From a virus, in the IMG/VR virus record IMGVR_UViG_3300030090_005562, positions 1-64,000 of that record: a stretch of 64,000 nucleotides of DNA. The stretch is one strand, 5' to 3'. Under the pieces are notes generated by a model. It saw only the letters and a program-made list of their open reading frames with translations. It did not search any database and had not been told where the DNA came from. Each line of letters opens with the position of its first letter. Position 1 is the first letter of the stretch. The translations under genes were made by a program, and so were the position numbers. Positions 1-64,000 of this stretch are shown piece by piece.

Positions 1-2
1 AC

Positions 3-803
3 GTCAATCCAGATAAAAAATTTGAAGATTCTCCTTGGTTTGGAGCGTGCGCAGAGGACTTAAACTGGAAGCAGCGGGTGAAACTTCAAGCTGCCGCACA
101 ACAGCATATCGACCATGCTATTAGCTCTACATTAAATCTACCAGAAGATGTTTCTGTTGAGCAGGTAGAAGAGATTTATGAAGAGGCGTGGGAAAGAGGA
201 TGTAAGGGAATTACAGTATACAGAAAGAACTGTCGCACAGGAGTTTTGGTAGAGGAGGCGAAGCAAAAGCAGGAAGAATCTCCCGAACAGGCTGCCGAAG
301 ACGAGAAAAGACCTAGAGAGCTTCCCTGTGACGTATATCATATTAGTGTGCGACATAACCAATACTTTGTTTTAGTTGGCCTAAAGGATGGAAAGCCCTA
401 CGAAGTTTTTGCGGGCAAGAACGGTTTTCTTAACAAGAACATAAAGACCGGAAGAATTATAAGAAAAAGAAGAAAGTTTTACAGAGCAGAATTTGACCAC
501 GACGAGGAAACTGAGCTTTCCCCAATCACTGCGGCTTGCAGCGACCACGAAGAAACAATAACCAGACTTATATCTGGATATTTAAGGCTCGGAGTTGACA
601 TGCACTTCATAGTCCAGCAACTCGAAAAGGTTGACGGAGAAATGCATTGCTTTGCTAGAAGCGTTTCAAGAGCTTTGAAAAAGTACATACCAGACGGAAC
701 AGAGGAAAGCGGAGAGGCGTGTCCAGAGTGCGGAACATCTCCTATAGTAAGGCAAGAGGGATGTGTGACTTGTTTATCGTGCGGATGGAGTAAGTGTCTA
801 TAA
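3..803 (+). CDS. nrdJ: Class II (B12-dependent) ribonucleotide reductase, C-terminal part (5'-truncated by window)
   Basis: Frame is open from position 3. Motifs QxxIDxAISSTLNLP and GCKGITVYR, then a TSCPD-like region and a terminal CPECG...EGCVTCLSCGWSKC zinc ribbon typical of NrdJ. Confidence 0.88.
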   Translation, partial: VNPDKKFEDSPWFGACAEDLNWKQRVKLQAAAQQHIDHAISSTLNLPEDVSVEQVEEIYEEAWERGCKGITVYRKNCRTGVLVEEAKQKQEESPEQAAEDEKRPRELPCDVYHISVRHNQYFVLVGLKDGKPYEVFAGKNGFLNKNIKTGRIIRKRRKFYRAEFDHDEETELSPITAACSDHEETITRLISGYLRLGVDMHFIVQQLEKVDGEMHCFARSVSRALKKYIPDGTEESGEACPECGTSPIVRQEGCVTCLSCGWSKCL

Positions 804-1174
804 TGCCCACATATGTATTTAAATGCGAAGAATGCGACTATGAGCTTGAGGTTGAGCAAAGCATCAAAAAGCCCACGCCAAACAGAAAAAAGTGTCCGGC
901 ATGTGGAAAAAATAAATTAGAGAGACTTTTATTTGCCCCACACGTTTACAATAAGCCTGGGGATGATAATATAACATTAGGTCTTCTTGCAGATAGAAAT
1001 TCGTCTAGATTTTCCGACGACCAAAAAGAGGCCCTGGAAAGTAAAAATGGTGTCAAGAAAAAGAAGAAGAGAGAGGGAAAGAATTTCTGGGAAACCTCTG
1101 ATAAAAATATGAAAAAAATATCAGAAATGACCCCTGCGCAAAAGAAAAAGTATATAGAAACGGGAGAAAAATGA
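803..1174 (+). CDS. FmdB-family zinc-ribbon protein
   Basis: MPTYVFKCEEC...CPACG pattern. ATG at 803 overlaps the nrdJ stop (TAATG). Confidence 0.75.
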   Translation: MPTYVFKCEECDYELEVEQSIKKPTPNRKKCPACGKNKLERLLFAPHVYNKPGDDNITLGLLADRNSSRFSDDQKEALESKNGVKKKKKREGKNFWETSDKNMKKISEMTPAQKKKYIETGEK

Positions 1175-1479
1175 AAAACAACCAAGACGAAATAAAGAAA
1201 CAAATTTACGAGAAGACCAGAGAGTATCTTCCAGGGACGACTGTTGCCCAAGTAAAGGTAGAGGTAAGTCTTCACAGAGCATATATTGATTTGAAAACTA
1301 GCGAGAAAATATTTGAGCTTGTGGACATGCATTCTGAAAGATTTGACGCAAGAGTCGATAGCGACGATGCATACGAGGCTAGAGACATAATGAGAAAGAA
1401 TATAATTCAATCATGCAGCAACTGGGATTCTTTACCAAATGATAAAAATGCAAACAACGAAACGGACAAGGATGAGTGA
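1171..1479 (+). CDS. Hypothetical protein
   Basis: ATGA-coupled ORF within the operon, GGAG upstream. Confidence 0.6.
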   Translation: MKNNQDEIKKQIYEKTREYLPGTTVAQVKVEVSLHRAYIDLKTSEKIFELVDMHSERFDARVDSDDAYEARDIMRKNIIQSCSNWDSLPNDKNANNETDKDE

Positions 1480-1720
1480 TTTTACTTTTTTATGTTCAAA
1501 CTGCGATGCGCCTCTAGCAGAATTTTTAGAAAAACCTAAACAAAGCCAAATTTCTAGAAAAATTAAAGCGATGTGTCCCCATTGTGGGGATGCGTCATTC
1601 ACTAAAGACATTACAAGTGAATTTTATATTGGCGCAACAGAGTACACGGCAGTAGAGTCGCTGGAAGAAAAAGACGGGGTTATTATAATAAAAACAATTA
1701 AGAGTAAAAAATATGACTAA
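1472..1720 (+). CDS. Small zinc-ribbon protein
   Basis: CSNC and CPHC pairs. Start likely at ATG 1472. Confidence 0.6.
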   Translation: MSDFTFLCSNCDAPLAEFLEKPKQSQISRKIKAMCPHCGDASFTKDITSEFYIGATEYTAVESLEEKDGVIIIKTIKSKKYD

Positions 1721-2093
1721 ACAATATATAACAAGCACAACTAAGTCAGGGGCCTCTCACGGCTCTGACTCATCTGGTTCACTTGAAAGCGCTTTATTTT
1801 ATGGCTCTGGAGGTGAGATTGAATCGGATGGAACAGACTGCTACGCCAAAAAAAATCATTTTAAAAATGCGCAGGGTGAGGACAGAGAGTCTTACTATAT
1901 AAAGTCTGGCAGAGACGGTTCTTTATTTGACCCATGGGGCATGTTTACTGAAGGCACCGAAAAGAAAGAGTTTGGAAGTGAATCTTACTGGAGGTTTAAA
2001 GCAGTAAATAAAAAGTGCTTTGAATTGTATGTGAGATTTTTAGAGTCTAAAAACAACTCGTTTAAGCTGCACGCAGAAAGAGAGATAGGATAA
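1713..2093 (+). CDS. Hypothetical phage protein
   Basis: Overlap-coupled 126 aa ORF. Confidence 0.6.
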   Translation: MTKQYITSTTKSGASHGSDSSGSLESALFYGSGGEIESDGTDCYAKKNHFKNAQGEDRESYYIKSGRDGSLFDPWGMFTEGTEKKEFGSESYWRFKAVNKKCFELYVRFLESKNNSFKLHAEREIG

Positions 2094-2464
2094 TGCCTAA
2101 AGCAAGAGAATTAACAGAAGTAGAAAAATTTTATATTGAAAACAACCCACAGCAGAGCGACGAAGAAATTGCCTCGCAAATCAAAGGAGTTGGTGCAAAA
2201 ACAGTAGAAAAGTTTCGCGCGTCAATCACTCCCGCTCAGGATGACAAGAGAGATTCAATCACCGAAACTAGAGAAGAGAGAATCGACAGGCTTGGCAATG
2301 GAGCAAAAGCAGGTGATTTTATAGCCAAACAAAGCGGGGCATCTATAATGACTCAACAAGCGTCTGAGGTTACAGATGCTAGAGCGATTGTTCACGGAAC
2401 TAGAATGAATAAAGCTGAATACGAATCTAAAAACAAAGATAAAATTCATAAACCGCAAAATTAA
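2093..2464 (+). CDS. Hypothetical protein with possible N-terminal HTH/HhH
   Basis: SDEEIASQIKGVGAKTVEKFR resembles an HTH/HhH motif. TAATG coupling. Confidence 0.55.
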   Translation: MPKARELTEVEKFYIENNPQQSDEEIASQIKGVGAKTVEKFRASITPAQDDKRDSITETREERIDRLGNGAKAGDFIAKQSGASIMTQQASEVTDARAIVHGTRMNKAEYESKNKDKIHKPQN

Positions 2465-2467
2465 ACG

Positions 2468-2935
2468 ATGACTAATCAAGACATAGCCTCTACATCTTAC
2501 GGACTTTGCATTGAAGATTGTAAATATTTGGAGGATAAAAGCATCTGGATTGCAACGCTATCCAATGGCTTAACAGTTTACCAGGATGACCACAAATCTG
2601 GGAAAGAGCCCATAGCGTGGAAAAGGCTGTCTAAATACTGCAAAGAAAACGATGTTTTTGTCATAGGTATGTGTTTAAAATTTCGCTCTAACGTAATCAT
2701 AATAAAAACTCCAGACGAGATTGATGGATTTTATTTTGCTTATGGTGCCCAGAGAGAGTTTGATGAAGATGTTACTAGAGCTTACTATGTTGTAGGCTAT
2801 GCTAAGAGAGGCAATATATACTCTAACTGGTACACAATACCTGAACTTCTAAAGCATAAAGAGTCTAATCGAACCCTCACTCAAAAAGACCTGGAAGACG
2901 AAAGATTAATAGTCAGCCCGGCTTACACAAATTGA
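2468..2935 (+). CDS. Hypothetical phage protein
   Basis: 155 aa ORF filling the operon. Confidence 0.6.
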   Translation: MTNQDIASTSYGLCIEDCKYLEDKSIWIATLSNGLTVYQDDHKSGKEPIAWKRLSKYCKENDVFVIGMCLKFRSNVIIIKTPDEIDGFYFAYGAQREFDEDVTRAYYVVGYAKRGNIYSNWYTIPELLKHKESNRTLTQKDLEDERLIVSPAYTN

Positions 2936-2959
2936 CAACTTCTTCTCTTAAGCTATAAT
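2932..2959 (+). promoter_or_regulatory. Sigma70-type promoter
   Basis: TTGACA (2932-2937), 16 nt spacer, TATAAT (2954-2959), in one of the few intergenic gaps and 10 nt before ATG 2970. Confidence 0.8.
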
Positions 2960-2969
2960 AAGCTATATT

Positions 2970-3437
2970 ATGGCAACTGAAAAAACACAAAAATGTAAAT
3001 TCCACTCCGATTATGGTGGAGGTTACGTTCGTGAAGACCAGTGGATAACTGAGAGGCTTTGCGCTTTAATTGCAAAGAAAAACGGTACAGAGCTTCCAGA
3101 TAAGTTTTGGAATCTTCCAAAATGGAAAAGCATATTTCGGAGACAAGTGCAAATAGCCGTAAAGCTACTATCTGTGTATAAAGCTGAAGTGGTTTCAATG
3201 GCCCTGAGAGACAAAAGATGCAGGAACGTCCGCTCATTTGCTGCGTTCAAGGCTGGCACATTTTTTTCAAAAGTTTTAAAAGAGTATCAAGCTAAATATG
3301 ATGCGGAGATGAAATCTAAAGAGGTTCAGCTTGAGATTAGAAGCACAACCTCTATACCTAAACGTACTGTAAAAGATAACAAATTATCGAGGTTAAAAAA
3401 TATAGATGGCAAAACAAGACCCATTCAAAGTGGCTAA
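2970..3437 (+). CDS. Hypothetical basic protein heading the replication operon
   Basis: 155 aa Lys/Arg-rich ORF directly after the promoter. Confidence 0.65.
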   Translation: MATEKTQKCKFHSDYGGGYVREDQWITERLCALIAKKNGTELPDKFWNLPKWKSIFRRQVQIAVKLLSVYKAEVVSMALRDKRCRNVRSFAAFKAGTFFSKVLKEYQAKYDAEMKSKEVQLEIRSTTSIPKRTVKDNKLSRLKNIDGKTRPIQSG

Positions 3438-4530
3438 AGATTTATTGGCTAAACATGGAGACAATATAGTAAGAAGCGGAGACGCAATGGTTTCCGATAA
3501 ACAGGAAATTGTTTCTGTTTCTCCATTGATTGATGTGAACATAGGAGGAGGAATACCCGAAGGCTCAGTAGTTCTTCTTGCTGGCGATGAGAAATGCGGT
3601 AAAACAGTTACAGCATTGCAGATTTGCAAAAACGCACAGGATATGGGTAAAAACATATACTACCTAAACATCGAGGCTAGGTTGAAATCTAGAGACCTAG
3701 AAGGCATAGAGGGATTAGACTTAGAAAAAATAAACGTAGTAAGCTCATACAGGGAGGATGACAGTGAAGGAAATTTGGTTCAAAGTAAAATCCTTAGTGG
3801 AGAAGAGTGGCTCAGTTTCGCTGAGAATTTTATACATAATGACCCTGGATGCGTTGTTGTTCTTGATTCTATTTCTCAGCTTGTAACTGAACGTCAATTA
3901 CAGGCAGATATTGGCGATGTAACTGGTGACGGAGGGTTCAGGCTTCTGTCTCAATTCATAGGCAGAATAGCTCCAGTTGTGGTTGTAAATAAATGTATCG
4001 TGATTGGAATCCAGCATCTAATTGCAAATACACGCGCAAGGCCAGGACAAAAAACAAAAAGCAGGAGTGGTGGTCGTAAGATTAGATATGCGGTTGACGT
4101 AGACCTTGAATGCACATATATACAGCCGTGGAAAGCATCCTCTGCGGATGACGCGGAACAGATAGGGCAAAGGGTCAACTGGATTACCCGCTCTACTGCT
4201 AGGCCGATACCTCCAGGACGAAAGATTGAGTCTTTATTGAGGTATGGGGTTGGACTTGACAAAATAGGAGAGCTGATTAGCCTTGGAAAAAGCCTTGGTT
4301 TTATAAGGGTGTCTGGCTCTTGGTATGTTTTAGATTATATGCAGAATCATCTCGACATTTTAGGAGTAGATGAATGGGCTGTGGACAAGAAAGGGAAGCT
4401 AACCCCAGAAATGTCAAAGCTCGTACAAGCTCAAGGAGAACACAAGGCTCACGATTTGCTTAAAGCTAACCCAGATTATTTGGATTGTTTACAAAAAGAC
4501 ATATATGAAATGCTTGGGATGAGTGAATGA
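3406..4530 (+). CDS. recA: RecA/UvsX-like recombinase
   Basis: IGGGIPEG, Walker A GDEKCGKT, Walker B VVVLDSI, SGGRKIRY, SGSWY. Confidence 0.9.
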   Translation: MAKQDPFKVAKDLLAKHGDNIVRSGDAMVSDKQEIVSVSPLIDVNIGGGIPEGSVVLLAGDEKCGKTVTALQICKNAQDMGKNIYYLNIEARLKSRDLEGIEGLDLEKINVVSSYREDDSEGNLVQSKILSGEEWLSFAENFIHNDPGCVVVLDSISQLVTERQLQADIGDVTGDGGFRLLSQFIGRIAPVVVVNKCIVIGIQHLIANTRARPGQKTKSRSGGRKIRYAVDVDLECTYIQPWKASSADDAEQIGQRVNWITRSTARPIPPGRKIESLLRYGVGLDKIGELISLGKSLGFIRVSGSWYVLDYMQNHLDILGVDEWAVDKKGKLTPEMSKLVQAQGEHKAHDLLKANPDYLDCLQKDIYEMLGMSE

Positions 4531-4925
4531 AGGTAGTAGACTTTAACGGAAAAGAACACAACTTCCCTCCAACGGGTCATCAGCCTGACTTGGATGACGG
4601 AAGAAAAAGAAGCGACCTTCATCTTCATGCTAGAAGGCTATTGAAAGAGATTTACCCTACGCAAAGAATACTAGAAGAAGTGCCTCTGCCTGGAACTAGA
4701 CAATACGCAGACTTTTACCTCCCCCACAGGAAAGCGGTTGTTGAGGTCCACGGCAGACAGCACTATGAGTTTGTTGCACACTTTCATGAAGATAGATGGG
4801 GTTTTGCCAAGTCAAAGCAAAATGATTCTAAGAAAGAAAGTTGGTGTGATATGAATAATATTAAGTATATAGTTTTACCATACAATAAGGTTAATGATTG
4901 GGATGACATCATATCAGAGTCTTGA
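4527..4925 (+). CDS. DUF559/Vsr-like endonuclease
   Basis: EEV...ADFYLP...VVEVHGRQH...ND.KK pattern. Confidence 0.7.
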   Translation: MKVVDFNGKEHNFPPTGHQPDLDDGRKRSDLHLHARRLLKEIYPTQRILEEVPLPGTRQYADFYLPHRKAVVEVHGRQHYEFVAHFHEDRWGFAKSKQNDSKKESWCDMNNIKYIVLPYNKVNDWDDIISES

Positions 4926-5391
4926 TGAGAGGTGGGAACAAGTAGAGAAAGCCCTAAAGCAGTTTGAGGTTGCTGTAGGGCTTGGTTCTTTAGGTCCAAC
5001 CGAAGTTAATAGGTGGATAAATATAACCCCTCAACTGTTGAACAAGCTTTCGGAACAGGAGTGTGCAGAAGGCGCGTACTTGCTTGTACAGGAAGCCACC
5101 TTTGTGCAGTCTCAGATTAATGTTTTACAGTCAAAGATAGATTGGTGCAATAGAAAGATAAACTCAATCATAGCACCAATAATCAAAAACCAAATCACAC
5201 GATATATGGAAAACGAATTAAAAAGAGCTTACGCAGTAAAGCAGGATGATGTTGCTGAGAGGCTACAACAAATAGCTGATGAAGCGTCTAGCTATCACTC
5301 ACGACTGATTTACCTACCTAACTCTTTGAGGGCACAAGCTGATAAGCTAACTAAATATCAAGAAATAAAGAGAGGTCAAAATTATGCCTGA
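4894..5391 (+). CDS. Coiled-coil protein, possibly a UvsY-like recombination mediator
   Basis: All-helical 165 aa protein downstream of recA. The function is inferred from context only. Confidence 0.4.
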   Translation: MIGMTSYQSLDERWEQVEKALKQFEVAVGLGSLGPTEVNRWINITPQLLNKLSEQECAEGAYLLVQEATFVQSQINVLQSKIDWCNRKINSIIAPIIKNQITRYMENELKRAYAVKQDDVAERLQQIADEASSYHSRLIYLPNSLRAQADKLTKYQEIKRGQNYA

Positions 5392-6031
5392 TTTTTCAGA
5401 GATACTAAAGATAGCCGTAGAACAACAAGACTGGCAGTTAATATGCGGTCTTTATACAAATATAACAGGAGAGCCTCTTTCAGTTCCGACTGCCGAGCAG
5501 ATAAAAAAAGAAGAAGAGGATGTTCTTGCAAAAGAATATTCTGTGGAAGAACTTAAATACCAGAATCAACTTCCCCCAGAAGAGCAAGACTTAAAATTAG
5601 TTGATAAAAATATTGACAACATGGTAGACAGCAGATATAATGATTTTACAGCTCCGCCAAGAAACACAGAGAATAAAAATTTTTCAGGCAGGCAAATGCG
5701 CTCAGAGGCTGTTGGAAGGAGTAAGCTCACAAATGTTGTTGGTGTTAGCGAAGAGGGATTCGTTGATGATTTGACAGAATCTCTTACCGACCCAGAGACA
5801 GGCGAAAAGCTAGTAGGCAACAATAAAAACGTAAAGGTAACCCCTAGAAATAGAAGAAAGCAGCTCGGCATGAATGATACATCTGTAATTAACGCTACAT
5901 GCTCTTCTTGCAGAAAACAATTTAAGGTTGCTTCATCAATAGCTTTTGGGTACTCAGATTCGGAATCTGAAAATACTTGGGAATGCAATGATTGCACTGT
6001 AAGAAAGGGTCGTCGTGACAGAGGTAGATAA
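5384..6031 (+). CDS. Hypothetical protein with C-terminal zinc ribbon
   Basis: CSSC...CNDC near the C-terminus. Confidence 0.6.
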   Translation: MPDFSEILKIAVEQQDWQLICGLYTNITGEPLSVPTAEQIKKEEEDVLAKEYSVEELKYQNQLPPEEQDLKLVDKNIDNMVDSRYNDFTAPPRNTENKNFSGRQMRSEAVGRSKLTNVVGVSEEGFVDDLTESLTDPETGEKLVGNNKNVKVTPRNRRKQLGMNDTSVINATCSSCRKQFKVASSIAFGYSDSESENTWECNDCTVRKGRRDRGR

Positions 6032-7508
6032 TTCTAATCGTAACGTAGCTGCTGAAAGAGCCGTGCTGGCTGGACTATATACTTATGGCATTGATGCCTA
6101 TCTTGATGTTGCTCCGATGCTAACACCGATGTCATTTACTGACAGGTCTAATCAGGCAATTTACAAATGCTTTTGTCACTTATTTGAAGACAAAGAGCTT
6201 AAACAGCTTGATGAGTCCTCAGTATTTTCTGCCTCAAAAGACCTTGGATACTCTTGGCTTGTAGAGAAGAAGGACGAAATAAACCACCTTCACAGTATTT
6301 TTAACACGCATATATTGCTAGAGAATGTTAGGTCTTTTAGCGCAAAGATTAGCAGGCTTGAGGTCGCAAGGATGCTGCGACAACAAATGAGGGACGCTGA
6401 CGCTTCACTAAACGATGTTGGTGGAGATGAGCCGATTGAGCATATACTAGGCATAGCAGAAAAATGCATATTTGATTTTACAAGCAAGCTTACTAACTCT
6501 AGCGGCACTGACCCTCAGAGACTTAGCGAGGGGATGAGAGAGCATATCATGGATAGGCTTGACAATCCAACTGAAGTTATTGGCCTCCCCACGCCTTGGC
6601 CCGCCTACAATGAAGCAATCGGAGGTGGTTGCAGGAGAAAAGCGGTTAGTATGATTGGGGCAAGAAGCGGCGTTGGTAAGAGTATGCTGTCTGACAATCT
6701 GGCAAAACACTTGGCTGAACTTGATATACCCGTCTTATATCTTGACACTGAGATGTCAGATGAAGACCACTGGTACAGAATAGGGGCAAACTATGCGGAC
6801 GTTACTATTAATGACCTTGAAAGCGGGAGATGCGGTCAAAACTTTTCTGAAAAAGAAAGAGTTGTCAAGGCATTGGACAAGATTGAGTCTCTTCCCATTG
6901 ACTACATAAACATATCAGGAATACCGTTTGAAGAAAGTCTTGCAATAATTAGACGGTGGATTCATAAGAACGTTGGGTTTGAAGATGACGGTCGCACAAA
7001 AGACTGCATGGTTATATATGATTATGTGAAGCTGATGAACGGCGAAGACTTAAAGATTGGTGTTCAGGAATACCAAGTGCTGGGATTCATGATGACCTCT
7101 CTGCACAACCTTGCTGTCAGAAACGATATACCCATATTTACCATGATTCAACTTAACAGAGATGGCATAGATAAAGAAACGGCTGATGTTGTTGCTGGCT
7201 CAGACAGAGTGATGTGGCTAACCACAAACTTCTCTATTTTTAAACCTAAAAGCGATGAAGAGCTTCAGATGTCTGCGGCGGAAGAGGGCACGCATAAATT
7301 AGTAATTGTTAAGCATAGGCATGGGCCAGGAATGACCAGAGGTGATTATATAAATATGAAGATGGAGGGTTCCAAAGCAAGAATTACCGAAGGCAAAACA
7401 AAGCTAAAGATACAAAGAGAAAATGAAAGAGGAATAAATCCACAGCCAGAAAACGTATCTGAGGAAGTAAACGACATACCATTTGGCGTTGATAATGCAG
7501 GAAACTAA
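6015..7508 (+). CDS. dnaB: Replicative DNA helicase
   Basis: AERAVLAG N-domain, Walker A GARSGVGKS, DTEM, VIYDYV, IQLNR, KHRHGP. Confidence 0.93.
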   Translation: MTEVDNSNRNVAAERAVLAGLYTYGIDAYLDVAPMLTPMSFTDRSNQAIYKCFCHLFEDKELKQLDESSVFSASKDLGYSWLVEKKDEINHLHSIFNTHILLENVRSFSAKISRLEVARMLRQQMRDADASLNDVGGDEPIEHILGIAEKCIFDFTSKLTNSSGTDPQRLSEGMREHIMDRLDNPTEVIGLPTPWPAYNEAIGGGCRRKAVSMIGARSGVGKSMLSDNLAKHLAELDIPVLYLDTEMSDEDHWYRIGANYADVTINDLESGRCGQNFSEKERVVKALDKIESLPIDYINISGIPFEESLAIIRRWIHKNVGFEDDGRTKDCMVIYDYVKLMNGEDLKIGVQEYQVLGFMMTSLHNLAVRNDIPIFTMIQLNRDGIDKETADVVAGSDRVMWLTTNFSIFKPKSDEELQMSAAEEGTHKLVIVKHRHGPGMTRGDYINMKMEGSKARITEGKTKLKIQRENERGINPQPENVSEEVNDIPFGVDNAGN

Positions 7509-8637
7509 AGACCCATACTTTGATTACGACCTTATAGAAGAAGTTAAGGACTTGGCGTGCGCAAGCATAGAAGAGCTTTTAACAGCTTTAGATGTAGACT
7601 TTAGGCAGAACGGAAAAATGTTTTGTGGCCCTTGCCCAGTTCATGGCGGCGATAACTTGAGTGCATGGAATCTTTACCCAGAAGGAGAGCAGGTTAGGGG
7701 CTACTGGGTTTGCAGGACTCATCACTGCGAAAAGAAAAAGAGCAAAGAAGACCGACTGCTTTACGGGTCAACTATAATTGGGTTTGTAAGAGGCGTGCTG
7801 TCTAATCAACAGGGAAAGCATGTAAGCTATAAAAAGGCTATAGATTTTATAGTTGATTTCTTAGGGTATAAGTCTTTAACAGAGATATCTAAGCCTGACG
7901 CAGAGGCGATAGAGAGGCGAAAATACATCTCCTCCATGAAAAAATTGAGCCTTGCACCGAAACAAAAAAGCATAGGGTGGGATAGAGAAAAAGTAAGAAA
8001 AACACTTAACATACCTTGTGAGTATTATTTAAACAGAGGTTACTCGCCAGAGGTGCTTGACAAGTATGATGTAGGGCTATATAATAAGCGTAATAGAGTA
8101 GTTGTACCGGTTTACGACGACTCGTATAAATATGTTGCGGGTTTTCTTGCAAGGTCGGTCTGGGACCAATGTAACAAATGCGGCAAATGGCACGAGCCAA
8201 CTCAAAAATGCCCAACTAAAGGCTATGAAATAAAAGAGTGTGAGAAGTGGCTAAATGGAAGTTTTGAGTCTACAAACTATCTGTACAACTATTGGTTCGC
8301 CTCTGAGCATATTAGAAAGACAGGCGTTGCGATACTGGTTGAGGGTGCTGGCGATGTTTGGAGGCTAGAAGAAAACGGCATACATGTAAGCTTAGGTCTA
8401 TTCGGCACAGACCTAACAGATGCTCAAAGAGTTTTGCTGGACAGGTCGGGCGCATTGTCTATTGTGGTAATGCTCGACTCGGACGAAGCTGGAATAGAAG
8501 GGTCAAAGAAACTGAACCAACAACTATCTAGACAGTATAGAATGTACTTCCCTAAAATAAAAGACGATGCAGGTGAACTTGGAAAAGACGAAATTACAGA
8601 AGATATAAAACCAATGATACAAAAGGCTATGCAATGA
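7495..8637 (+). CDS. dnaG: DNA primase
   Basis: CPVH...C..HC zinc finger, TOPRIM motifs LVEGAGD and LDSDEAG, KDDAGE. Confidence 0.88.
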   Translation: MQETKDPYFDYDLIEEVKDLACASIEELLTALDVDFRQNGKMFCGPCPVHGGDNLSAWNLYPEGEQVRGYWVCRTHHCEKKKSKEDRLLYGSTIIGFVRGVLSNQQGKHVSYKKAIDFIVDFLGYKSLTEISKPDAEAIERRKYISSMKKLSLAPKQKSIGWDREKVRKTLNIPCEYYLNRGYSPEVLDKYDVGLYNKRNRVVVPVYDDSYKYVAGFLARSVWDQCNKCGKWHEPTQKCPTKGYEIKECEKWLNGSFESTNYLYNYWFASEHIRKTGVAILVEGAGDVWRLEENGIHVSLGLFGTDLTDAQRVLLDRSGALSIVVMLDSDEAGIEGSKKLNQQLSRQYRMYFPKIKDDAGELGKDEITEDIKPMIQKAMQ

Positions 8638-9416
8638 CGAATATACTTGCTATATCAGGAAAAAAACAGTCAGGTAAAACTACTTGCGGCAATTTTTTGT
8701 TCGGCTGCGCGATGGTTTCTAATGAAACTGTTGAGTATGCAAATATTGACGAGCATGGCAATCTCGTTGTTCCATACGAGGACCAAGACGGCGAACTAAA
8801 ACCGTGTGTATTCCCCACCGACAGTCTGCATCCAAGCATGGTGGCTTACATGAGAGAAAACATTTGGCCGTCAGTAAAAATATATAATTTTGCAGATAAT
8901 TTAAAGAGGGTGTGCATAGATGTGCTTGGACTAACAGAGAGGCAATGTTACGGCACTGACAATGAAAAGAATACGCTGACGAAATTTAATTGGTCTGATA
9001 TGCCGTCCATGGAAAATAAAGCGTCGAGCCCGATGACTGCCAGAGAAGTTATGCAGTATGTTGGCACAGATTTTTTTAGAAAGATATACCCGAATGTTTG
9101 GGTAGATTCAACTATAAGAAAAATTGAAAGTGAGGCCCCAGACCTAGCAGTTATTGTTGATTGCAGATTTCCAAATGAGACAAAAGGAGTAAAGGAGGCT
9201 GGAGGCAAAGTAATTAGACTAAGTAGAGACATGTTTAAAGGACAAGACATGCATGCCAGTGAGACTGCGTTAGATGACTACGACGATTTTGACGCAGTTA
9301 TTGACAATCAAGAAATGAGTGTCGCAGAACAGAATGAAGCCGTTTATAATCAATTAGTGGACTGGAGTTTTGTTGACTTTAAGGCTGTTGCAGGGACGCA
9401 TAAATCAGCAGAGTAA
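8634..9416 (+). CDS. Deoxynucleoside monophosphate kinase
   Basis: GKKQSGKTT P-loop, FADNLK, AREVMQYVGT, DCRFPNE, HASE (T4 gp1-like). Confidence 0.9.
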   Translation: MTNILAISGKKQSGKTTCGNFLFGCAMVSNETVEYANIDEHGNLVVPYEDQDGELKPCVFPTDSLHPSMVAYMRENIWPSVKIYNFADNLKRVCIDVLGLTERQCYGTDNEKNTLTKFNWSDMPSMENKASSPMTAREVMQYVGTDFFRKIYPNVWVDSTIRKIESEAPDLAVIVDCRFPNETKGVKEAGGKVIRLSRDMFKGQDMHASETALDDYDDFDAVIDNQEMSVAEQNEAVYNQLVDWSFVDFKAVAGTHKSAE

Positions 9417-9418
9417 TT

Positions 9419-10447
9419 ATGATTATAACATACTTTAGAAGCAGCTCGTTCAATACTTTTGGCATGTGCCCTCAGCAATATTTTTTATCGTATGTGCTGG
9501 GTATACCATCTCCTGGTGGCAAAAAGGCTGAAAAGGGAACCATAGTCCATAAGGTTTTAGAATGTTTGGCTCAAGGCAAAAAAGCAGAGCAAGAGAAATT
9601 GCCTACGTTTAATGACGACGCACTTGCAGAACAGCCAACAAATAGAATTTATGACAAGGACTTTGTAAACGAACTAAGCAGGCTGTCCTTTGACTATTAT
9701 ACACAAAAGTCTATACATGATTTCAGCGATAAGGACTATAGAGATTGTGAGAAGTGGGCTTGGAAAGCTATTGAATATTCTGATGGGGCGTATGACCCTA
9801 GAAAAAGAAAGATTGTTGACGCTGAGCCGCATTTTGATATCACAATCCAGGAGCCTTGGGCTGAATACGACTATATCATGCCAGACGGCTCAAGACTTCA
9901 CGGGAATCTTTCTATAAAGGGTACAGTTGACCTTATTACAGACGCCGGAAACGGAGTATATGAAGCCACAGATTGGAAGACGGGAATGAGGAAAGACTGG
10001 GCAACAGGAGAAACAAAGGACTTCTGGAAGCTATGTGGAGACCCGCAGTTAAGAATTTACCATTACGCTCTCACACATCTGTATCCAGAAGCAAAGCAAA
10101 TAGTTCCAAGCATTTACTTTATTAATGATGGCGGTCCATTCACCATGGCTTACGATGAGTCTGATATAGAAGCCACAAAAGAAATGTTGAGAAAAAGGTT
10201 TGAAAAAATAAAAGACGTTGTAAGACCTCAACTTTTGACAGGATACAATAGGTGGAAGTGCAATACATTCTGCCATTACGGAACAACGCAGCACCCATCA
10301 GGAAAAATTAATCCAAGGACAGGCGAGCCATACACGATATGTCAATATGTCGCAGACAAAACTAAGAAGTGTGGTATGGATATTGTGATAGCGGAGGACA
10401 CAAACAAGGGCCATACCATAGACTACTATCAAGACCCAGGAGCGTGA
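9419..10447 (+). CDS. PD-(D/E)XK exonuclease (Cas4/AddB-like)
   Basis: SS...CP, GTIVH, E...GTVD...DWKTG, QLRIYH and a C-terminal Cys cluster (CNTFC...C). Confidence 0.85.
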   Translation: MIITYFRSSSFNTFGMCPQQYFLSYVLGIPSPGGKKAEKGTIVHKVLECLAQGKKAEQEKLPTFNDDALAEQPTNRIYDKDFVNELSRLSFDYYTQKSIHDFSDKDYRDCEKWAWKAIEYSDGAYDPRKRKIVDAEPHFDITIQEPWAEYDYIMPDGSRLHGNLSIKGTVDLITDAGNGVYEATDWKTGMRKDWATGETKDFWKLCGDPQLRIYHYALTHLYPEAKQIVPSIYFINDGGPFTMAYDESDIEATKEMLRKRFEKIKDVVRPQLLTGYNRWKCNTFCHYGTTQHPSGKINPRTGEPYTICQYVADKTKKCGMDIVIAEDTNKGHTIDYYQDPGA

Positions 10448-10451
10448 TAGC

Positions 10452-10856
10452 TTGTATACAGAAATAAAAACCAAAATATCAAGTGGCGAAAAAACAATTG
10501 TTGTTGATGTAGATGGAGTCATTGCTGAAACAGAAGGGTGTGATTACAAAAATTCAAAACCTTTAAAATACGGAATTGAATGGGTTAACAAAAGGTATGA
10601 AGAGGGATATTATATAATAATACTTACAGCTAGATATGACAAGCTGGAGCTTGGAAACCTAGCTAGACAATATCACGCCGGATATATAGAGCTAGTTAAC
10701 TGGCTAGATAAATATGAAGTCAAGAGACATGAGGTAAGGATGGGAAAGCCTAGAGCATTTATGTATCTTGACGATAGAGGCGTTAGAATATCTGGAGATT
10801 CTGAGGCTGGCTGGAAACAAGCAGATAAATGCTTAGAGGAAAAGAAAAATGGCTAA
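10452..10856 (+). CDS. Small HAD-family phosphatase
   Basis: DVDGVI, LTAR, GKP and YLDD are HAD motifs I-IV. Confidence 0.85.
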   Translation: MYTEIKTKISSGEKTIVVDVDGVIAETEGCDYKNSKPLKYGIEWVNKRYEEGYYIIILTARYDKLELGNLARQYHAGYIELVNWLDKYEVKRHEVRMGKPRAFMYLDDRGVRISGDSEAGWKQADKCLEEKKNG

Positions 10857-11982
10857 TATACTAATACTTGGAGCAGGGGGCATCGGCCTACCAATCGCAT
10901 CGGCACTAAAGCACGAAGAATACAATCTTATTCTATCTGATTGCTCTCAAGACGCTATTGATAAAGCTAAGGATTATTTCGCTAGAACTAAGTTTGACAG
11001 TGAATGCTCCCTTGACTTTCATGTTGGCGGAGCAGAGGATTATCTGGATAAGAATAAATTAGACTTTGACATGGTAGTGTCAGCTTTGCCATACTACATG
11101 AACAAAGAAATAGCATTCGCGTGTGTTAGCGCTGGCGTAGCTTACGTTGACCTTGGCGGTCATGTAGACACAACCAATTATATTCGCAAGATTGCTGAGG
11201 AAGACGGCTGCGCTCCAGTAGCTAGCGACCAAGGATTAGCTCCAGGTTTGGTTAATATCTGTGCGGAAGAGGCTTTTGAAGCTGTTAAGGAAAACAAATA
11301 CCGTAGCGCAAAAATTAAGATGGCGGTAGGCGGTCTTCCAGAGAATAGAGGCTTGAACCCACTAGACTATATTGTTACTTGGTCTATTGACGGGTTGATT
11401 AATGAATATAAGGGAGAGGCGGAAGTTCTCTTGCGAGCAGAAAAGAAGAACGTACCCACACTCACCGGCCTAGAAACAATGACTGTTGACGGAGATGAGC
11501 TAGAAGCGTTTTACACATCCGGTGGAAGCTCTCACACAATTCAATCCATGTTTAACCAGACTTCTCGTCCAATACCTGACGTTACATACAAGACGTTGCG
11601 ATACCCAGGACATATGAAGATGGTGAAGTGGCTCATGGAAGAGATTGAGCTGGACCACATTGATTTGACACATCTGTTTAAGTACGGTTGTGCGGCGTTA
11701 GACGAAAAGGATATTGTAAAGTTCTATGTCGAGGCTACCAATGGGAACCTGTCTTACAAAAGAGAACACACGTTCTATGCGAGCGAAGAGTTCTCTGCTA
11801 TGCAGCGGTCTACCGCATACAGCGCAGCAGCGGCAATTCAGACAATGTATATAAATAGGCCAAACGATGGCGACTCTTTTTCCCTGGACTATTCATACTT
11901 CCGTAACGATTTGTTTCATGAGCGTTTCAGAGATGCTTTAAATAGAGACAGGCCAGAGAAAGAGAAAGAGTGGGTGGTCTGA
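10849..11982 (+). CDS. Saccharopine/lysine 6-dehydrogenase family oxidoreductase
   Basis: GAGGIG Rossmann motif, SALPY, YVDLGG, GLAPGL, VGGLP, TWSIDGLINEY, EAFYTSGG, KTLRYPGH. Confidence 0.88.
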   Translation: MANILILGAGGIGLPIASALKHEEYNLILSDCSQDAIDKAKDYFARTKFDSECSLDFHVGGAEDYLDKNKLDFDMVVSALPYYMNKEIAFACVSAGVAYVDLGGHVDTTNYIRKIAEEDGCAPVASDQGLAPGLVNICAEEAFEAVKENKYRSAKIKMAVGGLPENRGLNPLDYIVTWSIDGLINEYKGEAEVLLRAEKKNVPTLTGLETMTVDGDELEAFYTSGGSSHTIQSMFNQTSRPIPDVTYKTLRYPGHMKMVKWLMEEIELDHIDLTHLFKYGCAALDEKDIVKFYVEATNGNLSYKREHTFYASEEFSAMQRSTAYSAAAAIQTMYINRPNDGDSFSLDYSYFRNDLFHERFRDALNRDRPEKEKEWVV

Positions 11983-12848
11983 TGAGTGAAACAAGGAAAT
12001 GTATAGTATGTGGTCAAGATAAAAAATTAGTCAAATTCAGCAAGCGTATACACAAAGAAAAAGCGTCTTATGGCAAAACCTGTCATACTTGCGGCACTCT
12101 CATACGACGTTCAGAGATACTTAAAAAAATAATAAAATGTGAACAGTGTGGCGAAGAAAAAAAAATAAACAAATACCAAGTGTCTCATTCTTTACTTAGT
12201 GGCGGGGAGCTTGAAACAAAGTATTCCCCAGAGTGCAAAGAATGCATGGATAGAAACAAACGCGCAAGGAAGTCTGAGGAGAATTTTAAGAACAGTCGCT
12301 ATAGCACGGAAAAATTGCAGTTGTGTCGTAGGTGTGGAAAAGAAAAGGGTGCTGATTGTTTTTATGTAGACAAAAGAAGAAACAAAAACGGCAAGCCATA
12401 TAGGAAAAGTGAATGTATAGAGTGCATGAAAGAGCGCTCTAGACTTCAGTGGGTTGGCGGCAGAAAAGACACTTATTCTTATGAATACACACCTAGTAAA
12501 TTAAATAAAGAGATTAACCCAGGAGCGCTTACCAAAAAAGACTATCAAAAAAGGATGTTTCTTGCGGCAAGAGGCAGGGCAAAATCTAAGGGTCTTCCTT
12601 TTACCCTGAATGAAGAAGACGTCGTTATTCCAGATAAATGCCCTGTCTTCGGAATTGACATAGATGTGGGGGCGGCTAAATATGCACCAAATATACCTAG
12701 CATAGACAGGGTGGTTCCAGAATTAGGATATACAAAGGAAAATATAAGAATAGTTTGTTACAGAGCAAATAGATTAAAAAATAACGCTTCATTTGAAGAG
12801 CTAGAATTGATATACAACTGGATGAAAAAAGAGCTAGGTAAAGAATGA
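11982..12848 (+). CDS. HNH-type endonuclease with multiple CxxC zinc fingers
   Basis: Six CxxC motifs followed by CPVFG...SIDRVVPELGYTKENIRIVCYRANRLK. Confidence 0.8.
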   Translation: MSETRKCIVCGQDKKLVKFSKRIHKEKASYGKTCHTCGTLIRRSEILKKIIKCEQCGEEKKINKYQVSHSLLSGGELETKYSPECKECMDRNKRARKSEENFKNSRYSTEKLQLCRRCGKEKGADCFYVDKRRNKNGKPYRKSECIECMKERSRLQWVGGRKDTYSYEYTPSKLNKEINPGALTKKDYQKRMFLAARGRAKSKGLPFTLNEEDVVIPDKCPVFGIDIDVGAAKYAPNIPSIDRVVPELGYTKENIRIVCYRANRLKNNASFEELELIYNWMKKELGKE

Positions 12849-14803
12849 CATTTTTCCCACTTCATGTTCACAGCCACGATAGCCTTCTTGATGGTCTTAG
12901 TAAGCCTAAAGATATTGCTAAGAGATGCAAGGAACTTGGGCTAAAAGGATGCGCTCTAACTGACCACGGCGTTCTCTCTGGTGCAGTCGGTTTCGTTGAG
13001 GCCATGAAGTCTGCCGGACTAAAACCTATACTTGGATGCGAGTTCTATATCTGTGAGGGCGACCCTACTGACAAGGAGAATAGGACTCGCTCCAACACAC
13101 ACCTCGTCGTCCTTGCCAAGAATAAGCAGGGTTGGCAAGACCTTATTGCAGCAACCTCCCAGTCCAATCATCCAGACTATTTCTACTATGCTCCAAGACT
13201 AGACTTGGCTACGCTCAAGAAGTTCTGCACAGGCAACTGGATTGCATTTAGTGGACACATGGGTTCGCACCTAGCCAACGATATGTTCATAGACCATAAG
13301 GAAGCCTACTCTGCTCAAAGCTATGACGAAGCAACTAAGATGGTTGATAAAGATTGGGTGAATAAGGTTTCTAACAAAGCTAAGGAACTTGAGGATGTCT
13401 TTGGTAAAGGTAACTTCTTTCTAGAAATACAGCTAATAGACGTAGACAATCTACCGGCTTCTGGCGTAGTCGCAAAAGGCCTTAGATACCTAAGTAATAA
13501 AATTGACATTCCGTGTGTCGCAACACCAGACGCTCACTACGCTTATCCAGAGGATGCAGACGACCAAAGAGTTCTTCTCTCCAATCACCCAAGCATAGAC
13601 ACGCCTTTGAAAGACATTTACAAAAAGATGGTTTCAGGAGACGATATAAGCCTGGGAGCTTTCTTTAAGTCCAGAAATTATTACATTCCTGGGCATGATG
13701 AAATGATGAAACTTCACACAGAGGAAGAGGTTGCGAATAGTGAGAAGATTGCTGATATGTGTGAGGAATATACAATCACTGGAAAGCCAATGCCTCCTAG
13801 ATTTCCGCTGCCAGAAAAAGTAACGGCGATTGAAAGGTTAAGAGAAAGATGTCGTGAGGGATGGCAAAAAAGATGGCCTGAAATTAAAAAGGTGATAGAT
13901 TCCTCTAAACACACAAAAGAAGAGTACGCACAAAGATTTGAGATGGAAATATCTATTTTGGAAAATGCCAAACTAGCAGATTACTTCTTAATTGTTGACG
14001 ATATAATTCAGTGGGCAAGAAGTGACGGTCAGCTTACAGGGGCCGGTAGAGGCTCCGCAGACGGGTCTCTAATCCTGTATCTTTTAGAGGTAGGACATAT
14101 AGACCCAATTAAACATGACTTAATGTTCGAGCGATTTTACAACGCTGGGCGGAATACAGCAGGCAGAGTCTCTCTTCCTGATGTGGACATGGACTTTGAA
14201 AAGCTAGGGCGTGAACGTATAATTGGCTATATAAATGATAGGTTTGGTGAAGATAGAGTTTCTCAAATGATTACGTTTAGTAAAATGCAAGGTCGCGCTG
14301 TGCTGCAAGATGTAATGCGTGCGCATAGCGCATGCAGTCCAGACGAAAGAAACAGAATTACAAAGAATATACCAGATGAAGCAGATATTTCTGACCAACT
14401 TGAAGATATGCGTCAGGCAGACAAAGATTCTGGAGGCGATGGCAGCGCTAGTATTATTCAGTGGTCTTTAGAAAATAGGGAAGAAGATTTCAAGCAGTGG
14501 TGTTACATTGGAGAAAACGGCGACCTTCAAGGCCCAATGTCAAAGATATTTGAGCAAGCAATACGCATGGAGGGAACAAAGCGTTCTCGCAGCAAACACG
14601 CTGCTGGAATTGTGATTGCCAACGAACCTCTTGCAAAGATTTGCCCTATGGTATATGATAAAAGCTCTGGTGAAAGTATCGCCGGAATGGAAATGAATGA
14701 TTTGGAGTCTATGGGTCATATCAAATTTGACATTCTGGGTATTGCTATCCTTGATAAGATACATGGAGTCCAAGACCTTCTGTCAATAGGAGATTTTCGT
14801 TAA
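12845..14803 (+). CDS. dnaE: DNA polymerase III alpha, N-terminal half (PHP + palm)
   Basis: HVHS.DSLLDG, TDHG, GCE, DAHY, GRGSA, FERFYN, PDVDMD, HAAGIVI, KFDILG. Confidence 0.93.
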   Translation: MTFFPLHVHSHDSLLDGLSKPKDIAKRCKELGLKGCALTDHGVLSGAVGFVEAMKSAGLKPILGCEFYICEGDPTDKENRTRSNTHLVVLAKNKQGWQDLIAATSQSNHPDYFYYAPRLDLATLKKFCTGNWIAFSGHMGSHLANDMFIDHKEAYSAQSYDEATKMVDKDWVNKVSNKAKELEDVFGKGNFFLEIQLIDVDNLPASGVVAKGLRYLSNKIDIPCVATPDAHYAYPEDADDQRVLLSNHPSIDTPLKDIYKKMVSGDDISLGAFFKSRNYYIPGHDEMMKLHTEEEVANSEKIADMCEEYTITGKPMPPRFPLPEKVTAIERLRERCREGWQKRWPEIKKVIDSSKHTKEEYAQRFEMEISILENAKLADYFLIVDDIIQWARSDGQLTGAGRGSADGSLILYLLEVGHIDPIKHDLMFERFYNAGRNTAGRVSLPDVDMDFEKLGRERIIGYINDRFGEDRVSQMITFSKMQGRAVLQDVMRAHSACSPDERNRITKNIPDEADISDQLEDMRQADKDSGGDGSASIIQWSLENREEDFKQWCYIGENGDLQGPMSKIFEQAIRMEGTKRSRSKHAAGIVIANEPLAKICPMVYDKSSGESIAGMEMNDLESMGHIKFDILGIAILDKIHGVQDLLSIGDFR

Positions 14804-15531
14804 TGAATTACAATTCTATATGTTGCTACGACTATGAAACCGGTTCTCCAAACTCCTCTACGTGTTCTATCATACAAATAGCCGCAGAGATGATACATGG
14901 CAGAAACCTTAATGTGGTTGACAAGTTCTCGGCTTATGTCAGACCAGACTTTGACGATAAAGAATCTACCACAGACGAAACTATAGACTGGCATTGTAGA
15001 AACAAGGGAGTTTCAAAGAAAAAGTTTGTAGACATGCTAAACGAATGTCCGCCAATCAGTATAGTATGGAAAAACTTTTCCTCTTGGGTTGACAAATACA
15101 ATTGGGGAAAGACTAATAAAAGTGGATTCCACGCACCTGTGTCTGCTGGCTACAACATACTCGGCTTTGATAACCCGATAACGGACAGGCATTGTAAATT
15201 GTTTGGCCCCACTGAGAAAGACAGACGAAACGGCGAAGAGAGGCCAAGAATATTTAATCAGATATACAGCTTCGATTTAATGCAGCATGTCTGGTATTGG
15301 TTTGAAAATAACAGCGAGCTTAAAAACCAAAAGCTAACAACAGTCTTAGAGTATATGGGCGTACCAGAAGAAGTTACCGCAAATGCTCACGATGCAGAGT
15401 TTGACGTTGAATGGACATCTAAGGTCATCATAAAACTTATGAAGACATCTAGGTGGATGACCGGATGGAACGAAGAAAAGCAAAAGAGAAGGCTTGAGTT
15501 TGCCAACTCTTTTGCACAGGAGTTCAAATGA
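14803..15531 (+). CDS. DEDDh 3'-5' exonuclease (DnaQ/epsilon-like)
   Basis: DYETG (ExoI), YNILGFD (ExoII), HDAEFD (ExoIII). Confidence 0.88.
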   Translation: MNYNSICCYDYETGSPNSSTCSIIQIAAEMIHGRNLNVVDKFSAYVRPDFDDKESTTDETIDWHCRNKGVSKKKFVDMLNECPPISIVWKNFSSWVDKYNWGKTNKSGFHAPVSAGYNILGFDNPITDRHCKLFGPTEKDRRNGEERPRIFNQIYSFDLMQHVWYWFENNSELKNQKLTTVLEYMGVPEEVTANAHDAEFDVEWTSKVIIKLMKTSRWMTGWNEEKQKRRLEFANSFAQEFK

Positions 15532-17228
15532 CAAAAGTTAGATGGCCGTGCGGATGCGAGCTTCCGGTTAAGAATACTCCCGACCCAGATATGGTGATTA
15601 ACGTACAGTTTGGAGACACTTTGCCCAAAGGCATTGAGCTAGATGTTTACAACATCAATCTTAATTGCGAAGCTACATGGGATATGATATGCAGCGGGAG
15701 AACCAAGGGTGTATTTCAGTTAGAAAGCGCACTGGGTCGTCAGTGGGCAAAAAAACTCGAGCCCAGAAATATACAAGAGCTTGGAGCTTTGGGGGCTCTA
15801 ATTAGGCCTGGATGTCTCCGAGCTATGAGCGGCAATCCTCCTAAGAGTATGACGCAAAGATATTGCGATAGAAAACACGGAGTTGAAGAGGTCGTTTATC
15901 CTCATGAATCTTTAGAGCCAATACTTAAAAACACTCAGGGCGTTCTAACATTTCAAGAGCAAGCCATGAAGATAGCTGTAGTTCTGGCAGGATTTAACGA
16001 ACAGCAGGCGGATATTCTTCGTAAGGCAATCGGTAAAAAGAAAGCCGATGTTATGCATGAGGTTAAAAGTTCTTTTTTAGAGGGGGCTAAGAAAACAGGA
16101 ATAGTTTCACAGGAGCTTGCTGAAGAAATCTTTGGGTGGATTCAGGAGTCTCAAAGATACTCTTTCAATAAAAGCCATGCAGACGCATACGCTTTAAATG
16201 GATACTGGAGCGCGTTTTGTAAAACGCATATGCCGCTTGAGTTTTACTGCTCTTGGCTTAGAGGCGCTGCCTGGAAGGGTGCAAAGCAATATGAAGAAAT
16301 ATATGACCTAGTAAATGATGCAAAGGTAAATAATATAGACGTTCTTCCTCCAACTCTAGCTGACAAAAGAAACACATTCTACATTAAGGACAAAAAAGTT
16401 TACTTCGGTCTTTCAAGTATTAGGGGTATAGGCACTGCTGTAATTGACAAGATGTTGACCAAGCTAACTGAAATAGAAAACAAACTAAACAGAGGTATTG
16501 GGGCATGGATGTGGCTAGAGTATCTAAAGTACGGAACTGAGTGTGTATCATCCAACGTAACCGAAGGAATGATAAAGGCCGGAGCTTTAGACTTTTTTGA
16601 GCTTTCAAGAAATAGAATGCTTTACGAATATTCTATATGGGCACAACTCAGCCCCACAGAAAAGAAGTGGATTACAAATGAGTATAGCGGATATAAGCTT
16701 CTCGAAGCTCTAAAGGCTTGTCAACCAAAAAGGGTAATGAAGAACAAAGTACAAGTCGCTGGCGGCGGGTGCGTAAACGATAAACGCTCTGACTTTGTTG
16801 GAGACTTAATCACATCACTTAAAAATCCGCCTCATAAATTAGAAGACTCCATGGATTGGATTGCTTGGAATGAGCAAAAAACTTTGGGCGCCCCAATAAC
16901 CTGTAGCAGAGTAGACGCAATTGAGGAGGGTGTACAGGCTAATTGCACCTGCAAAGAATTCATAACTACAAAAAGAAAAGACTACATGAAGTTCGCTGTT
17001 GAGGTCACTAAAGTAAAGGTGGTCAAAACAAAAAAAGGTAAGAACCCAGGTCAAGAAATGGCTTTTCTTACCGTCGAAGACAATAGTTGTTCATTGGATG
17101 ATGTTGTTTTTTTTCCAGACAAATTTCAAGAGTGTCGTGACGCTATATACGAGGGCAATACTATACTAATTCATGGAGAAAGGGGCAGAAACGACTCTCT
17201 GGTTGCCCAGCAGATATGGCAAATCTAG
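15528..17228 (+). CDS. dnaE: DNA polymerase III alpha, C-terminal half (fingers, HhH, OB)
   Basis: TKGVFQLES, ALIRPG, TFQEQAM, ADILRKAIGKKK, YSFNKSHA, GLSSIRGIG, MAFLTVED. Confidence 0.93.
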   Translation: MTKVRWPCGCELPVKNTPDPDMVINVQFGDTLPKGIELDVYNINLNCEATWDMICSGRTKGVFQLESALGRQWAKKLEPRNIQELGALGALIRPGCLRAMSGNPPKSMTQRYCDRKHGVEEVVYPHESLEPILKNTQGVLTFQEQAMKIAVVLAGFNEQQADILRKAIGKKKADVMHEVKSSFLEGAKKTGIVSQELAEEIFGWIQESQRYSFNKSHADAYALNGYWSAFCKTHMPLEFYCSWLRGAAWKGAKQYEEIYDLVNDAKVNNIDVLPPTLADKRNTFYIKDKKVYFGLSSIRGIGTAVIDKMLTKLTEIENKLNRGIGAWMWLEYLKYGTECVSSNVTEGMIKAGALDFFELSRNRMLYEYSIWAQLSPTEKKWITNEYSGYKLLEALKACQPKRVMKNKVQVAGGGCVNDKRSDFVGDLITSLKNPPHKLEDSMDWIAWNEQKTLGAPITCSRVDAIEEGVQANCTCKEFITTKRKDYMKFAVEVTKVKVVKTKKGKNPGQEMAFLTVEDNSCSLDDVVFFPDKFQECRDAIYEGNTILIHGERGRNDSLVAQQIWQI

Positions 17229-17229
17229 C

Positions 17230-17259
17230 TTGACATTGCTGTTCGTTTCTTGTTATTTT
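17230..17259 (+). promoter_or_regulatory. Sigma70-like promoter of the glycan island
   Basis: TTGACA at 17230-17235 and extended -10 TGnTATTTT at 17251-17259, in the gap after dnaE-C. ATG 17265 follows within 6 nt. Confidence 0.55.
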
Positions 17260-17264
17260 ATTGT

Positions 17265-18956
17265 ATGGAAAGAAAACTAAGAGTTCTTTGGTGCGGCGAA
17301 GCTAGCTTTCTAAATACTGGATATTCTGTATATGCTAAAGAATTACTGAATAGGCTACATTCTTCTAATAAATACGAGATAGCAGAGCTTGGTTGTTATG
17401 CCGCGCACGATGACCCCAATATATACGAAGTGCCGTGGAGGTTTTATCCAACGCTACCAATAAATGATAGTGAGCGCAATATTTATGCATCTAGCCCAAA
17501 TGCTCAATTTGGGGAATGGAGATTTGACGAAATATGTTTAGATTTTAAACCGGACGTTGTAATAGATATCAGAGATTGGTGGATGATGGAGTACCAAGAC
17601 AGGTCTCCGTTTAGGCAATTTTTCAAATGGGCCATAATGCCAACCGTAGACTCTGAGCCTCAGCAAGAGCAATATATAAGCACATACATGAACGCGGATG
17701 CCGTCTTTACATATTCTGAATTTGGCAAACGAGTATTGGAAGGTGACAGCAATAACAACATAAACGTGCTAGACATTTGTTCGCCCGCAGCTAATTTTGA
17801 TTTCTTAAAGCCTTCGTCTAATAAAAAGCAACACAAAAAAATGTTTGGGTTTCTAGATGATGTGACCTTAGTCGGCACAGTAATGAGAAATCAAAGACGA
17901 AAGCTGTATCCAAATCTAATATCAACATTCAGAAAACTCTTAGACGAAGACGCAGGCCTTCAAAAGAATACCTTTCTTTACATACACTCATCATATCCAG
18001 ATGTTGGGTGGGATTTACCATATTTTCTTAAAAGATACAATATGGGCAACCACACTTTGTTTACTTACAAGTGCAAATCCTGCGGCTCTTTCTTCCCTTC
18101 ATTTTTTCAGGGGTCATTAATTCCGTGCGCTAGATGCGGACAAAAAACCGCCGTAATGCCAAACACAAACTTTGGAGTAACAACTGAAGAGCTTGGACAA
18201 ATAATAAATTGCTTTGACTTATATGTGCAGTATTCAGTATGCGAGGGCTTTGGAATGCCTCAAGTGGAGGCTGCTGCGTGCGGTGTCCCAGTAATATCAG
18301 TAGATTACTCTGCTATGGAAAGTGTCGGTAAAAACATAAAAGCGGATATGGTTAAAAATAAAGATTTTTTCTGGGACTTAAATACACATTCGCAGCGTTC
18401 GATACCAGACGATGAAGACCTCCTTGAGAAAATGAAAAAGTTCATAAAGCTTCCGCAAAGCATGAAAAGCAAAAAAGGCATGGATGCTTACATGGGCGTT
18501 AAGAAGAATTACAGCTGGGATAAATGCGCTAAATCTTGGGAAAAATACCTGGACTCAGTTGAGATTAAAGATGAAAAAGAAACTTGGCTATCAGAACCAA
18601 AGACAATTGACATACCAAGCGAGATTCCAGCAAATTTTGACAACGAGCAGATAATAGACTGGTCAGTTCAGAATATACTTGGAGGAAAACAATATATAGA
18701 CGATTATGTATGTTTAAGAATTTTAAGAGACCTGAACTCTGGACAATCTATGTCTGGTCATTTTGGACTTTATTATAATGAGTTTAGCTCTTTCGATAAC
18801 AATCTTGCATCAACAGCGTTTACACAGCAGGAGGCCGTTAGAAATCTCATAGAGATTAGACAAAAGATTAACTCAGCAGAGGAAATAAGGGCACATATGA
18901 TTGCGTGTAAGAATGATGAATGGAAAAGCGAGTTTTTAATGGGGGTTAAACCATGA
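17265..18956 (+). CDS. GT-B (GT4-like) glycosyltransferase with inserted zinc ribbon
   Basis: TGYS, RNQRRK, EGFGMPQVEAAACG, plus CKSC...CARC insert. Confidence 0.85.
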   Translation: MERKLRVLWCGEASFLNTGYSVYAKELLNRLHSSNKYEIAELGCYAAHDDPNIYEVPWRFYPTLPINDSERNIYASSPNAQFGEWRFDEICLDFKPDVVIDIRDWWMMEYQDRSPFRQFFKWAIMPTVDSEPQQEQYISTYMNADAVFTYSEFGKRVLEGDSNNNINVLDICSPAANFDFLKPSSNKKQHKKMFGFLDDVTLVGTVMRNQRRKLYPNLISTFRKLLDEDAGLQKNTFLYIHSSYPDVGWDLPYFLKRYNMGNHTLFTYKCKSCGSFFPSFFQGSLIPCARCGQKTAVMPNTNFGVTTEELGQIINCFDLYVQYSVCEGFGMPQVEAAACGVPVISVDYSAMESVGKNIKADMVKNKDFFWDLNTHSQRSIPDDEDLLEKMKKFIKLPQSMKSKKGMDAYMGVKKNYSWDKCAKSWEKYLDSVEIKDEKETWLSEPKTIDIPSEIPANFDNEQIIDWSVQNILGGKQYIDDYVCLRILRDLNSGQSMSGHFGLYYNEFSSFDNNLASTAFTQQEAVRNLIEIRQKINSAEEIRAHMIACKNDEWKSEFLMGVKP

Positions 18957-20146
18957 AAGTTTTGTACCTTGGCTGCTATAGGGATGGCACAGGCTGGGCA
19001 AACGCAGCGATAAATTATATACTGTCACTAGACGCGGCTGGGGTTGAGGTTGCCCCTAGATTTATAAAGCTAAATGACAGGAATGCCGAAATTCCAAAAA
19101 GAATTGAACTGCTAGAAAAAAACAGCGATAAAAATTGCGATGTTGTAATACAGCACATTCTTCCGCATCAAATAGATTATAGGGGAGAATTTGATAAAAA
19201 TATATGCTTGTACGTGGCAGAAACCGATAACTGCAAAAATAGCGCTTGGCCAGACAGGATAAATTTAATGGACGAGGCTTGGGTTCCAAATCACCACCTT
19301 GCAAAAGATTTTTGCACAAACAGCGGCATATCGACCAAGCATTTTATTGTGCCCCATGCATGCGATGTATCAAAATACCAAAAGTCATACAACAAATTAG
19401 AAATTCCTCACTTAAAAAATAAGTTTGTCTTTTATTATGTAGGAGAAATAACTAGAAGAAAAAATATAGGCGCTCTAATGAAAGCGTTTCATTTAGAATT
19501 TGAGAAAAATGAAAACGTAGCACTACTTATAAAAGGCCATATTCCAGGACAATCTGCTGGGCAAGCAGAAGAATATTTAAGAGACATGTCTAATAAAATA
19601 AAAGACGGACTAAAAATACACAGGAGCCACTCTAGCCATCATCAGGAAGTTTTTATCTGCGACTATTTGCCTGAAGAGCAAATATTTGACATACACAATA
19701 CGTGCGACTGTTTTGTTTCCTCGAGCTTTGGAGAGGCGTGGGGGATACCAATCTTTGACGCAATGTCCATGGGTAATACGCCTATATCTTGCGATAACGG
19801 AGGCCCATCCGATTTTTTAAGTCAAGGCGGCGGCCTGCTTACAGAATGCAGAAAAGAGCCCTGCTTTGGTGTATTTGATAGTTTTGACGACCTTTATACA
19901 GCAAAAGAGAATTGGTACTCAATAGACATTAATTGCCTTAGAAAAAATATGCGTGAAATTTTTGAGGACTCTGACAAAAGAGAGCGGATTGCCTCCGTGG
20001 GAATACAGACCGCGTACAATTATTCCTACTCAAAGGTTGGCTCAATAATGAAAAATACTCTTGAAAATACAAATAAGCAATATTTCAATCAAGGCAATGA
20101 TATACTACAAAAACACTCAATAGAAAAGCTAATAACACATGCCTAG
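18953..20146 (+). CDS. GT4-family glycosyltransferase
   Basis: DEAWVP, RRKNI, GEAWGIPIFDAMSMG. Confidence 0.85.
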   Translation: MKVLYLGCYRDGTGWANAAINYILSLDAAGVEVAPRFIKLNDRNAEIPKRIELLEKNSDKNCDVVIQHILPHQIDYRGEFDKNICLYVAETDNCKNSAWPDRINLMDEAWVPNHHLAKDFCTNSGISTKHFIVPHACDVSKYQKSYNKLEIPHLKNKFVFYYVGEITRRKNIGALMKAFHLEFEKNENVALLIKGHIPGQSAGQAEEYLRDMSNKIKDGLKIHRSHSSHHQEVFICDYLPEEQIFDIHNTCDCFVSSSFGEAWGIPIFDAMSMGNTPISCDNGGPSDFLSQGGGLLTECRKEPCFGVFDSFDDLYTAKENWYSIDINCLRKNMREIFEDSDKRERIASVGIQTAYNYSYSKVGSIMKNTLENTNKQYFNQGNDILQKHSIEKLITHA

Positions 20147-21152
20147 TTTAGTTCAAACTGTATTAAGAAATGCCACAAGAAAATCAGGCGAACCAATAAA
20201 TATATTGACGTTCCCAACGCACGAAAGATATCAGTGGAATATTAGTAAAACTGGTCAAAATTTCTATCTTTGGCAGGGTGAAGGAATAAAGCCGTGGAGA
20301 GGGGATTATGCAAAAGTGCCACAAGGAACAGTGCTTTTAAACCCTGAGAATGGCTCCAATCAAATACCTCCAGAGGTTGACCTTGATTTGGTTTTAAGCC
20401 AAAATAAATTTGGGCAGTTTGAAATAGCAAAACAAATAGCGTCTCAGCTTGCCTTGCCTCTAGTAAGCATAGAACACACCCTGCCTATGGAGTCTTGGAA
20501 TGAGCAGCAATTGATTCAACTCTACAATATGAAGGGCGACGTAAATATTTTCATATCTGATTACAGTAGAAAAAGATGGGGATGGAGAGATGATGAGGCC
20601 CTTGTTCTTCATCATGGAATTGATTCCGTTGAGTTCTCTCCAGGCGAAAATGTAAAAAGAGAAAAGGTTGCTCTTTCGGTTGTTAATGATTGGATTAACA
20701 GAGATTGGTGCTGCGGGTTTAATCTGTGGAGACAAATAACTGAGTATCCAGAAAGCAATTTTCCCGTTGTAGTGCTAGGTGATACTCCAGGCCTTTCTAA
20801 ATCAGCTAAATCTACTGAGGAGCTTATAGAAACTTACAGGAAAAGCCTAGTGTTTTTAAATACATCTTTAATATCTCCTGTGCCAACATCGTTACTTGAA
20901 GCGATGTCTTGTGGCTGTGCGGTAGTTAGCACGGCAACCTGCATGATACCAGAAATTATAGAAAACGGTAAAAACGGTTACATATCAAATGACCCAAATG
21001 AGTTGCGAAAATTTGTTAAAAAGCTTTTAGATGACGAAGAGCTAGCGATAGAGTTGGGTAAAAATGCACGGCAGACAATAATTGATAACTTCTCTTTAAC
21101 TGATTTTGTCAGTAATTGGAACCAAATTTTTTATGGAGTATTGAATGAGTAA
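20139..21152 (+). CDS. GT4-family glycosyltransferase
   Basis: HGIDSVEF, PTSLLEAMSCG, PEIIENGKNG. Confidence 0.88.
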   Translation: MPSLVQTVLRNATRKSGEPINILTFPTHERYQWNISKTGQNFYLWQGEGIKPWRGDYAKVPQGTVLLNPENGSNQIPPEVDLDLVLSQNKFGQFEIAKQIASQLALPLVSIEHTLPMESWNEQQLIQLYNMKGDVNIFISDYSRKRWGWRDDEALVLHHGIDSVEFSPGENVKREKVALSVVNDWINRDWCCGFNLWRQITEYPESNFPVVVLGDTPGLSKSAKSTEELIETYRKSLVFLNTSLISPVPTSLLEAMSCGCAVVSTATCMIPEIIENGKNGYISNDPNELRKFVKKLLDDEELAIELGKNARQTIIDNFSLTDFVSNWNQIFYGVLNE

Positions 21153-21630
21153 AGTTAATTTAATTTACGGCGCTGGCGATGTAATGGAGACGCATATTAA
21201 CATTAATCCGTTTGCAGATAATCCGGACGGAAATATCCTGATAAGAGCAGACATAACAAATCTCGACAAGCACGTTGATGACGGAGAGCTTTATGAGCTT
21301 AGGGCTGTTGATGTGATTAATTACATCGAAATTGATAAGGTTGAAAGCACAATAAATAATTGGTGCCAGAAAATAAGGCTTGGAGGTAAAATTATTATAG
21401 GCGGAATTGACTTAATGGAGGTCTGTAAGTCTTTCTCGGAATATAAATCTGATTTAACAGAGGCTAATATTTTATTGCATGGCTCACAAGAAAAACCATA
21501 CTTGATAAAACGCTCAAGCTTTACGTCTCTTGGATTGTCAGATTATTTGCAATCAAAATTTAATTTTACAATAATCAAAAAAAGAATTAATTCTTACAAA
21601 ATGATTATTGAAGCTAGGAGAGAAAAATGA
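21145..21630 (+). CDS. Truncated/degenerate class I SAM methyltransferase-like protein
   Basis: NLIYGAG, DITNL, DVINYI, KIRLGGKI resemble type-11 methyltransferase motifs. Confidence 0.55.
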   Translation: MSKVNLIYGAGDVMETHININPFADNPDGNILIRADITNLDKHVDDGELYELRAVDVINYIEIDKVESTINNWCQKIRLGGKIIIGGIDLMEVCKSFSEYKSDLTEANILLHGSQEKPYLIKRSSFTSLGLSDYLQSKFNFTIIKKRINSYKMIIEARREK

Positions 21631-22523
21631 ATTTAAATTTTAATGAGGCGCAGTGGGAGCATCATGCAAAGACAAATAAAATTATTTTTAGCTCATGTAA
21701 GGATTGTGTTTTTTTTAAATCGCCAGACGAGTGTTCTTGTGGTAGACTAGAAAAATTTACAAACATTAGTGTTGATATAGTAGATGACAATAACAATATT
21801 GAGTACAAAGTAATTAATGGAAGAATATGCAATATGTACAGAACTGGCGATTGGCTCAAAGCTTTAAATATATCTGAAAAGCCGAATAGCCATCTTAAAA
21901 AGATAGCCAGAAAAGAAGTTCAAGTAAAATGTAGTTTTGTAATTATATGCGACGATGATGACGAGACGAGAAAAATAACTGATGAAAAAGAGATTAGGGC
22001 AAAATCAAAAGAAAAAATATCGCTGATTGTAGAAACAATGCAAAGCATTTTATCGTCTGCAATAGAGCCAGAAGAAATAATTTTTCTAAATGAGAGCTGG
22101 ATAAAACCGTATGATTTTATAAACTACTTGAGAATACAATGTAAAGAAAACAACATAAAATGTAAATGGAGATTAGAGCATTTTGGAGATTTTTCGGCTA
22201 AAGACTCAAGCAACAGAGACGATAATCTAAAAAATGTTTTAAAGACAATAACCAAAGGCTATTGTTCAATATTTTTTAATGGAGAAATTGTAGGTAAAAA
22301 TTACTTAGAAGGAATAGACTGCAAATTAAATGATGAGTTAAAACCCTTCTTGATAGTAAAACCGAGAGAAGGAATTTCAGGAATAGTTATCAACAGCATT
22401 CTTTTTAAACAATTTTTTTCAAATAAAAATTCCTATACCATCGAGTCATTTATTAAACAAGTTGAGAAAGTAGCCGAGGAGCAAAAATGCCCACACCTGA
22501 TTCAACACCTAGACCAAGAGTAA
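21627..22523 (+). CDS. Hypothetical protein (Cys-rich N-terminus)
   Basis: CKDC...CSC...C, overlap-coupled. Confidence 0.55.
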   Translation: MNLNFNEAQWEHHAKTNKIIFSSCKDCVFFKSPDECSCGRLEKFTNISVDIVDDNNNIEYKVINGRICNMYRTGDWLKALNISEKPNSHLKKIARKEVQVKCSFVIICDDDDETRKITDEKEIRAKSKEKISLIVETMQSILSSAIEPEEIIFLNESWIKPYDFINYLRIQCKENNIKCKWRLEHFGDFSAKDSSNRDDNLKNVLKTITKGYCSIFFNGEIVGKNYLEGIDCKLNDELKPFLIVKPREGISGIVINSILFKQFFSNKNSYTIESFIKQVEKVAEEQKCPHLIQHLDQE

Positions 22524-23221
22524 CGGTTGTAATACCTTGTCATAATCACGCTGACATGGTAGCAAACGCCGTCAGAAGCGTTCTCATTCAGGACTATAGG
22601 CCTATAAAAATATGTATTGTTGATGACGGCTCAACAGACAATCCTCGTGCATCAGTAGAAAGAATCGAAACTGATATAGAAATATCGTTTATAAAAAACG
22701 ATTCACCGACTGGGCCTTCGGCAGCTAGAAACATAGCAATAGATACAATGTGGAATGATACGGATTTCTTTGTTATGCTTGATGCTGACGATTTATACAT
22801 GCAAGGGAAAATATCAAAATCCGTCGAAAAATTTCTAGAATATTCAGAGCATGCTGGAATAGTATATACTGACGCGATAATAAAAAACATAAAAACATTT
22901 ACGGAAGTTCATGAATTTAGACATTATTTTGACAGGGTGGAATTAGAAAAAGAATGCATCATATCCAACACGCCCATGATTTCCAAGAAAGCGTTCGAGT
23001 CATGCGGTGGTTACGATGAAAACATGAGAACCTGCGAAGATTGGGATTTGTGGCTTAGGATAACAGAAAATTTTATGGCTATACACATACCAGAACCCCT
23101 TCACATCTACCATGTAACGGGAAAAAACTCTTCGGATGTTGTTTCCCAGGAAGTTTGGCAAGAAAACTGGGCTAAAATAAGTCAAAGAATAGCAGAAAGA
23201 AGGCATGGCATTAGCGGCTAG
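22487..23221 (+). CDS. GT2-family glycosyltransferase
   Basis: VVIPCHN, VDDGSTD, GPSAARN, LDADD, EDWDLWLR. Confidence 0.92.
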   Translation: MPTPDSTPRPRVTVVIPCHNHADMVANAVRSVLIQDYRPIKICIVDDGSTDNPRASVERIETDIEISFIKNDSPTGPSAARNIAIDTMWNDTDFFVMLDADDLYMQGKISKSVEKFLEYSEHAGIVYTDAIIKNIKTFTEVHEFRHYFDRVELEKECIISNTPMISKKAFESCGGYDENMRTCEDWDLWLRITENFMAIHIPEPLHIYHVTGKNSSDVVSQEVWQENWAKISQRIAERRHGISG

Positions 23222-23945
23222 AAATATAACATCGACTAAGAAGCTATATAAATCAAATTCGTCTGATATAAGCGTCATCATACCAGCGGCTGGCATGGGT
23301 CATAGAATGAAGTCGTATGGGCCTAAGGGCTTAATAAATCTTTACGATGACACAAGTCTGCTAGAAAGGCAGCTAGAATTAATATGGGCAGTATATCCGA
23401 AGGCGGATGTGTTTTTAGTCGTCGGCTTTGAGGCCGAAAAAATAATGTCTAAGCTAGATGATTATCCTGTAAGGTTCATTTCAAATCCAATACACACGGA
23501 CACGAATGTTCTGTACAGCATATCCCTTGCTTTACAAGCGTGCTTATCTAAAGAAGTTCTTATAGTCTATGGAGATTTAATTTTTAACGAATCGTGCATA
23601 AGAAACCTTAGAGGTCGTTCCAGAGTAGTTGTAGAGGATGCAGGAATGATGAAAAAGACGGAGGTTGGAGTTTGTGTGCAAGGGAAAATGGCTATAAACT
23701 TTTCGTTTGGTTTAGACACTAAATGGGCTCAAATATCATATCTTACAGGAAATGAGCTGGATTTATTTAAACATATATGCCTTAAGAGAGAAACCTCGCA
23801 GTGGCTTGGCTATGAAGCTTTGAACTATGTGTTAGAAAATGGAGGAGAAATAGAGGCCGTGCATCAAAAGTCAATGAAAATATTTGAAATAGATTCTGCA
23901 AGAGATTTAGAGAAAATACCAAAAAACAAATTGACGTTTGGCTAG
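23205..23945 (+). CDS. Nucleotidyltransferase (LicC/sugar-phosphate NTP transferase-like)
   Basis: IIPAAGMGHRM...PKGL, YGDLIF, FEIDS. Confidence 0.82.
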   Translation: MALAARNITSTKKLYKSNSSDISVIIPAAGMGHRMKSYGPKGLINLYDDTSLLERQLELIWAVYPKADVFLVVGFEAEKIMSKLDDYPVRFISNPIHTDTNVLYSISLALQACLSKEVLIVYGDLIFNESCIRNLRGRSRVVVEDAGMMKKTEVGVCVQGKMAINFSFGLDTKWAQISYLTGNELDLFKHICLKRETSQWLGYEALNYVLENGGEIEAVHQKSMKIFEIDSARDLEKIPKNKLTFG

Positions 23946-23964
23946 TTTAGGTTTTACAATAGTT

Positions 23965-24282
23965 ATGAGAACTTCTATAGACGTTAGCAAGCTTAAAAGA
24001 AACACAAAAATAATGGTTGAAACTGAGTCAACTGTTTTTGAAATCATTGTCACCGGACCAAAAACTGGGTCTGTGCTGGTTAGCGGAGGTATTGCTTTTG
24101 TAAGACCGACGAAAGCGAAAGTCGTTTGCCTAATCCAAAAGAGAAGGTCAATTGTATTTATGTACAAAAATAAAAACGGCAAAGACGATTCTTTTACAAC
24201 ATCACACGTTTTAAGCGCTACAGTTTCTTCTTCAGACGGTTCGTGGTATTATCACGCAATAGAGAAAAAAGAAAAATCATGA
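23965..24282 (+). CDS. Hypothetical beta-rich protein
   Basis: ORF fills the gap and is ATGA-coupled to the next gene. Start uncertain (23938 or 23965). Confidence 0.5.
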   Translation: MRTSIDVSKLKRNTKIMVETESTVFEIIVTGPKTGSVLVSGGIAFVRPTKAKVVCLIQKRRSIVFMYKNKNGKDDSFTTSHVLSATVSSSDGSWYYHAIEKKEKS

Positions 24283-25271
24283 GAATACTAATTCAACACG
24301 AACATAATGCATCTCACTATATATATACCGGATTAATGCGAGCATTCATATCAGATGGGCATGAATGTGTGTTTTGGGACACAAAATCTACTTGTGCGTT
24401 TGACATTTTTGACAGCTTCGAGCCAGACATGTTTATAGGCCAAGGCTATAATCTAACGAGAGCTATAATCAAATGCATCAAAGAAAGAACCAATATCAAA
24501 GTTCTTTTGAAGGTAGGATGCTGGGGGCCTGTGTGTAAAGACGTTGACACAGAAAAATACCCTATACTACTAAACACCGCCGAAGAAATTAGAAATGTTG
24601 AACAGGTGTCCGATGCTGTTAAAAACCTCGTCCTGTTTAATTATGTTCACCCAAATAGAAAAGACTATCTTATGGGTTCATGGGGGGATGTGGTTGCGAA
24701 AACAATAGGGCTTCTTCCAGCGGCAGATACAAGCCAGTATTTGGCAGGAGAGTTTAAAGAAAACCTGTCTTGTCAAATAGGGTTTGCTGGTGGATACTGG
24801 CCCTATAAAGGACAAAACCTTGATAAATATATAATACCCTTATGCTACCCTGTTGGAAAATATAATATAAAAATATTTGGAAATCAACCTTGGCCTGTTC
24901 CGCAGTATATGGGTTTTGCTGAAGATAAAACAGTTGCTGATTTATTTGCCTCCTCTTTAATATGCCCTAATGTTAGCGAGCCGCATGCAAATGTTTTTGG
25001 ATTTGAGGTCAACGAAAGAGTGTTCAAGCTTGCTGCCTCAAAAGCGTTTTTTATATCAGACCCAATAGCCTCTCTTACAGAGGATATATTTACAAAAGGA
25101 GAAGCCCTTGTTGCAAAAGACGCAGGCAACTTTCAGTCTTTAGTCTCAGATGTTATAAATAATCCTGAAATGAGAGATGCTCATATCTCCTCCTGCTACG
25201 AAACAGTTATGAAAAACCACACATACAAACACAGAATAAAACAAATAATGGAGAGCTTTGAAAATGGATAA
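24279..25271 (+). CDS. CgeB/YkvP-like GT-B glycosyltransferase
   Basis: LPAAD, GFAGG, NERVFK, HTYKHR. Confidence 0.78.
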   Translation: MRILIQHEHNASHYIYTGLMRAFISDGHECVFWDTKSTCAFDIFDSFEPDMFIGQGYNLTRAIIKCIKERTNIKVLLKVGCWGPVCKDVDTEKYPILLNTAEEIRNVEQVSDAVKNLVLFNYVHPNRKDYLMGSWGDVVAKTIGLLPAADTSQYLAGEFKENLSCQIGFAGGYWPYKGQNLDKYIIPLCYPVGKYNIKIFGNQPWPVPQYMGFAEDKTVADLFASSLICPNVSEPHANVFGFEVNERVFKLAASKAFFISDPIASLTEDIFTKGEALVAKDAGNFQSLVSDVINNPEMRDAHISSCYETVMKNHTYKHRIKQIMESFENG

Positions 25272-26241
25272 GGACTCTAAGATATTAGTAACCGGAGCTT
25301 TAGGATTTTTAGGAAGGCATGTGTGTGAAGAGCTTCGCTCCAAAGGTTATTCAAACGTTATCGAATGTGCAAATAGCCACATAACAACGCGTTATTACAT
25401 TGACGGCAAAACTGGAGTTCATCACTGCGACCTAAGAGAGAAAGACTCATGCGGGTCTTTAATCACTCATAATGTTCCAGACGTTGTAATCCATCTAGCC
25501 GCTAGAGTTGGCGGCATTGGTGCAAACCAAGAACATCCAGGCACTTTCATACATGACAATTTGACAATGGGGGTAAACCTTATTCATGCCTGCAAGCACT
25601 ATGTTCAAAAGTTTGTTTTAGCAGGGACCGTCTGCTCGTATCCAAAATATGCAAAGGTTCCTTTTGAAGAACAGTTTATATGGGATGGTTATCCAGAAGA
25701 GACCAACGCCCCCTATGGAATAGCAAAGAAGACATTAACTGTTATGCTTGACGCCTATAGACAGCAATATGGATTAAACGGGATAACAGTTATACCGGTC
25801 AATATGTATGGCCCACACGATAATTTTAAACCGGAAAGCTCACATGTTATACCTGCATTAATTAAGAAAATAGAAGAGGCTGGTGAAAACGGCAGTCTAG
25901 AGATTTGGGGGACCGGTAACGCCAGCAGAGAATTCCTGCATGTTCGTGATTCTGCAAGAGGCATCGTCATGGCTGCTGAATCATATAACGACCCATCTCC
26001 AGTAAACTTAGGCACATATGATGAAGTCAGAATATGCGACCTTGTTCATATGCTAAGAGAGATAATGGGGCATAAGGGGCAGGTTGTATATAATAAAGAT
26101 AAGCCTGATGGTCAGCCTAGAAGATGCCTGCTAACCTCAAAGGCTAAAAGTGAATTTGGATTTTCAGCAGAAATAGGTCTAAAGGAGGGGTTGCAGGAAA
26201 CTGTCGATTGGTATTTATCAAATAAAAAGGTCGCAGTATGA
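25264..26241 (+). CDS. fcl: GDP-L-fucose synthase
   Basis: GALGFLG, LAARVGGIGAN, GTVCSYPK, YGIAKK, NMYGPHDNF, SHVIPALI, WGTGNASREF, KPDGQPRR. Confidence 0.93.
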   Translation: MDKDSKILVTGALGFLGRHVCEELRSKGYSNVIECANSHITTRYYIDGKTGVHHCDLREKDSCGSLITHNVPDVVIHLAARVGGIGANQEHPGTFIHDNLTMGVNLIHACKHYVQKFVLAGTVCSYPKYAKVPFEEQFIWDGYPEETNAPYGIAKKTLTVMLDAYRQQYGLNGITVIPVNMYGPHDNFKPESSHVIPALIKKIEEAGENGSLEIWGTGNASREFLHVRDSARGIVMAAESYNDPSPVNLGTYDEVRICDLVHMLREIMGHKGQVVYNKDKPDGQPRRCLLTSKAKSEFGFSAEIGLKEGLQETVDWYLSNKKVAV

Positions 26242-27155
26242 TAGAATCAGCTTACGCAGTAAAGTCTCATCCATTGAGCATAGTTATATTTTCAAAGGAC
26301 AGGGCGGCGCAACTAGACCTGTGTTTAAAATCTATACACGAAAATCTTTCTAATCTTTCCGAACATTGGAATATATATATAATATATACTTCTAGCTCTG
26401 AAGACTTTAAGAATGGTTATAGGCAATTAATGAAAGAGTGGTACTCAAAGCCTAATGCTATCTACTTTTTGCCAGAAGATAAATACAAAGGATTCAGAAA
26501 AACTTTAGAATACTGCATGAAGCATTGGGAAGAAATGGTTATGTTTTTTACCGACGATGATATAGTCTATAGAAAATTTGAATACCACTATAACATCTTT
26601 ACATGGGCGTCAAAAGCACACTGGCACCAACACGATTCTTTCTGTACATCGCTGCGGCTAGGAACAAACACTTTTGTTCAAGACCAATATACAAATAGCA
26701 ACTGTTTGATTCCTGATGAGGTTATAATGGGTGACGGGCCAGCGAGATTCTGGAATTGGAAGGAGCAACAAAAAGATACAAATTTTGCCTATCCCTTCTC
26801 TGTAGACGGACACGTATTTCCATTTCACATAGCTAAAAGAATGGTAAATAACACTCCAAAATACAATAATCCAAATAGCTTTGAAGGAAAAGCCCAAAAC
26901 TATATACAAGACAAAATAAAAACATTTCCAGACGAGATGTGCTGTTTTGAAAAAAGCTATGTAATAAATACACCGCTCAACAGAGTTCAGGAAACGTGTC
27001 ACAACGGAGCTGGTAAATTTTTTGGAAGCACGCCAGAAGAACTAAACAAAAAGTTTTTGGAGGGCAAAAGGCTGACCCTTGAAGGAATGGACTTTAGCAC
27101 TATTATTGGCGTTCATCAGGAACTTAAATTATGCTGGAATGACAAATGCTCTTAG
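26238..27155 (+). CDS. GT-A-like glycosyltransferase
   Basis: IFSKDRAAQL, FFTDDD, YPFSVDGH, NPNSFE. Confidence 0.65.
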   Translation: MIESAYAVKSHPLSIVIFSKDRAAQLDLCLKSIHENLSNLSEHWNIYIIYTSSSEDFKNGYRQLMKEWYSKPNAIYFLPEDKYKGFRKTLEYCMKHWEEMVMFFTDDDIVYRKFEYHYNIFTWASKAHWHQHDSFCTSLRLGTNTFVQDQYTNSNCLIPDEVIMGDGPARFWNWKEQQKDTNFAYPFSVDGHVFPFHIAKRMVNNTPKYNNPNSFEGKAQNYIQDKIKTFPDEMCCFEKSYVINTPLNRVQETCHNGAGKFFGSTPEELNKKFLEGKRLTLEGMDFSTIIGVHQELKLCWNDKCS

Positions 27156-27772
27156 ACTTTGAAAAACTACTTAAACAATACGACATGAGAATCAGCGGCG
27201 TGCTTCATGTTGGCGCGCACTTTGGAGAAGAATATCTTAGCTATGTAGACAACGGTATAAGCAGAGTGGTGTTCATAGAGCCGTTAAAGGAAAACTTCCA
27301 GGTTCTGGATGACAGGTTTGGAGCTATTGACGATGTTGTACTCATAAATAAAGGGGCCGGAAGCGAGAAGAAAGAGTTAAATATGTATAGGGCTTCAAAC
27401 GATTTAGTATCAAGCTCTGTACTGAAACCTAAGAGACACTTGTCTCAGCACCCAGACGTTTTGTTTGATAGCGGTGAAACAATTATTGAAATAGATAGAA
27501 TCGATAATATGCTGCAAGACATAACCCCATACAACTTCATGAACGTTGATGTTCAGGGTTACGAGCTAGAAGTATTCAAGGGGGCCGGAGATTACCTCGA
27601 TAAAATTGATTTCATCATGACAGAAGTAAATAGGGATGAGGTTTATGAGAATTGCGCGCAAATTGGACAAATAGACGAGTACCTCTTGACATACAGATTT
27701 AAAAGAGTTGAAACTAGCTGGGACGGTGATTGTTGGGGTGACGCTCTATACATTAAGGAGCAAATGCCTTGA
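27146..27772 (+). CDS. FkbM-family methyltransferase
   Basis: HVGAHFGEE, IEP, NVDVQGYELEVFKG, WGDALY. Confidence 0.9.
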   Translation: MLLDFEKLLKQYDMRISGVLHVGAHFGEEYLSYVDNGISRVVFIEPLKENFQVLDDRFGAIDDVVLINKGAGSEKKELNMYRASNDLVSSSVLKPKRHLSQHPDVLFDSGETIIEIDRIDNMLQDITPYNFMNVDVQGYELEVFKGAGDYLDKIDFIMTEVNRDEVYENCAQIGQIDEYLLTYRFKRVETSWDGDCWGDALYIKEQMP

Positions 27773-28692
27773 TTAACATATCCTGTATAAGCGACTCAAA
27801 TTACCTTACATACGGATTAGCGCTAATAGACTCAATCAAGTCAAACACAGAAGAAGATTTTTTAATTCACTATCTTTGCTTAGACGATGAAACAATCTCG
27901 ACGCTTGACTCTGTTGAAAATGTAAAAACATACAATATGTGCTGTATAGAAAAAGACCCAGCGTTTGAAATTTTAAAGAAAAATAACCCGTCAAAGCCTG
28001 GAAACCTATCGCCATTTCACTGGGCTCTAGCGTCTTTCTTCACAAACTACTTAATACAAGAGGTCGGTGTCCCTAGCTGCTTATACTGTGACACAGACAT
28101 ATGTTTTTATGACGACATAAATAAAATATTTGATTCCGCTAAGCTTGACGATATTGGGCTAGTTACACATAAGCATGTACCTCTTGATTATATGCAAAGC
28201 GTAGGTTACTATAATGTAGGGGTTGTGTATTTTAGCGGTTCTGAGAAATCAAAGAAATGCCTAAAGTTTTGGAGAAATTGTGTTGTAGACAAAGACAATC
28301 CTTACGCAGAAAAGTTTGGAACTTGCGGAGACCAAAAATATCTAGAGCTTTTCCCATTTATATGCGATGATGTAAAAATAAATGTGTTAGACCATACAAT
28401 AGGACACGCCGCCCCATGGAACTTCAGTCTGTCTGCTATACACAATAAAAAGTTGACCTGGGACATGGGACCGGCGTTCTTTGACTGTCATGTTACCGGA
28501 GAGCATGAAACAACACAGGATTTAATCTTTATACATTTTTCTCACTTTAGCCCAGATTACGATAACGATGCTTATAAAATAGACTTTGAAGGGGAATGGG
28601 GCAACGTACTTCCTCAGCCTGGAGTAGAGGAAGCATATGACCAATATTTTGAGCTATGCAAAAATACAAAAAGAAAGTATAACATATCATGA
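27769..28692 (+). CDS. GT8-like / nucleotide-diphospho-sugar transferase
   Basis: DSNYL, YCDTD (DxD), YNVG, GDQKYL, APWN, FIHFS. Confidence 0.75.
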   Translation: MINISCISDSNYLTYGLALIDSIKSNTEEDFLIHYLCLDDETISTLDSVENVKTYNMCCIEKDPAFEILKKNNPSKPGNLSPFHWALASFFTNYLIQEVGVPSCLYCDTDICFYDDINKIFDSAKLDDIGLVTHKHVPLDYMQSVGYYNVGVVYFSGSEKSKKCLKFWRNCVVDKDNPYAEKFGTCGDQKYLELFPFICDDVKINVLDHTIGHAAPWNFSLSAIHNKKLTWDMGPAFFDCHVTGEHETTQDLIFIHFSHFSPDYDNDAYKIDFEGEWGNVLPQPGVEEAYDQYFELCKNTKRKYNIS

Positions 28693-29576
28693 ATATCGCC
28701 TTTGGAATGATAGTCTTTAATGGAAACTACGTGCTTAAAGAATGTCTTGAGTCAGTTTATCCATTCGCAAGCCAAATTTTGATTTCTGAGGGGCCAGTAA
28801 AGTATTGGCAAGAGCAGGGAAATGAAACTTCAACTGACGGCACAAATGATATTCTACATGAGTTCTATGACCCAGATAACAAGATTGTTATTGAGCATGG
28901 CCAGTTTGAAGAAAAAAACGAGCAGTGCAACAGGTACATGAAACACATGCGCGACGACACCGACTATATATGGAACTTAGACTCAGACGAAATATTTAAA
29001 CCAGAAGATATACAGCTAGTAATTCAAGCTTTAAAAGATTACAACTTTACCTCCGTTGGATTTAAAAGCTTTTCTTTTTACGGCGGGTTTGACCATTACT
29101 TGACAGGGTTTGAGGAAGACGCTGAATTTCACAGAATAAGAAAGGTATATCCAGGCTCATACTGGTCAACGCATAGACCGCCAACTATAGCACATAAAGT
29201 TCAGCCCACTTTACAAGAGCTTCATTTGTCGTATAATATGTTGGCTAGCTACGGAGTTCGCATGTATCATTATTCATACGTTTTTCCGTGGCAGGTCAAA
29301 CAAAAGGTGCAATACTACAAGTCTGCCGTAAGTCGAGACAATTGCATAGACGATTATTACGAAAAGATATACGAGCCTTGGGTTAATAATCCTGAACTTA
29401 GACAAGAAATAGAAAAAGAGTGGGAGGGTGTACACGAATTCAAACCACAGTACAGAGGACCGTGCTACACAAAAAGGTTTGAAGGACAGCATCCGCCAAA
29501 GATATTGCAAAATATTGACGCTCTTAAAGATAAATTTAACAACCAACTGAAAGATGTGTGGTATGAAAACCTATAA
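28689..29576 (+). CDS. GT2-like glycosyltransferase
   Basis: MIVFN, SEG...STDGT, LDSDE (DxD), HYSY. Confidence 0.75.
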   Translation: MNIAFGMIVFNGNYVLKECLESVYPFASQILISEGPVKYWQEQGNETSTDGTNDILHEFYDPDNKIVIEHGQFEEKNEQCNRYMKHMRDDTDYIWNLDSDEIFKPEDIQLVIQALKDYNFTSVGFKSFSFYGGFDHYLTGFEEDAEFHRIRKVYPGSYWSTHRPPTIAHKVQPTLQELHLSYNMLASYGVRMYHYSYVFPWQVKQKVQYYKSAVSRDNCIDDYYEKIYEPWVNNPELRQEIEKEWEGVHEFKPQYRGPCYTKRFEGQHPPKILQNIDALKDKFNNQLKDVWYENL

Positions 29577-30183
29577 TGACTCAGGATGGAAATCTGCAAG
29601 CGCAGAGGCATTTCAGCAACAGTTTGTGCTAAACCTTAGAGAACTAAATGACCCACCCACTCATTGGAGGTTTTTTTTAGAGGAGCTAGGCAGAATAAAA
29701 GATTCAAAAAGGGTCGTAGATATAGGGTGTGGAGTAGGCTCTTTTTCCAAGCTAATTCGCATGTGGCATGGCGATTTAAATTATGTAGGATATGATTATT
29801 CAGCAGCCGCCATAGAAACAGCTAAAAATATGTGGGGTGAATTTGGCGTGTTTGAAGAGAGAGACTATCATGATATTTCTAGTAAAGATATGCAGGACGG
29901 AGACGTTATAGTTGCCAATGCTTTGTGCGATGTTCTTCCAGATGGTGACGAGTGCTTTGAGCATATTCTATCACTGGGCGCAAAGAATGTAATTTTTTTA
30001 AGAGTTAGGATTACAGAAAAAGAAAGCTTTTATGAAGAATATGAAGCGTACAGTGAAATTCAAACCTATGCGTTTTATCACAACGAGGCGGGTTTGGATG
30101 AAATAATTAAAAAGCATGGTTATAATCCGCCCAGATTTAACCACTATTCTGAAAATATGATAAACATTCATCTAGAAAAATGA
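29554..30183 (+). CDS. Class I SAM-dependent methyltransferase
   Basis: VDIGCGVG, GYDYS. Confidence 0.85.
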   Translation: MCGMKTYNDSGWKSASAEAFQQQFVLNLRELNDPPTHWRFFLEELGRIKDSKRVVDIGCGVGSFSKLIRMWHGDLNYVGYDYSAAAIETAKNMWGEFGVFEERDYHDISSKDMQDGDVIVANALCDVLPDGDECFEHILSLGAKNVIFLRVRITEKESFYEEYEAYSEIQTYAFYHNEAGLDEIIKKHGYNPPRFNHYSENMINIHLEK

Positions 30184-30812
30184 AGCAAATTAAAGCTGTA
30201 ACTCCGACACTTTTTGTAAAATCAAAGATGGCTATAGTCGGCTCATCGTCATCTTTATTGGATACGGAGCAAGGACAGGATATAGACGATTTTGATGAAG
30301 TCGTAAGGTTTAACAGGGCTCCAACAGAGGGTTGGGAAAATCATGTTGGTTCAAAAACAACGCTTAGAGTCGCCAACAATCATGTGTTTGCAAATGTAAA
30401 GCATAATGTGGGTGGAGATGAGGATTGTGAGGATTGGAAGCCGCAAGGACAGCCCCAAAACTTTATAAGAGATTTGAAAAATCAAAAAATATTATTGCTT
30501 AACAGAGACTACTCCGCATGGGAAGAAAAAGAAAAACACATAGACTCAAGCTCCGCCGCATTTTTAGGAAATTATTTATGCGTTGAATCTTTTGGGGGAA
30601 CTCGTTCCCCAAGCGTTGGATATGCTTTTATATCCTTGTGTATAATGAATGGAATTAAACCAACTTTGTTTGGCTTTGGACTAAAAGAAGACGATGAAAA
30701 AGCAAGTCACTATTGGGAAAATAAAGATAAAATTATTTCTAGTCACGGATATAAGCTCGAAAGAGAGAACATTGCAAAATGGCACGAAACAGAAAAATTG
30801 CTAATAAAATAG
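30180..30812 (+). CDS. GT29-family sialyltransferase-like protein
   Basis: Sialylmotif L (AIVGSS..LL....G.DID.FD.VVRFNRAP....E.HVGSKTT), S (PSVG...FGF), III (HYW) and VS (HGYKLE). Confidence 0.85.
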   Translation: MKQIKAVTPTLFVKSKMAIVGSSSSLLDTEQGQDIDDFDEVVRFNRAPTEGWENHVGSKTTLRVANNHVFANVKHNVGGDEDCEDWKPQGQPQNFIRDLKNQKILLLNRDYSAWEEKEKHIDSSSAAFLGNYLCVESFGGTRSPSVGYAFISLCIMNGIKPTLFGFGLKEDDEKASHYWENKDKIISSHGYKLERENIAKWHETEKLLIK

Positions 30813-31711
30813 CCAAGAACCTTGTCGTACCCATACCAGCAATGTATGACAACTGTGGCGGGATAAATAAATTAAGCACGTTTAATTACCTAGAGTTTTT
30901 AAAGAATAGCGGCGTTAAGTGCGTGATGACCACTGCCGGAACTTCTCAGTTTAACATGCTTGCAAAAAGAGATGTGGCAAGGCTTAATTATATTGTGTGT
31001 GCTGATGGTTTTGATTCTTATATACTTGGAATACATCCAACAAACACAGCAAGAACAATAGAGCAAATAAAGTCTCTGCAAAAAATGCTTGGAAAAAAAT
31101 CTAACAAGTGTATTATGCTTTTATATCCAGAGAGATATTATGACGATGAAACAATAGTTAATCATTTTTATAGGTGTGCAGATGCGTCTGAGATTCCAGT
31201 GATAATCCACGCTATGTTTATGCGTCAAGGGACCGGTGGCTGGTATGATTATTCTTCAAAACTCATAAATAAATTGGTTGAACATTCAAACATTATTGGT
31301 ATAAAAGAAGAGACCTCTGAGTTAGGAAAAGCATATAATATATGCAATCAAATAGATAAGGACGAGTGTCTTATTATAGCTGCTGGTGGCAGCATGCGTA
31401 GATATAATGCGCTGAAGCCGACAGGAGTTCAAACATGGCTTTCTGGAGTCGGCAACATGTTCCCAGAAGCAGAGCTGGCTTTTAGAAAAGACACATCAAA
31501 ATTAAACATTATTAAAGATTTTGAAAATCCTATGTTTGATGTGTTCATGAAAATAGGATGGCACAAGGCCATGAGAGAAGCAATTAGACAGCTTGCTATT
31601 GGATGTGTTGTTAATGGAGAGCCATTTGCAAAAATAAGCTCAGAGGAACGTTCTGCGATTACTAATGTACTACAGGAATTGAAAGAAAAATGTCAGAAAC
31701 ATGGATTTTAG
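30779..31711 (+). CDS. DapA/N-acetylneuraminate lyase family aldolase
   Basis: GTSQF (GTTGE-like), YPERY, IIGIKEE Schiff-base Lys. Confidence 0.75.
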   Translation: MARNRKIANKIAKNLVVPIPAMYDNCGGINKLSTFNYLEFLKNSGVKCVMTTAGTSQFNMLAKRDVARLNYIVCADGFDSYILGIHPTNTARTIEQIKSLQKMLGKKSNKCIMLLYPERYYDDETIVNHFYRCADASEIPVIIHAMFMRQGTGGWYDYSSKLINKLVEHSNIIGIKEETSELGKAYNICNQIDKDECLIIAAGGSMRRYNALKPTGVQTWLSGVGNMFPEAELAFRKDTSKLNIIKDFENPMFDVFMKIGWHKAMREAIRQLAIGCVVNGEPFAKISSEERSAITNVLQELKEKCQKHGF

Positions 31712-32475
31712 GCCCCTGTGGCATAGATAACGTAGAGATGTATATAGAGACATGCAGGTTTCTTGTTCCGTTTATGGACGGGAAAGATTGGTACTATAAA
31801 GCGTCTTTTGACAAGGCAAACCGAACATCTATAAATGGAGAAAGATGCGTTGGCCTTGAAACTGGAATAAAAGCTTTCGAGCAAGTAAAAGCCATGTTTC
31901 CAGGAATAAGGCTTGTAACAGACGTTCATGAGTGCCATCAAGTTGAGAAGCTGGCTCATGTAATTGACGTTATACAGATACCGGCGTTTCTTTGCAGGCA
32001 AACAGACTTAATTGTGGAGTGCGCCAGACATTTTGACACAGTAAATGTAAAGAAGGGTCAGTGGATTGGTCCGAATAATCTTGTGGCGTCTGTAGACAAA
32101 ATAAGGCACACAAACGATAATTGTAAAGCTTGGATTACAGACAGGGGGTCAAACTTTGGCTATGACAAGCTAATTGTTGATTTTGGAATCGTAGACGAGC
32201 TTAAAGAAAGCTACGATAAAGTTATATTAGACTGTACACACTCCACGCAAAGAAGTAGAACTGTATACGGAAAACAGGGTGATGTTGAGCTTGCTAAAAG
32301 ATATTTTCTTGCCGCACCTATTTTTGAATATGATGGTGTTTTTGTAGAAACTCACCCCAATCCGTCAGAGTCCTGCTCTGATAAAGAGTGCCAAATACCC
32401 TTAGACGAAATGATAGACTTACTAGCAGAACAGAGGATTATATCGCATGCAAACGATAAAAGAATTTCAATCTGA
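31690..32475 (+). CDS. kdsA: 3-deoxy-8-phosphooctulonate (KDO8P) synthase
   Basis: GPC, KASFDKANRTS, TDVHE, QIPAFLCRQTDL, NVKKGQ, RGSNFGY, DCTHS, ETHP. Confidence 0.92.
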   Translation: MSETWILGPCGIDNVEMYIETCRFLVPFMDGKDWYYKASFDKANRTSINGERCVGLETGIKAFEQVKAMFPGIRLVTDVHECHQVEKLAHVIDVIQIPAFLCRQTDLIVECARHFDTVNVKKGQWIGPNNLVASVDKIRHTNDNCKAWITDRGSNFGYDKLIVDFGIVDELKESYDKVILDCTHSTQRSRTVYGKQGDVELAKRYFLAAPIFEYDGVFVETHPNPSESCSDKECQIPLDEMIDLLAEQRIISHANDKRISI

Positions 32476-33154
32476 ATTACTTAAAGACGCAGAGAGCATG
32501 CGTAATGACTCTCAACTTCAAGATGACGCGTTTAGTGTTTTAGTTAGAGCAGACCGGCATAGATGGATACATCAAACTAATTTCGCTGGCATTCCAGCCC
32601 TACAACTTCCTCAAGACCTGTTTACTATGCAGGAGATTATATTTAAGACTAAACCTCAAGTTATTGTAGAGCTTGGAGTGGCTTGGGGAGGAACTACAAT
32701 GTTCTTTGAGTCTTTTCATCAAGGGGATATTATTGGGGTTGACCTGCAAATACCAGACCACCTCAGAGATGCAACTGCGTTTAAGGGCAATATCAGATTT
32801 CTTATTGGCGATAGCGTTTTGAGCGCAGAAATAGTGAAAAAATTTGTTGGGGATAGAAGCTGCATGGTAATAGTAGATTCTATGCATACCCACGAACACG
32901 TTCTTGCCGAATTGAACGCCTTCTCTAGCATTGTTACTCCTGGCTGTTACATGGTTGTGTGTGATACTTTAGTCGATGACTCAAGATATCACGAAGACGG
33001 AGCCGCTAGAAATCGCCCTTGGGGTCCAGGCAATAGCCCCAGAAGCGCTTTAAATCAGTTTCTCGATGAAAACCCAGATTTTGAAAGAGACGAAGATATA
33101 CGAAATAAACTTCTGTTTTCTTGTCAACCAGATGGATATATATATAAAAAATGA
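32447..33154 (+). CDS. CmcI-family (cephalosporin hydroxylase / rhamnosyl O-methyltransferase-like) methyltransferase
   Basis: QLPQDL, KPQVIVELGVAWGG, DSMHTHEHVLAEL, WGPGNSP, PDGY. Confidence 0.88.
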   Translation: MQTIKEFQSELLKDAESMRNDSQLQDDAFSVLVRADRHRWIHQTNFAGIPALQLPQDLFTMQEIIFKTKPQVIVELGVAWGGTTMFFESFHQGDIIGVDLQIPDHLRDATAFKGNIRFLIGDSVLSAEIVKKFVGDRSCMVIVDSMHTHEHVLAELNAFSSIVTPGCYMVVCDTLVDDSRYHEDGAARNRPWGPGNSPRSALNQFLDENPDFERDEDIRNKLLFSCQPDGYIYKK

Positions 33155-34170
33155 AAGACTTATTAACGCTAGTTGTGCCTCTTTTAGATAGGCATGCCTT
33201 AACACACAGGGTTCTTCAGAACCTTAATAGGCAAAAGTGTGAATTTAAAATAATAGTTGCTGACGGCAGCTTAACGGAATTTAATAAAGAGCGTCTGAAG
33301 CAGGGGGTGTTTTATGAAAATCTAGACATTGAGTATTTTTATAATGGCCATGACTATGACATAAACCGATATATGAATAAAATGCACAACGCATTTCAAA
33401 AAATATCCACCCCTTTTGCGATGATATTTGATAACGACGATTTGATAGACATCTCTGGAATCAGAAGAGGTGTTTACTTTATGTCAAATAATTTAGATTA
33501 CAGCACATATAGAAACGACGTTAGAACTCTAGAGTTTTCAGATAGTTATGTTGACATAAAAGACAGCCTATATACATACCCATCCATTGAGCAGGAAGAG
33601 GCTAAAGATAGACTGATTGATTCTGTGATAAATTTTAACAGTTTTAATTATGCAGTTTTTAGGTCTGAGCAAATAAAGTGCTTTTTTGAAATTATGGATT
33701 TGTTTGACAACAACGACTTCCAACTTTTTTCAAAATCATTAGCGTACTTTTTTGCGTCTATAGGCAAGTGCAAAAGGCTTTTTAACGAATCTTACTACTA
33801 TTTTATACCTGGATATACAATATTACAAACTGGGAATAAGATACACAAGTTTAGAGAATGGATGGACACAAAATTTTGGGACAAGTCATGCCCCTTAATG
33901 ATTTCGATGGCGTCTTCAATATGCGAGCATTTGCACAAAGAAGATGTTCGACGGCCATTCGCGGAAGTTTTTATCAAAGAGGTCTGCGAAAAGGCGGGGA
34001 TTAGTGATTCACAATATAAAAATTTAAACAGAGATATAGAAGAGTCTAAAAAATTTGACTCTAAAATACGTCAAGTATTAGAAAAATATAAATTTGAGGA
34101 CAAAGAATATGGTTGCGAGCAGTGTGATGCAAAGACAAATGAGGAGTTTGTACAATCGCTAAACATATAG
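33151..34170 (+). CDS. GT2-like glycosyltransferase (TIGR00180-like)
   Basis: VVPLLDR, IIVADGS, FDNDD. Confidence 0.7.
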   Translation: MKDLLTLVVPLLDRHALTHRVLQNLNRQKCEFKIIVADGSLTEFNKERLKQGVFYENLDIEYFYNGHDYDINRYMNKMHNAFQKISTPFAMIFDNDDLIDISGIRRGVYFMSNNLDYSTYRNDVRTLEFSDSYVDIKDSLYTYPSIEQEEAKDRLIDSVINFNSFNYAVFRSEQIKCFFEIMDLFDNNDFQLFSKSLAYFFASIGKCKRLFNESYYYFIPGYTILQTGNKIHKFREWMDTKFWDKSCPLMISMASSICEHLHKEDVRRPFAEVFIKEVCEKAGISDSQYKNLNRDIEESKKFDSKIRQVLEKYKFEDKEYGCEQCDAKTNEEFVQSLNI

Positions 34171-35033
34171 TGTTAGATTCTTTAGCTCGCTCAGGCACCA
34201 CCTTGTTGAGTGCGCTATTAAGAAGTCAGAAGAATACAATTGCTTTTTGCCCAGGATTTAACGAACCTCTATGTTGCGAAAACATAGGGGAATGGCCTCA
34301 TGGATTTTGCAAAAGCGAATTTGTTGAAAACCCAAAATTTGATTTCAAAAAATTTCAAGAAGAAAGCATTTCACATATAAAAGACTTTGCGCAGTATTAT
34401 GGAATTGAAGCGTCTGATTGGGAAAAGCTGATATTAGATAGCGATAGCGCACAAGAGATTAGAAGTAAAATAGAAAATAAATTTAGTGAATGTAAATTTA
34501 TATGCTATAGATGGAATCAATGCCTTTGGTATTTTTACGAGTGGGTTTCAAGGGGCGAAGATTTTTTATGGCTAACAATGATAAGGAACCCTCTTGATAG
34601 GGCATGCTCATCTTGGAAAAAACACAGGTGGAGCATAAAACAAAGTCTAGAGAATACAATGCATTTCGCGCACAAAGTTGAGCAAATTTCAAATCATAAA
34701 AATTTTCACCTTATATATTATGAAGACCTTGTAAGCAATCCAGAGAAAATACTCAAGGAGATTTATTCTTTTTTTGGACAAAACATTCAATATGTAAACT
34801 TAAGTAATATAAAGGGGTCAAATGGGGAGGACTTTATTCCACAAAGCTCTGACTTAAAGAATGTATATCAAAAAAAAGACGGCTACTTAACTGAAGGAGA
34901 CGCGTTTTCTGGATTGTATAATAGTAAGATAAATAGGTATAAAGACGAAGAATACATAGACGAAATTACATATCAAGCCTTTAAGAGATTTTTATCAGAG
35001 TTCAGCGTTTACAAAAGATACTTTAAGGATTAA
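34170..35033 (+). CDS. Sulfotransferase
   Basis: PAPS-binding RSGTTLL, IRNPLDRACS, YYEDLVSNPE. Start may be further upstream (see findings). Confidence 0.85.
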   Translation: MLDSLARSGTTLLSALLRSQKNTIAFCPGFNEPLCCENIGEWPHGFCKSEFVENPKFDFKKFQEESISHIKDFAQYYGIEASDWEKLILDSDSAQEIRSKIENKFSECKFICYRWNQCLWYFYEWVSRGEDFLWLTMIRNPLDRACSSWKKHRWSIKQSLENTMHFAHKVEQISNHKNFHLIYYEDLVSNPEKILKEIYSFFGQNIQYVNLSNIKGSNGEDFIPQSSDLKNVYQKKDGYLTEGDAFSGLYNSKINRYKDEEYIDEITYQAFKRFLSEFSVYKRYFKD

Positions 35034-35034
35034 A

Positions 35035-35661
35035 ATGGATTTATTAGCATTTAACGGACAAATGAACTTTATACTTGATAAAATATCAGGTGTAGATGGA
35101 GATATAGTTGAACTCGGCGTTCATACGGGAAACAACTCTATACAGTTCATGCTTCAATCTCCACAAACAAAATATTGGGGATTTGATACATTTTGCGGCT
35201 ACACAAAAGAGGACATTGAAAGCAGTCCAAATAAACAAGGCCTTTTAGATAATGAGGGCAGATGGGTTTGCGACGAAAATGAAACAATAGATAGAATAAA
35301 GAGATTTAGGGGGCTCATCAAAGAGATAACTCCTAGCGATAAAAAATTTGCAAATTTTGAAATAATAAAAGGAGACCTAAAGAAGACTTTGCCTGAACAA
35401 ATAAACTCAAACAATCTAAAGAAAGTCGCGTTGCTATATGTAGATTGTAATGCATATTTACCAGCAATAAAAGGAATAGAGGCTATATACCCAATACTTT
35501 CAAGAGAAGGAATAATTTGCATAGACGAACACCAGGACGGAGGAGAGACTAAGGCAATAAAAGAAACTGCACAAAAATATGGGTTGGATATTAACGAGAC
35601 AGGTTTTAAATTTGAAAGTGGAATTCATTCTAATCCCTCTAAATACATTGTAAAAAAATGA
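35035..35661 (+). CDS. TylF/MycF-family O-methyltransferase
   Basis: GDIVELGV, GFDTFCG, KG...TLP, LLYVDC.AY, IDE. Confidence 0.85.
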   Translation: MDLLAFNGQMNFILDKISGVDGDIVELGVHTGNNSIQFMLQSPQTKYWGFDTFCGYTKEDIESSPNKQGLLDNEGRWVCDENETIDRIKRFRGLIKEITPSDKKFANFEIIKGDLKKTLPEQINSNNLKKVALLYVDCNAYLPAIKGIEAIYPILSREGIICIDEHQDGGETKAIKETAQKYGLDINETGFKFESGIHSNPSKYIVKK

Positions 35662-36350
35662 AAAGACTGGCTATTATTCCCGCAAGAAGCGGAAGCAAAA
35701 GATTCCCAGGAAAAAATTGGGCAAAGTTAGGAGAGCATCCTTTGTGGCTGTGGAGCGTTGAGGTTGCCTCTGTTGCTTTTGAAACCACTGTTTTCACAAC
35801 AGACTCAGAAAACCTTCTGCACGATGTTATAAATAGAGAAGGGAGTTTCGTGACAGGGCTTCTTAGGCCTAAAAATCTATGCTCAGATACATCTAAAGTT
35901 ATAGATACGGTGAATTGGATTTACGATATATATGACAAAAAGCCAAGCAAGCCTGATGAGATATGGCTCCTTCTTCCAACTTGCCCGCTAAGAAAAGTTG
36001 AGGATGTAACTAATGCTCAGAACAAATTAAGAGACAGCGATGAGTGTGACGGCATAATTAGTATTACAGATTATGAGTTTCCTCCTCAGCTTGGATTGAC
36101 ACATGAGAATGACCAGATAATGGATTGGCATGAAAGTAAACCCTGGCAGTCTGGAAACAGTAGAAGTCAAGACCACGAAAAAATATACAGACCAAACGGA
36201 GCGCTTTACGGAATGAGGTGGGAGGCATTTAGAAAAAACAGAAATTTCTATAAAGGAAAAATATGCAGTCACTATATGCCTAGAGAGCGCTCAGTTGACA
36301 TAGACAATGAAATTGATTTAAAATTAGCGGAGGCGTTAATACATGAATGA
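35658..36350 (+). CDS. neuA: Acylneuraminate cytidylyltransferase (NeuA/PseF-type)
   Basis: IIPARSGSKRFPGKN, LPTCPLR, RSQD...NGALY, SVDIDNEIDL. Confidence 0.88.
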   Translation: MKRLAIIPARSGSKRFPGKNWAKLGEHPLWLWSVEVASVAFETTVFTTDSENLLHDVINREGSFVTGLLRPKNLCSDTSKVIDTVNWIYDIYDKKPSKPDEIWLLLPTCPLRKVEDVTNAQNKLRDSDECDGIISITDYEFPPQLGLTHENDQIMDWHESKPWQSGNSRSQDHEKIYRPNGALYGMRWEAFRKNRNFYKGKICSHYMPRERSVDIDNEIDLKLAEALIHE

Positions 36351-36981
36351 CATATTAAGACAGGTGTATGAAAATGGGTTATACGTGTTTCCAGAACTTG
36401 TTGAAGATAGTGTGGTACAAAATATAAAAAAGCAAACACTAGCTTTGCTCGAACGGGACGGAGACAAAGATTACAAATTTGGAACAGCCATAAATATGGG
36501 GCCTTTGTCAGAGCAGTCTGGTTCAATAAAAGATTTTTTTGATACAGAATATTTTAACGATATCGCATTTAGGTACGGAACAAGAGACGCCAGAGCAGTA
36601 ATGGCTACTCACGATTATGAAAACGATAACGGAACTGAAAGGAATGGGTTTCTTCATTTTGACAGAACTCATACGTTCAAGTTTTTTCTTTATCTCACCG
36701 ACTGCGATGAATCTAGCGGAGCGTTTAAATACGTCCCTGGTTCTAGGGAGCTAGGCGAAACTTTAAGAACACAGGCAACTATTGACGCTGACGGAGAATA
36801 CAAAACAATAGCTAATAGATTAGAGCTAGATTATTTAGATTTAAACTACACGGCAGAGGACGCCGAGCCACTTGTTGGCAAGGCCGGAACTCTGTTTGCT
36901 TTTGACACAGACACATTCCACATGGGTGGTATAGTACAAAATGGAAAAGAAAGGGTTGTAATTAGGTCACATTATGTCTAA
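36343..36981 (+). CDS. Phytanoyl-CoA dioxygenase-like 2OG-Fe(II) oxygenase
   Basis: HFD, YLTD, GAFKYVPGS, AGT...FD..HMG...R. Confidence 0.82.
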   Translation: MNDILRQVYENGLYVFPELVEDSVVQNIKKQTLALLERDGDKDYKFGTAINMGPLSEQSGSIKDFFDTEYFNDIAFRYGTRDARAVMATHDYENDNGTERNGFLHFDRTHTFKFFLYLTDCDESSGAFKYVPGSRELGETLRTQATIDADGEYKTIANRLELDYLDLNYTAEDAEPLVGKAGTLFAFDTDTFHMGGIVQNGKERVVIRSHYV

Positions 36982-38149
36982 AACAAAATTTTTAGATTTG
37001 GGCACACAGCCCATCGCAAACGGGTTTTTAAAAGAATCAGACCTGGATAAAGATGAGTATACCTTTAATTTATCTGTTGGCATATGTAGTGATACGTTTT
37101 TGGTTTCTCTTGTGGATTTTGTAGACCCGCCAAAAATGTTCAATGAAAGCTATCCATTCCACACATCCGCTTCTCCAGTAATGGAGTCTCATTTTAAGAG
37201 AACGTCTAATTTATTATCAAAATTAAATCCAGACAAAGTCATGGAGATAGGAAGCAATGATGGAGCGTTCTTGAAAAATTTTCACCCATCTAATGCCATA
37301 TCAGTAGAGCCATGTTCTAATTTTGCTAGACATACACAAGAACTTGGATATACAACCTATGATGAGTTTTGGACACAAGAACTCGCAGACCGTATATGTT
37401 CATCCAATGGAAAGCAAGACCTAATATTTTCTGCGAACTGCATGTGTCATATACCAGACATAGAAGGCGCGTTTAAAGCGGTTGCCTCTTGTCTTAGCAA
37501 GGATGGGGTTTTTGTTTTTGAAGACCCGTCACTTGTGTTTATGCTTATGAGAAACTCGTATGACCAAATATATGATGAACACGCACACATATTCTCCCTA
37601 CATTCTTTATCCATACTGCTTAAAAGAGCCGGTCTAAAGATATGGAAGGTTGATGTTCTTGAGAATGTGCATGGAGGCTCTTGTAGGGTTTATGCTGTTC
37701 ATGAAAACAACCCCGTAAAAAAGCTTGATTCCACACTAATGCAGTTTGAGAGAATTTGCGGAATAAACAAGAGTGGGTTTGAAATATATTACTCGTTTGC
37801 TAGGAACGTGCAGAAAAGCAAAGAGGCTCTTGTTGACGCTCTATCTGGTCTAAAAGACAAGGGGAAGAAGGTTATCAGCTTTGGAGCAACCTCCAAGTCT
37901 ACCACAGTATTTAATTATTGCGGAATTGGCAATGACTTAATAGACTATATAACTGATAGGACAGATGATAAGATTGGAAAATTCTCTCCGGGCAAACACA
38001 TACCGATTATAGCAGAAGGAGTGGGGTTTGATGATTCTGTTGACGCTGCATTTCTTGGCGCTTGGAATTATAAGGACGCGATACTTACTAAGTATTCAGA
38101 TTTTAAAGGCTCTTGGATTACTCACGTTCCAGAGGTTTCTGTAATATGA
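36974..38149 (+). CDS. NDP-hexose C3-methyltransferase
   Basis: LDLGTQPIAN, EIGSNDG, YDQIYDEH, HGGS, GATSKS, KIGKFSPG, AWNY. Confidence 0.9.
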   Translation: MSKTKFLDLGTQPIANGFLKESDLDKDEYTFNLSVGICSDTFLVSLVDFVDPPKMFNESYPFHTSASPVMESHFKRTSNLLSKLNPDKVMEIGSNDGAFLKNFHPSNAISVEPCSNFARHTQELGYTTYDEFWTQELADRICSSNGKQDLIFSANCMCHIPDIEGAFKAVASCLSKDGVFVFEDPSLVFMLMRNSYDQIYDEHAHIFSLHSLSILLKRAGLKIWKVDVLENVHGGSCRVYAVHENNPVKKLDSTLMQFERICGINKSGFEIYYSFARNVQKSKEALVDALSGLKDKGKKVISFGATSKSTTVFNYCGIGNDLIDYITDRTDDKIGKFSPGKHIPIIAEGVGFDDSVDAAFLGAWNYKDAILTKYSDFKGSWITHVPEVSVI

Positions 38150-39048
38150 AAATTTTGGTGACAGGCGGTCTTGGTCATATAGGCTCTTACGTTATAAGGA
38201 CTACGTTTGCTGGCAGAGGAATTTGTGTGGTTGACGATTTATCAACTAACAGATATTGCTCCCTAATGAACCTTCCGTACCCAATAGATTTTATTAATGA
38301 TGGGTTTGAGAATCTCAGCGAAGACTTTTTAGAGCAGTTTGATACAGTCGTGCATTTTGCTGCGGTAACAGACGCGGCTAGAGGAGACTCTGAAAGCATC
38401 GAGAAAATAAATGTTGGTCACACCAGAGACTTTATAAAAAAGCTTATGTCTCTGGACAGCCCTCCTTTGTTTATATTCCCGTCATCAACAAGCGTTTATG
38501 GAACCGCGTCTGATATAGTCAAGGAAGATGACGAAAGCGTTTTAAAGCCACAAAGCCACTACGCATCATCAAAGCTAATAATAGAAAATTTCCTCAGAGA
38601 AAATTATCCTAGATATTTGATTCTCAGATTCGGTACAATATTTGGAGCAACTCCAGGAATGAGATTCCACACAGCAATCAATCACTTCTGCTGGGCTTCT
38701 TCAATGAAACAGCCGTTAGAAGTTTGGGAGCAAAACTATCATTATCACAGGCCGTATCTAGACGTAAGGGATGCGGAAAGGTCTATTTCACACCTTCTTT
38801 ATAATCGCGTTGAAAATGAAACCTACAATATTCTTAGCGACAATTATAAGTGTAGCGATATAATAGAGATTATAAAAGAATACGTGCCAGATATTAAAGT
38901 AAATATGGTTAAAACGCCTCTCTTAAATCAGTTCTCATATCTTGTTGACGACACTAAGTTAAGCAATACTGGAATAAATTTAAACGGCAGCTTAAAGAGG
39001 GGTATAAAAGAGACATTGGAGATTCTTAAATGCGTAAAAAGATATTAA
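38146..39048 (+). CDS. NAD-dependent epimerase/dehydratase
   Basis: GGLGHIG, SSTSVYG, YASSK, RFGTIFG. Confidence 0.88.
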   Translation: MKILVTGGLGHIGSYVIRTTFAGRGICVVDDLSTNRYCSLMNLPYPIDFINDGFENLSEDFLEQFDTVVHFAAVTDAARGDSESIEKINVGHTRDFIKKLMSLDSPPLFIFPSSTSVYGTASDIVKEDDESVLKPQSHYASSKLIIENFLRENYPRYLILRFGTIFGATPGMRFHTAINHFCWASSMKQPLEVWEQNYHYHRPYLDVRDAERSISHLLYNRVENETYNILSDNYKCSDIIEIIKEYVPDIKVNMVKTPLLNQFSYLVDDTKLSNTGINLNGSLKRGIKETLEILKCVKRY

Positions 39049-39743
39049 TCTCTGGAGGAGATGGAAAATTCGCCAAACAGCTTTTTTCCTGCGGCTGCGA
39101 TATTTTTGAGATAAGCAAGCCGTCTAGAAAAAATATGAATATATCAAGCCCACGCGATATTTACTCAAACATAGTTAGGTTTAATCCCGATTATTTCATT
39201 CACGCTGCCGCTATGACGCGACCCATGAAAAACCATGAGATAGCCCCCATGAAAAGCATGAAAATAAATATTGAGGGAACATGCAATGTCGTAGAGGCTT
39301 GTTGCACTACTGGCATAAAGCTTATATACATATCAACAGACTATGTATATCCAGGTAGAGATGGAAATTATTCTGAAGATGACGGAGTTCTCCCGTTCAC
39401 TAAATATGGTTGGTCAAAGCTTGGCGGTGAGTGTGCAGTAAAAATGTATGAAAAGTCTTTGATACTTCGTATAGCTATGTGCGAGAAGCCTTTTCCTCAT
39501 CCAGCAGCCATGATAGATGTTAAGAAAAGCTCTATTTTTAATGACGATGCAGCAAAAATTACTTTACAATTACTTGATGAAGTTGGTATAATAAATATTG
39601 GAGGACCAAATCAATCCATATACGATTTTGTAAGCTCGCATCAGGACGTAGATTCTATGACTAGAAACAGAGCAGATTCCAGCATGATGCCAGACGTTAG
39701 CATGAACACGGAGAAACTAGATGAGATTTCACGAAGACGATAG
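39030..39743 (+). CDS. rmlD: dTDP-4-dehydrorhamnose reductase-like
   Basis: GGDGKF, HAAAMT, ISTDYVY, YGWSKLGGE. Confidence 0.8.
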   Translation: MRKKILISGGDGKFAKQLFSCGCDIFEISKPSRKNMNISSPRDIYSNIVRFNPDYFIHAAAMTRPMKNHEIAPMKSMKINIEGTCNVVEACCTTGIKLIYISTDYVYPGRDGNYSEDDGVLPFTKYGWSKLGGECAVKMYEKSLILRIAMCEKPFPHPAAMIDVKKSSIFNDDAAKITLQLLDEVGIINIGGPNQSIYDFVSSHQDVDSMTRNRADSSMMPDVSMNTEKLDEISRRR

Positions 39744-40104
39744 AGCGCAAAGATTTTGCGATATTTTTCCAGAGGCAGGTGGACAAACTATGGTCTCAAG
39801 GATAAGAGCTCCTGGTCATGTTGTTGCTTGGCACAGACATAAAATACAAAATGATTACTGGTGCTGCTTGCAAGGCTCTTTTAAAGTTGGATTGGCAAAA
39901 GAAAATGGAGATTTTGAGTTTGTATATCTATCCGAAAGAAACCCAAGGACAATACACATACCTCCTGGGATATATCATGGCTACATGGCGTTAGAGCCAA
40001 ACTCCATTCTGCTATATTATATGGACCAGCCTTACGACCCATCAGACGAATACAGGGCCGAAGTAGGGCATTTTGGAGATGAATGGAGCATACCCAACAA
40101 ATGA
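39721..40104 (+). CDS. rmlC: dTDP-4-dehydrorhamnose 3,5-epimerase-like cupin
   Basis: HEDDR, AWHRH, IPPGIYHGY, LYY...YDP..E. Confidence 0.75.
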   Translation: MRFHEDDRAQRFCDIFPEAGGQTMVSRIRAPGHVVAWHRHKIQNDYWCCLQGSFKVGLAKENGDFEFVYLSERNPRTIHIPPGIYHGYMALEPNSILLYYMDQPYDPSDEYRAEVGHFGDEWSIPNK

Positions 40105-41111
40105 GACTTTGGTTTAATTCAAAAAAACATAGGCTGTTTAATATAAACAACTATAAAATAGACACAGGCAAATTTAAAAATCTGCTACATGATTTTGAAG
40201 ATGAGCTTGAGGAAAAGTTTGCTAATTACGTTGGTGCTAAGTATGCTTGTATCGCTAATAGCGCAAGCAGTTTATTGGAGTTATGTCTGGCACAATTTGT
40301 TAATAATTGCCCTCATCATTTTTTAGAAGTTTATAAATTACAGCTTCCCAGTATGATACCGATAGCTGTTTCAAATATAGTTCAAAACTCACACATGCCA
40401 GCAGTTTGGAAAGATGACGTTGATTGGGTCGGAAGCTCTTATGTACTATATGACACAGAGAAGGTTTTATCAAGATTTAAAAATAGCATACATCCATATA
40501 AGATAATAGACTCGGCGCAGGAGGTAAGAAGAAATCAATTTAAAGAAGACGCTAAAGATAATGATTTAATGATTTTTAGTCTATACCCAACAAAGCCTGT
40601 GGGTGGGATTGATGGCGGAGTAATGGTGTCTAATAATAAAGATACCATAGATTACTATAGGTCAATAACTCACCTTGGAGTTTCTTCTGTCAGTAAAAAT
40701 AGCTGGGAAAGAGTTCTAAAATTTTCGGGATGGAAAATGCACCCAAACAGTGTTCAGTGTTATGTTGCAATAAAAAATCTTGAAAAATTAGAATATAAAA
40801 ATCAAAGGCTAGACGATATAAAAAAACAGTATAATGAAGCTTTTGAGCTAAATAACAACAGCAGGCACCTGTATAGAATTGAGGTGAACGGTGGCAGAAA
40901 AGCATTTACAGAAAAAATGTCGTCTCTAGGTATAGAAACCGGGTTTCATTACGGACCCGCTCACTTAAACCCTTTCTACAATATAGAAATGAACGCACCA
41001 ATGACAGAGACCTTACAAGCATCTACAAGGACAGTAAGCATACCCTTTAATGAAAAATTATCAAATAAAGACGTTAAGTTTATAATAGACAAGGTTAATA
41101 AATACAAATGA
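40101..41111 (+). CDS. DegT/DnrJ/EryC1 PLP-dependent sugar aminotransferase
   Basis: ANSAS, DSAQ, FSLYPTK...DGG, HLY, GFHY, SIP. Confidence 0.88.
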   Translation: MRLWFNSKKHRLFNINNYKIDTGKFKNLLHDFEDELEEKFANYVGAKYACIANSASSLLELCLAQFVNNCPHHFLEVYKLQLPSMIPIAVSNIVQNSHMPAVWKDDVDWVGSSYVLYDTEKVLSRFKNSIHPYKIIDSAQEVRRNQFKEDAKDNDLMIFSLYPTKPVGGIDGGVMVSNNKDTIDYYRSITHLGVSSVSKNSWERVLKFSGWKMHPNSVQCYVAIKNLEKLEYKNQRLDDIKKQYNEAFELNNNSRHLYRIEVNGGRKAFTEKMSSLGIETGFHYGPAHLNPFYNIEMNAPMTETLQASTRTVSIPFNEKLSNKDVKFIIDKVNKYK

Positions 41112-42022
41112 AGATAATGACAACTGGTGGAAGAGGCTTTATTGGAAGCCACTTTGTTGAAAAGGTTCTGCAATTTAAGAATGTTTCATCGGTAATAGAT
41201 TACGACTGCATGACCTATGCGGCAAGCAAATCTTTGCCCTTTGACGATAATCCTAAATATGAGCATGTAAATGAAAATATACAAGACATACAAAGACTTC
41301 CTCCGAATATAGACTATATCATTAATTTTGCCGCAGAGAGCCATGTAGATAATTCCATAGCTTCTCCAACAATATTTATCGAAAGCAATGTGCTTGGCGT
41401 CTACAATTTGTTAGAGCTTATACGAGGAAAGGTATACTCTAGACCTCAGTTTATACACATCAGCACAGATGAAGTTTACGGTGATGCAGATGACGGGGAT
41501 AGTCATTTTGACGAGGACCATAAGCTAACTCCAAGCAACCCATACGCTGGTTCCAAAGCCGCAGCTGAAATGATGATTATGTCATATGGAAGAACATTTG
41601 GAATAGATTATAAAATTACAAGAAGCACAAACAATTATGGTCCAAGGCAATATCCTGAAAAGTTAATACCTAAGTGCATAGATTCAATTCAGTCTGGCAA
41701 AAAAATACCGCTACATGGAAATGGTAGCTACGTTAGAGATTGGATTCATGTCAAAGATAATGTTGATGGAATCTGGTATGTTATTGAGTATGGGGAAAAT
41801 AGAAACGTATACAACATAAGCGGCGACAACCCCTTATCTAATATTGAGGTCGTTAAGCAAGTTTGTTCTTGGTTTGGAATAGAAGACTACGAAAGTCATG
41901 TTGAGTTTGTAGAAAACAGGCTAGGGCAAGACGCAAGATATTCAATCAATAGTAGGAAAGCAGAAGACTTGGGGTGGTCAAGAAAATTTGAAAAAGGATT
42001 AAATAATTATGTTGAACATTAA
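41108..42022 (+). CDS. rmlB: dTDP-glucose 4,6-dehydratase
   Basis: GGRGFIG, NFAAESHVD, HISTDEVYG, PYAGSKA, NNYGPRQYPEKLIP, VRDWIHV. Confidence 0.93.
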   Translation: MKIMTTGGRGFIGSHFVEKVLQFKNVSSVIDYDCMTYAASKSLPFDDNPKYEHVNENIQDIQRLPPNIDYIINFAAESHVDNSIASPTIFIESNVLGVYNLLELIRGKVYSRPQFIHISTDEVYGDADDGDSHFDEDHKLTPSNPYAGSKAAAEMMIMSYGRTFGIDYKITRSTNNYGPRQYPEKLIPKCIDSIQSGKKIPLHGNGSYVRDWIHVKDNVDGIWYVIEYGENRNVYNISGDNPLSNIEVVKQVCSWFGIEDYESHVEFVENRLGQDARYSINSRKAEDLGWSRKFEKGLNNYVEH

Positions 42023-42392
42023 TAAAGACGATAGAGGTAGGCTAATATCCATGAATGATTTAATTTCTAGCATACCATTCACGGTTAAGAGGTTCATGGA
42101 CATCAGTGGAGTTCCTAATGGGCAGACAAGAGGATATCACGCACATAAAACTAATGAACAGTTGCTGCTTTGCTTTAAGGGTCGAGTGGTGGTTAGGACA
42201 GTGCTGAAAAACTCTGCGGGAGAGCTTGTAGAACAGTCACACGAACTTAATGAGGGCGACTTTTTACACACACCTGCCATGACATGGGGCGAACAAACTT
42301 ACTATGACGATGCGATTCTGCACGTTCTTTGCTCTAAAAAATATGATGAGGATGATTATGTCAGAGACTATGAAGAATTTAAAGAACTTTAG
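42009..42392 (+). CDS. FdtA/QdtA-type sugar 3,4-ketoisomerase (cupin)
   Basis: DDRGRL, PFTVKR, RGYHAHK, YDEDDYVRDY. Confidence 0.88.
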   Translation: MLNINKDDRGRLISMNDLISSIPFTVKRFMDISGVPNGQTRGYHAHKTNEQLLLCFKGRVVVRTVLKNSAGELVEQSHELNEGDFLHTPAMTWGEQTYYDDAILHVLCSKKYDEDDYVRDYEEFKEL

Positions 42393-42843
42393 TGTTCTGG
42401 TTCCAAATACTGGAGCCAATCAAATATCATTTTGTCTTATAAATCAGGTGAATAGACTCTTTGACGTTCATCCAGAAATAGACGTTATGATATTTTACGA
42501 AAACATGCACAAGAATTGCATTCCCACTAACTTCGCCTGCATGGAAATATCTAGCGCGTTTAATCACAAAGGGCCTATGATAGCGACCACAGTTTCAACC
42601 GCTAGAAAATTAATTTCTTTTGCGTCTGAAAAAAAGTTTTTCTATGTTTGGGATTTATCGTGGGTGAGAAATTCTAGAGGCACACAGCAATACGAAGCAT
42701 ACAAAGATGTTTATTTAAATAAATCGCTTGAACTGATAGCTAGAAGTGAAAGTCACAAACAGGCTATAGAAAGCTGCTTCAATAGAGAGGTTAAGCATGT
42801 AATATCAGATTTCAAAATTGAAGATATACTGGAGATACTATGA
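42370..42843 (+). CDS. Hypothetical protein, possibly GT-B N-terminal-like
   Basis: Closes the glycan island, YVWDL...ARS motif. Start uncertain (42304 or 42370). Confidence 0.5.
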   Translation: MKNLKNFSVLVPNTGANQISFCLINQVNRLFDVHPEIDVMIFYENMHKNCIPTNFACMEISSAFNHKGPMIATTVSTARKLISFASEKKFFYVWDLSWVRNSRGTQQYEAYKDVYLNKSLELIARSESHKQAIESCFNREVKHVISDFKIEDILEIL

Positions 42844-43619
42844 GCAAACTAAATGATAAAAAGTGGTGCAATAAACAATATTGGACCCTAGAGAGAAGTG
42901 TCGGAGACATAGCCCAGGAACTGGGAACTTATCCCAATAAAGTACGCAGGGCTTTAAAATCGCACGGTATTAAACTAAGAGACAAGGGGTCCGCACAGGC
43001 AGTGGCTTTAAAAAAGGGCCGCAGCAGCCATCCTACGAAAGATAAGGGGCACTCTGAGGAGTCTAAGATTAAAATTTCAGAATCGGTTGCTCAAAACTGG
43101 GAAAACTTGTCGGAAGAAGAGCTTGAAAGCAGGAGAGAATCAGCCAGAAAACAGTGGGCTAATATGTCTGAGGAAGACAGAATGAAGCTTAGAGAGGCGG
43201 CTGTTCCTGGTATAAAAAAGGCCTCTCAGGAAGGCTCTAAATTAGAAAAATACATTAGAGATAAATTGACAAAAGAAAGCTATGTGATAGAATATCATAA
43301 GAAGGGGATTGTGCCTAATGCTAATCTTGAGGTAGATATATATTTACCAGAGTTAGGCACAGCCATAGAGATAGACGGACCATCTCATTTTTTACCAATA
43401 TGGGGAGATGAGGCTTTAAGGAAAACAATAAAGTCTGACAATGAAAAAAACGGACTTCTTAGATATCATGGGATAATGGTTCTTAGGGTGGCGCAGAAGA
43501 AAAAGACGCTATCTCAAAAGGCTATGAGAGATACATGGAATAGTATTAAAAAAGAGCTTGAAGTTATATCTGTAAAGATGCCAACAAAATCAGAAAGATT
43601 CAAAGAAATAGAGGTTTAA
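42840..43619 (+). CDS. Endonuclease with HTH + NUMOD3-like + DUF559/Vsr domain
   Basis: DIAQELGTYPNKVRR (HTH), HSEESKIKISES (NUMOD3), EVDIY...IEIDGPSH...D.EKN...LRV. Confidence 0.78.
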   Translation: MSKLNDKKWCNKQYWTLERSVGDIAQELGTYPNKVRRALKSHGIKLRDKGSAQAVALKKGRSSHPTKDKGHSEESKIKISESVAQNWENLSEEELESRRESARKQWANMSEEDRMKLREAAVPGIKKASQEGSKLEKYIRDKLTKESYVIEYHKKGIVPNANLEVDIYLPELGTAIEIDGPSHFLPIWGDEALRKTIKSDNEKNGLLRYHGIMVLRVAQKKKTLSQKAMRDTWNSIKKELEVISVKMPTKSERFKEIEV

Positions 43620-43622
43620 TTT

Positions 43623-44555
43623 ATGACTACCAAACACGGATACGAAGATGTAAGCGTGAAGGATATCAGAGAAGAACTTAGGTCTTTAGGAGTAGAAGAT
43701 GAAAGTCTTTTGTCTCAAAGCAAAAAGCCTCTAGTTGAACTTCTTCTAAAAACTAAACAGGAAGACGACATACTGTTTGATAGCGATGAGTCTGACATTC
43801 TGTCTGCGGTTGATTCAGAAGCTTTGAGCGACGAGTCTTTTTTGGCTCAACCCGCATTTAATAGCGAGAACTGGTCGGAGTGGGTGCTGTCTCAATTTGC
43901 GGATGATGAATTGGAAAACGGCGCTCCAACCTGTGATGGCCTTCGTAGAGTTGCAGAAGATGTGCTTGGCCCAATAGCTAAAGTAGAGGTCATAAAAAAT
44001 GACACTCCAGCCGTATCTAATAAAGGAAATGCAACGGTTGTTGTAGGTATCACGATTGAGCCAGTCTTACTTGAAGGTCATCCAAGGCAAGGCAAATCAA
44101 TATATGTTGAAGATTTGGCAGATGCAAATAAACTTAATACGCCCGAGGAAATATTTAAACACCCTTCGGCTACTGCTGGCACTAGAGCCGAGTCTAGAGC
44201 GTACAGAAAAATGCTTAGGCTTAGAAAAGTTCTAACGGCAGAAGAGCTTGCCTCAAACACGCACACGGAGGAAGATTGGGCTCCATCAACTCCAATTACA
44301 GACCAGCAGATTACTGTGATAGACATGCTGTGCCAAAGAACAAATATTGATGTAGTAGACTTTATCAATTGTGGGGATGCTAAGTATGTCTGCATTGAGC
44401 AGGTTTCGGAGCAGTCTGCACAAAAGATGCTTCAGTATTTAAATAGAATTCAAAGAAAAGACGCCGAAAGACCTGATGGCGTAGAAACATACGACGAAAA
44501 CTGGAAGGTAAAAAACAATGACACAAGAGAAGAGAATTTTAGCAAAGGAGTATAG
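43623..44555 (+). CDS. Rad52/Sak-like single-strand annealing protein
   Basis: GLRRVA, ATVVV.I, ATAGTRAESRAYRKML...TAEEL, plus C-terminal ITDQQ helical domain. Confidence 0.55.
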   Translation: MTTKHGYEDVSVKDIREELRSLGVEDESLLSQSKKPLVELLLKTKQEDDILFDSDESDILSAVDSEALSDESFLAQPAFNSENWSEWVLSQFADDELENGAPTCDGLRRVAEDVLGPIAKVEVIKNDTPAVSNKGNATVVVGITIEPVLLEGHPRQGKSIYVEDLADANKLNTPEEIFKHPSATAGTRAESRAYRKMLRLRKVLTAEELASNTHTEEDWAPSTPITDQQITVIDMLCQRTNIDVVDFINCGDAKYVCIEQVSEQSAQKMLQYLNRIQRKDAERPDGVETYDENWKVKNNDTREENFSKGV

Positions 44556-45069
44556 GATATATAAGCCTAACTCTAAAGGAAGCGGTGCGGCTTCCAAGTT
44601 TCAATGTAGAACTAAGTGGAAGACTGTAGACGGGGTTGATTATGCAGACTTAATACTGTTTTTAGAAACTGCTCAACAAACTGGGTACGACTCTAATAAT
44701 AACGCATCGTTTGCTTGGTCTTCAGGAGATAAAAACAAAGACAAGTCTGTTACAATGAAATTGGGTCTTCCTGATATAGGAGAGATACTTTTGGTGTTGA
44801 AAGGAAGAAAGAAGTTCGTTGGACCAGAGCCAAAACAGGGAAGAAGTGTTGAGCCTGGGCTTTATCATCAGAAAAAGAACGGCAACACTAGCCTTAGACT
44901 AAAGTGGAGCGAGGGTAGGCTGTATTTAAACCTTTCTTCACAAGATGCAAAGAAAAATGTAACCAAGGTTTCTCATAGCATAACTTCCGCAGAGGCGGCG
45001 GTTCTTGAGTCTCTACTTGACCATTTTATAGTTGAGTATCATGGCTGGGCTTACTCTAATAAGACGTAG
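44518..45069 (+). CDS. Whirly/PC4-like ssDNA-binding protein
   Basis: IYK, KLGLPDIGEIL, LYH, YLNLS, ITSAEAAVL...GW match the Whirly-fold pattern. Confidence 0.55.
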   Translation: MTQEKRILAKEYRIYKPNSKGSGAASKFQCRTKWKTVDGVDYADLILFLETAQQTGYDSNNNASFAWSSGDKNKDKSVTMKLGLPDIGEILLVLKGRKKFVGPEPKQGRSVEPGLYHQKKNGNTSLRLKWSEGRLYLNLSSQDAKKNVTKVSHSITSAEAAVLESLLDHFIVEYHGWAYSNKT

Positions 45070-48000
45070 TGGTTGTTCCACCGTCATCGCTTGATGTGGT
45101 TGTTGTGGTGGATGAGGTTGTTGTTGTTGTTGTTGAGGTTGACGACGCTCCTCCTCCTCCTCCGCCATCAGAGCCATAGTCTCCCATAAAAATCGTCTCT
45201 CCTAAGACTAGCCCTTGTGGCATATAATATGTCTTGCCACTAATTTCAACCTTATCCGCTCTATGAACAGGAGAATTTATCTTTGCAGTTTCTTCGTTCT
45301 CAAAAACTGGATAATGCCCCTCGACCACATTTGATTGAGTAGACGTATCTACTGTATTTGCCTCTCTATCTCCAGCATCAAAATTTTGCCCAACACAAGC
45401 AGCTAGCCCTTTGGCGCAGCTTCTTCCCTTTCCTTCGTTATAATCAGCGTGATGAATCTGAAGCATCTTTTGTTTTTCTGCAACATTATCCCAAACTTTT
45501 ACTAAATCAATCTCTGCGTTATTTAATGGATTGGTAGCGCCCTGGAATTTATTTACACCTATTGCAAATTCTGCGCCAGCAGCGGCGGAAAAAGCCCTGT
45601 CGTGCTTTCCATCAACGGGCTGAATATGTACTATTGTGTCCTGCCCCTGATGTTCCACAAGGCCGATTATACCGTTTTTCCCTTGGCCTCCCTCCGCTTC
45701 ATTCGCTTCTTTGTCGTTAGCATTATGCCAGAAGAAATAATGCGTCCACTCATCACTTGCATCAATGCTACCGTATTGAGTACCCCCCTGTTTCTCTGGA
45801 ACACTAATATACTCAGTCCCTGAATCCCCTTCACTTGAAACAACAAAAATAAGCTTGCCGTTTTTATAGAACACTCCCCACCCGCCAAGTGTTTGGGGGT
45901 ATTCGCCATTCTGACCCATTCCGTAACAATGCGTTACAACACCCTCCATTTTGCCGGATGGCGCTCCTGTTTTTTTAAACCAAAATGATACTGCTACTCC
46001 ATAACCATGCTTGTGGGGATAACCATCAATTTGTCTGGCTATAGGAGGACCAACACCTCTTCCCCATGTGCCCCCATGAGACTCGGCCATATTCCAGCAC
46101 AAATTTTCCTCTTGTCCGCTTTTACTTGTGAAGAAAGCAGTTCCGTCAAATTTTGCAGATACATTTGTAAAATCAGAAAAATGGCCGTTGCCGTCTGGAT
46201 ATACGTGATAGCCGCGTGGTGTCTGTGCGCTTCCAAAAGATACCAAATCTTTATTTCCATTTCCAGCAGGAGCGACCCCTCCGTTGACGCCAGTTAGATG
46301 GTGTGGCTGAAGCTCTTGACCTATAGATTCGCATCCTCTGGCCTCAAATTCATAGCAAGCGCATGGAGAAAAATTATTGGCTGGTATGGTTTCTTGTGCT
46401 TGAGCTTGTGGGTTGCAATTTGTTTCCTCTCTATTTTCTTGCTCGCGTATATCTTTTGCTACTAAGTGTGATGGTTTTCCAGGGGTAACATAACTCTTAT
46501 GCAATGTCTTTATAACATATTGGTCTTCTGGAGAAAAGCTTGTGGGAGACGACTCTAGTATTTGATTTTTAAACTGATAGAATATACTGTCTGTGGCATC
46601 TCTTCCGTCGCAATATTTTTCTACGTCTTGACCCATTCCTAATACTTGAGTCAACTCTTCCATTGTGACGCTTTTTCTTCGAACCGGATGTTCGACCGGA
46701 CTAGGGTCATTGTTTCCTACCCAAACAAAGCCAGACTTAATAAATTTATTTGCATCAGCTCCAGGAGCGTAAAGCTGTCGATAGAACCCCGCAGTTCCCG
46801 CAGGCATACCGGGTGATTGGCCAAGGGCATTTTGAAATATTTCATTAAATTTTTCAACTTCAGAAAATATTACAATTATAGCGCCATTAAAAAGACTTAC
46901 GGTTCCAGTGGTATAAACTAAAGTTGGGCCCTCACCGCCCTTACTCATCAGCTCATTTAATTTGCTTATAGTTGTCTTCAAAGTTTGAACGTCTTCAGCT
47001 ATTGCGTTAATTTCGTTTCCGTCGTCGTCATACCAAAGAGCTTTTACTGGTACGTTTGTTTTCTTAAATCTTCTTACAGGTGCTGCCGCACCTTCTAATT
47101 CTGTACCCCCACAAACAGTTTGAAAATGAGGAAGCTCATTGTCTATTAGGGCTGGTTCTGGCGGTATTCCAGCTCCAAGCTCATTTGTACCACAGGCTTC
47201 TTCAATACAAACTTCAAATTTTTCATCTATACATCCTCTTATTGAGCCATAGCTATTTGGTCCACCAGTTCCTTCCCCTGCTCCAATAGTATTTCCCTCA
47301 TCATCAACAGGGTCCGCTGCCACGCTAGGAGGTATGTTTCCCGCGTTGTCTCCAACTAATTCATCGCAGCATTCTGGGCCGACAACACGTAATCTTAAAA
47401 ATTCAAACGAGCTTGCCTGCACTCTTTCAGTGATGTTATGATGATTCAATATTTGATTGCTAGGCACCCAATTAGTAATTCCATCAGAAATATCATTATC
47501 TGTGCTTGTCGCATAAAGTCTAGATGTTCCTTTTGCTGGGTCTACCTCTGGTCCTTGAACAGCGTTTTGGTCATAAGAAAACTCTGGACCGTAAAGATAC
47601 CAAGTTCCACCTTCATGAGCAACTCTGTAAGAGCCTCCGTCCCGCTTATTCCATGGAGAGCCCTTGCCGTTTGGGTTGTTTGTTTTATCGTCGCATGGAG
47701 AAGAAAGTTTTTTTGTGGAGCCACAAGCTACGCCGCCAACCTGTAAGCCGCCGCATTCATTTAAAGCCTGAAAAACCCATTGCACACCAGCATAAGTCCC
47801 CACCCAACTACTGGCGTTATCTGAATTAGCAATGATGCTTAGTGTTACGGGTCCCGAAGCCTCGCCAAAATTATGCTGTAAAACCACTGGGTCTTCCGCA
47901 CCCGGCAAAATAGTAACCTCTTCAACAGTTATATTTGTTTCCCCAGGTCTCTCCCATATTTTTGGTGTGACAATAGCTCCAGAAGCTGTTCTAGGCTCTA

Positions 48001-51000
48001 AGCAAAAAGCTGTATTAGAGTCATCTTTTTTAGTAACACACCAAGCAGGTACATTTTGAACATCTTCTGCGCTAGGGGCGCAATTATCAGGAGCCTCATA
48101 TCCAGAAACATAGCAGCCTCTAAAGTATTTGGCTGGTCCGGAAATACCGACTGTTAAAGACTCTGTGACATCTATGCACAAGTGAGTTGCGGTTGCAATT
48201 TTACCATCATTTCCACCTCCATCTACAGGTGCTGAGCCATACTTCTTGCAGCAGTAGCGGTATTCGGGCTTACTATTGGTTGCTGGTACGATATGCGTTG
48301 AGCCCCCATCTGCATGGCAATCTTCAATAAATTTACCTACTTTTGGGTCAGTATCTGGACCATATATTCCACCGGTTGGAACCCCCTCTCCTTCGTCACA
48401 AGAAGGGGCGTCTCCTCCAGGGTCTCCTGGATAGTTGTCTTCTCCACTTGATTCAGGCTCACAGCAGAAATTATAACGCGGTATGGGGGATGATGATGCT
48501 GTTAGTTCAAAGTTGCTCAAATCCTGAACACCAGAAAGCTCTTCCCACCCACCCTTTACAGTTTCTTCTGGACAATCAGGGAAATGTGAATTTGGGTCGG
48601 ATAGCTTGTACATAATAATCGGAAACCCAGGCGGTCCAGGGTTATAAGGAAACCATGTCCATATAGACCATTGAGTTACAGGGGTGGTGGCAATTGCGGT
48701 CGTCCAAAGTCTAATAAAATAGCGACCATCATCTTTTGCCCAAATATTTCTTCCGCCCTCACCGCCAAAGTCTATTGGTGTTCCGTCAGGCTTTGTTGTG
48801 GGATAATTTTCTGGCGCAAGATATTGATATGTACCATTAATTTTGAACACGGAGTCGTTTGGGAATCCAGACGCAGTTATAGTTGTGCTACAATCTAAAG
48901 GGGTTCGAGGCGCCGGTTGTCCCGGAATATGCAAAACAGTTCCACCTCTTTGCTCACACTCTTGTGTAAACTTCACCACATCTTCGTCACCGGTATTACC
49001 ATATATTCCATCTGTTGCCTTTTTGTTGCTTCCACACGCTTCGTTTGTATCCTCTCCGCCTGGAGGAGGAGGATAAAAGTTTGCTGGCCCAGAAGTTTCG
49101 TCTCCGCATATATCATATATCCCACCACAAGCAGCCGTGCCGCATACAACAGGACCAGCACGAGTGGTGCTACTGCAACGGTAATCATCGGATGTAACGT
49201 CGCTGACACCGCAACCGTCAACATAACTCAAAGTGTATGTAACGCTCGGGATACCGCTAGAAAATTCGACGGGCATAGATTTTATATCTAAAAGTGCATA
49301 TATAAAAGAAAGCTCTCCTTCCGGAACATTTTGATTTTCAATCCGAATATTGCAAAAGTCTTTCTTACCCCGTGTTTGTCTACCGACAATCACTATAGCG
49401 TTTTCTTTAAGGCCGCCACCAACCCCAGTATTGCGTTCTATCTGTCTAACAAACTCCACAATGTTGCCTTCTGCAAACGTCAGCATTTCCGGCGGACCAT
49501 CAAAAGCCTGATAATCTGAGAGTGGTATGTCCTGGCCATCAGAGTCGAGAGACCGATAAAAAGAATAACAGCCAGCTAAAGGACCGTCTCCGACAATGCA
49601 AAAAGCCACATCATCTTCGTAATTAGTCGTGCAGCAACCCTCAGACGACAAAAGACACTCTTTGATTGGGACCAGTTCAAATTTGCCGCCTCCATATGAA
49701 GCGATGAAAGAATCGCCTTCTTTATCAAACACCATAGTAAGATTCTCGCGATACGTTAAACTAAAATACCAACTGCCGTACTGCTCGACAAGTGTAATCT
49801 TGGGATTTCCAAAAATCGGGCGAACCTGCACCCAACTCACCGTATCGCCTTCAACATTTCTAGTGTAACACCCTTCAACCAAATCTGAAATTTTTACATT
49901 CGAGCCATCAGGAAGCTCTACTTTATCATTTACCGAAGAAATATCATCCGTTACACAAAATGCTGGAATTTTTTTTATGTTTTCAATATTTTGATTGCAC
50001 GGTATACTACCAATAGTATTCTCGCCCTCTCCTGGAGACAAAGAGTCTCCTTCGCCAGAAGTTGGAGGAGACGCAGAGTCACTCCCACTGCTTGGTTCTT
50101 CTGGAGTTGTCGGCGGTTCTTCCGGAATAGGCGGCGTGCTTTCGTCACAATCGTCAGATTGGCAGCATGTCCCACTAGATATTTGAACATTTGAATTTTG
50201 GTGAGGAATGCTTACTGATTGCCAAGCATAAATGGAGTCGTTTACAGTTGGTGGTGAATCTGAAATAGTACTTCCAAGGTATGGATGGTAAAATAAAACC
50301 GAATGATGATGACCCGAACCCGTGCAGGATGCGTTGGTAAGAGCTGATAATTTACTACTAATATCAGCGGCAGTATCTTTACTGGATATAACACTTTCGT
50401 ATAGCATTGAGATTATCTTCTTATCAAGGCAGAAAAAGTCGAAGGGGAAATAGCCCTCGTCACTATACCGTGCGGTTGATTTGAAAAGGACGGTATCAGC
50501 TGTACCCTGATGAAAATAGTCCGCATCGTCATCGTCTATTTGAGGGGATTTTAGCAGTCCGAGAGACTTAGCTATAGCTTTTCTTATAATTAAATTTCTC
50601 TCGTCCCCTGTTCTATCTTCGTTAATATAAATCTGAGCGCGTGAAAAGTTCTCAGAATCGAAATAATTTCTAACGTCGACGAAAAATCTCTGGTTCGCGG
50701 GCATAAGACCTCTAGCAGCTAGACCGTCGCTGCTATAATAACCTCCATTTCGGTAGCCTTTATTAACAAATTTAAACCTATCCTCGTCGCAAAAAAATAA
50801 ATGAATTGCTCCGGTAGGAGGTTCTGTTCCAGCAGTTTGTCCAGCTGTTGTAACTTCAATAGTTTTTCCAATATCAAGCTTACTAAAGAGAGAGTTTATA
50901 TCTGCAATAACTTTGTTAATCTCGGTTAAATCGTCGGAGGTTGCCCCCTCTATAATGTTTATGTAAACATTTTCATCGGCCCATTTTTTTATTGTTTCCG

Positions 51001-52684
51001 AGGGTTCGTCTTGGATTGCCGCACCCAAAGCTATTCTAGAAAATAACTCTATTTCTTTATCTGTATATTTACGTCCGATAATGTCTTGACCGCTACCGCC
51101 AATAAACCCTATAACCCATACCGGCTCTTTAAAATCTTCATCAACACAGAAGCATTTATTGTAATCGGTTAAAAATATTAGAGGCCTCTCTCCATTAGGG
51201 CCTCTTGTAGTCTCTCCGCAAATATCTGTTTTTTTATAGATAGGTCTGGTGCGGGTTGTATTATAAATAACATCTGTAGCAGTGCTGGTTGTTAGTGATG
51301 ATTTTTGATAAGTTCCATTGAAGAGGTCTGAATTTTCTCCTACAACCCCGCTAACACAAAGAAAATTATTTAAATCTTGTTCATCTTGAGAGCCACCAGG
51401 AACACAAGGATACTCTTCGTTATCTCCTGTTGTCGTTTCATCTCCTTCCTCTACCGGCCCATCATTTCCAGCAGAATCGCTATCTGCATTGTTTGAGCCG
51501 TCTTCTGGATGAGAGGCGCCGTCGCCGCTAGGCGGAGTAAAGGGTGTAGAGCCTTCTCCATCGGAAGGCGGCTCTGATGAGTTTTCTTCTTCTGGCGGGC
51601 TGTCTGCGTGTGGGCATGCATTAACTGTAAGCTTATATTCAATGAGGCCACCACTCCCAGCGGGTGGAAACAAATCAACCTCCGCTGGATTTCTAACTGT
51701 CGTCGATTCAGACACCGCCACTACGGTTCTATCAGAACTCGCATCTGTTTTTTTATATAGTGTCCATATATCCTCCTCCCTAATCAATCCGTTTTCTGGA
51801 ATGAGCGAATATATGGGATATTGGCCGCTGCATCGTTCGAGTTCCGTGGACTCGAAAGGACAACTGTAATAAATACATCTGCTTACGCCAAGACTTTGGC
51901 TATAAACTGGCTTAGGATGGCCTGGAACAGTAACTCTAAAGAAGGCGCCCTCTGAATCAGCTAAGCTATTTTCCACATCGGGCTCATTCAAAAACTTTAT
52001 AAACATTCTAACTTTATAAGGAGCGTTGCCGCATGTAGGGCTGCCAAGGGGAATTGGAGGTCCCGATAAACTAGCGTTAAAAGTAGCGATATGATTTTTA
52101 TATCTAATTGTAATTTTCGCTACGGCACTTTCTCCAGGATGATAAAGATATGCATAGACAACTGCGGTTCTATCTCCAGAGCTTCTTGCAATTTGCTCTC
52201 CGTTTATAAACATAAATTCTCTTTGCTCGCCGTTCTCAAGAAAAGCGTCAGAGAGATTCATGAAATAACTCAGATTTTTTTGATACATGAAAGACTCTAC
52301 AACGTGCGTGCGAAAGCTACCGGCGTCCAAGTGTGGTAGAATTTGTTTCCACTCTGTTAAAGAAACCCAAAGAGGTTTTTGAGGTTCTACATCTCCTGTA
52401 AACCAATCAAAGTTCGGATATCCTGGATTTCCTAAGTCGTCGACTAAACACTGACCCGCTTGTTCCCCTAGATATTCAGCCTCTAACTGCAAATCGGAGT
52501 GGCTTTCACTATCAAGGAGTTGCGCTTCAATCCTTGCGGTTGCAGGAAATGAATCTGGCGGCAGGGGGGTTCTGTATGCGCCTCGTGCTGTCAAAGTTTT
52601 TTTCAATTGTCCAGTTGAATCTGTTAAACATAAATATGGTCTCTCGTAGCATCCAAAGCTTAAATCATCAGATTCATGAACCAT
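45056..52684 (-). CDS. Giant (2542 aa) multidomain putative virion/tail-fibre adhesin
   Basis: Cys-rich repeats, acidic Pro/Ser linkers, two DUF2927-like domains (EELTQVLG), LamG-like domain (VSFWFK...WTH...DLVKVW), Thr-rich tail. Confidence 0.7.
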   Translation of the reverse strand: MVHESDDLSFGCYERPYLCLTDSTGQLKKTLTARGAYRTPLPPDSFPATARIEAQLLDSESHSDLQLEAEYLGEQAGQCLVDDLGNPGYPNFDWFTGDVEPQKPLWVSLTEWKQILPHLDAGSFRTHVVESFMYQKNLSYFMNLSDAFLENGEQREFMFINGEQIARSSGDRTAVVYAYLYHPGESAVAKITIRYKNHIATFNASLSGPPIPLGSPTCGNAPYKVRMFIKFLNEPDVENSLADSEGAFFRVTVPGHPKPVYSQSLGVSRCIYYSCPFESTELERCSGQYPIYSLIPENGLIREEDIWTLYKKTDASSDRTVVAVSESTTVRNPAEVDLFPPAGSGGLIEYKLTVNACPHADSPPEEENSSEPPSDGEGSTPFTPPSGDGASHPEDGSNNADSDSAGNDGPVEEGDETTTGDNEEYPCVPGGSQDEQDLNNFLCVSGVVGENSDLFNGTYQKSSLTTSTATDVIYNTTRTRPIYKKTDICGETTRGPNGERPLIFLTDYNKCFCVDEDFKEPVWVIGFIGGSGQDIIGRKYTDKEIELFSRIALGAAIQDEPSETIKKWADENVYINIIEGATSDDLTEINKVIADINSLFSKLDIGKTIEVTTAGQTAGTEPPTGAIHLFFCDEDRFKFVNKGYRNGGYYSSDGLAARGLMPANQRFFVDVRNYFDSENFSRAQIYINEDRTGDERNLIIRKAIAKSLGLLKSPQIDDDDADYFHQGTADTVLFKSTARYSDEGYFPFDFFCLDKKIISMLYESVISSKDTAADISSKLSALTNASCTGSGHHHSVLFYHPYLGSTISDSPPTVNDSIYAWQSVSIPHQNSNVQISSGTCCQSDDCDESTPPIPEEPPTTPEEPSSGSDSASPPTSGEGDSLSPGEGENTIGSIPCNQNIENIKKIPAFCVTDDISSVNDKVELPDGSNVKISDLVEGCYTRNVEGDTVSWVQVRPIFGNPKITLVEQYGSWYFSLTYRENLTMVFDKEGDSFIASYGGGKFELVPIKECLLSSEGCCTTNYEDDVAFCIVGDGPLAGCYSFYRSLDSDGQDIPLSDYQAFDGPPEMLTFAEGNIVEFVRQIERNTGVGGGLKENAIVIVGRQTRGKKDFCNIRIENQNVPEGELSFIYALLDIKSMPVEFSSGIPSVTYTLSYVDGCGVSDVTSDDYRCSSTTRAGPVVCGTAACGGIYDICGDETSGPANFYPPPPGGEDTNEACGSNKKATDGIYGNTGDEDVVKFTQECEQRGGTVLHIPGQPAPRTPLDCSTTITASGFPNDSVFKINGTYQYLAPENYPTTKPDGTPIDFGGEGGRNIWAKDDGRYFIRLWTTAIATTPVTQWSIWTWFPYNPGPPGFPIIMYKLSDPNSHFPDCPEETVKGGWEELSGVQDLSNFELTASSSPIPRYNFCCEPESSGEDNYPGDPGGDAPSCDEGEGVPTGGIYGPDTDPKVGKFIEDCHADGGSTHIVPATNSKPEYRYCCKKYGSAPVDGGGNDGKIATATHLCIDVTESLTVGISGPAKYFRGCYVSGYEAPDNCAPSAEDVQNVPAWCVTKKDDSNTAFCLEPRTASGAIVTPKIWERPGETNITVEEVTILPGAEDPVVLQHNFGEASGPVTLSIIANSDNASSWVGTYAGVQWVFQALNECGGLQVGGVACGSTKKLSSPCDDKTNNPNGKGSPWNKRDGGSYRVAHEGGTWYLYGPEFSYDQNAVQGPEVDPAKGTSRLYATSTDNDISDGITNWVPSNQILNHHNITERVQASSFEFLRLRVVGPECCDELVGDNAGNIPPSVAADPVDDEGNTIGAGEGTGGPNSYGSIRGCIDEKFEVCIEEACGTNELGAGIPPEPALIDNELPHFQTVCGGTELEGAAAPVRRFKKTNVPVKALWYDDDGNEINAIAEDVQTLKTTISKLNELMSKGGEGPTLVYTTGTVSLFNGAIIVIFSEVEKFNEIFQNALGQSPGMPAGTAGFYRQLYAPGADANKFIKSGFVWVGNNDPSPVEHPVRRKSVTMEELTQVLGMGQDVEKYCDGRDATDSIFYQFKNQILESSPTSFSPEDQYVIKTLHKSYVTPGKPSHLVAKDIREQENREETNCNPQAQAQETIPANNFSPCACYEFEARGCESIGQELQPHHLTGVNGGVAPAGNGNKDLVSFGSAQTPRGYHVYPDGNGHFSDFTNVSAKFDGTAFFTSKSGQEENLCWNMAESHGGTWGRGVGPPIARQIDGYPHKHGYGVAVSFWFKKTGAPSGKMEGVVTHCYGMGQNGEYPQTLGGWGVFYKNGKLIFVVSSEGDSGTEYISVPEKQGGTQYGSIDASDEWTHYFFWHNANDKEANEAEGGQGKNGIIGLVEHQGQDTIVHIQPVDGKHDRAFSAAAGAEFAIGVNKFQGATNPLNNAEIDLVKVWDNVAEKQKMLQIHHADYNEGKGRSCAKGLAACVGQNFDAGDREANTVDTSTQSNVVEGHYPVFENEETAKINSPVHRADKVEISGKTYYMPQGLVLGETIFMGDYGSDGGGGGGASSTSTTTTTTSSTTTTTSSDDGGTTTTSY
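45117..45163. repeat. (GTT)6 and (CCT)n microsatellites coding poly-Thr/poly-Gly
   Basis: Directly visible at 45117-45134 and 45148-45163. Confidence 0.85.
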
Positions 52685-52685
52685 T

Positions 52686-54323
52686 TTAAATACCCTCCCA
52701 AGCAGTTCCGGATAAATCGCATCTATTGATGGCGTCTAATAAAACACAGACTGGGTGAGGCACGTACTCTAAAACTTCAATTTTCAATCTTGTTGTTCTT
52801 GGAAGTTCTTCAGGAAAAGAAATCATAGCGTCATTTAATTCTGGAACAGACCTATCCCAGCTATTTTGCGTCCTTACTCTATAATATGGAACGTCTTGAA
52901 CTCCATGCTGTGTATAATCTGGAAGGCCTATCAAATTTTTAACCTCACACATATCAAACGCTTCAAGCTTTGGTATAGTAATTGGATAGTCCCATTTTGC
53001 ATTAGTAACAACAAAATTTTTATATCTACTTATATCTGAGTTATAGAAATTGCTTAGAGAGCCATTTTCACAGAAAGGAACATAAACCTCATTAAGGTCA
53101 TTGACGCTGCTAGTTTGTGGTATTTGTATCCATCTTGGTTTCGTCGCCTTTAAAGCGTACTTAACTCTAAGTTGGGATGGTTCCTGATTCTGTCCATCCT
53201 GCTCTTCTTCAACATCAAGATAAACATTTAAATCTCCAATGCGACTGCCGTCTCGTGCAACTGCGTAAGAAAGAGTTGGATTTGAACCAAGCTGAATAAA
53301 TTCTGTTCGTAGGAAAAAGCCTCTGCCATAGGCCCTATTTGCGCTGCCTTGCCCGTCTGCTGAAGTTTCTGCATAAAGATAATAGTCGCCACTGTTACCT
53401 GTTTCTAGACCAGTGTTACTACTGGGCGTGCCTCCGCTGTCTCGATTCCACCTTCCATTATTAGTGGCGGTCTCTATCGGAACCCAGTCAACGTCGTCGT
53501 AACTAGAAATATCTCCATACTTATCTATGACATCGGTCCCCACTCCACTACCGTCGCTGGTTTCCCATCCTTCGGGCACTCCATTTTCAAATGAATAATT
53601 TGTTCCATCAATGTTTATATCGTCTAGTTGTAAATCAGCCCTAAAAGTGAAACCTTCAGACTGTTGAACGTAATGAAAAACAAGTTTAACTTTTTTGTTA
53701 CTGTAACTAGAAAGGCCAGAGACCGTCCTAGTCTCCCAAACCCTGGCGGTTGTTCCAGGCAAAGAATCTAAAGACTCTGTTAACCCTCCTGGCTCTGTAG
53801 ACGGACATCGCTCATAAAGCGGATTTGGTATCCACATAGCAGGGTGAATCATCCATCTAAATACCCACTTTGGAGTATTGTAAGTGCTATCTAGAGTGAG
53901 GAAGAAGTCAGAGCGATTTGTTCCGTCCCAGTAACCATTAACCCTTGAGCCCCTGTAAACACTCCAATCATAAACATTATTTGGAATATGATAGTCTGGG
54001 AAAACAAATGGAAAGTCTGTTGGGGCTAAGCTCTCTTTGAGATAATATGTAGTTACAGGAGATATGTTAAAGGAAACTCTTTCTTGAAGTATCCTGCAAG
54101 ACATAAATGCTGTTTCACCCCTACCCTGCTCATCTCTTGATTGATATAAGTTTCTAGCGTGAGAGCCTGTAATGTAATCAATGTATTTTTCAAGCTCGTC
54201 TTTATTTACGGCCTCATAAATACCCATTGGGTACATATCAGTTCTATTTGCAAGTGGTATAGGGTCTCCAGGACTTTCATCGTGAGTGACCCTTATTTTA
54301 GTAGGCACTCTAATTTCTGACAC
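52686..54323 (-). CDS. Putative virion protein containing a MAM-like domain
   Basis: WNRDSGGTPSSNTG...YYLYAETS and DLQLDDI MAM motifs. Confidence 0.7.
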   Translation of the reverse strand: MSEIRVPTKIRVTHDESPGDPIPLANRTDMYPMGIYEAVNKDELEKYIDYITGSHARNLYQSRDEQGRGETAFMSCRILQERVSFNISPVTTYYLKESLAPTDFPFVFPDYHIPNNVYDWSVYRGSRVNGYWDGTNRSDFFLTLDSTYNTPKWVFRWMIHPAMWIPNPLYERCPSTEPGGLTESLDSLPGTTARVWETRTVSGLSSYSNKKVKLVFHYVQQSEGFTFRADLQLDDINIDGTNYSFENGVPEGWETSDGSGVGTDVIDKYGDISSYDDVDWVPIETATNNGRWNRDSGGTPSSNTGLETGNSGDYYLYAETSADGQGSANRAYGRGFFLRTEFIQLGSNPTLSYAVARDGSRIGDLNVYLDVEEEQDGQNQEPSQLRVKYALKATKPRWIQIPQTSSVNDLNEVYVPFCENGSLSNFYNSDISRYKNFVVTNAKWDYPITIPKLEAFDMCEVKNLIGLPDYTQHGVQDVPYYRVRTQNSWDRSVPELNDAMISFPEELPRTTRLKIEVLEYVPHPVCVLLDAINRCDLSGTAWEGI

Positions 54324-54333
54324 AGTAAATCCT

Positions 54334-54975
54334 CTATAGATATTCTAAAGAGAAGAATAAGCCATATTGAGTTTTATTACCAATAGAATCAGGGCTAGCA
54401 GAAATAGCTGCATACCAATCATGTCTAGCAGACTGTTTAGTTGATATAACGCTAACGCCATCTCCCGCATAAAAGCCGCTAATTCCAGGAGAGTTGGCAA
54501 ATGCCGCAACAACACCAGAGCCTTTAGGCGTTATCCATTGGCTGTCTCCAGAGCCAGTGGCAAACTGTGTTACTCTAGGGTGAATAATTTCAGCAACTTT
54601 AGTCGTTACACCAGACGCAGGATTGTTAATGTTAGTTCTGTCGTATATTCTCATCTCACAGTTTTGCGTTTTAACTTTACTTGAGTGAGTGAATCTAATG
54701 TTTAGAGTCGCTTGATAATTTGGAATTGCTTGAAGGCCTATTCCGCTCGACGCAGCGCCAATAATACCGCTGCCAATATTCAAAAACTTTATGTTTTGAG
54801 CTTGGGCGCCTTTTGTTGCTCCTGTGCCATCAGACACAAAAGTTGTCCCTTGATAAGCTCCAACTTCAACACTAGAGCCAAATCCAGCACTGCCAAAAAA
54901 AGCAAGTCCTGAGCCGCCTAGTTTTAAGTCATAATCAAAGCCTGTTTGATTTATAAGAAAGTCTATTTGTGCCAT
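54334..54975 (-). CDS. Putative virion structural protein
   Basis: Gly/Ser-rich beta protein, AGGAGA RBS, preceded by the TGGTGTATA motif. Confidence 0.6.
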   Translation of the reverse strand: MAQIDFLINQTGFDYDLKLGGSGLAFFGSAGFGSSVEVGAYQGTTFVSDGTGATKGAQAQNIKFLNIGSGIIGAASSGIGLQAIPNYQATLNIRFTHSSKVKTQNCEMRIYDRTNINNPASGVTTKVAEIIHPRVTQFATGSGDSQWITPKGSGVVAAFANSPGISGFYAGDGVSVISTKQSARHDWYAAISASPDSIGNKTQYGLFFSLEYL

Positions 54976-55000
54976 TTTAAAATATCTCCTGTTATGGGAA

Positions 55001-55009
55001 TATACACCA
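55001..55009 (-). promoter_or_regulatory. Candidate late promoter TGGTGTATA
   Basis: Identical 9-mer at 62871-62879. Both copies lie at gaps upstream of RBS + ATG. Confidence 0.45.
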
Positions 55010-55010
55010 T

Positions 55011-55253
55011 TTATTGTTGTTTAGGCCATTTGTTCTCAGGGCAGTCTTCACTTCTCCACCAAGCCTTTTTTGAAAGAACACAGCCGCATTTAATGCATTC
55101 GCCGTCTTTGTGATATTCGCAGGCGTTGCACGCATTTAATCTCTCTATATATTGTTCTAATGATACATCTTTAAATCCATCTTCAGCATGTTTTTTAACA
55201 GCTTTTGCAAAATTTGTTGCTTTTTTTATTATTCCTGGTTTATTATCATTCAT
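55011..55253 (-). CDS. Small Cys-rich protein (DUF6171-like)
   Basis: RLNACNACE...CIKCGC..KA....CP.NKW, AGGAGA RBS. Confidence 0.7.
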   Translation of the reverse strand: MNDNKPGIIKKATNFAKAVKKHAEDGFKDVSLEQYIERLNACNACEYHKDGECIKCGCVLSKKAWWRSEDCPENKWPKQQ

Positions 55254-55284
55254 TTTTTTTCTCCTCTTGTTTAAGTGCCCCAGT

Positions 55285-56937
55285 TTAAGGGTTTAAATAA
55301 CAATATTCTTTTGTAGGAACTTTTTTATGTGATGAATAATCAGTCGGATTCTCAACGCAGGGAGGGGTTCTCCATCCACCCAATCCTCCTTCGAGGAGTT
55401 TTGAAGACATGAAAGCGGGGTCATGAAAGAATATGGTCTTTTGACTAAACGGCTCCTGTTCAGCCCCGTCTAATAAAAGATTGACATTTAAACATTTATT
55501 ATAGTCTGCAATTAGACACCAATAATCGTAAACTCTATATTCTGGCTCAACCCAGCCAGGAACAGGAACTATATCTCCCTCATAAGGCCAAAGAATATTT
55601 CCAAATTTTTCACTTTCATAGACTTTTCTTGTTGGCGGACAGTCTTCGTTCTCTAAAGCTCTATCCCAATATCTTAACCACCTTGGATTGGCATTACTTG
55701 GTTGTTCAGGAAGTCTGCCTCCTCCAGTCCATCCTATCCAGCATGGGTCGTAAACGCAAGTAGGGGTATCCCTGGTAACACTTGCAACTGGGTTCAACTC
55801 TTCCTCTCCTGTGTTCTCATTCTTTTCTTTCTTAAACAATCCGGAGTCCTCTTTGCATTTATCACTAATGTCTGGTGATGGGCATTTTGGAAAAATCTTT
55901 TTAAGACCATCTTGAAACCAAAGCAATTCACTCCACAGTCCTTTAGAGCTAGAGTTACAATTTGGCTCAGGCTGAACATTATATTCTGGGTCTCCTGGGT
56001 CTTCCATATTTGTATATCGCATCTCATATGAGGTAAAATCCCAAGAAACTCCCCTATTTGAACCGTGAGAACCAAGGTCTCTCCAAGCGTCTGATGCAGA
56101 AGCCGGTGTGTCAAAAGCAGTGGCGGAAGGGCTTTCTAAGTTTCTATCACTGCAATAATTGGTTGAACAATCTCTTGCTTCTGAAAACTGAACGTTTGCG
56201 GCCCTTGTTTCCATACCATAGCTGCTATAACCGACCGCAGTTCTTGCGCAGTTGTGGGTTTTCTCGTCAGGTTGATTTACACCCATGAAATCTTTTAAAA
56301 ATTTTTCAAAATTTTCTGACCAATATGTTGTTGGTAAAAATTCACTAGGTCCGCCATATGCCTCAGAGCCCGCCTCGCAAGGATGGCAAGGAACGTCTCT
56401 TCCGCAGTCTTGGTATTCACACGCAGGCGGTACGCCATCTGCGGGAACCTTAGTGACAGGAGCAGGGTTGGCACATTCACTAATAAAATTTCCTGTTAAT
56501 ATATTACATTGCGGAAAGCTAGCAATCAAGTCAGTTCCAGCTATATTTCCCTCACACTGTTCGCTTCCTCCAATAAAGGCGTTGCGTGACGCAGCTGATG
56601 CTGGATGAGAGCCGTTTGTAAGTATAGCTTTAATTACTGGATACGAAGAAACTGAAGAGTTGGTTCTATGGCCTTGAACTGGACCTAAAGAAATGACTGT
56701 GCTACACCAGCCTCCGTTTACGCCTCCATTAGCAAGCTGCCAATAATGATGAGCATCCCAGCAATCTCCTTGTGCTATTGCGTCTGCAAGAGGCATTGTC
56801 CTTTGGCCTGGAACTAAATGAAAAGAGTTTGGTGTAAAAGAAAACCTTCCACTTTCCATATACTGAGTTTTAACTTCCCCTGAAGCTGAAGGAGCCTTAC
56901 ACCAAGAGGCTATATGTGGTTGACATAAATTTGACAT
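55285..56937 (-). CDS. Cys/Trp-rich hypothetical protein, putative virion component
   Basis: 550 aa with more than 20 Cys, in the structural block. Confidence 0.6.
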   Translation of the reverse strand: MSNLCQPHIASWCKAPSASGEVKTQYMESGRFSFTPNSFHLVPGQRTMPLADAIAQGDCWDAHHYWQLANGGVNGGWCSTVISLGPVQGHRTNSSVSSYPVIKAILTNGSHPASAASRNAFIGGSEQCEGNIAGTDLIASFPQCNILTGNFISECANPAPVTKVPADGVPPACEYQDCGRDVPCHPCEAGSEAYGGPSEFLPTTYWSENFEKFLKDFMGVNQPDEKTHNCARTAVGYSSYGMETRAANVQFSEARDCSTNYCSDRNLESPSATAFDTPASASDAWRDLGSHGSNRGVSWDFTSYEMRYTNMEDPGDPEYNVQPEPNCNSSSKGLWSELLWFQDGLKKIFPKCPSPDISDKCKEDSGLFKKEKNENTGEEELNPVASVTRDTPTCVYDPCWIGWTGGGRLPEQPSNANPRWLRYWDRALENEDCPPTRKVYESEKFGNILWPYEGDIVPVPGWVEPEYRVYDYWCLIADYNKCLNVNLLLDGAEQEPFSQKTIFFHDPAFMSSKLLEGGLGGWRTPPCVENPTDYSSHKKVPTKEYCYLNP

Positions 56938-56946
56938 TTTTTATCC

Positions 56947-59900
56947 TTAACAGTCGGCTACATCCATCCATTTAACAGGACATGCACCAGATTGACCTGC
57001 ATCATGACCTAAAATTTGTGCTTTATTTTCGTTATACCCAGGTATACTGGTCCAGTCAAAAGTGCTGTTGTCACAGGGGTCTGACCTTCCTATAACAGGG
57101 GTTCCTGTCCCTGGCCCGCTGCCTCCTCCTGGAATACTTGGCGTCACGGCGCCGCAAGCTTGAACTTGAGCCCATCTAGTTTCAACCCCTACAGTTGGTG
57201 GTGCTTGAGTGTATATAATTCTTGTTGTGGCCGTTAAATCTAAACAGTCGGGGCTTGGAGAGCCTGTATTGTACGCCTCAAGGTCTGTAACAACGCAAAT
57301 CGGCATAAATTCTGCTTGCATAACAACCCATTCACATCCATCTGGATTAAAATAAGCAAATATGTGTTGCCCTGAACAAAGAGGCTGGCCAAGGCGATTA
57401 GTAACAACAAAAGGAGATTGGTCGTCTGAGCCATCTCCAACAGGAGTCGCCTGCTGTGTCCCTCCTGGGACTAAATCTCCGTTTAGCTTAGCGTAGACGA
57501 TTATATTTCTATCTTTTTGTTGAACTGGAGGCGGAACCCACATTTTTTTACAGTCGTCCCATCTCACATCTAGCGGGCCAGCTTTCCAAGTATCAGGCCT
57601 CACTAACCAATCATCAGCAAATTTGCATGGGTCATTTGGTTCAGCAGGGACAGGACTACCCTCTACATCATAGCCCCAACCAACTATCACAACTGGGCCC
57701 TTCATACCTAATGGTCTAATTCCATCCGGCTCTTGCACTCTTGGCTGCAAACCATCTGAAGGCAAAGATTGGTCAAAAACTAAAGTTCTTATATCGTTTC
57801 CAGGTAAGAACTCAGGTTTGACACTTGCAAGAGTTTTAGCAAAAGTACTTGTCATGAATGGATTAGCTGTTTGAGATGTAATTTCTATTTCACAGCCAGA
57901 AGACGGGTCTGGCGAACAGCAGGGAGAGTAAACACTTGATAACCCCGCATTGAAAGTTGGGCTATCTGGACAAACGCTGCATGGAGGACTGCCAAATTCA
58001 TAAACTGTGAAATCAGCATTTTGTTCTGTAATTTGATATGGCCTAAATAAGCCTTCTAATCCAACTCCGGCAGATTTTTTCCAAATCTTTCCATCTGGAG
58101 AAGGGTCCGCCTCTTCCATCATTTGACGTAAACTCTCAGCAACAACTGTAGTACATTTGCCATGGTCTGGATAATTTGCTGGTCTTTTTGGGTCTTCTGC
58201 AAAATCTAAAGTAATCGCAGCCAGCCCATTCATTGACGTTCCTTTGCGAAAACCCCCTCCTGGACCAAACTCTTTTCCGCCATGAGCATTAGCTTGTTTA
58301 TCCGCTACTTTACCACCCTCACCTCCTCCTCCAGCTTGAATAGCATTTCTTAAAATAGACCTCTGTCTTCTTTCAACGGCTTCTGTTCTAAAAGCTCTTT
58401 GGAATTTTTGTTGAGCCTTGGCCATCTTTTCCATAAACTCCAACCTGCTTTGAGCTAAATCTCCAAAATTTGGAACAAAAGTTCTAAAAGTAAGGCTTGT
58501 AGTTACGCCTCCAACGCCAAGATTAAAAGACACGCTTGTGCATGCCGCTCCACCTAAAGAGCTTCCCAATCCAGGCACTCCTGCGTCAGTAGGAAGGCCT
58601 GTGAATTTAGCGCTACCACTTTCAAGGATTGTTCTGCCTGAAGTTTTAAGCTCTGTTTGAGCATTTCCGGCGATGTTCATAAATCCTATGCCATTAAAAT
58701 TCCAAGGCGTTAAACTTTCATCTCTTTCATATTCAGCCGAGCCAGCATCTCCATCATCATCAGCCCAAGGGCCATAGCAAAGCTCTCGACTTTGAAGTGG
58801 AACAATAGCACCATCGGGCAAAACAGGCTCAGTAGCAAGTCCTAAGCCTAGCAAACTTGCTCCGCCCCATCTTTCTGTTAATATTTCCCGCAATGTCTCA
58901 AGTTCATCCTCGTCGAGTTCTCCGTCTGCATTCGCTTCGGTCAAGATTGGTAAGAGGGCATTAGCTAATCCAACGACAACACCGCCTGGAACACCGCAAG
59001 TTGGCTTATGCAGCCTAAGCCCTCCACTAACATCAATTATTGCTGCGTGCTGAAAAGGATTGCCTTGATTGTCAAGTAGACAATTATCGGGCTGTTTTGG
59101 GTTGTCGCAATTATACAATATGATTTCATCAACAGACGACTTTATATAATAGTATTCTTTTTCAGACCACCAATCAGTTTCTAGTCTAGCAACATCAACT
59201 GTAAAGCCTGCTGGAACATCATCTTTTTTATATCTAACAAATGAGCCCACCTTTCCTTCTTCTGTTTTAAATACTTCCAGGCCTATGCCATAAAAATCTA
59301 GCAATAGTATCTTTGCATTTTCATCATATGGCCATCCACCGTCTGTTTGCTCAAAGTTTTTTTGAGCATTTGGGGGGTCGCTTGTAGATGGACAACATAA
59401 AATTGGAGGTATTGTATCTCCACCCACATCCTTTGATTCTGTGGGTAATAGAACAGCAAATTTCTTGCCATAATATTGACCAAACGAAGAAACAAATTCG
59501 TGACAACTGTGAAGAGCGCTATCTTGGCACTGCCGAGCCGCTTTCGCCAGGATAGCCTCCTCAGACGCATCCTCTATCTCAGCCGCAGTTAAATTAACCA
59601 GCCCTCTGGTTAGATTAGCCGCTATCATCTGCCAATTTAAACCAGGAACGGGTTCAACGTCGATTAGGTCTTGAATTCTGTCTCTTGCAAAAACCACGCA
59701 ATATTCATACCAAACTTCAAAACTTTCCTCTGCTGCACGTATTTCAAGTTCAGTTATAAAAATTGTATCTGTGCTTAACTCTGAGGCAAATGGCTGCAAG
59801 GTTATATCAACATCAAACCCAAGGCCAAATGGAACGGTTGGAAAAAGAACATCTTCATGAAGCTCTGGACAAATTAACTCTCCTGTTGTAGGGTCATTTC

Positions 59901-61017
59901 CATAATACTGCCTTATTTGTCTAGGGGGTGGGTCGTCGTCCTCATCGTCAAAATCAAACGGCTCGGCTTCTTCTACTTGATAAATCAGGCTTTTAAATCC
60001 GCCATTCACCATAGCGTGAGTACAGGCTTCTCCTGCCTCAATACCATAGTTTAGACTTATTAAATTTCCAGTTGTGGCGCATTCTTCTTCAGATAAAGTA
60101 TTAGTAAAACCTAGAGAGCTTCTATTTATTGCTCTATACACAGAACCTCTAACAAGTTTATCTTGAGCTGGAAGCTCTCCCTCGTCGATATCAAATGCCC
60201 CAGGTGGAGCTTGGCGAGATACGGTTGGTCCGCCCTCACCAGTATCAGTAAATATTTTAATTATATTTATACCAATAAGCTCAACAAATATACGAAGGCC
60301 TTGAGCTTTAGCAGCTTTCTCAATTGCCGCCATGACATCAATGTTGTCGCCACTAAATCTTAAATCACATCCTGGAACTGAGCCAGCCACCAGCAGAGTG
60401 TAGTCAAATCCTCGATGATAAAATCTGTGGCCTTCGATAACTGATAATATCTGCGACCATGTTACGCCCACATCATTGCACCAGGACGCTGATTTTGGGA
60501 ATGATTCAAGATGTAAATTAATTAAATTTGGCGATGAAGTAAAAGAGTCGTCTAGTCCTTGTAATATAACTTGAGAATTTTTTAAAACGACAGTTGGGCT
60601 TTCCATTCTAACAGTATAACCACGCTTACTAACACTAGTAACGCGTTCAACATTTTTAATTAAGCCTCCATACTGAAAAGTTCCGTATCTAAAAACTTTT
60701 GGAGTGCCGACTTTGGGCATGATAAAATTATCCGCCTCGCCATCATTGTCTGTGCCCTCTCCGCTAAATTCCTCTGAACCGCTAGAATAACTTCTTCTTA
60801 CACTATTGGCACAGCTATCCTCCACTAGCTGAATACTTATATCGCTAGAATTTGTTCCAAAACCTAGCTTTCCGCTAAAGTCCGTGACTGTAGCGCCTAA
60901 AAATGTAGTTTGGTGATATGGGGACGTAATTAAATCAGGGCCACCCGGCGAAATCTCCTTTGAATACTCTGGAGGCGTGAGACCGCTTTCACTTTCTATT
61001 CCATCTTTTAAACCCAT
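56947..61017 (-). CDS. Putative tail tip / baseplate hub protein
   Basis: 1356 aa. Beta-rich N-terminus (FLGATV..F...GFG...I.LVED) and late hub-like segment (ESG...GLP...SVSFNL..GGVTT), in the structural block. Confidence 0.5.
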   Translation of the reverse strand: MGLKDGIESESGLTPPEYSKEISPGGPDLITSPYHQTTFLGATVTDFSGKLGFGTNSSDISIQLVEDSCANSVRRSYSSGSEEFSGEGTDNDGEADNFIMPKVGTPKVFRYGTFQYGGLIKNVERVTSVSKRGYTVRMESPTVVLKNSQVILQGLDDSFTSSPNLINLHLESFPKSASWCNDVGVTWSQILSVIEGHRFYHRGFDYTLLVAGSVPGCDLRFSGDNIDVMAAIEKAAKAQGLRIFVELIGINIIKIFTDTGEGGPTVSRQAPPGAFDIDEGELPAQDKLVRGSVYRAINRSSLGFTNTLSEEECATTGNLISLNYGIEAGEACTHAMVNGGFKSLIYQVEEAEPFDFDDEDDDPPPRQIRQYYGNDPTTGELICPELHEDVLFPTVPFGLGFDVDITLQPFASELSTDTIFITELEIRAAEESFEVWYEYCVVFARDRIQDLIDVEPVPGLNWQMIAANLTRGLVNLTAAEIEDASEEAILAKAARQCQDSALHSCHEFVSSFGQYYGKKFAVLLPTESKDVGGDTIPPILCCPSTSDPPNAQKNFEQTDGGWPYDENAKILLLDFYGIGLEVFKTEEGKVGSFVRYKKDDVPAGFTVDVARLETDWWSEKEYYYIKSSVDEIILYNCDNPKQPDNCLLDNQGNPFQHAAIIDVSGGLRLHKPTCGVPGGVVVGLANALLPILTEANADGELDEDELETLREILTERWGGASLLGLGLATEPVLPDGAIVPLQSRELCYGPWADDDGDAGSAEYERDESLTPWNFNGIGFMNIAGNAQTELKTSGRTILESGSAKFTGLPTDAGVPGLGSSLGGAACTSVSFNLGVGGVTTSLTFRTFVPNFGDLAQSRLEFMEKMAKAQQKFQRAFRTEAVERRQRSILRNAIQAGGGGEGGKVADKQANAHGGKEFGPGGGFRKGTSMNGLAAITLDFAEDPKRPANYPDHGKCTTVVAESLRQMMEEADPSPDGKIWKKSAGVGLEGLFRPYQITEQNADFTVYEFGSPPCSVCPDSPTFNAGLSSVYSPCCSPDPSSGCEIEITSQTANPFMTSTFAKTLASVKPEFLPGNDIRTLVFDQSLPSDGLQPRVQEPDGIRPLGMKGPVVIVGWGYDVEGSPVPAEPNDPCKFADDWLVRPDTWKAGPLDVRWDDCKKMWVPPPVQQKDRNIIVYAKLNGDLVPGGTQQATPVGDGSDDQSPFVVTNRLGQPLCSGQHIFAYFNPDGCEWVVMQAEFMPICVVTDLEAYNTGSPSPDCLDLTATTRIIYTQAPPTVGVETRWAQVQACGAVTPSIPGGGSGPGTGTPVIGRSDPCDNSTFDWTSIPGYNENKAQILGHDAGQSGACPVKWMDVADC

Positions 61018-61036
61018 TTTCCTGCTTCCTCTTTAT

Positions 61037-62833
61037 TTAACAATCTTGATAATTCCATGTAACACTTCTTGAATATTTTTTAGTCCAAACGTCGTAGTTT
61101 TCTTGGTCTGAAGTTCTGTAAACAACACCTCCTAATGGCTGGTATTGTAATATTTTATCTGTCACTGATTGAGTCATTGCGTCATACTCAGCGGTAGATG
61201 CCTCTGTTGATAATTGAATATCGATTGATATCGATGCCGATGCTATGCTTTGTGTTCCCATCGGCTGCAAAACTGGACCAGCAGACCTACCAGGAACTTC
61301 AATAACTGCAACTTTTGGTACGGGATTTTGGTAAACTATATTTATAGTTTCAGATATTGGGGCAACAGATAAGCCTAGATTATTCGTTCTTGTGTTAAAA
61401 ACAAAACTTAAATTTATTGTTCCCGCCTTTTCGTTTTTAGCAACTGTTTTTGAAATTGGGTGAGAATGAAGCGAACCCGAAGCTTCGCCATAAGATTTAG
61501 CCAACAAAAAAGCGTTTGCCTCTCCTGTACCTCCAGACCATTTTGAATTATATCTGGTTAAAGCATTAGTATATTTTGATACGGATATTACGTCATATTG
61601 CCCTGCCTGATTGTCTGACCCCCTTTCATCATACCCAGTAATATTACAGTTAACTGTGATAGTGCTTATGTTTCCTGTATAATCATAAGACTCATCTATA
61701 TCTACCTCTTCGATAACTTTGTTGTCAAATTGATTCGTATCTATTAATAAAAAAGTTTCTGTTATAGAATAAGAGCCTGAAGAGATATCTACATCTTGAG
61801 AACGAATAACATTCACAGGACTGTAATTAGTCAGTGCATTGTCACTTCCCTCTCTTGATAAAATTCCACCCCAGTCATTTTGTTGAAAAGTTGTAGCATT
61901 TTTTCTGTCTTTTTTATAGCCTTTAATTTTACCCTCTGGATTTCCAAGAATTTCTTCATAAGAAACATAATCTTTTGGGTCTCCGCCAACTCTAGCTCCA
62001 ACACCTACTCTAGATTGAACCCAAATTTTAGCATTTTCCCAAGCGTCTCTAATAAGTCCTCCAGGACTAATAGACCCTTCACTAACTGGACCATAAGCTC
62101 TTTTACCCGTAGCTGAAATACTATGACTCACTTCATAAATTGGAGACTGTTTTGCCGACGTTCCATCCGGAACAAACGACCCAAGAGAACCAAAGTCAGT
62201 TATTGCCGCATTAGAATCTGCTTCGCTTATAGACCAGCTTTCGCTAGCATCAGAAAGATAAATCCTGTGGTTGCCTTTATAGGAAAACCTTTCAGTAAAA
62301 TTTTCAGTTTCCTCTGTTGTAATGTTTAAATTAGCATTTTTAAAATCTTCAAGGCCAAGTGTATTTGATAAATCAGAAGTATGAAATATTTCATCGACCT
62401 CTAAAGTAACAGTATACGGCATGGGGTCAATATATCTGTTATCGTCTATGCTTACGCTAATTACCCTTGGAAAACAATAGTACCCTATGCTATAATTTCC
62501 GTTGCTGTCTTTTTTCCATGTTAAAAGATAAAGACCTCTTCCATCTCTAGAAAACAATTTTCTAATTGCAGACGCTTTATTGAAAAGAGAGTATTGAAGT
62601 TCTTCAGGCTCTGCTGATTGATTGGACGGCTCTTCATATTTTTGACCCAAGCCAGGAATAGATGTAAAAGTGCCTGTTTTAGTTGGAGAGCCCTTATGTG
62701 ACAAAAATGTTCCCTCTAGGGTTATAGAATAAGTTGCCCCTATTTTCTTTCCGTCGCTTCCTCTGACATAATCTTTGCTTATAGAAACAAGCGGAGCAGG
62801 GCTTAGGAGGTTATTGTCGTAATAAACTGGCAT
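61037..62833 (-). CDS. Putative tail/baseplate structural protein
   Basis: 598 aa of repeated beta-rich modules (YSITLEG, HSISATG, YSITETF), GGAGA RBS. Confidence 0.5.
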   Translation of the reverse strand: MPVYYDNNLLSPAPLVSISKDYVRGSDGKKIGATYSITLEGTFLSHKGSPTKTGTFTSIPGLGQKYEEPSNQSAEPEELQYSLFNKASAIRKLFSRDGRGLYLLTWKKDSNGNYSIGYYCFPRVISVSIDDNRYIDPMPYTVTLEVDEIFHTSDLSNTLGLEDFKNANLNITTEETENFTERFSYKGNHRIYLSDASESWSISEADSNAAITDFGSLGSFVPDGTSAKQSPIYEVSHSISATGKRAYGPVSEGSISPGGLIRDAWENAKIWVQSRVGVGARVGGDPKDYVSYEEILGNPEGKIKGYKKDRKNATTFQQNDWGGILSREGSDNALTNYSPVNVIRSQDVDISSGSYSITETFLLIDTNQFDNKVIEEVDIDESYDYTGNISTITVNCNITGYDERGSDNQAGQYDVISVSKYTNALTRYNSKWSGGTGEANAFLLAKSYGEASGSLHSHPISKTVAKNEKAGTINLSFVFNTRTNNLGLSVAPISETINIVYQNPVPKVAVIEVPGRSAGPVLQPMGTQSIASASISIDIQLSTEASTAEYDAMTQSVTDKILQYQPLGGVVYRTSDQENYDVWTKKYSRSVTWNYQDC

Positions 62834-62869
62834 TATATGATTTCTCCAAAAAATAGAATTCTATACATA

Positions 62870-64000
62870 CTATACACCACTTGCATTAATTGCTATTTGA
62901 GAACCCAAAATGAATAGGGATATATCCCCGTTTTTCAAAAACTGCTTAGTATAATACTTATAATCCGTGTCAAACTTCTCCTCCATAGCGGCTGGGCTGC
63001 AGACCTTATTTGACACAACAAGTTCATCTATTAAAAACTCGTCTTGTTGTTTCGGGTCAGCGCTTAAATTGTATCCAAGATTACTGTACGGAACCGAATC
63101 AGACCCTCTTTGTAAAAGACCTCCGACTTTAAGTTTTATATCATCTGTATCAGTTTTTACTTCGTATCCATCCCATTTTTGAGATACGTCAGTGATGGGT
63201 TTAATTTCAGGCATATATCCAGATTGCCCTGGATGCCCTTTTGCTGGAGAGGCAACTCTGACGAATGATTTGTATAGTTCTGTATCCACCCAATAATTTA
63301 TAAAATACCACCTATCGTCGTCAAACGGAATCATTAAGTCTGGAAGGTGTTCTTGAACTAATTCTCCGTCGTCATTGGTTTTCAAGATTCCGCCCATTCT
63401 TCCTCCTGCTGTAGTGTTTACAAAAGGAATCAGCCCTCCAAGAGTGTCGCTATTGGGTCGTAATCTATTTTCGCTATCAGACTTGAGTAAATTTTTAAGA
63501 GAATTAAAAGGCCCGTCTCCGCTCGCTTTAACGTTTGAATTATGACCGGCATAATAAATTGACCACTGACCAGATGTTGCCGTGGTACTCCCTGTAAAGC
63601 CAATCTCGCAGTTTCCTAATACCGACCTAATACCAAGTCCAAATGGAGTGGCGATTCCAGGTGCGGGGCCTTTTCTTTTTATCCAGAAAGATGTGGAAAC
63701 ACCTCTTCTTGGCGGAGTAAAGTTTCCAGCAGAATCAATATGCCCGTCTTTGGGCGTAATTCTATGCTGGTCACCAATAGACGGAGAGCCAGACTGTACC
63801 AATACAGTTCCATAATAAGGCGTTGACTGCTTGCCTTTAAATCTTGCTACTCCAGAACCGGTGAGGGATGACGATGGAAATCTATCGCTAGTTTGAAAAA
63901 ATCCAGATTCAGGGGTATAAGACCCAGGAAACGAGCTTTCAGCACCGGAACGCCATCCGCTAGCATATAATTTAAATCCATAATCCTGAGAATTATCATT
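62870..64000 (-). CDS. LamG/concanavalin-like domain virion protein, C-terminal part (5'-truncated by window)
   Basis: Frame is open to the window end. SFWIK...WYFI...VGG...IDELVV LamG pattern. Confidence 0.6.
   Translation of the reverse strand, partial: NDNSQDYGFKLYASGWRSGAESSFPGSYTPESGFFQTSDRFPSSSLTGSGVARFKGKQSTPYYGTVLVQSGSPSIGDQHRITPKDGHIDSAGNFTPPRRGVSTSFWIKRKGPAPGIATPFGLGIRSVLGNCEIGFTGSTTATSGQWSIYYAGHNSNVKASGDGPFNSLKNLLKSDSENRLRPNSDTLGGLIPFVNTTAGGRMGGILKTNDDGELVQEHLPDLMIPFDDDRWYFINYWVDTELYKSFVRVASPAKGHPGQSGYMPEIKPITDVSQKWDGYEVKTDTDDIKLKVGGLLQRGSDSVPYSNLGYNLSADPKQQDEFLIDELVVSNKVCSPAAMEEKFDTDYKYYTKQFLKNGDISLFILGSQIAINASGV
62871..62879 (-). promoter_or_regulatory. Candidate late promoter TGGTGTATA
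   Basis: Same 9-mer as 55001-55009, 38 nt upstream of ATG 62833. Confidence 0.45.

What the first reader, a model, noticed from the sequence alone, without database searches (positions are those of the whole stretch)
30180..36350. Phage-encoded ulosonic-acid pathway: KdsA + aldolase + CMP-transferase + eukaryote-type GT29 sialyltransferase
Seen: the 210 aa ORF has all four GT29 sialylmotifs (L, S, III HYW, VS HxxxxE), but no transmembrane anchor and Met in place of the motif-L Cys. It is translationally linked to a DapA/NanA-family aldolase and a metal-type (GPC) KdsA, with a NeuA-type cytidylyltransferase 3 kb downstream. Known: GT29 enzymes use CMP-activated ulosonic acids and are mostly eukaryotic. 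KdsA normally pairs with KdsB and GT30 WaaA, not with NeuA and GT29. Inference: the phage synthesises, activates and transfers a Kdo/Kdn-like acidic sugar by a non-canonical route, decorating its virion or the host surface.
Basis: partly seen in the sequence, partly recalled or inferred. Interest (0 to 1): 0.85.

Follow-up and report, generated by a model that had tools for sequence, protein, structure and literature searches.

The report
Phage Kdo-type sugar module with soluble GT29
An uncultured marine tailed phage carries a membrane-free gene set that most likely makes an eight-carbon acidic sugar of the Kdo type, activates it with CMP and attaches it with a miniature relative of animal sialyltransferases; the same untested gene set recurs in many marine phages, and one of its core enzymes has no known role in such pathways.

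Summary
ORF 30180-30812 is a real GT29-family protein: Pfam 77 bits against a cutoff of 23, all four sialylmotifs, and a predicted fold (pLDDT 91) closest to ST3Gal-I, ST8SiaIII and ST6Gal1. It overlaps a DHDPS-superfamily gene, which overlaps a metal-type KdsA. The contig's only CTP_transf_3 enzyme, 3 kb downstream, is NeuA/PseF-like, not KdsB-like.

- "Eukaryote-type" is wrong. The lack of an anchor and of the motif cysteines is typical of the bacterial GT29 branch (Petit 2018). This short form has at least 178 clusters in metagenomes.
- The "aldolase" is not NanA or DapA. It keeps the Schiff-base Lys, but His replaces the catalytic Tyr in every member.

In 27 viral loci, 23 GT29 genes sit within 10 kb of KdsA (10) or NeuB (13). 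DHDPS-like then KdsA is a fixed pair. The DHDPS-like tree splits 100/100 by synthase type, whereas GT29 and the cytidylyltransferase do not. The closest relative (GT29 89% identical) has swapped KdsA for NeuB.

None of the 34 island proteins has a membrane segment or export function, and the island abuts the virion module. This favours virion glycosylation but does not prove it.

The scan has noted this module before on other phage genomes. It is a new variant of a known kind.

The parts
30180..30812 (+). Soluble 210-aa GT29-family glycosyltransferase (short bacterial/phage form); proposed inverting CMP-ulosonate transferase
   Evidence: PF00777 77 bits; motifs aligned to ST3Gal-I; invariant H177, Y178, H189, E194; AF2 pLDDT 90.9, with top Foldseek hits all GT29 and then GT42; no TM segment
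30779..31711 (+). Divergent DHDPS/NAL-superfamily TIM-barrel enzyme (Schiff-base Lys176 kept, His144 in place of the catalytic Tyr); obligate partner of KdsA; reaction unknown
   Evidence: PF00701 34 bits; Lys and His invariant in 14-15 orthologs; fold TMq about 0.8 to DHDPS, KdgD and NanA alike; always directly upstream of KdsA; clade splits 100/100 by synthase type
31690..32475 (+). Metal-type KDO8P synthase (KdsA)
   Evidence: NF003543 243.9 bits against a cutoff of 242; Aquifex KDO8PS E 5e-51 with Cys/His/Glu/Asp and KANR[ST], PAFLCRQTD kept; L7 loop divergent
32447..33154 (+). CmcI/rhamnosyl-type O-methyltransferase, recurrently next to KdsA
   Evidence: PF04989 174 bits; same family directly after KdsA in L005 and L006
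33151..34170 (+). Glycosyltransferase (TIGR04440 domain)
   Evidence: TIGR04440 116 bits against a cutoff of 70
34170..35033 (+). Sulfotransferase
   Evidence: PF13469/PF00685; sulfotransferases also lie beside the cytidylyltransferase in L002, L020 and L028
35035..35661 (+). TylF-type O-methyltransferase
   Evidence: PF05711 31 bits
35658..36350 (+). NeuA/PseF-type cytidylyltransferase; the only CTP_transf_3 on the contig; proposed CMP-ulosonate synthetase
   Evidence: PF02348; PseF model 118 bits over the full length, KdsB models N-terminus only; NeuA structures 6ifd, 9ftb, 1eyr over the full length; single copy; present in 20 of 27 GT29 loci
36343..36981 (+). PhyH-family Fe(II)/2-oxoglutarate dioxygenase, overlapping the cytidylyltransferase; possible sugar hydroxylase
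   Evidence: PF05721 47 bits; found in 13 of 27 loci, and lies between KdsA and the cytidylyltransferase in L015/L016
29554..30183 (+). Class I SAM methyltransferase directly upstream of GT29 (4-nt overlap)
   Evidence: PF13847 55 bits; conserved in 17 of 27 loci
17250..42392 (+). Surrounding glycan island: about 11 GTs, dTDP-sugar enzymes, aminotransferase and C-, O-methyl- and sulfotransferases, all predicted soluble
   Evidence: Pfam; no TM segment

Best explanation
This is a phage-encoded, fully cytoplasmic module that makes and transfers a CMP-activated octulosonic acid. Proposed steps: (1) The metal-dependent KdsA condenses PEP with arabinose-5-phosphate supplied by the host, giving Kdo-8-phosphate. 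(2) A host enzyme, or a phage enzyme not yet identified, removes the phosphate. (3) The DHDPS-like Lys/His enzyme forms a Schiff base at C2 of the 2-keto-3-deoxy acid and tailors it; C4 epimerisation through retro-aldol/aldol or a KdgD-like dehydration are the chemically plausible options. The PhyH dioxygenase may add a hydroxyl. (4) The NeuA/PseF-type cytidylyltransferase makes the CMP-beta-ulosonate. (5) The soluble GT29 transfers it with inversion onto an oligosaccharide built by the island's other glycosyltransferases, and this glycan is further O-methylated and sulfated. The acceptor is most likely a phage virion protein. Shown here: family and fold assignments, catalytic-residue conservation, gene order, co-occurrence and co-evolution. 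Inferred: every substrate, the order of steps 2-4, the role of the DHDPS-like enzyme, and the target.
For: GT29 family and fold. KdsA with intact metal, PEP and A5P motifs. The contig has only one CTP_transf_3, which is NeuA-like, and has no NeuB, GT30, KdsD or KdsC, so KdsA is the only ulosonate synthase and GT29 the only ulosonate-type transferase. The order GT29, DHDPS-like, KdsA, then cytidylyltransferase recurs in 10 complete viral loci and two cut at contig ends; it is a compact run of five adjacent genes in L015/L016. 23 of 27 GT29 loci have KdsA or NeuB within 10 kb, while KdsA occurs in only 4 of 50,697 deposited phages. The DHDPS-like tree splits 100/100 by synthase type. A Pelagibacteraceae genome has GT29, cytidylyltransferase and NeuB adjacent. 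The plant GT29 RCKT1 is a putative CMP-beta-Kdo transferase. For a cytoplasmic or virion target: 0 of 34 island proteins have a TM segment; there is no Wzx/Wzy, ABC exporter or initiating phosphoglycosyl transferase; and the island converges on the virion module with giant proteins.
Against: No biochemistry exists for any short GT29. The closest relative (GT29 89% and cytidylyltransferase 86% identical) carries NeuB plus a different DHDPS-like protein plus a kinase instead of KdsA. So either these two enzymes are promiscuous or the products are not simply Kdo and a nonulosonate. The activator is not KdsB-like. No phosphatase or A5P isomerase was found, and the contig is only about 60% complete. 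The KdsA L7 loop differs from canonical enzymes. KdsA passes one equivalog cutoff by 2 bits and fails another, TIGR01362. Nothing identifies the acceptor.
Confidence: 0.55

Rival explanations
1. The chemistry is the same, but the target is the host cell surface (LPS, capsule or S-layer glycan). The phage remodels the envelope during infection, for example for superinfection exclusion or to escape grazers, and uses host lipid carriers and exporters.
For: This is the published reading of KdsA/'KdsB' and glycosyltransferase genes in large cyanomyoviruses (PMC12801897). Kdo is an LPS and capsule sugar. The cellular GT29 homologs sit in surface-glycan-like clusters.
Against: No membrane protein, flippase, polymerase, exporter or initiating transferase occurs among the 34 island proteins. 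The island sits against the virion module. A lytic jumbo phage has little time to rebuild an envelope with an 11-GT glycan.
Confidence: 0.25
2. GT29 and the NeuA-type enzyme handle a nine-carbon nonulosonic acid made by the host or by genes in the missing 40% of the genome. KdsA and its partner serve another purpose, such as sustaining host Kdo supply.
For: The near-identical GT29 and activator work beside NeuB in L002-L004. 13 of 27 loci are NeuB-type. The activator is NeuA/PseF-like. The contig is about 60% complete.
Against: KdsA lies between GT29 and the activator in overlapping reading frames. The DHDPS-like/KdsA pair is found next to GT29 in 10 loci. No NeuB is present in 149 kb.
Confidence: 0.12
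3. The glycan is attached to phage DNA bases (hypermodification), as shown for phage GTs that put Kdo-like sugars on 5hmC.
For: There is precedent for Kdo-like sugars on phage DNA (bioRxiv 10.1101/2023.12.21.572611). The island begins directly after the DNA polymerase genes. ORF 22487 gives a weak, sub-threshold TAGT hit.
Against: No thymidylate-synthase-like hydroxymethylase, C5-methyltransferase or Tet/JBP was found on the contig (the Tet search had no positive control). The known DNA GTs are GT-B enzymes, not GT29. About 11 GTs plus sulfo- and methyltransferases far exceed known DNA glycans.
Confidence: 0.05

Closest known systems
Bacterial GT29 sialyltransferase-like proteins (Petit et al. 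2018, PMC5811610)
   Same: All four sialylmotifs are present. There is no transmembrane anchor and no motif L/S disulfide cysteines. The distribution is in marine bacteria. Function is untested.
   Different: Here the protein is phage-encoded, only about 210 aa, and genetically tied to KdsA or NeuB plus a cytidylyltransferase. That paper reports neither viral members nor this gene context.
Eukaryotic GT29 enzymes: mammalian ST3Gal-I, ST8SiaIII, ST6Gal1; plant RCKT1/MGP2 (putative CMP-beta-Kdo transferase, PMC11288761)
   Same: Family, fold, and the motif III His-Tyr and motif VS His...Glu residues are shared. RCKT1 gives a precedent for a GT29 that uses CMP-Kdo.
   Different: There is no Golgi anchor, stem or disulfide. 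Identity is 17-20% over the fold. The setting is cytoplasmic, and the acceptor is unknown.
Canonical bacterial Kdo pathway (KdsD, KdsA, KdsC, KdsB, then WaaA GT30 or KpsC/KpsS, WbbB GT99)
   Same: KdsA has intact catalytic motifs, the sugar is CMP-activated, and transfer is to a glycan.
   Different: No KdsD, KdsC, KdsB or GT30 is present. The activator is NeuA/PseF-type and the transferase is GT29. A DHDPS-like enzyme with no counterpart in the pathway is an obligate partner.
Nonulosonic-acid clusters (NeuB/PseI/LegI + NeuA/PseF/LegF + sialyltransferase)
   Same: The logic of synthase, cytidylyltransferase and transferase is the same. Sister phage loci and a SAR11 genome use NeuB in the same slot.
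   Different: In this phage the synthase is KdsA (8-carbon chemistry), with no NeuB on the contig.
Synechococcus phage S-SCSM2R KdsA/'KdsB' (PMC12801897)
   Same: It is a marine tailed phage with adjacent KdsA and a CMP-transferase, among many GT genes.
   Different: Its KdsA is only 39% identical. No GT29 or DHDPS-like homolog of the window proteins was found in deposited phages apart from one huge phage. The paper reads the genes as host cell-wall modification.

Membership tests
CAZy GT29 / Pfam PF00777 | Profile match above the curated cutoff | tested here: met
   77 bits against 23, E 2e-21, profile positions 58-270 of 272
CAZy GT29 / Pfam PF00777 | Sialylmotifs L, S, III (H-Y-W/F) and VS (HxxxxE) | tested here: met
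   Aligned to ST3Gal-I; R43, F44, N45, H177, Y178, H189, E194 invariant in 36 sequences
CAZy GT29 / Pfam PF00777 | GT-A variant fold of sialyltransferases | tested here: met
   pLDDT 90.9; top 30 Foldseek hits are all GT29 (E about 1e-9, TMq 0.52-0.68), followed by GT42 CstII/CstI
CAZy GT29 (eukaryotic branch) | Type II membrane anchor, stem, and the conserved motif L to motif S disulfide | tested here: not met
   No hydrophobic segment; Met at the motif-L Cys position. These traits are also absent from bacterial GT29.
CAZy GT29 | Transfer from a CMP-activated ulosonic acid | not testable with these tools
   Supported only by gene context
KDO8P synthase (KdsA) | Equivalog-level profile score | tested here: inconclusive
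   NF003543 243.9 against 242 (passes); TIGR01362 232.8 against 314 and NF009109 173.9 against 457 (fail)
KDO8P synthase (KdsA) | Metal ligands Cys/His/Glu/Asp and the KANRS, PAFLCRQTD substrate motifs | tested here: met
   Alignment to Aquifex 1fwn; conserved in 9 phage orthologs. The L7 loop is divergent.
Canonical Kdo pathway | KdsD, KdsC, KdsB and a GT30 transferase present | tested here: not met
   No SIS, KdsC or GT30 on the 149-kb contig, which is about 60% complete. The only CTP_transf_3 is NeuA-like.
CMP-nonulosonate synthetase (NeuA/PseF/LegF) | Full-length similarity to NeuA/PseF rather than KdsB | tested here: met
   PseF model covers residues 4-227 at 118 bits, below its equivalog cutoff of 205.7. 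NeuA structures align over the full length at E 1e-17. KdsB models cover residues 1-65 only.
DHDPS/NAL class I aldolase superfamily | TIM-barrel fold with Schiff-base Lys | tested here: met
   PF00701 34 bits; Lys176 invariant; TMq about 0.8 to DHDPS, KdgD and NanA
DapA or NanA proper | Catalytic Tyr (DapA Y133 / NanA Y137), the GxxGE motif, and an equivalog score | tested here: not met
   Tyr is replaced by His144 in all members. GTTGE is replaced by AGTSQ[FY]. dapA scores 37 against 206 and NanA 20 against 281.

The most novel reading that the evidence does not exclude
The short soluble GT29 is a prokaryotic/viral Kdo-type transferase, the counterpart of plant RCKT1. The Lys/His DHDPS-like enzyme that co-evolves with the synthase catalyses an undescribed tailoring step, so the phage makes a new methylated or sulfated ulosonic acid that caps a glycan on its own virion proteins.
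Probability: 0.3. Interest if true: 0.75.

Novelty: new variant of a known kind. Interest (0 to 1): 0.6.

Why it matters
No bacterial or viral GT29 has been characterised, and the origin of the eukaryotic sialyltransferase family is debated. This module offers small, soluble, easily expressed GT29 enzymes with their presumptive donor pathways encoded alongside. That makes donor specificity (Kdo against nonulosonic acids) directly testable and could connect to the plant Kdo-transferase hypothesis. It also points to an unstudied enzyme in ulosonic-acid biosynthesis, the Lys/His DHDPS-like partner. And it suggests that large marine phages build complex acidic, methylated and sulfated glycans without any membrane machinery, which may affect adsorption, particle stability and recognition.

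Tried and rejected
1. Chance or mis-annotation of GT29 was rejected on profile, motif and fold evidence.
2. A 'eukaryote-derived' gene was rejected. The short form has at least 178 clusters at 50% identity (E <= 1e-30), and homologs occur in SAR11, Opitutales and Flavobacteriaceae genomes.
3. The missing pathway steps were searched for on the contig, and none was found: SIS/KdsD, KdsC, NeuB, GT30, or a second CTP_transf_3.
4. ORFs lying inside type A modules of other loci were scanned for a phosphatase. Only methyl- and sulfotransferases, a GSCFA protein and dTDP-sugar enzymes turned up.
5. DNA-hypermodification prerequisites were searched for and not found. The Tet/JBP search had no positive control.
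6. The fold search of the DHDPS-like model could not discriminate DHDPS, KdgD and NanA.
7. The DHDPS-like protein was searched for in the four cellular genomes that carry GT29. Only one weak hit appeared, at 29% identity.
8. Nucleotide search of the 6-kb region against deposited phages gave no match.
9. Literature searches found no paper on phage GT29 or on this gene set.

Full report
**What the window is.** The window is the first 64 kb of a 148,761-bp IMG/VR viral record that CheckV rates about 60% complete. Bases 3-17 kb encode a phage replication module: a UvsX/RecA-like protein, DnaB, a primase, a PD-(D/E)XK nuclease and a split DnaE. The minus-strand block from 45 to 95 kb encodes giant proteins, a virion structural protein, the major head protein, portal and large terminase. 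Between them, at 17.2-42.4 kb, lies an unbroken run of overlapping + strand genes for glycan synthesis. These are about eleven glycosyltransferases, dTDP-sugar enzymes, an aminotransferase, C- and O-methyltransferases and a sulfotransferase. The finding covers the middle of this island.

**Check of the observation.** All stated ORFs exist, with the stated overlaps.
- The 210-aa protein matches Pfam GT29 at 77 bits against a cutoff of 23.
- phmmer aligns its motif L, and its motifs S and III, to porcine ST3Gal-I and to ST6Gal1, ST8SiaIII and ST6GalNAc2.
- In an alignment of 36 homologs at 37-89% identity, the motif III His-Tyr (H177, Y178) and the motif VS His and Glu (H189, E194) are invariant.
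- An AlphaFold2 model (pLDDT 90.9, pTM 0.89) finds only GT29 structures at the top of a PDB fold search (E about 1e-9). GT42 CstII/CstI follow.
- The Met in place of the motif-L Cys and the absence of any anchor are also confirmed.
- KdsA passes the NF003543 equivalog cutoff narrowly but fails TIGR01362. It is most like the metal-dependent Aquifex enzyme, and it retains the Cys, His, Glu and Asp ligands and the KANR[ST] and PAFLCRQTD motifs.
- The cytidylyltransferase aligns end to end with NeuA structures and the PseF model, but with KdsB models only over its first 65 residues.

- The GT29 is not 'eukaryote-type'. Petit et al. 2018 (PMC5811610) described bacterial GT29 sequences from marine bacteria that have the four sialylmotifs but lack the anchor and the disulfide cysteines.
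- The short form is abundant. 173 proteins were found by word-seeded search, all carrying PF00777. An exhaustive profile search gave 178 clusters at 50% identity with E <= 1e-30.
- Homologs occur in a Pelagibacteraceae single-cell genome, two Opitutales MAGs and a Flavobacteriaceae MAG.
- A GT29-Kdo link has a precedent. The Arabidopsis GT29 protein RCKT1/MGP2 is required for the Kdo residue of rhamnogalacturonan-II and is proposed to be a CMP-beta-Kdo transferase (PMC11288761).
- The 'aldolase' is not a NanA or DapA. Its Pfam score is low (34 bits) and it fails the dapA and NanA equivalogs by a wide margin. It has the superfamily TIM-barrel fold (TMq about 0.8, resembling DHDPS, keto-deoxy-galactarate dehydratase and NanA about equally at 15-22% identity). 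Across 15 orthologs the Schiff-base Lys is invariant, the catalytic Tyr is always His, and the GxxGE motif is replaced.

**Gene context in relatives.** Twenty-seven IMG/VR loci encode a relative of the GT29. tblastn with the window's proteins and with those of the closest relative gave the following:

| Feature within 10 kb of GT29 | Loci (of 27) |
|---|---|
| KdsA | 10 |
| NeuB | 13 |
| Cytidylyltransferase | 20 |
| PhyH dioxygenase | 13 |

- Three of the four loci without a synthase end at a contig edge where one is expected (L010, L023, L026). The fourth, L027, has the most divergent GT29.
- In every KdsA locus the DHDPS-like gene lies directly upstream of KdsA. In L015/L016 the module is five adjacent genes: GT29, DHDPS-like, KdsA, PhyH and cytidylyltransferase.
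- Many loci are near-duplicates. There are 22 distinct GT29 sequences, so the counts overstate independence.
- Even so, KdsA is very rare in phages overall: 4 of 50,697 deposited records, all under 40% identical. The DHDPS-like protein has no match there, and GT29 matches only one 484-kb huge phage, which has four GT29 copies beside a NeuB.

**A cassette swap.** The closest relatives (L002-L004) have a GT29 that is 89% identical and a cytidylyltransferase that is 86% identical to the window's. The slot between GT29 and the CmcI methyltransferase differs, however. It holds a NeuB-SAF-sugar-isomerase fusion, a different DHDPS-like protein and an APH-like kinase, where the window has DHDPS-like plus KdsA.

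**Trees.** The DHDPS-like proteins split with 100/100 support into a clade always found with KdsA and a clade always found with NeuB. GT29 and the cytidylyltransferase do not follow the synthase type. The synthase and the DHDPS-like enzyme therefore form a co-evolving, exchangeable sugar-making unit, and the activator and transferase are more generic. This argues that the DHDPS-like enzyme acts on the synthase's product or substrate. It also warns that the donor specificity of GT29 may be broad.

**Proposed mechanism.**
1. Host A5P and PEP are condensed by KdsA to give Kdo8P.
2. The phosphate is removed by an enzyme not identified here.
3. The acid is tailored by the Lys/His DHDPS-like enzyme, and perhaps by the PhyH dioxygenase.
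4. The NeuA-type enzyme activates it with CMP.
5. GT29 transfers it with inversion.

The contig has no KdsD, KdsC, NeuB or GT30 and no second CTP_transf_3, but about 40% of the genome is missing. O-methyl- and sulfotransferases recur inside the module in several loci, so the final residue or its neighbours are probably methylated or sulfated. All substrates are inferred.

**Target.**
- Virion proteins: none of the 34 island proteins has a TM-like segment. No flippase, polymerase, exporter or initiating phosphoglycosyl transferase is present. The island ends against the virion module. This favours cytoplasmic glycosylation of virion proteins.
- Host surface: modification through host machinery is the published reading for cyanophage KdsA/'KdsB' (PMC12801897) and is not excluded.
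- DNA: glycosylation has a precedent for Kdo-like sugars. Here it lacks the base-modifying enzymes, and it does not fit the size of the island.

**Novelty.** The parts are known families, and bacterial GT29 and phage KdsA have been reported. I found no paper describing phage GT29, the GT29/DHDPS-like/KdsA/NeuA-type module, or the Lys/His DHDPS-like subfamily. This scan has noted the same module on other phage genomes (e1-5784242, e1-5359821, e1-5954515). It is therefore a recurrent, uncharacterised variant of the CMP-ulosonic-acid pathways and not a one-off.

**Limits.** The contig is incomplete. No host is assigned.

Noticed in passing
window 30813-32446 versus L002:10630-14222: Clean cassette exchange between near-identical phages. 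DHDPS-like + KdsA (1.7 kb) is replaced by a 617-aa NeuB-SAF-xylose-isomerase-like TIM fusion, a second type of DHDPS-like protein and an APH-like kinase (3.6 kb). The flanking GT29 and CmcI methyltransferase stay 88-89% identical.
   Followed up: partly
L035 (LR756508.1) 12267-16974; L020 9548-11536: Tandem arrays of short GT29 genes: four copies beside a NeuB in a 484-kb huge phage, and two copies ahead of DHDPS-like/KdsA in L020. This suggests diversification of acceptor or donor specificity.
   Followed up: no
window 34170-35033; L002:15823-17636; L020:14023-14712; L028:14014-14664: Sulfotransferases recur inside the phage ulosonate modules. Sulfated glycans made by phages appear little studied, and no PAPS-synthesis gene was looked for.
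   Followed up: no
window 31690-32475, residues about 200-212: The KdsA L7 loop, which closes over the A5P phosphate in canonical enzymes, reads RSRxVYGxQGD in most phage orthologs in place of the glycine/serine-rich canonical loop. The aldose substrate may therefore differ.
   Followed up: partly
window 23205-23945: A MobA-like NTP_transf_3 nucleotidyltransferase lies in the glycan island. It is a second sugar or polyol activation enzyme of unknown substrate.
   Followed up: no
G000 92769-93836 (outside the window): A further nucleotide-sugar epimerase (phrog_540, 260 bits) lies immediately beside the large terminase gene, far from the main glycan island.
   Followed up: no
window 45056-63802, minus strand: A run of giant proteins (2542, 545, 213, 550, 1356, 598 and 975 aa) has almost no Pfam or PHROG matches and lies directly next to the glycan island. 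They are candidate fibre or decoration proteins and candidate acceptors for the glycan.
   Followed up: no
L032 525-2859 (Pelagibacteraceae SAG AG-390-M14): A SAR11 genome fragment carries GT29-like, cytidylyltransferase and NeuB genes in a row. This is a compact cellular counterpart of the phage type B module.
   Followed up: partly
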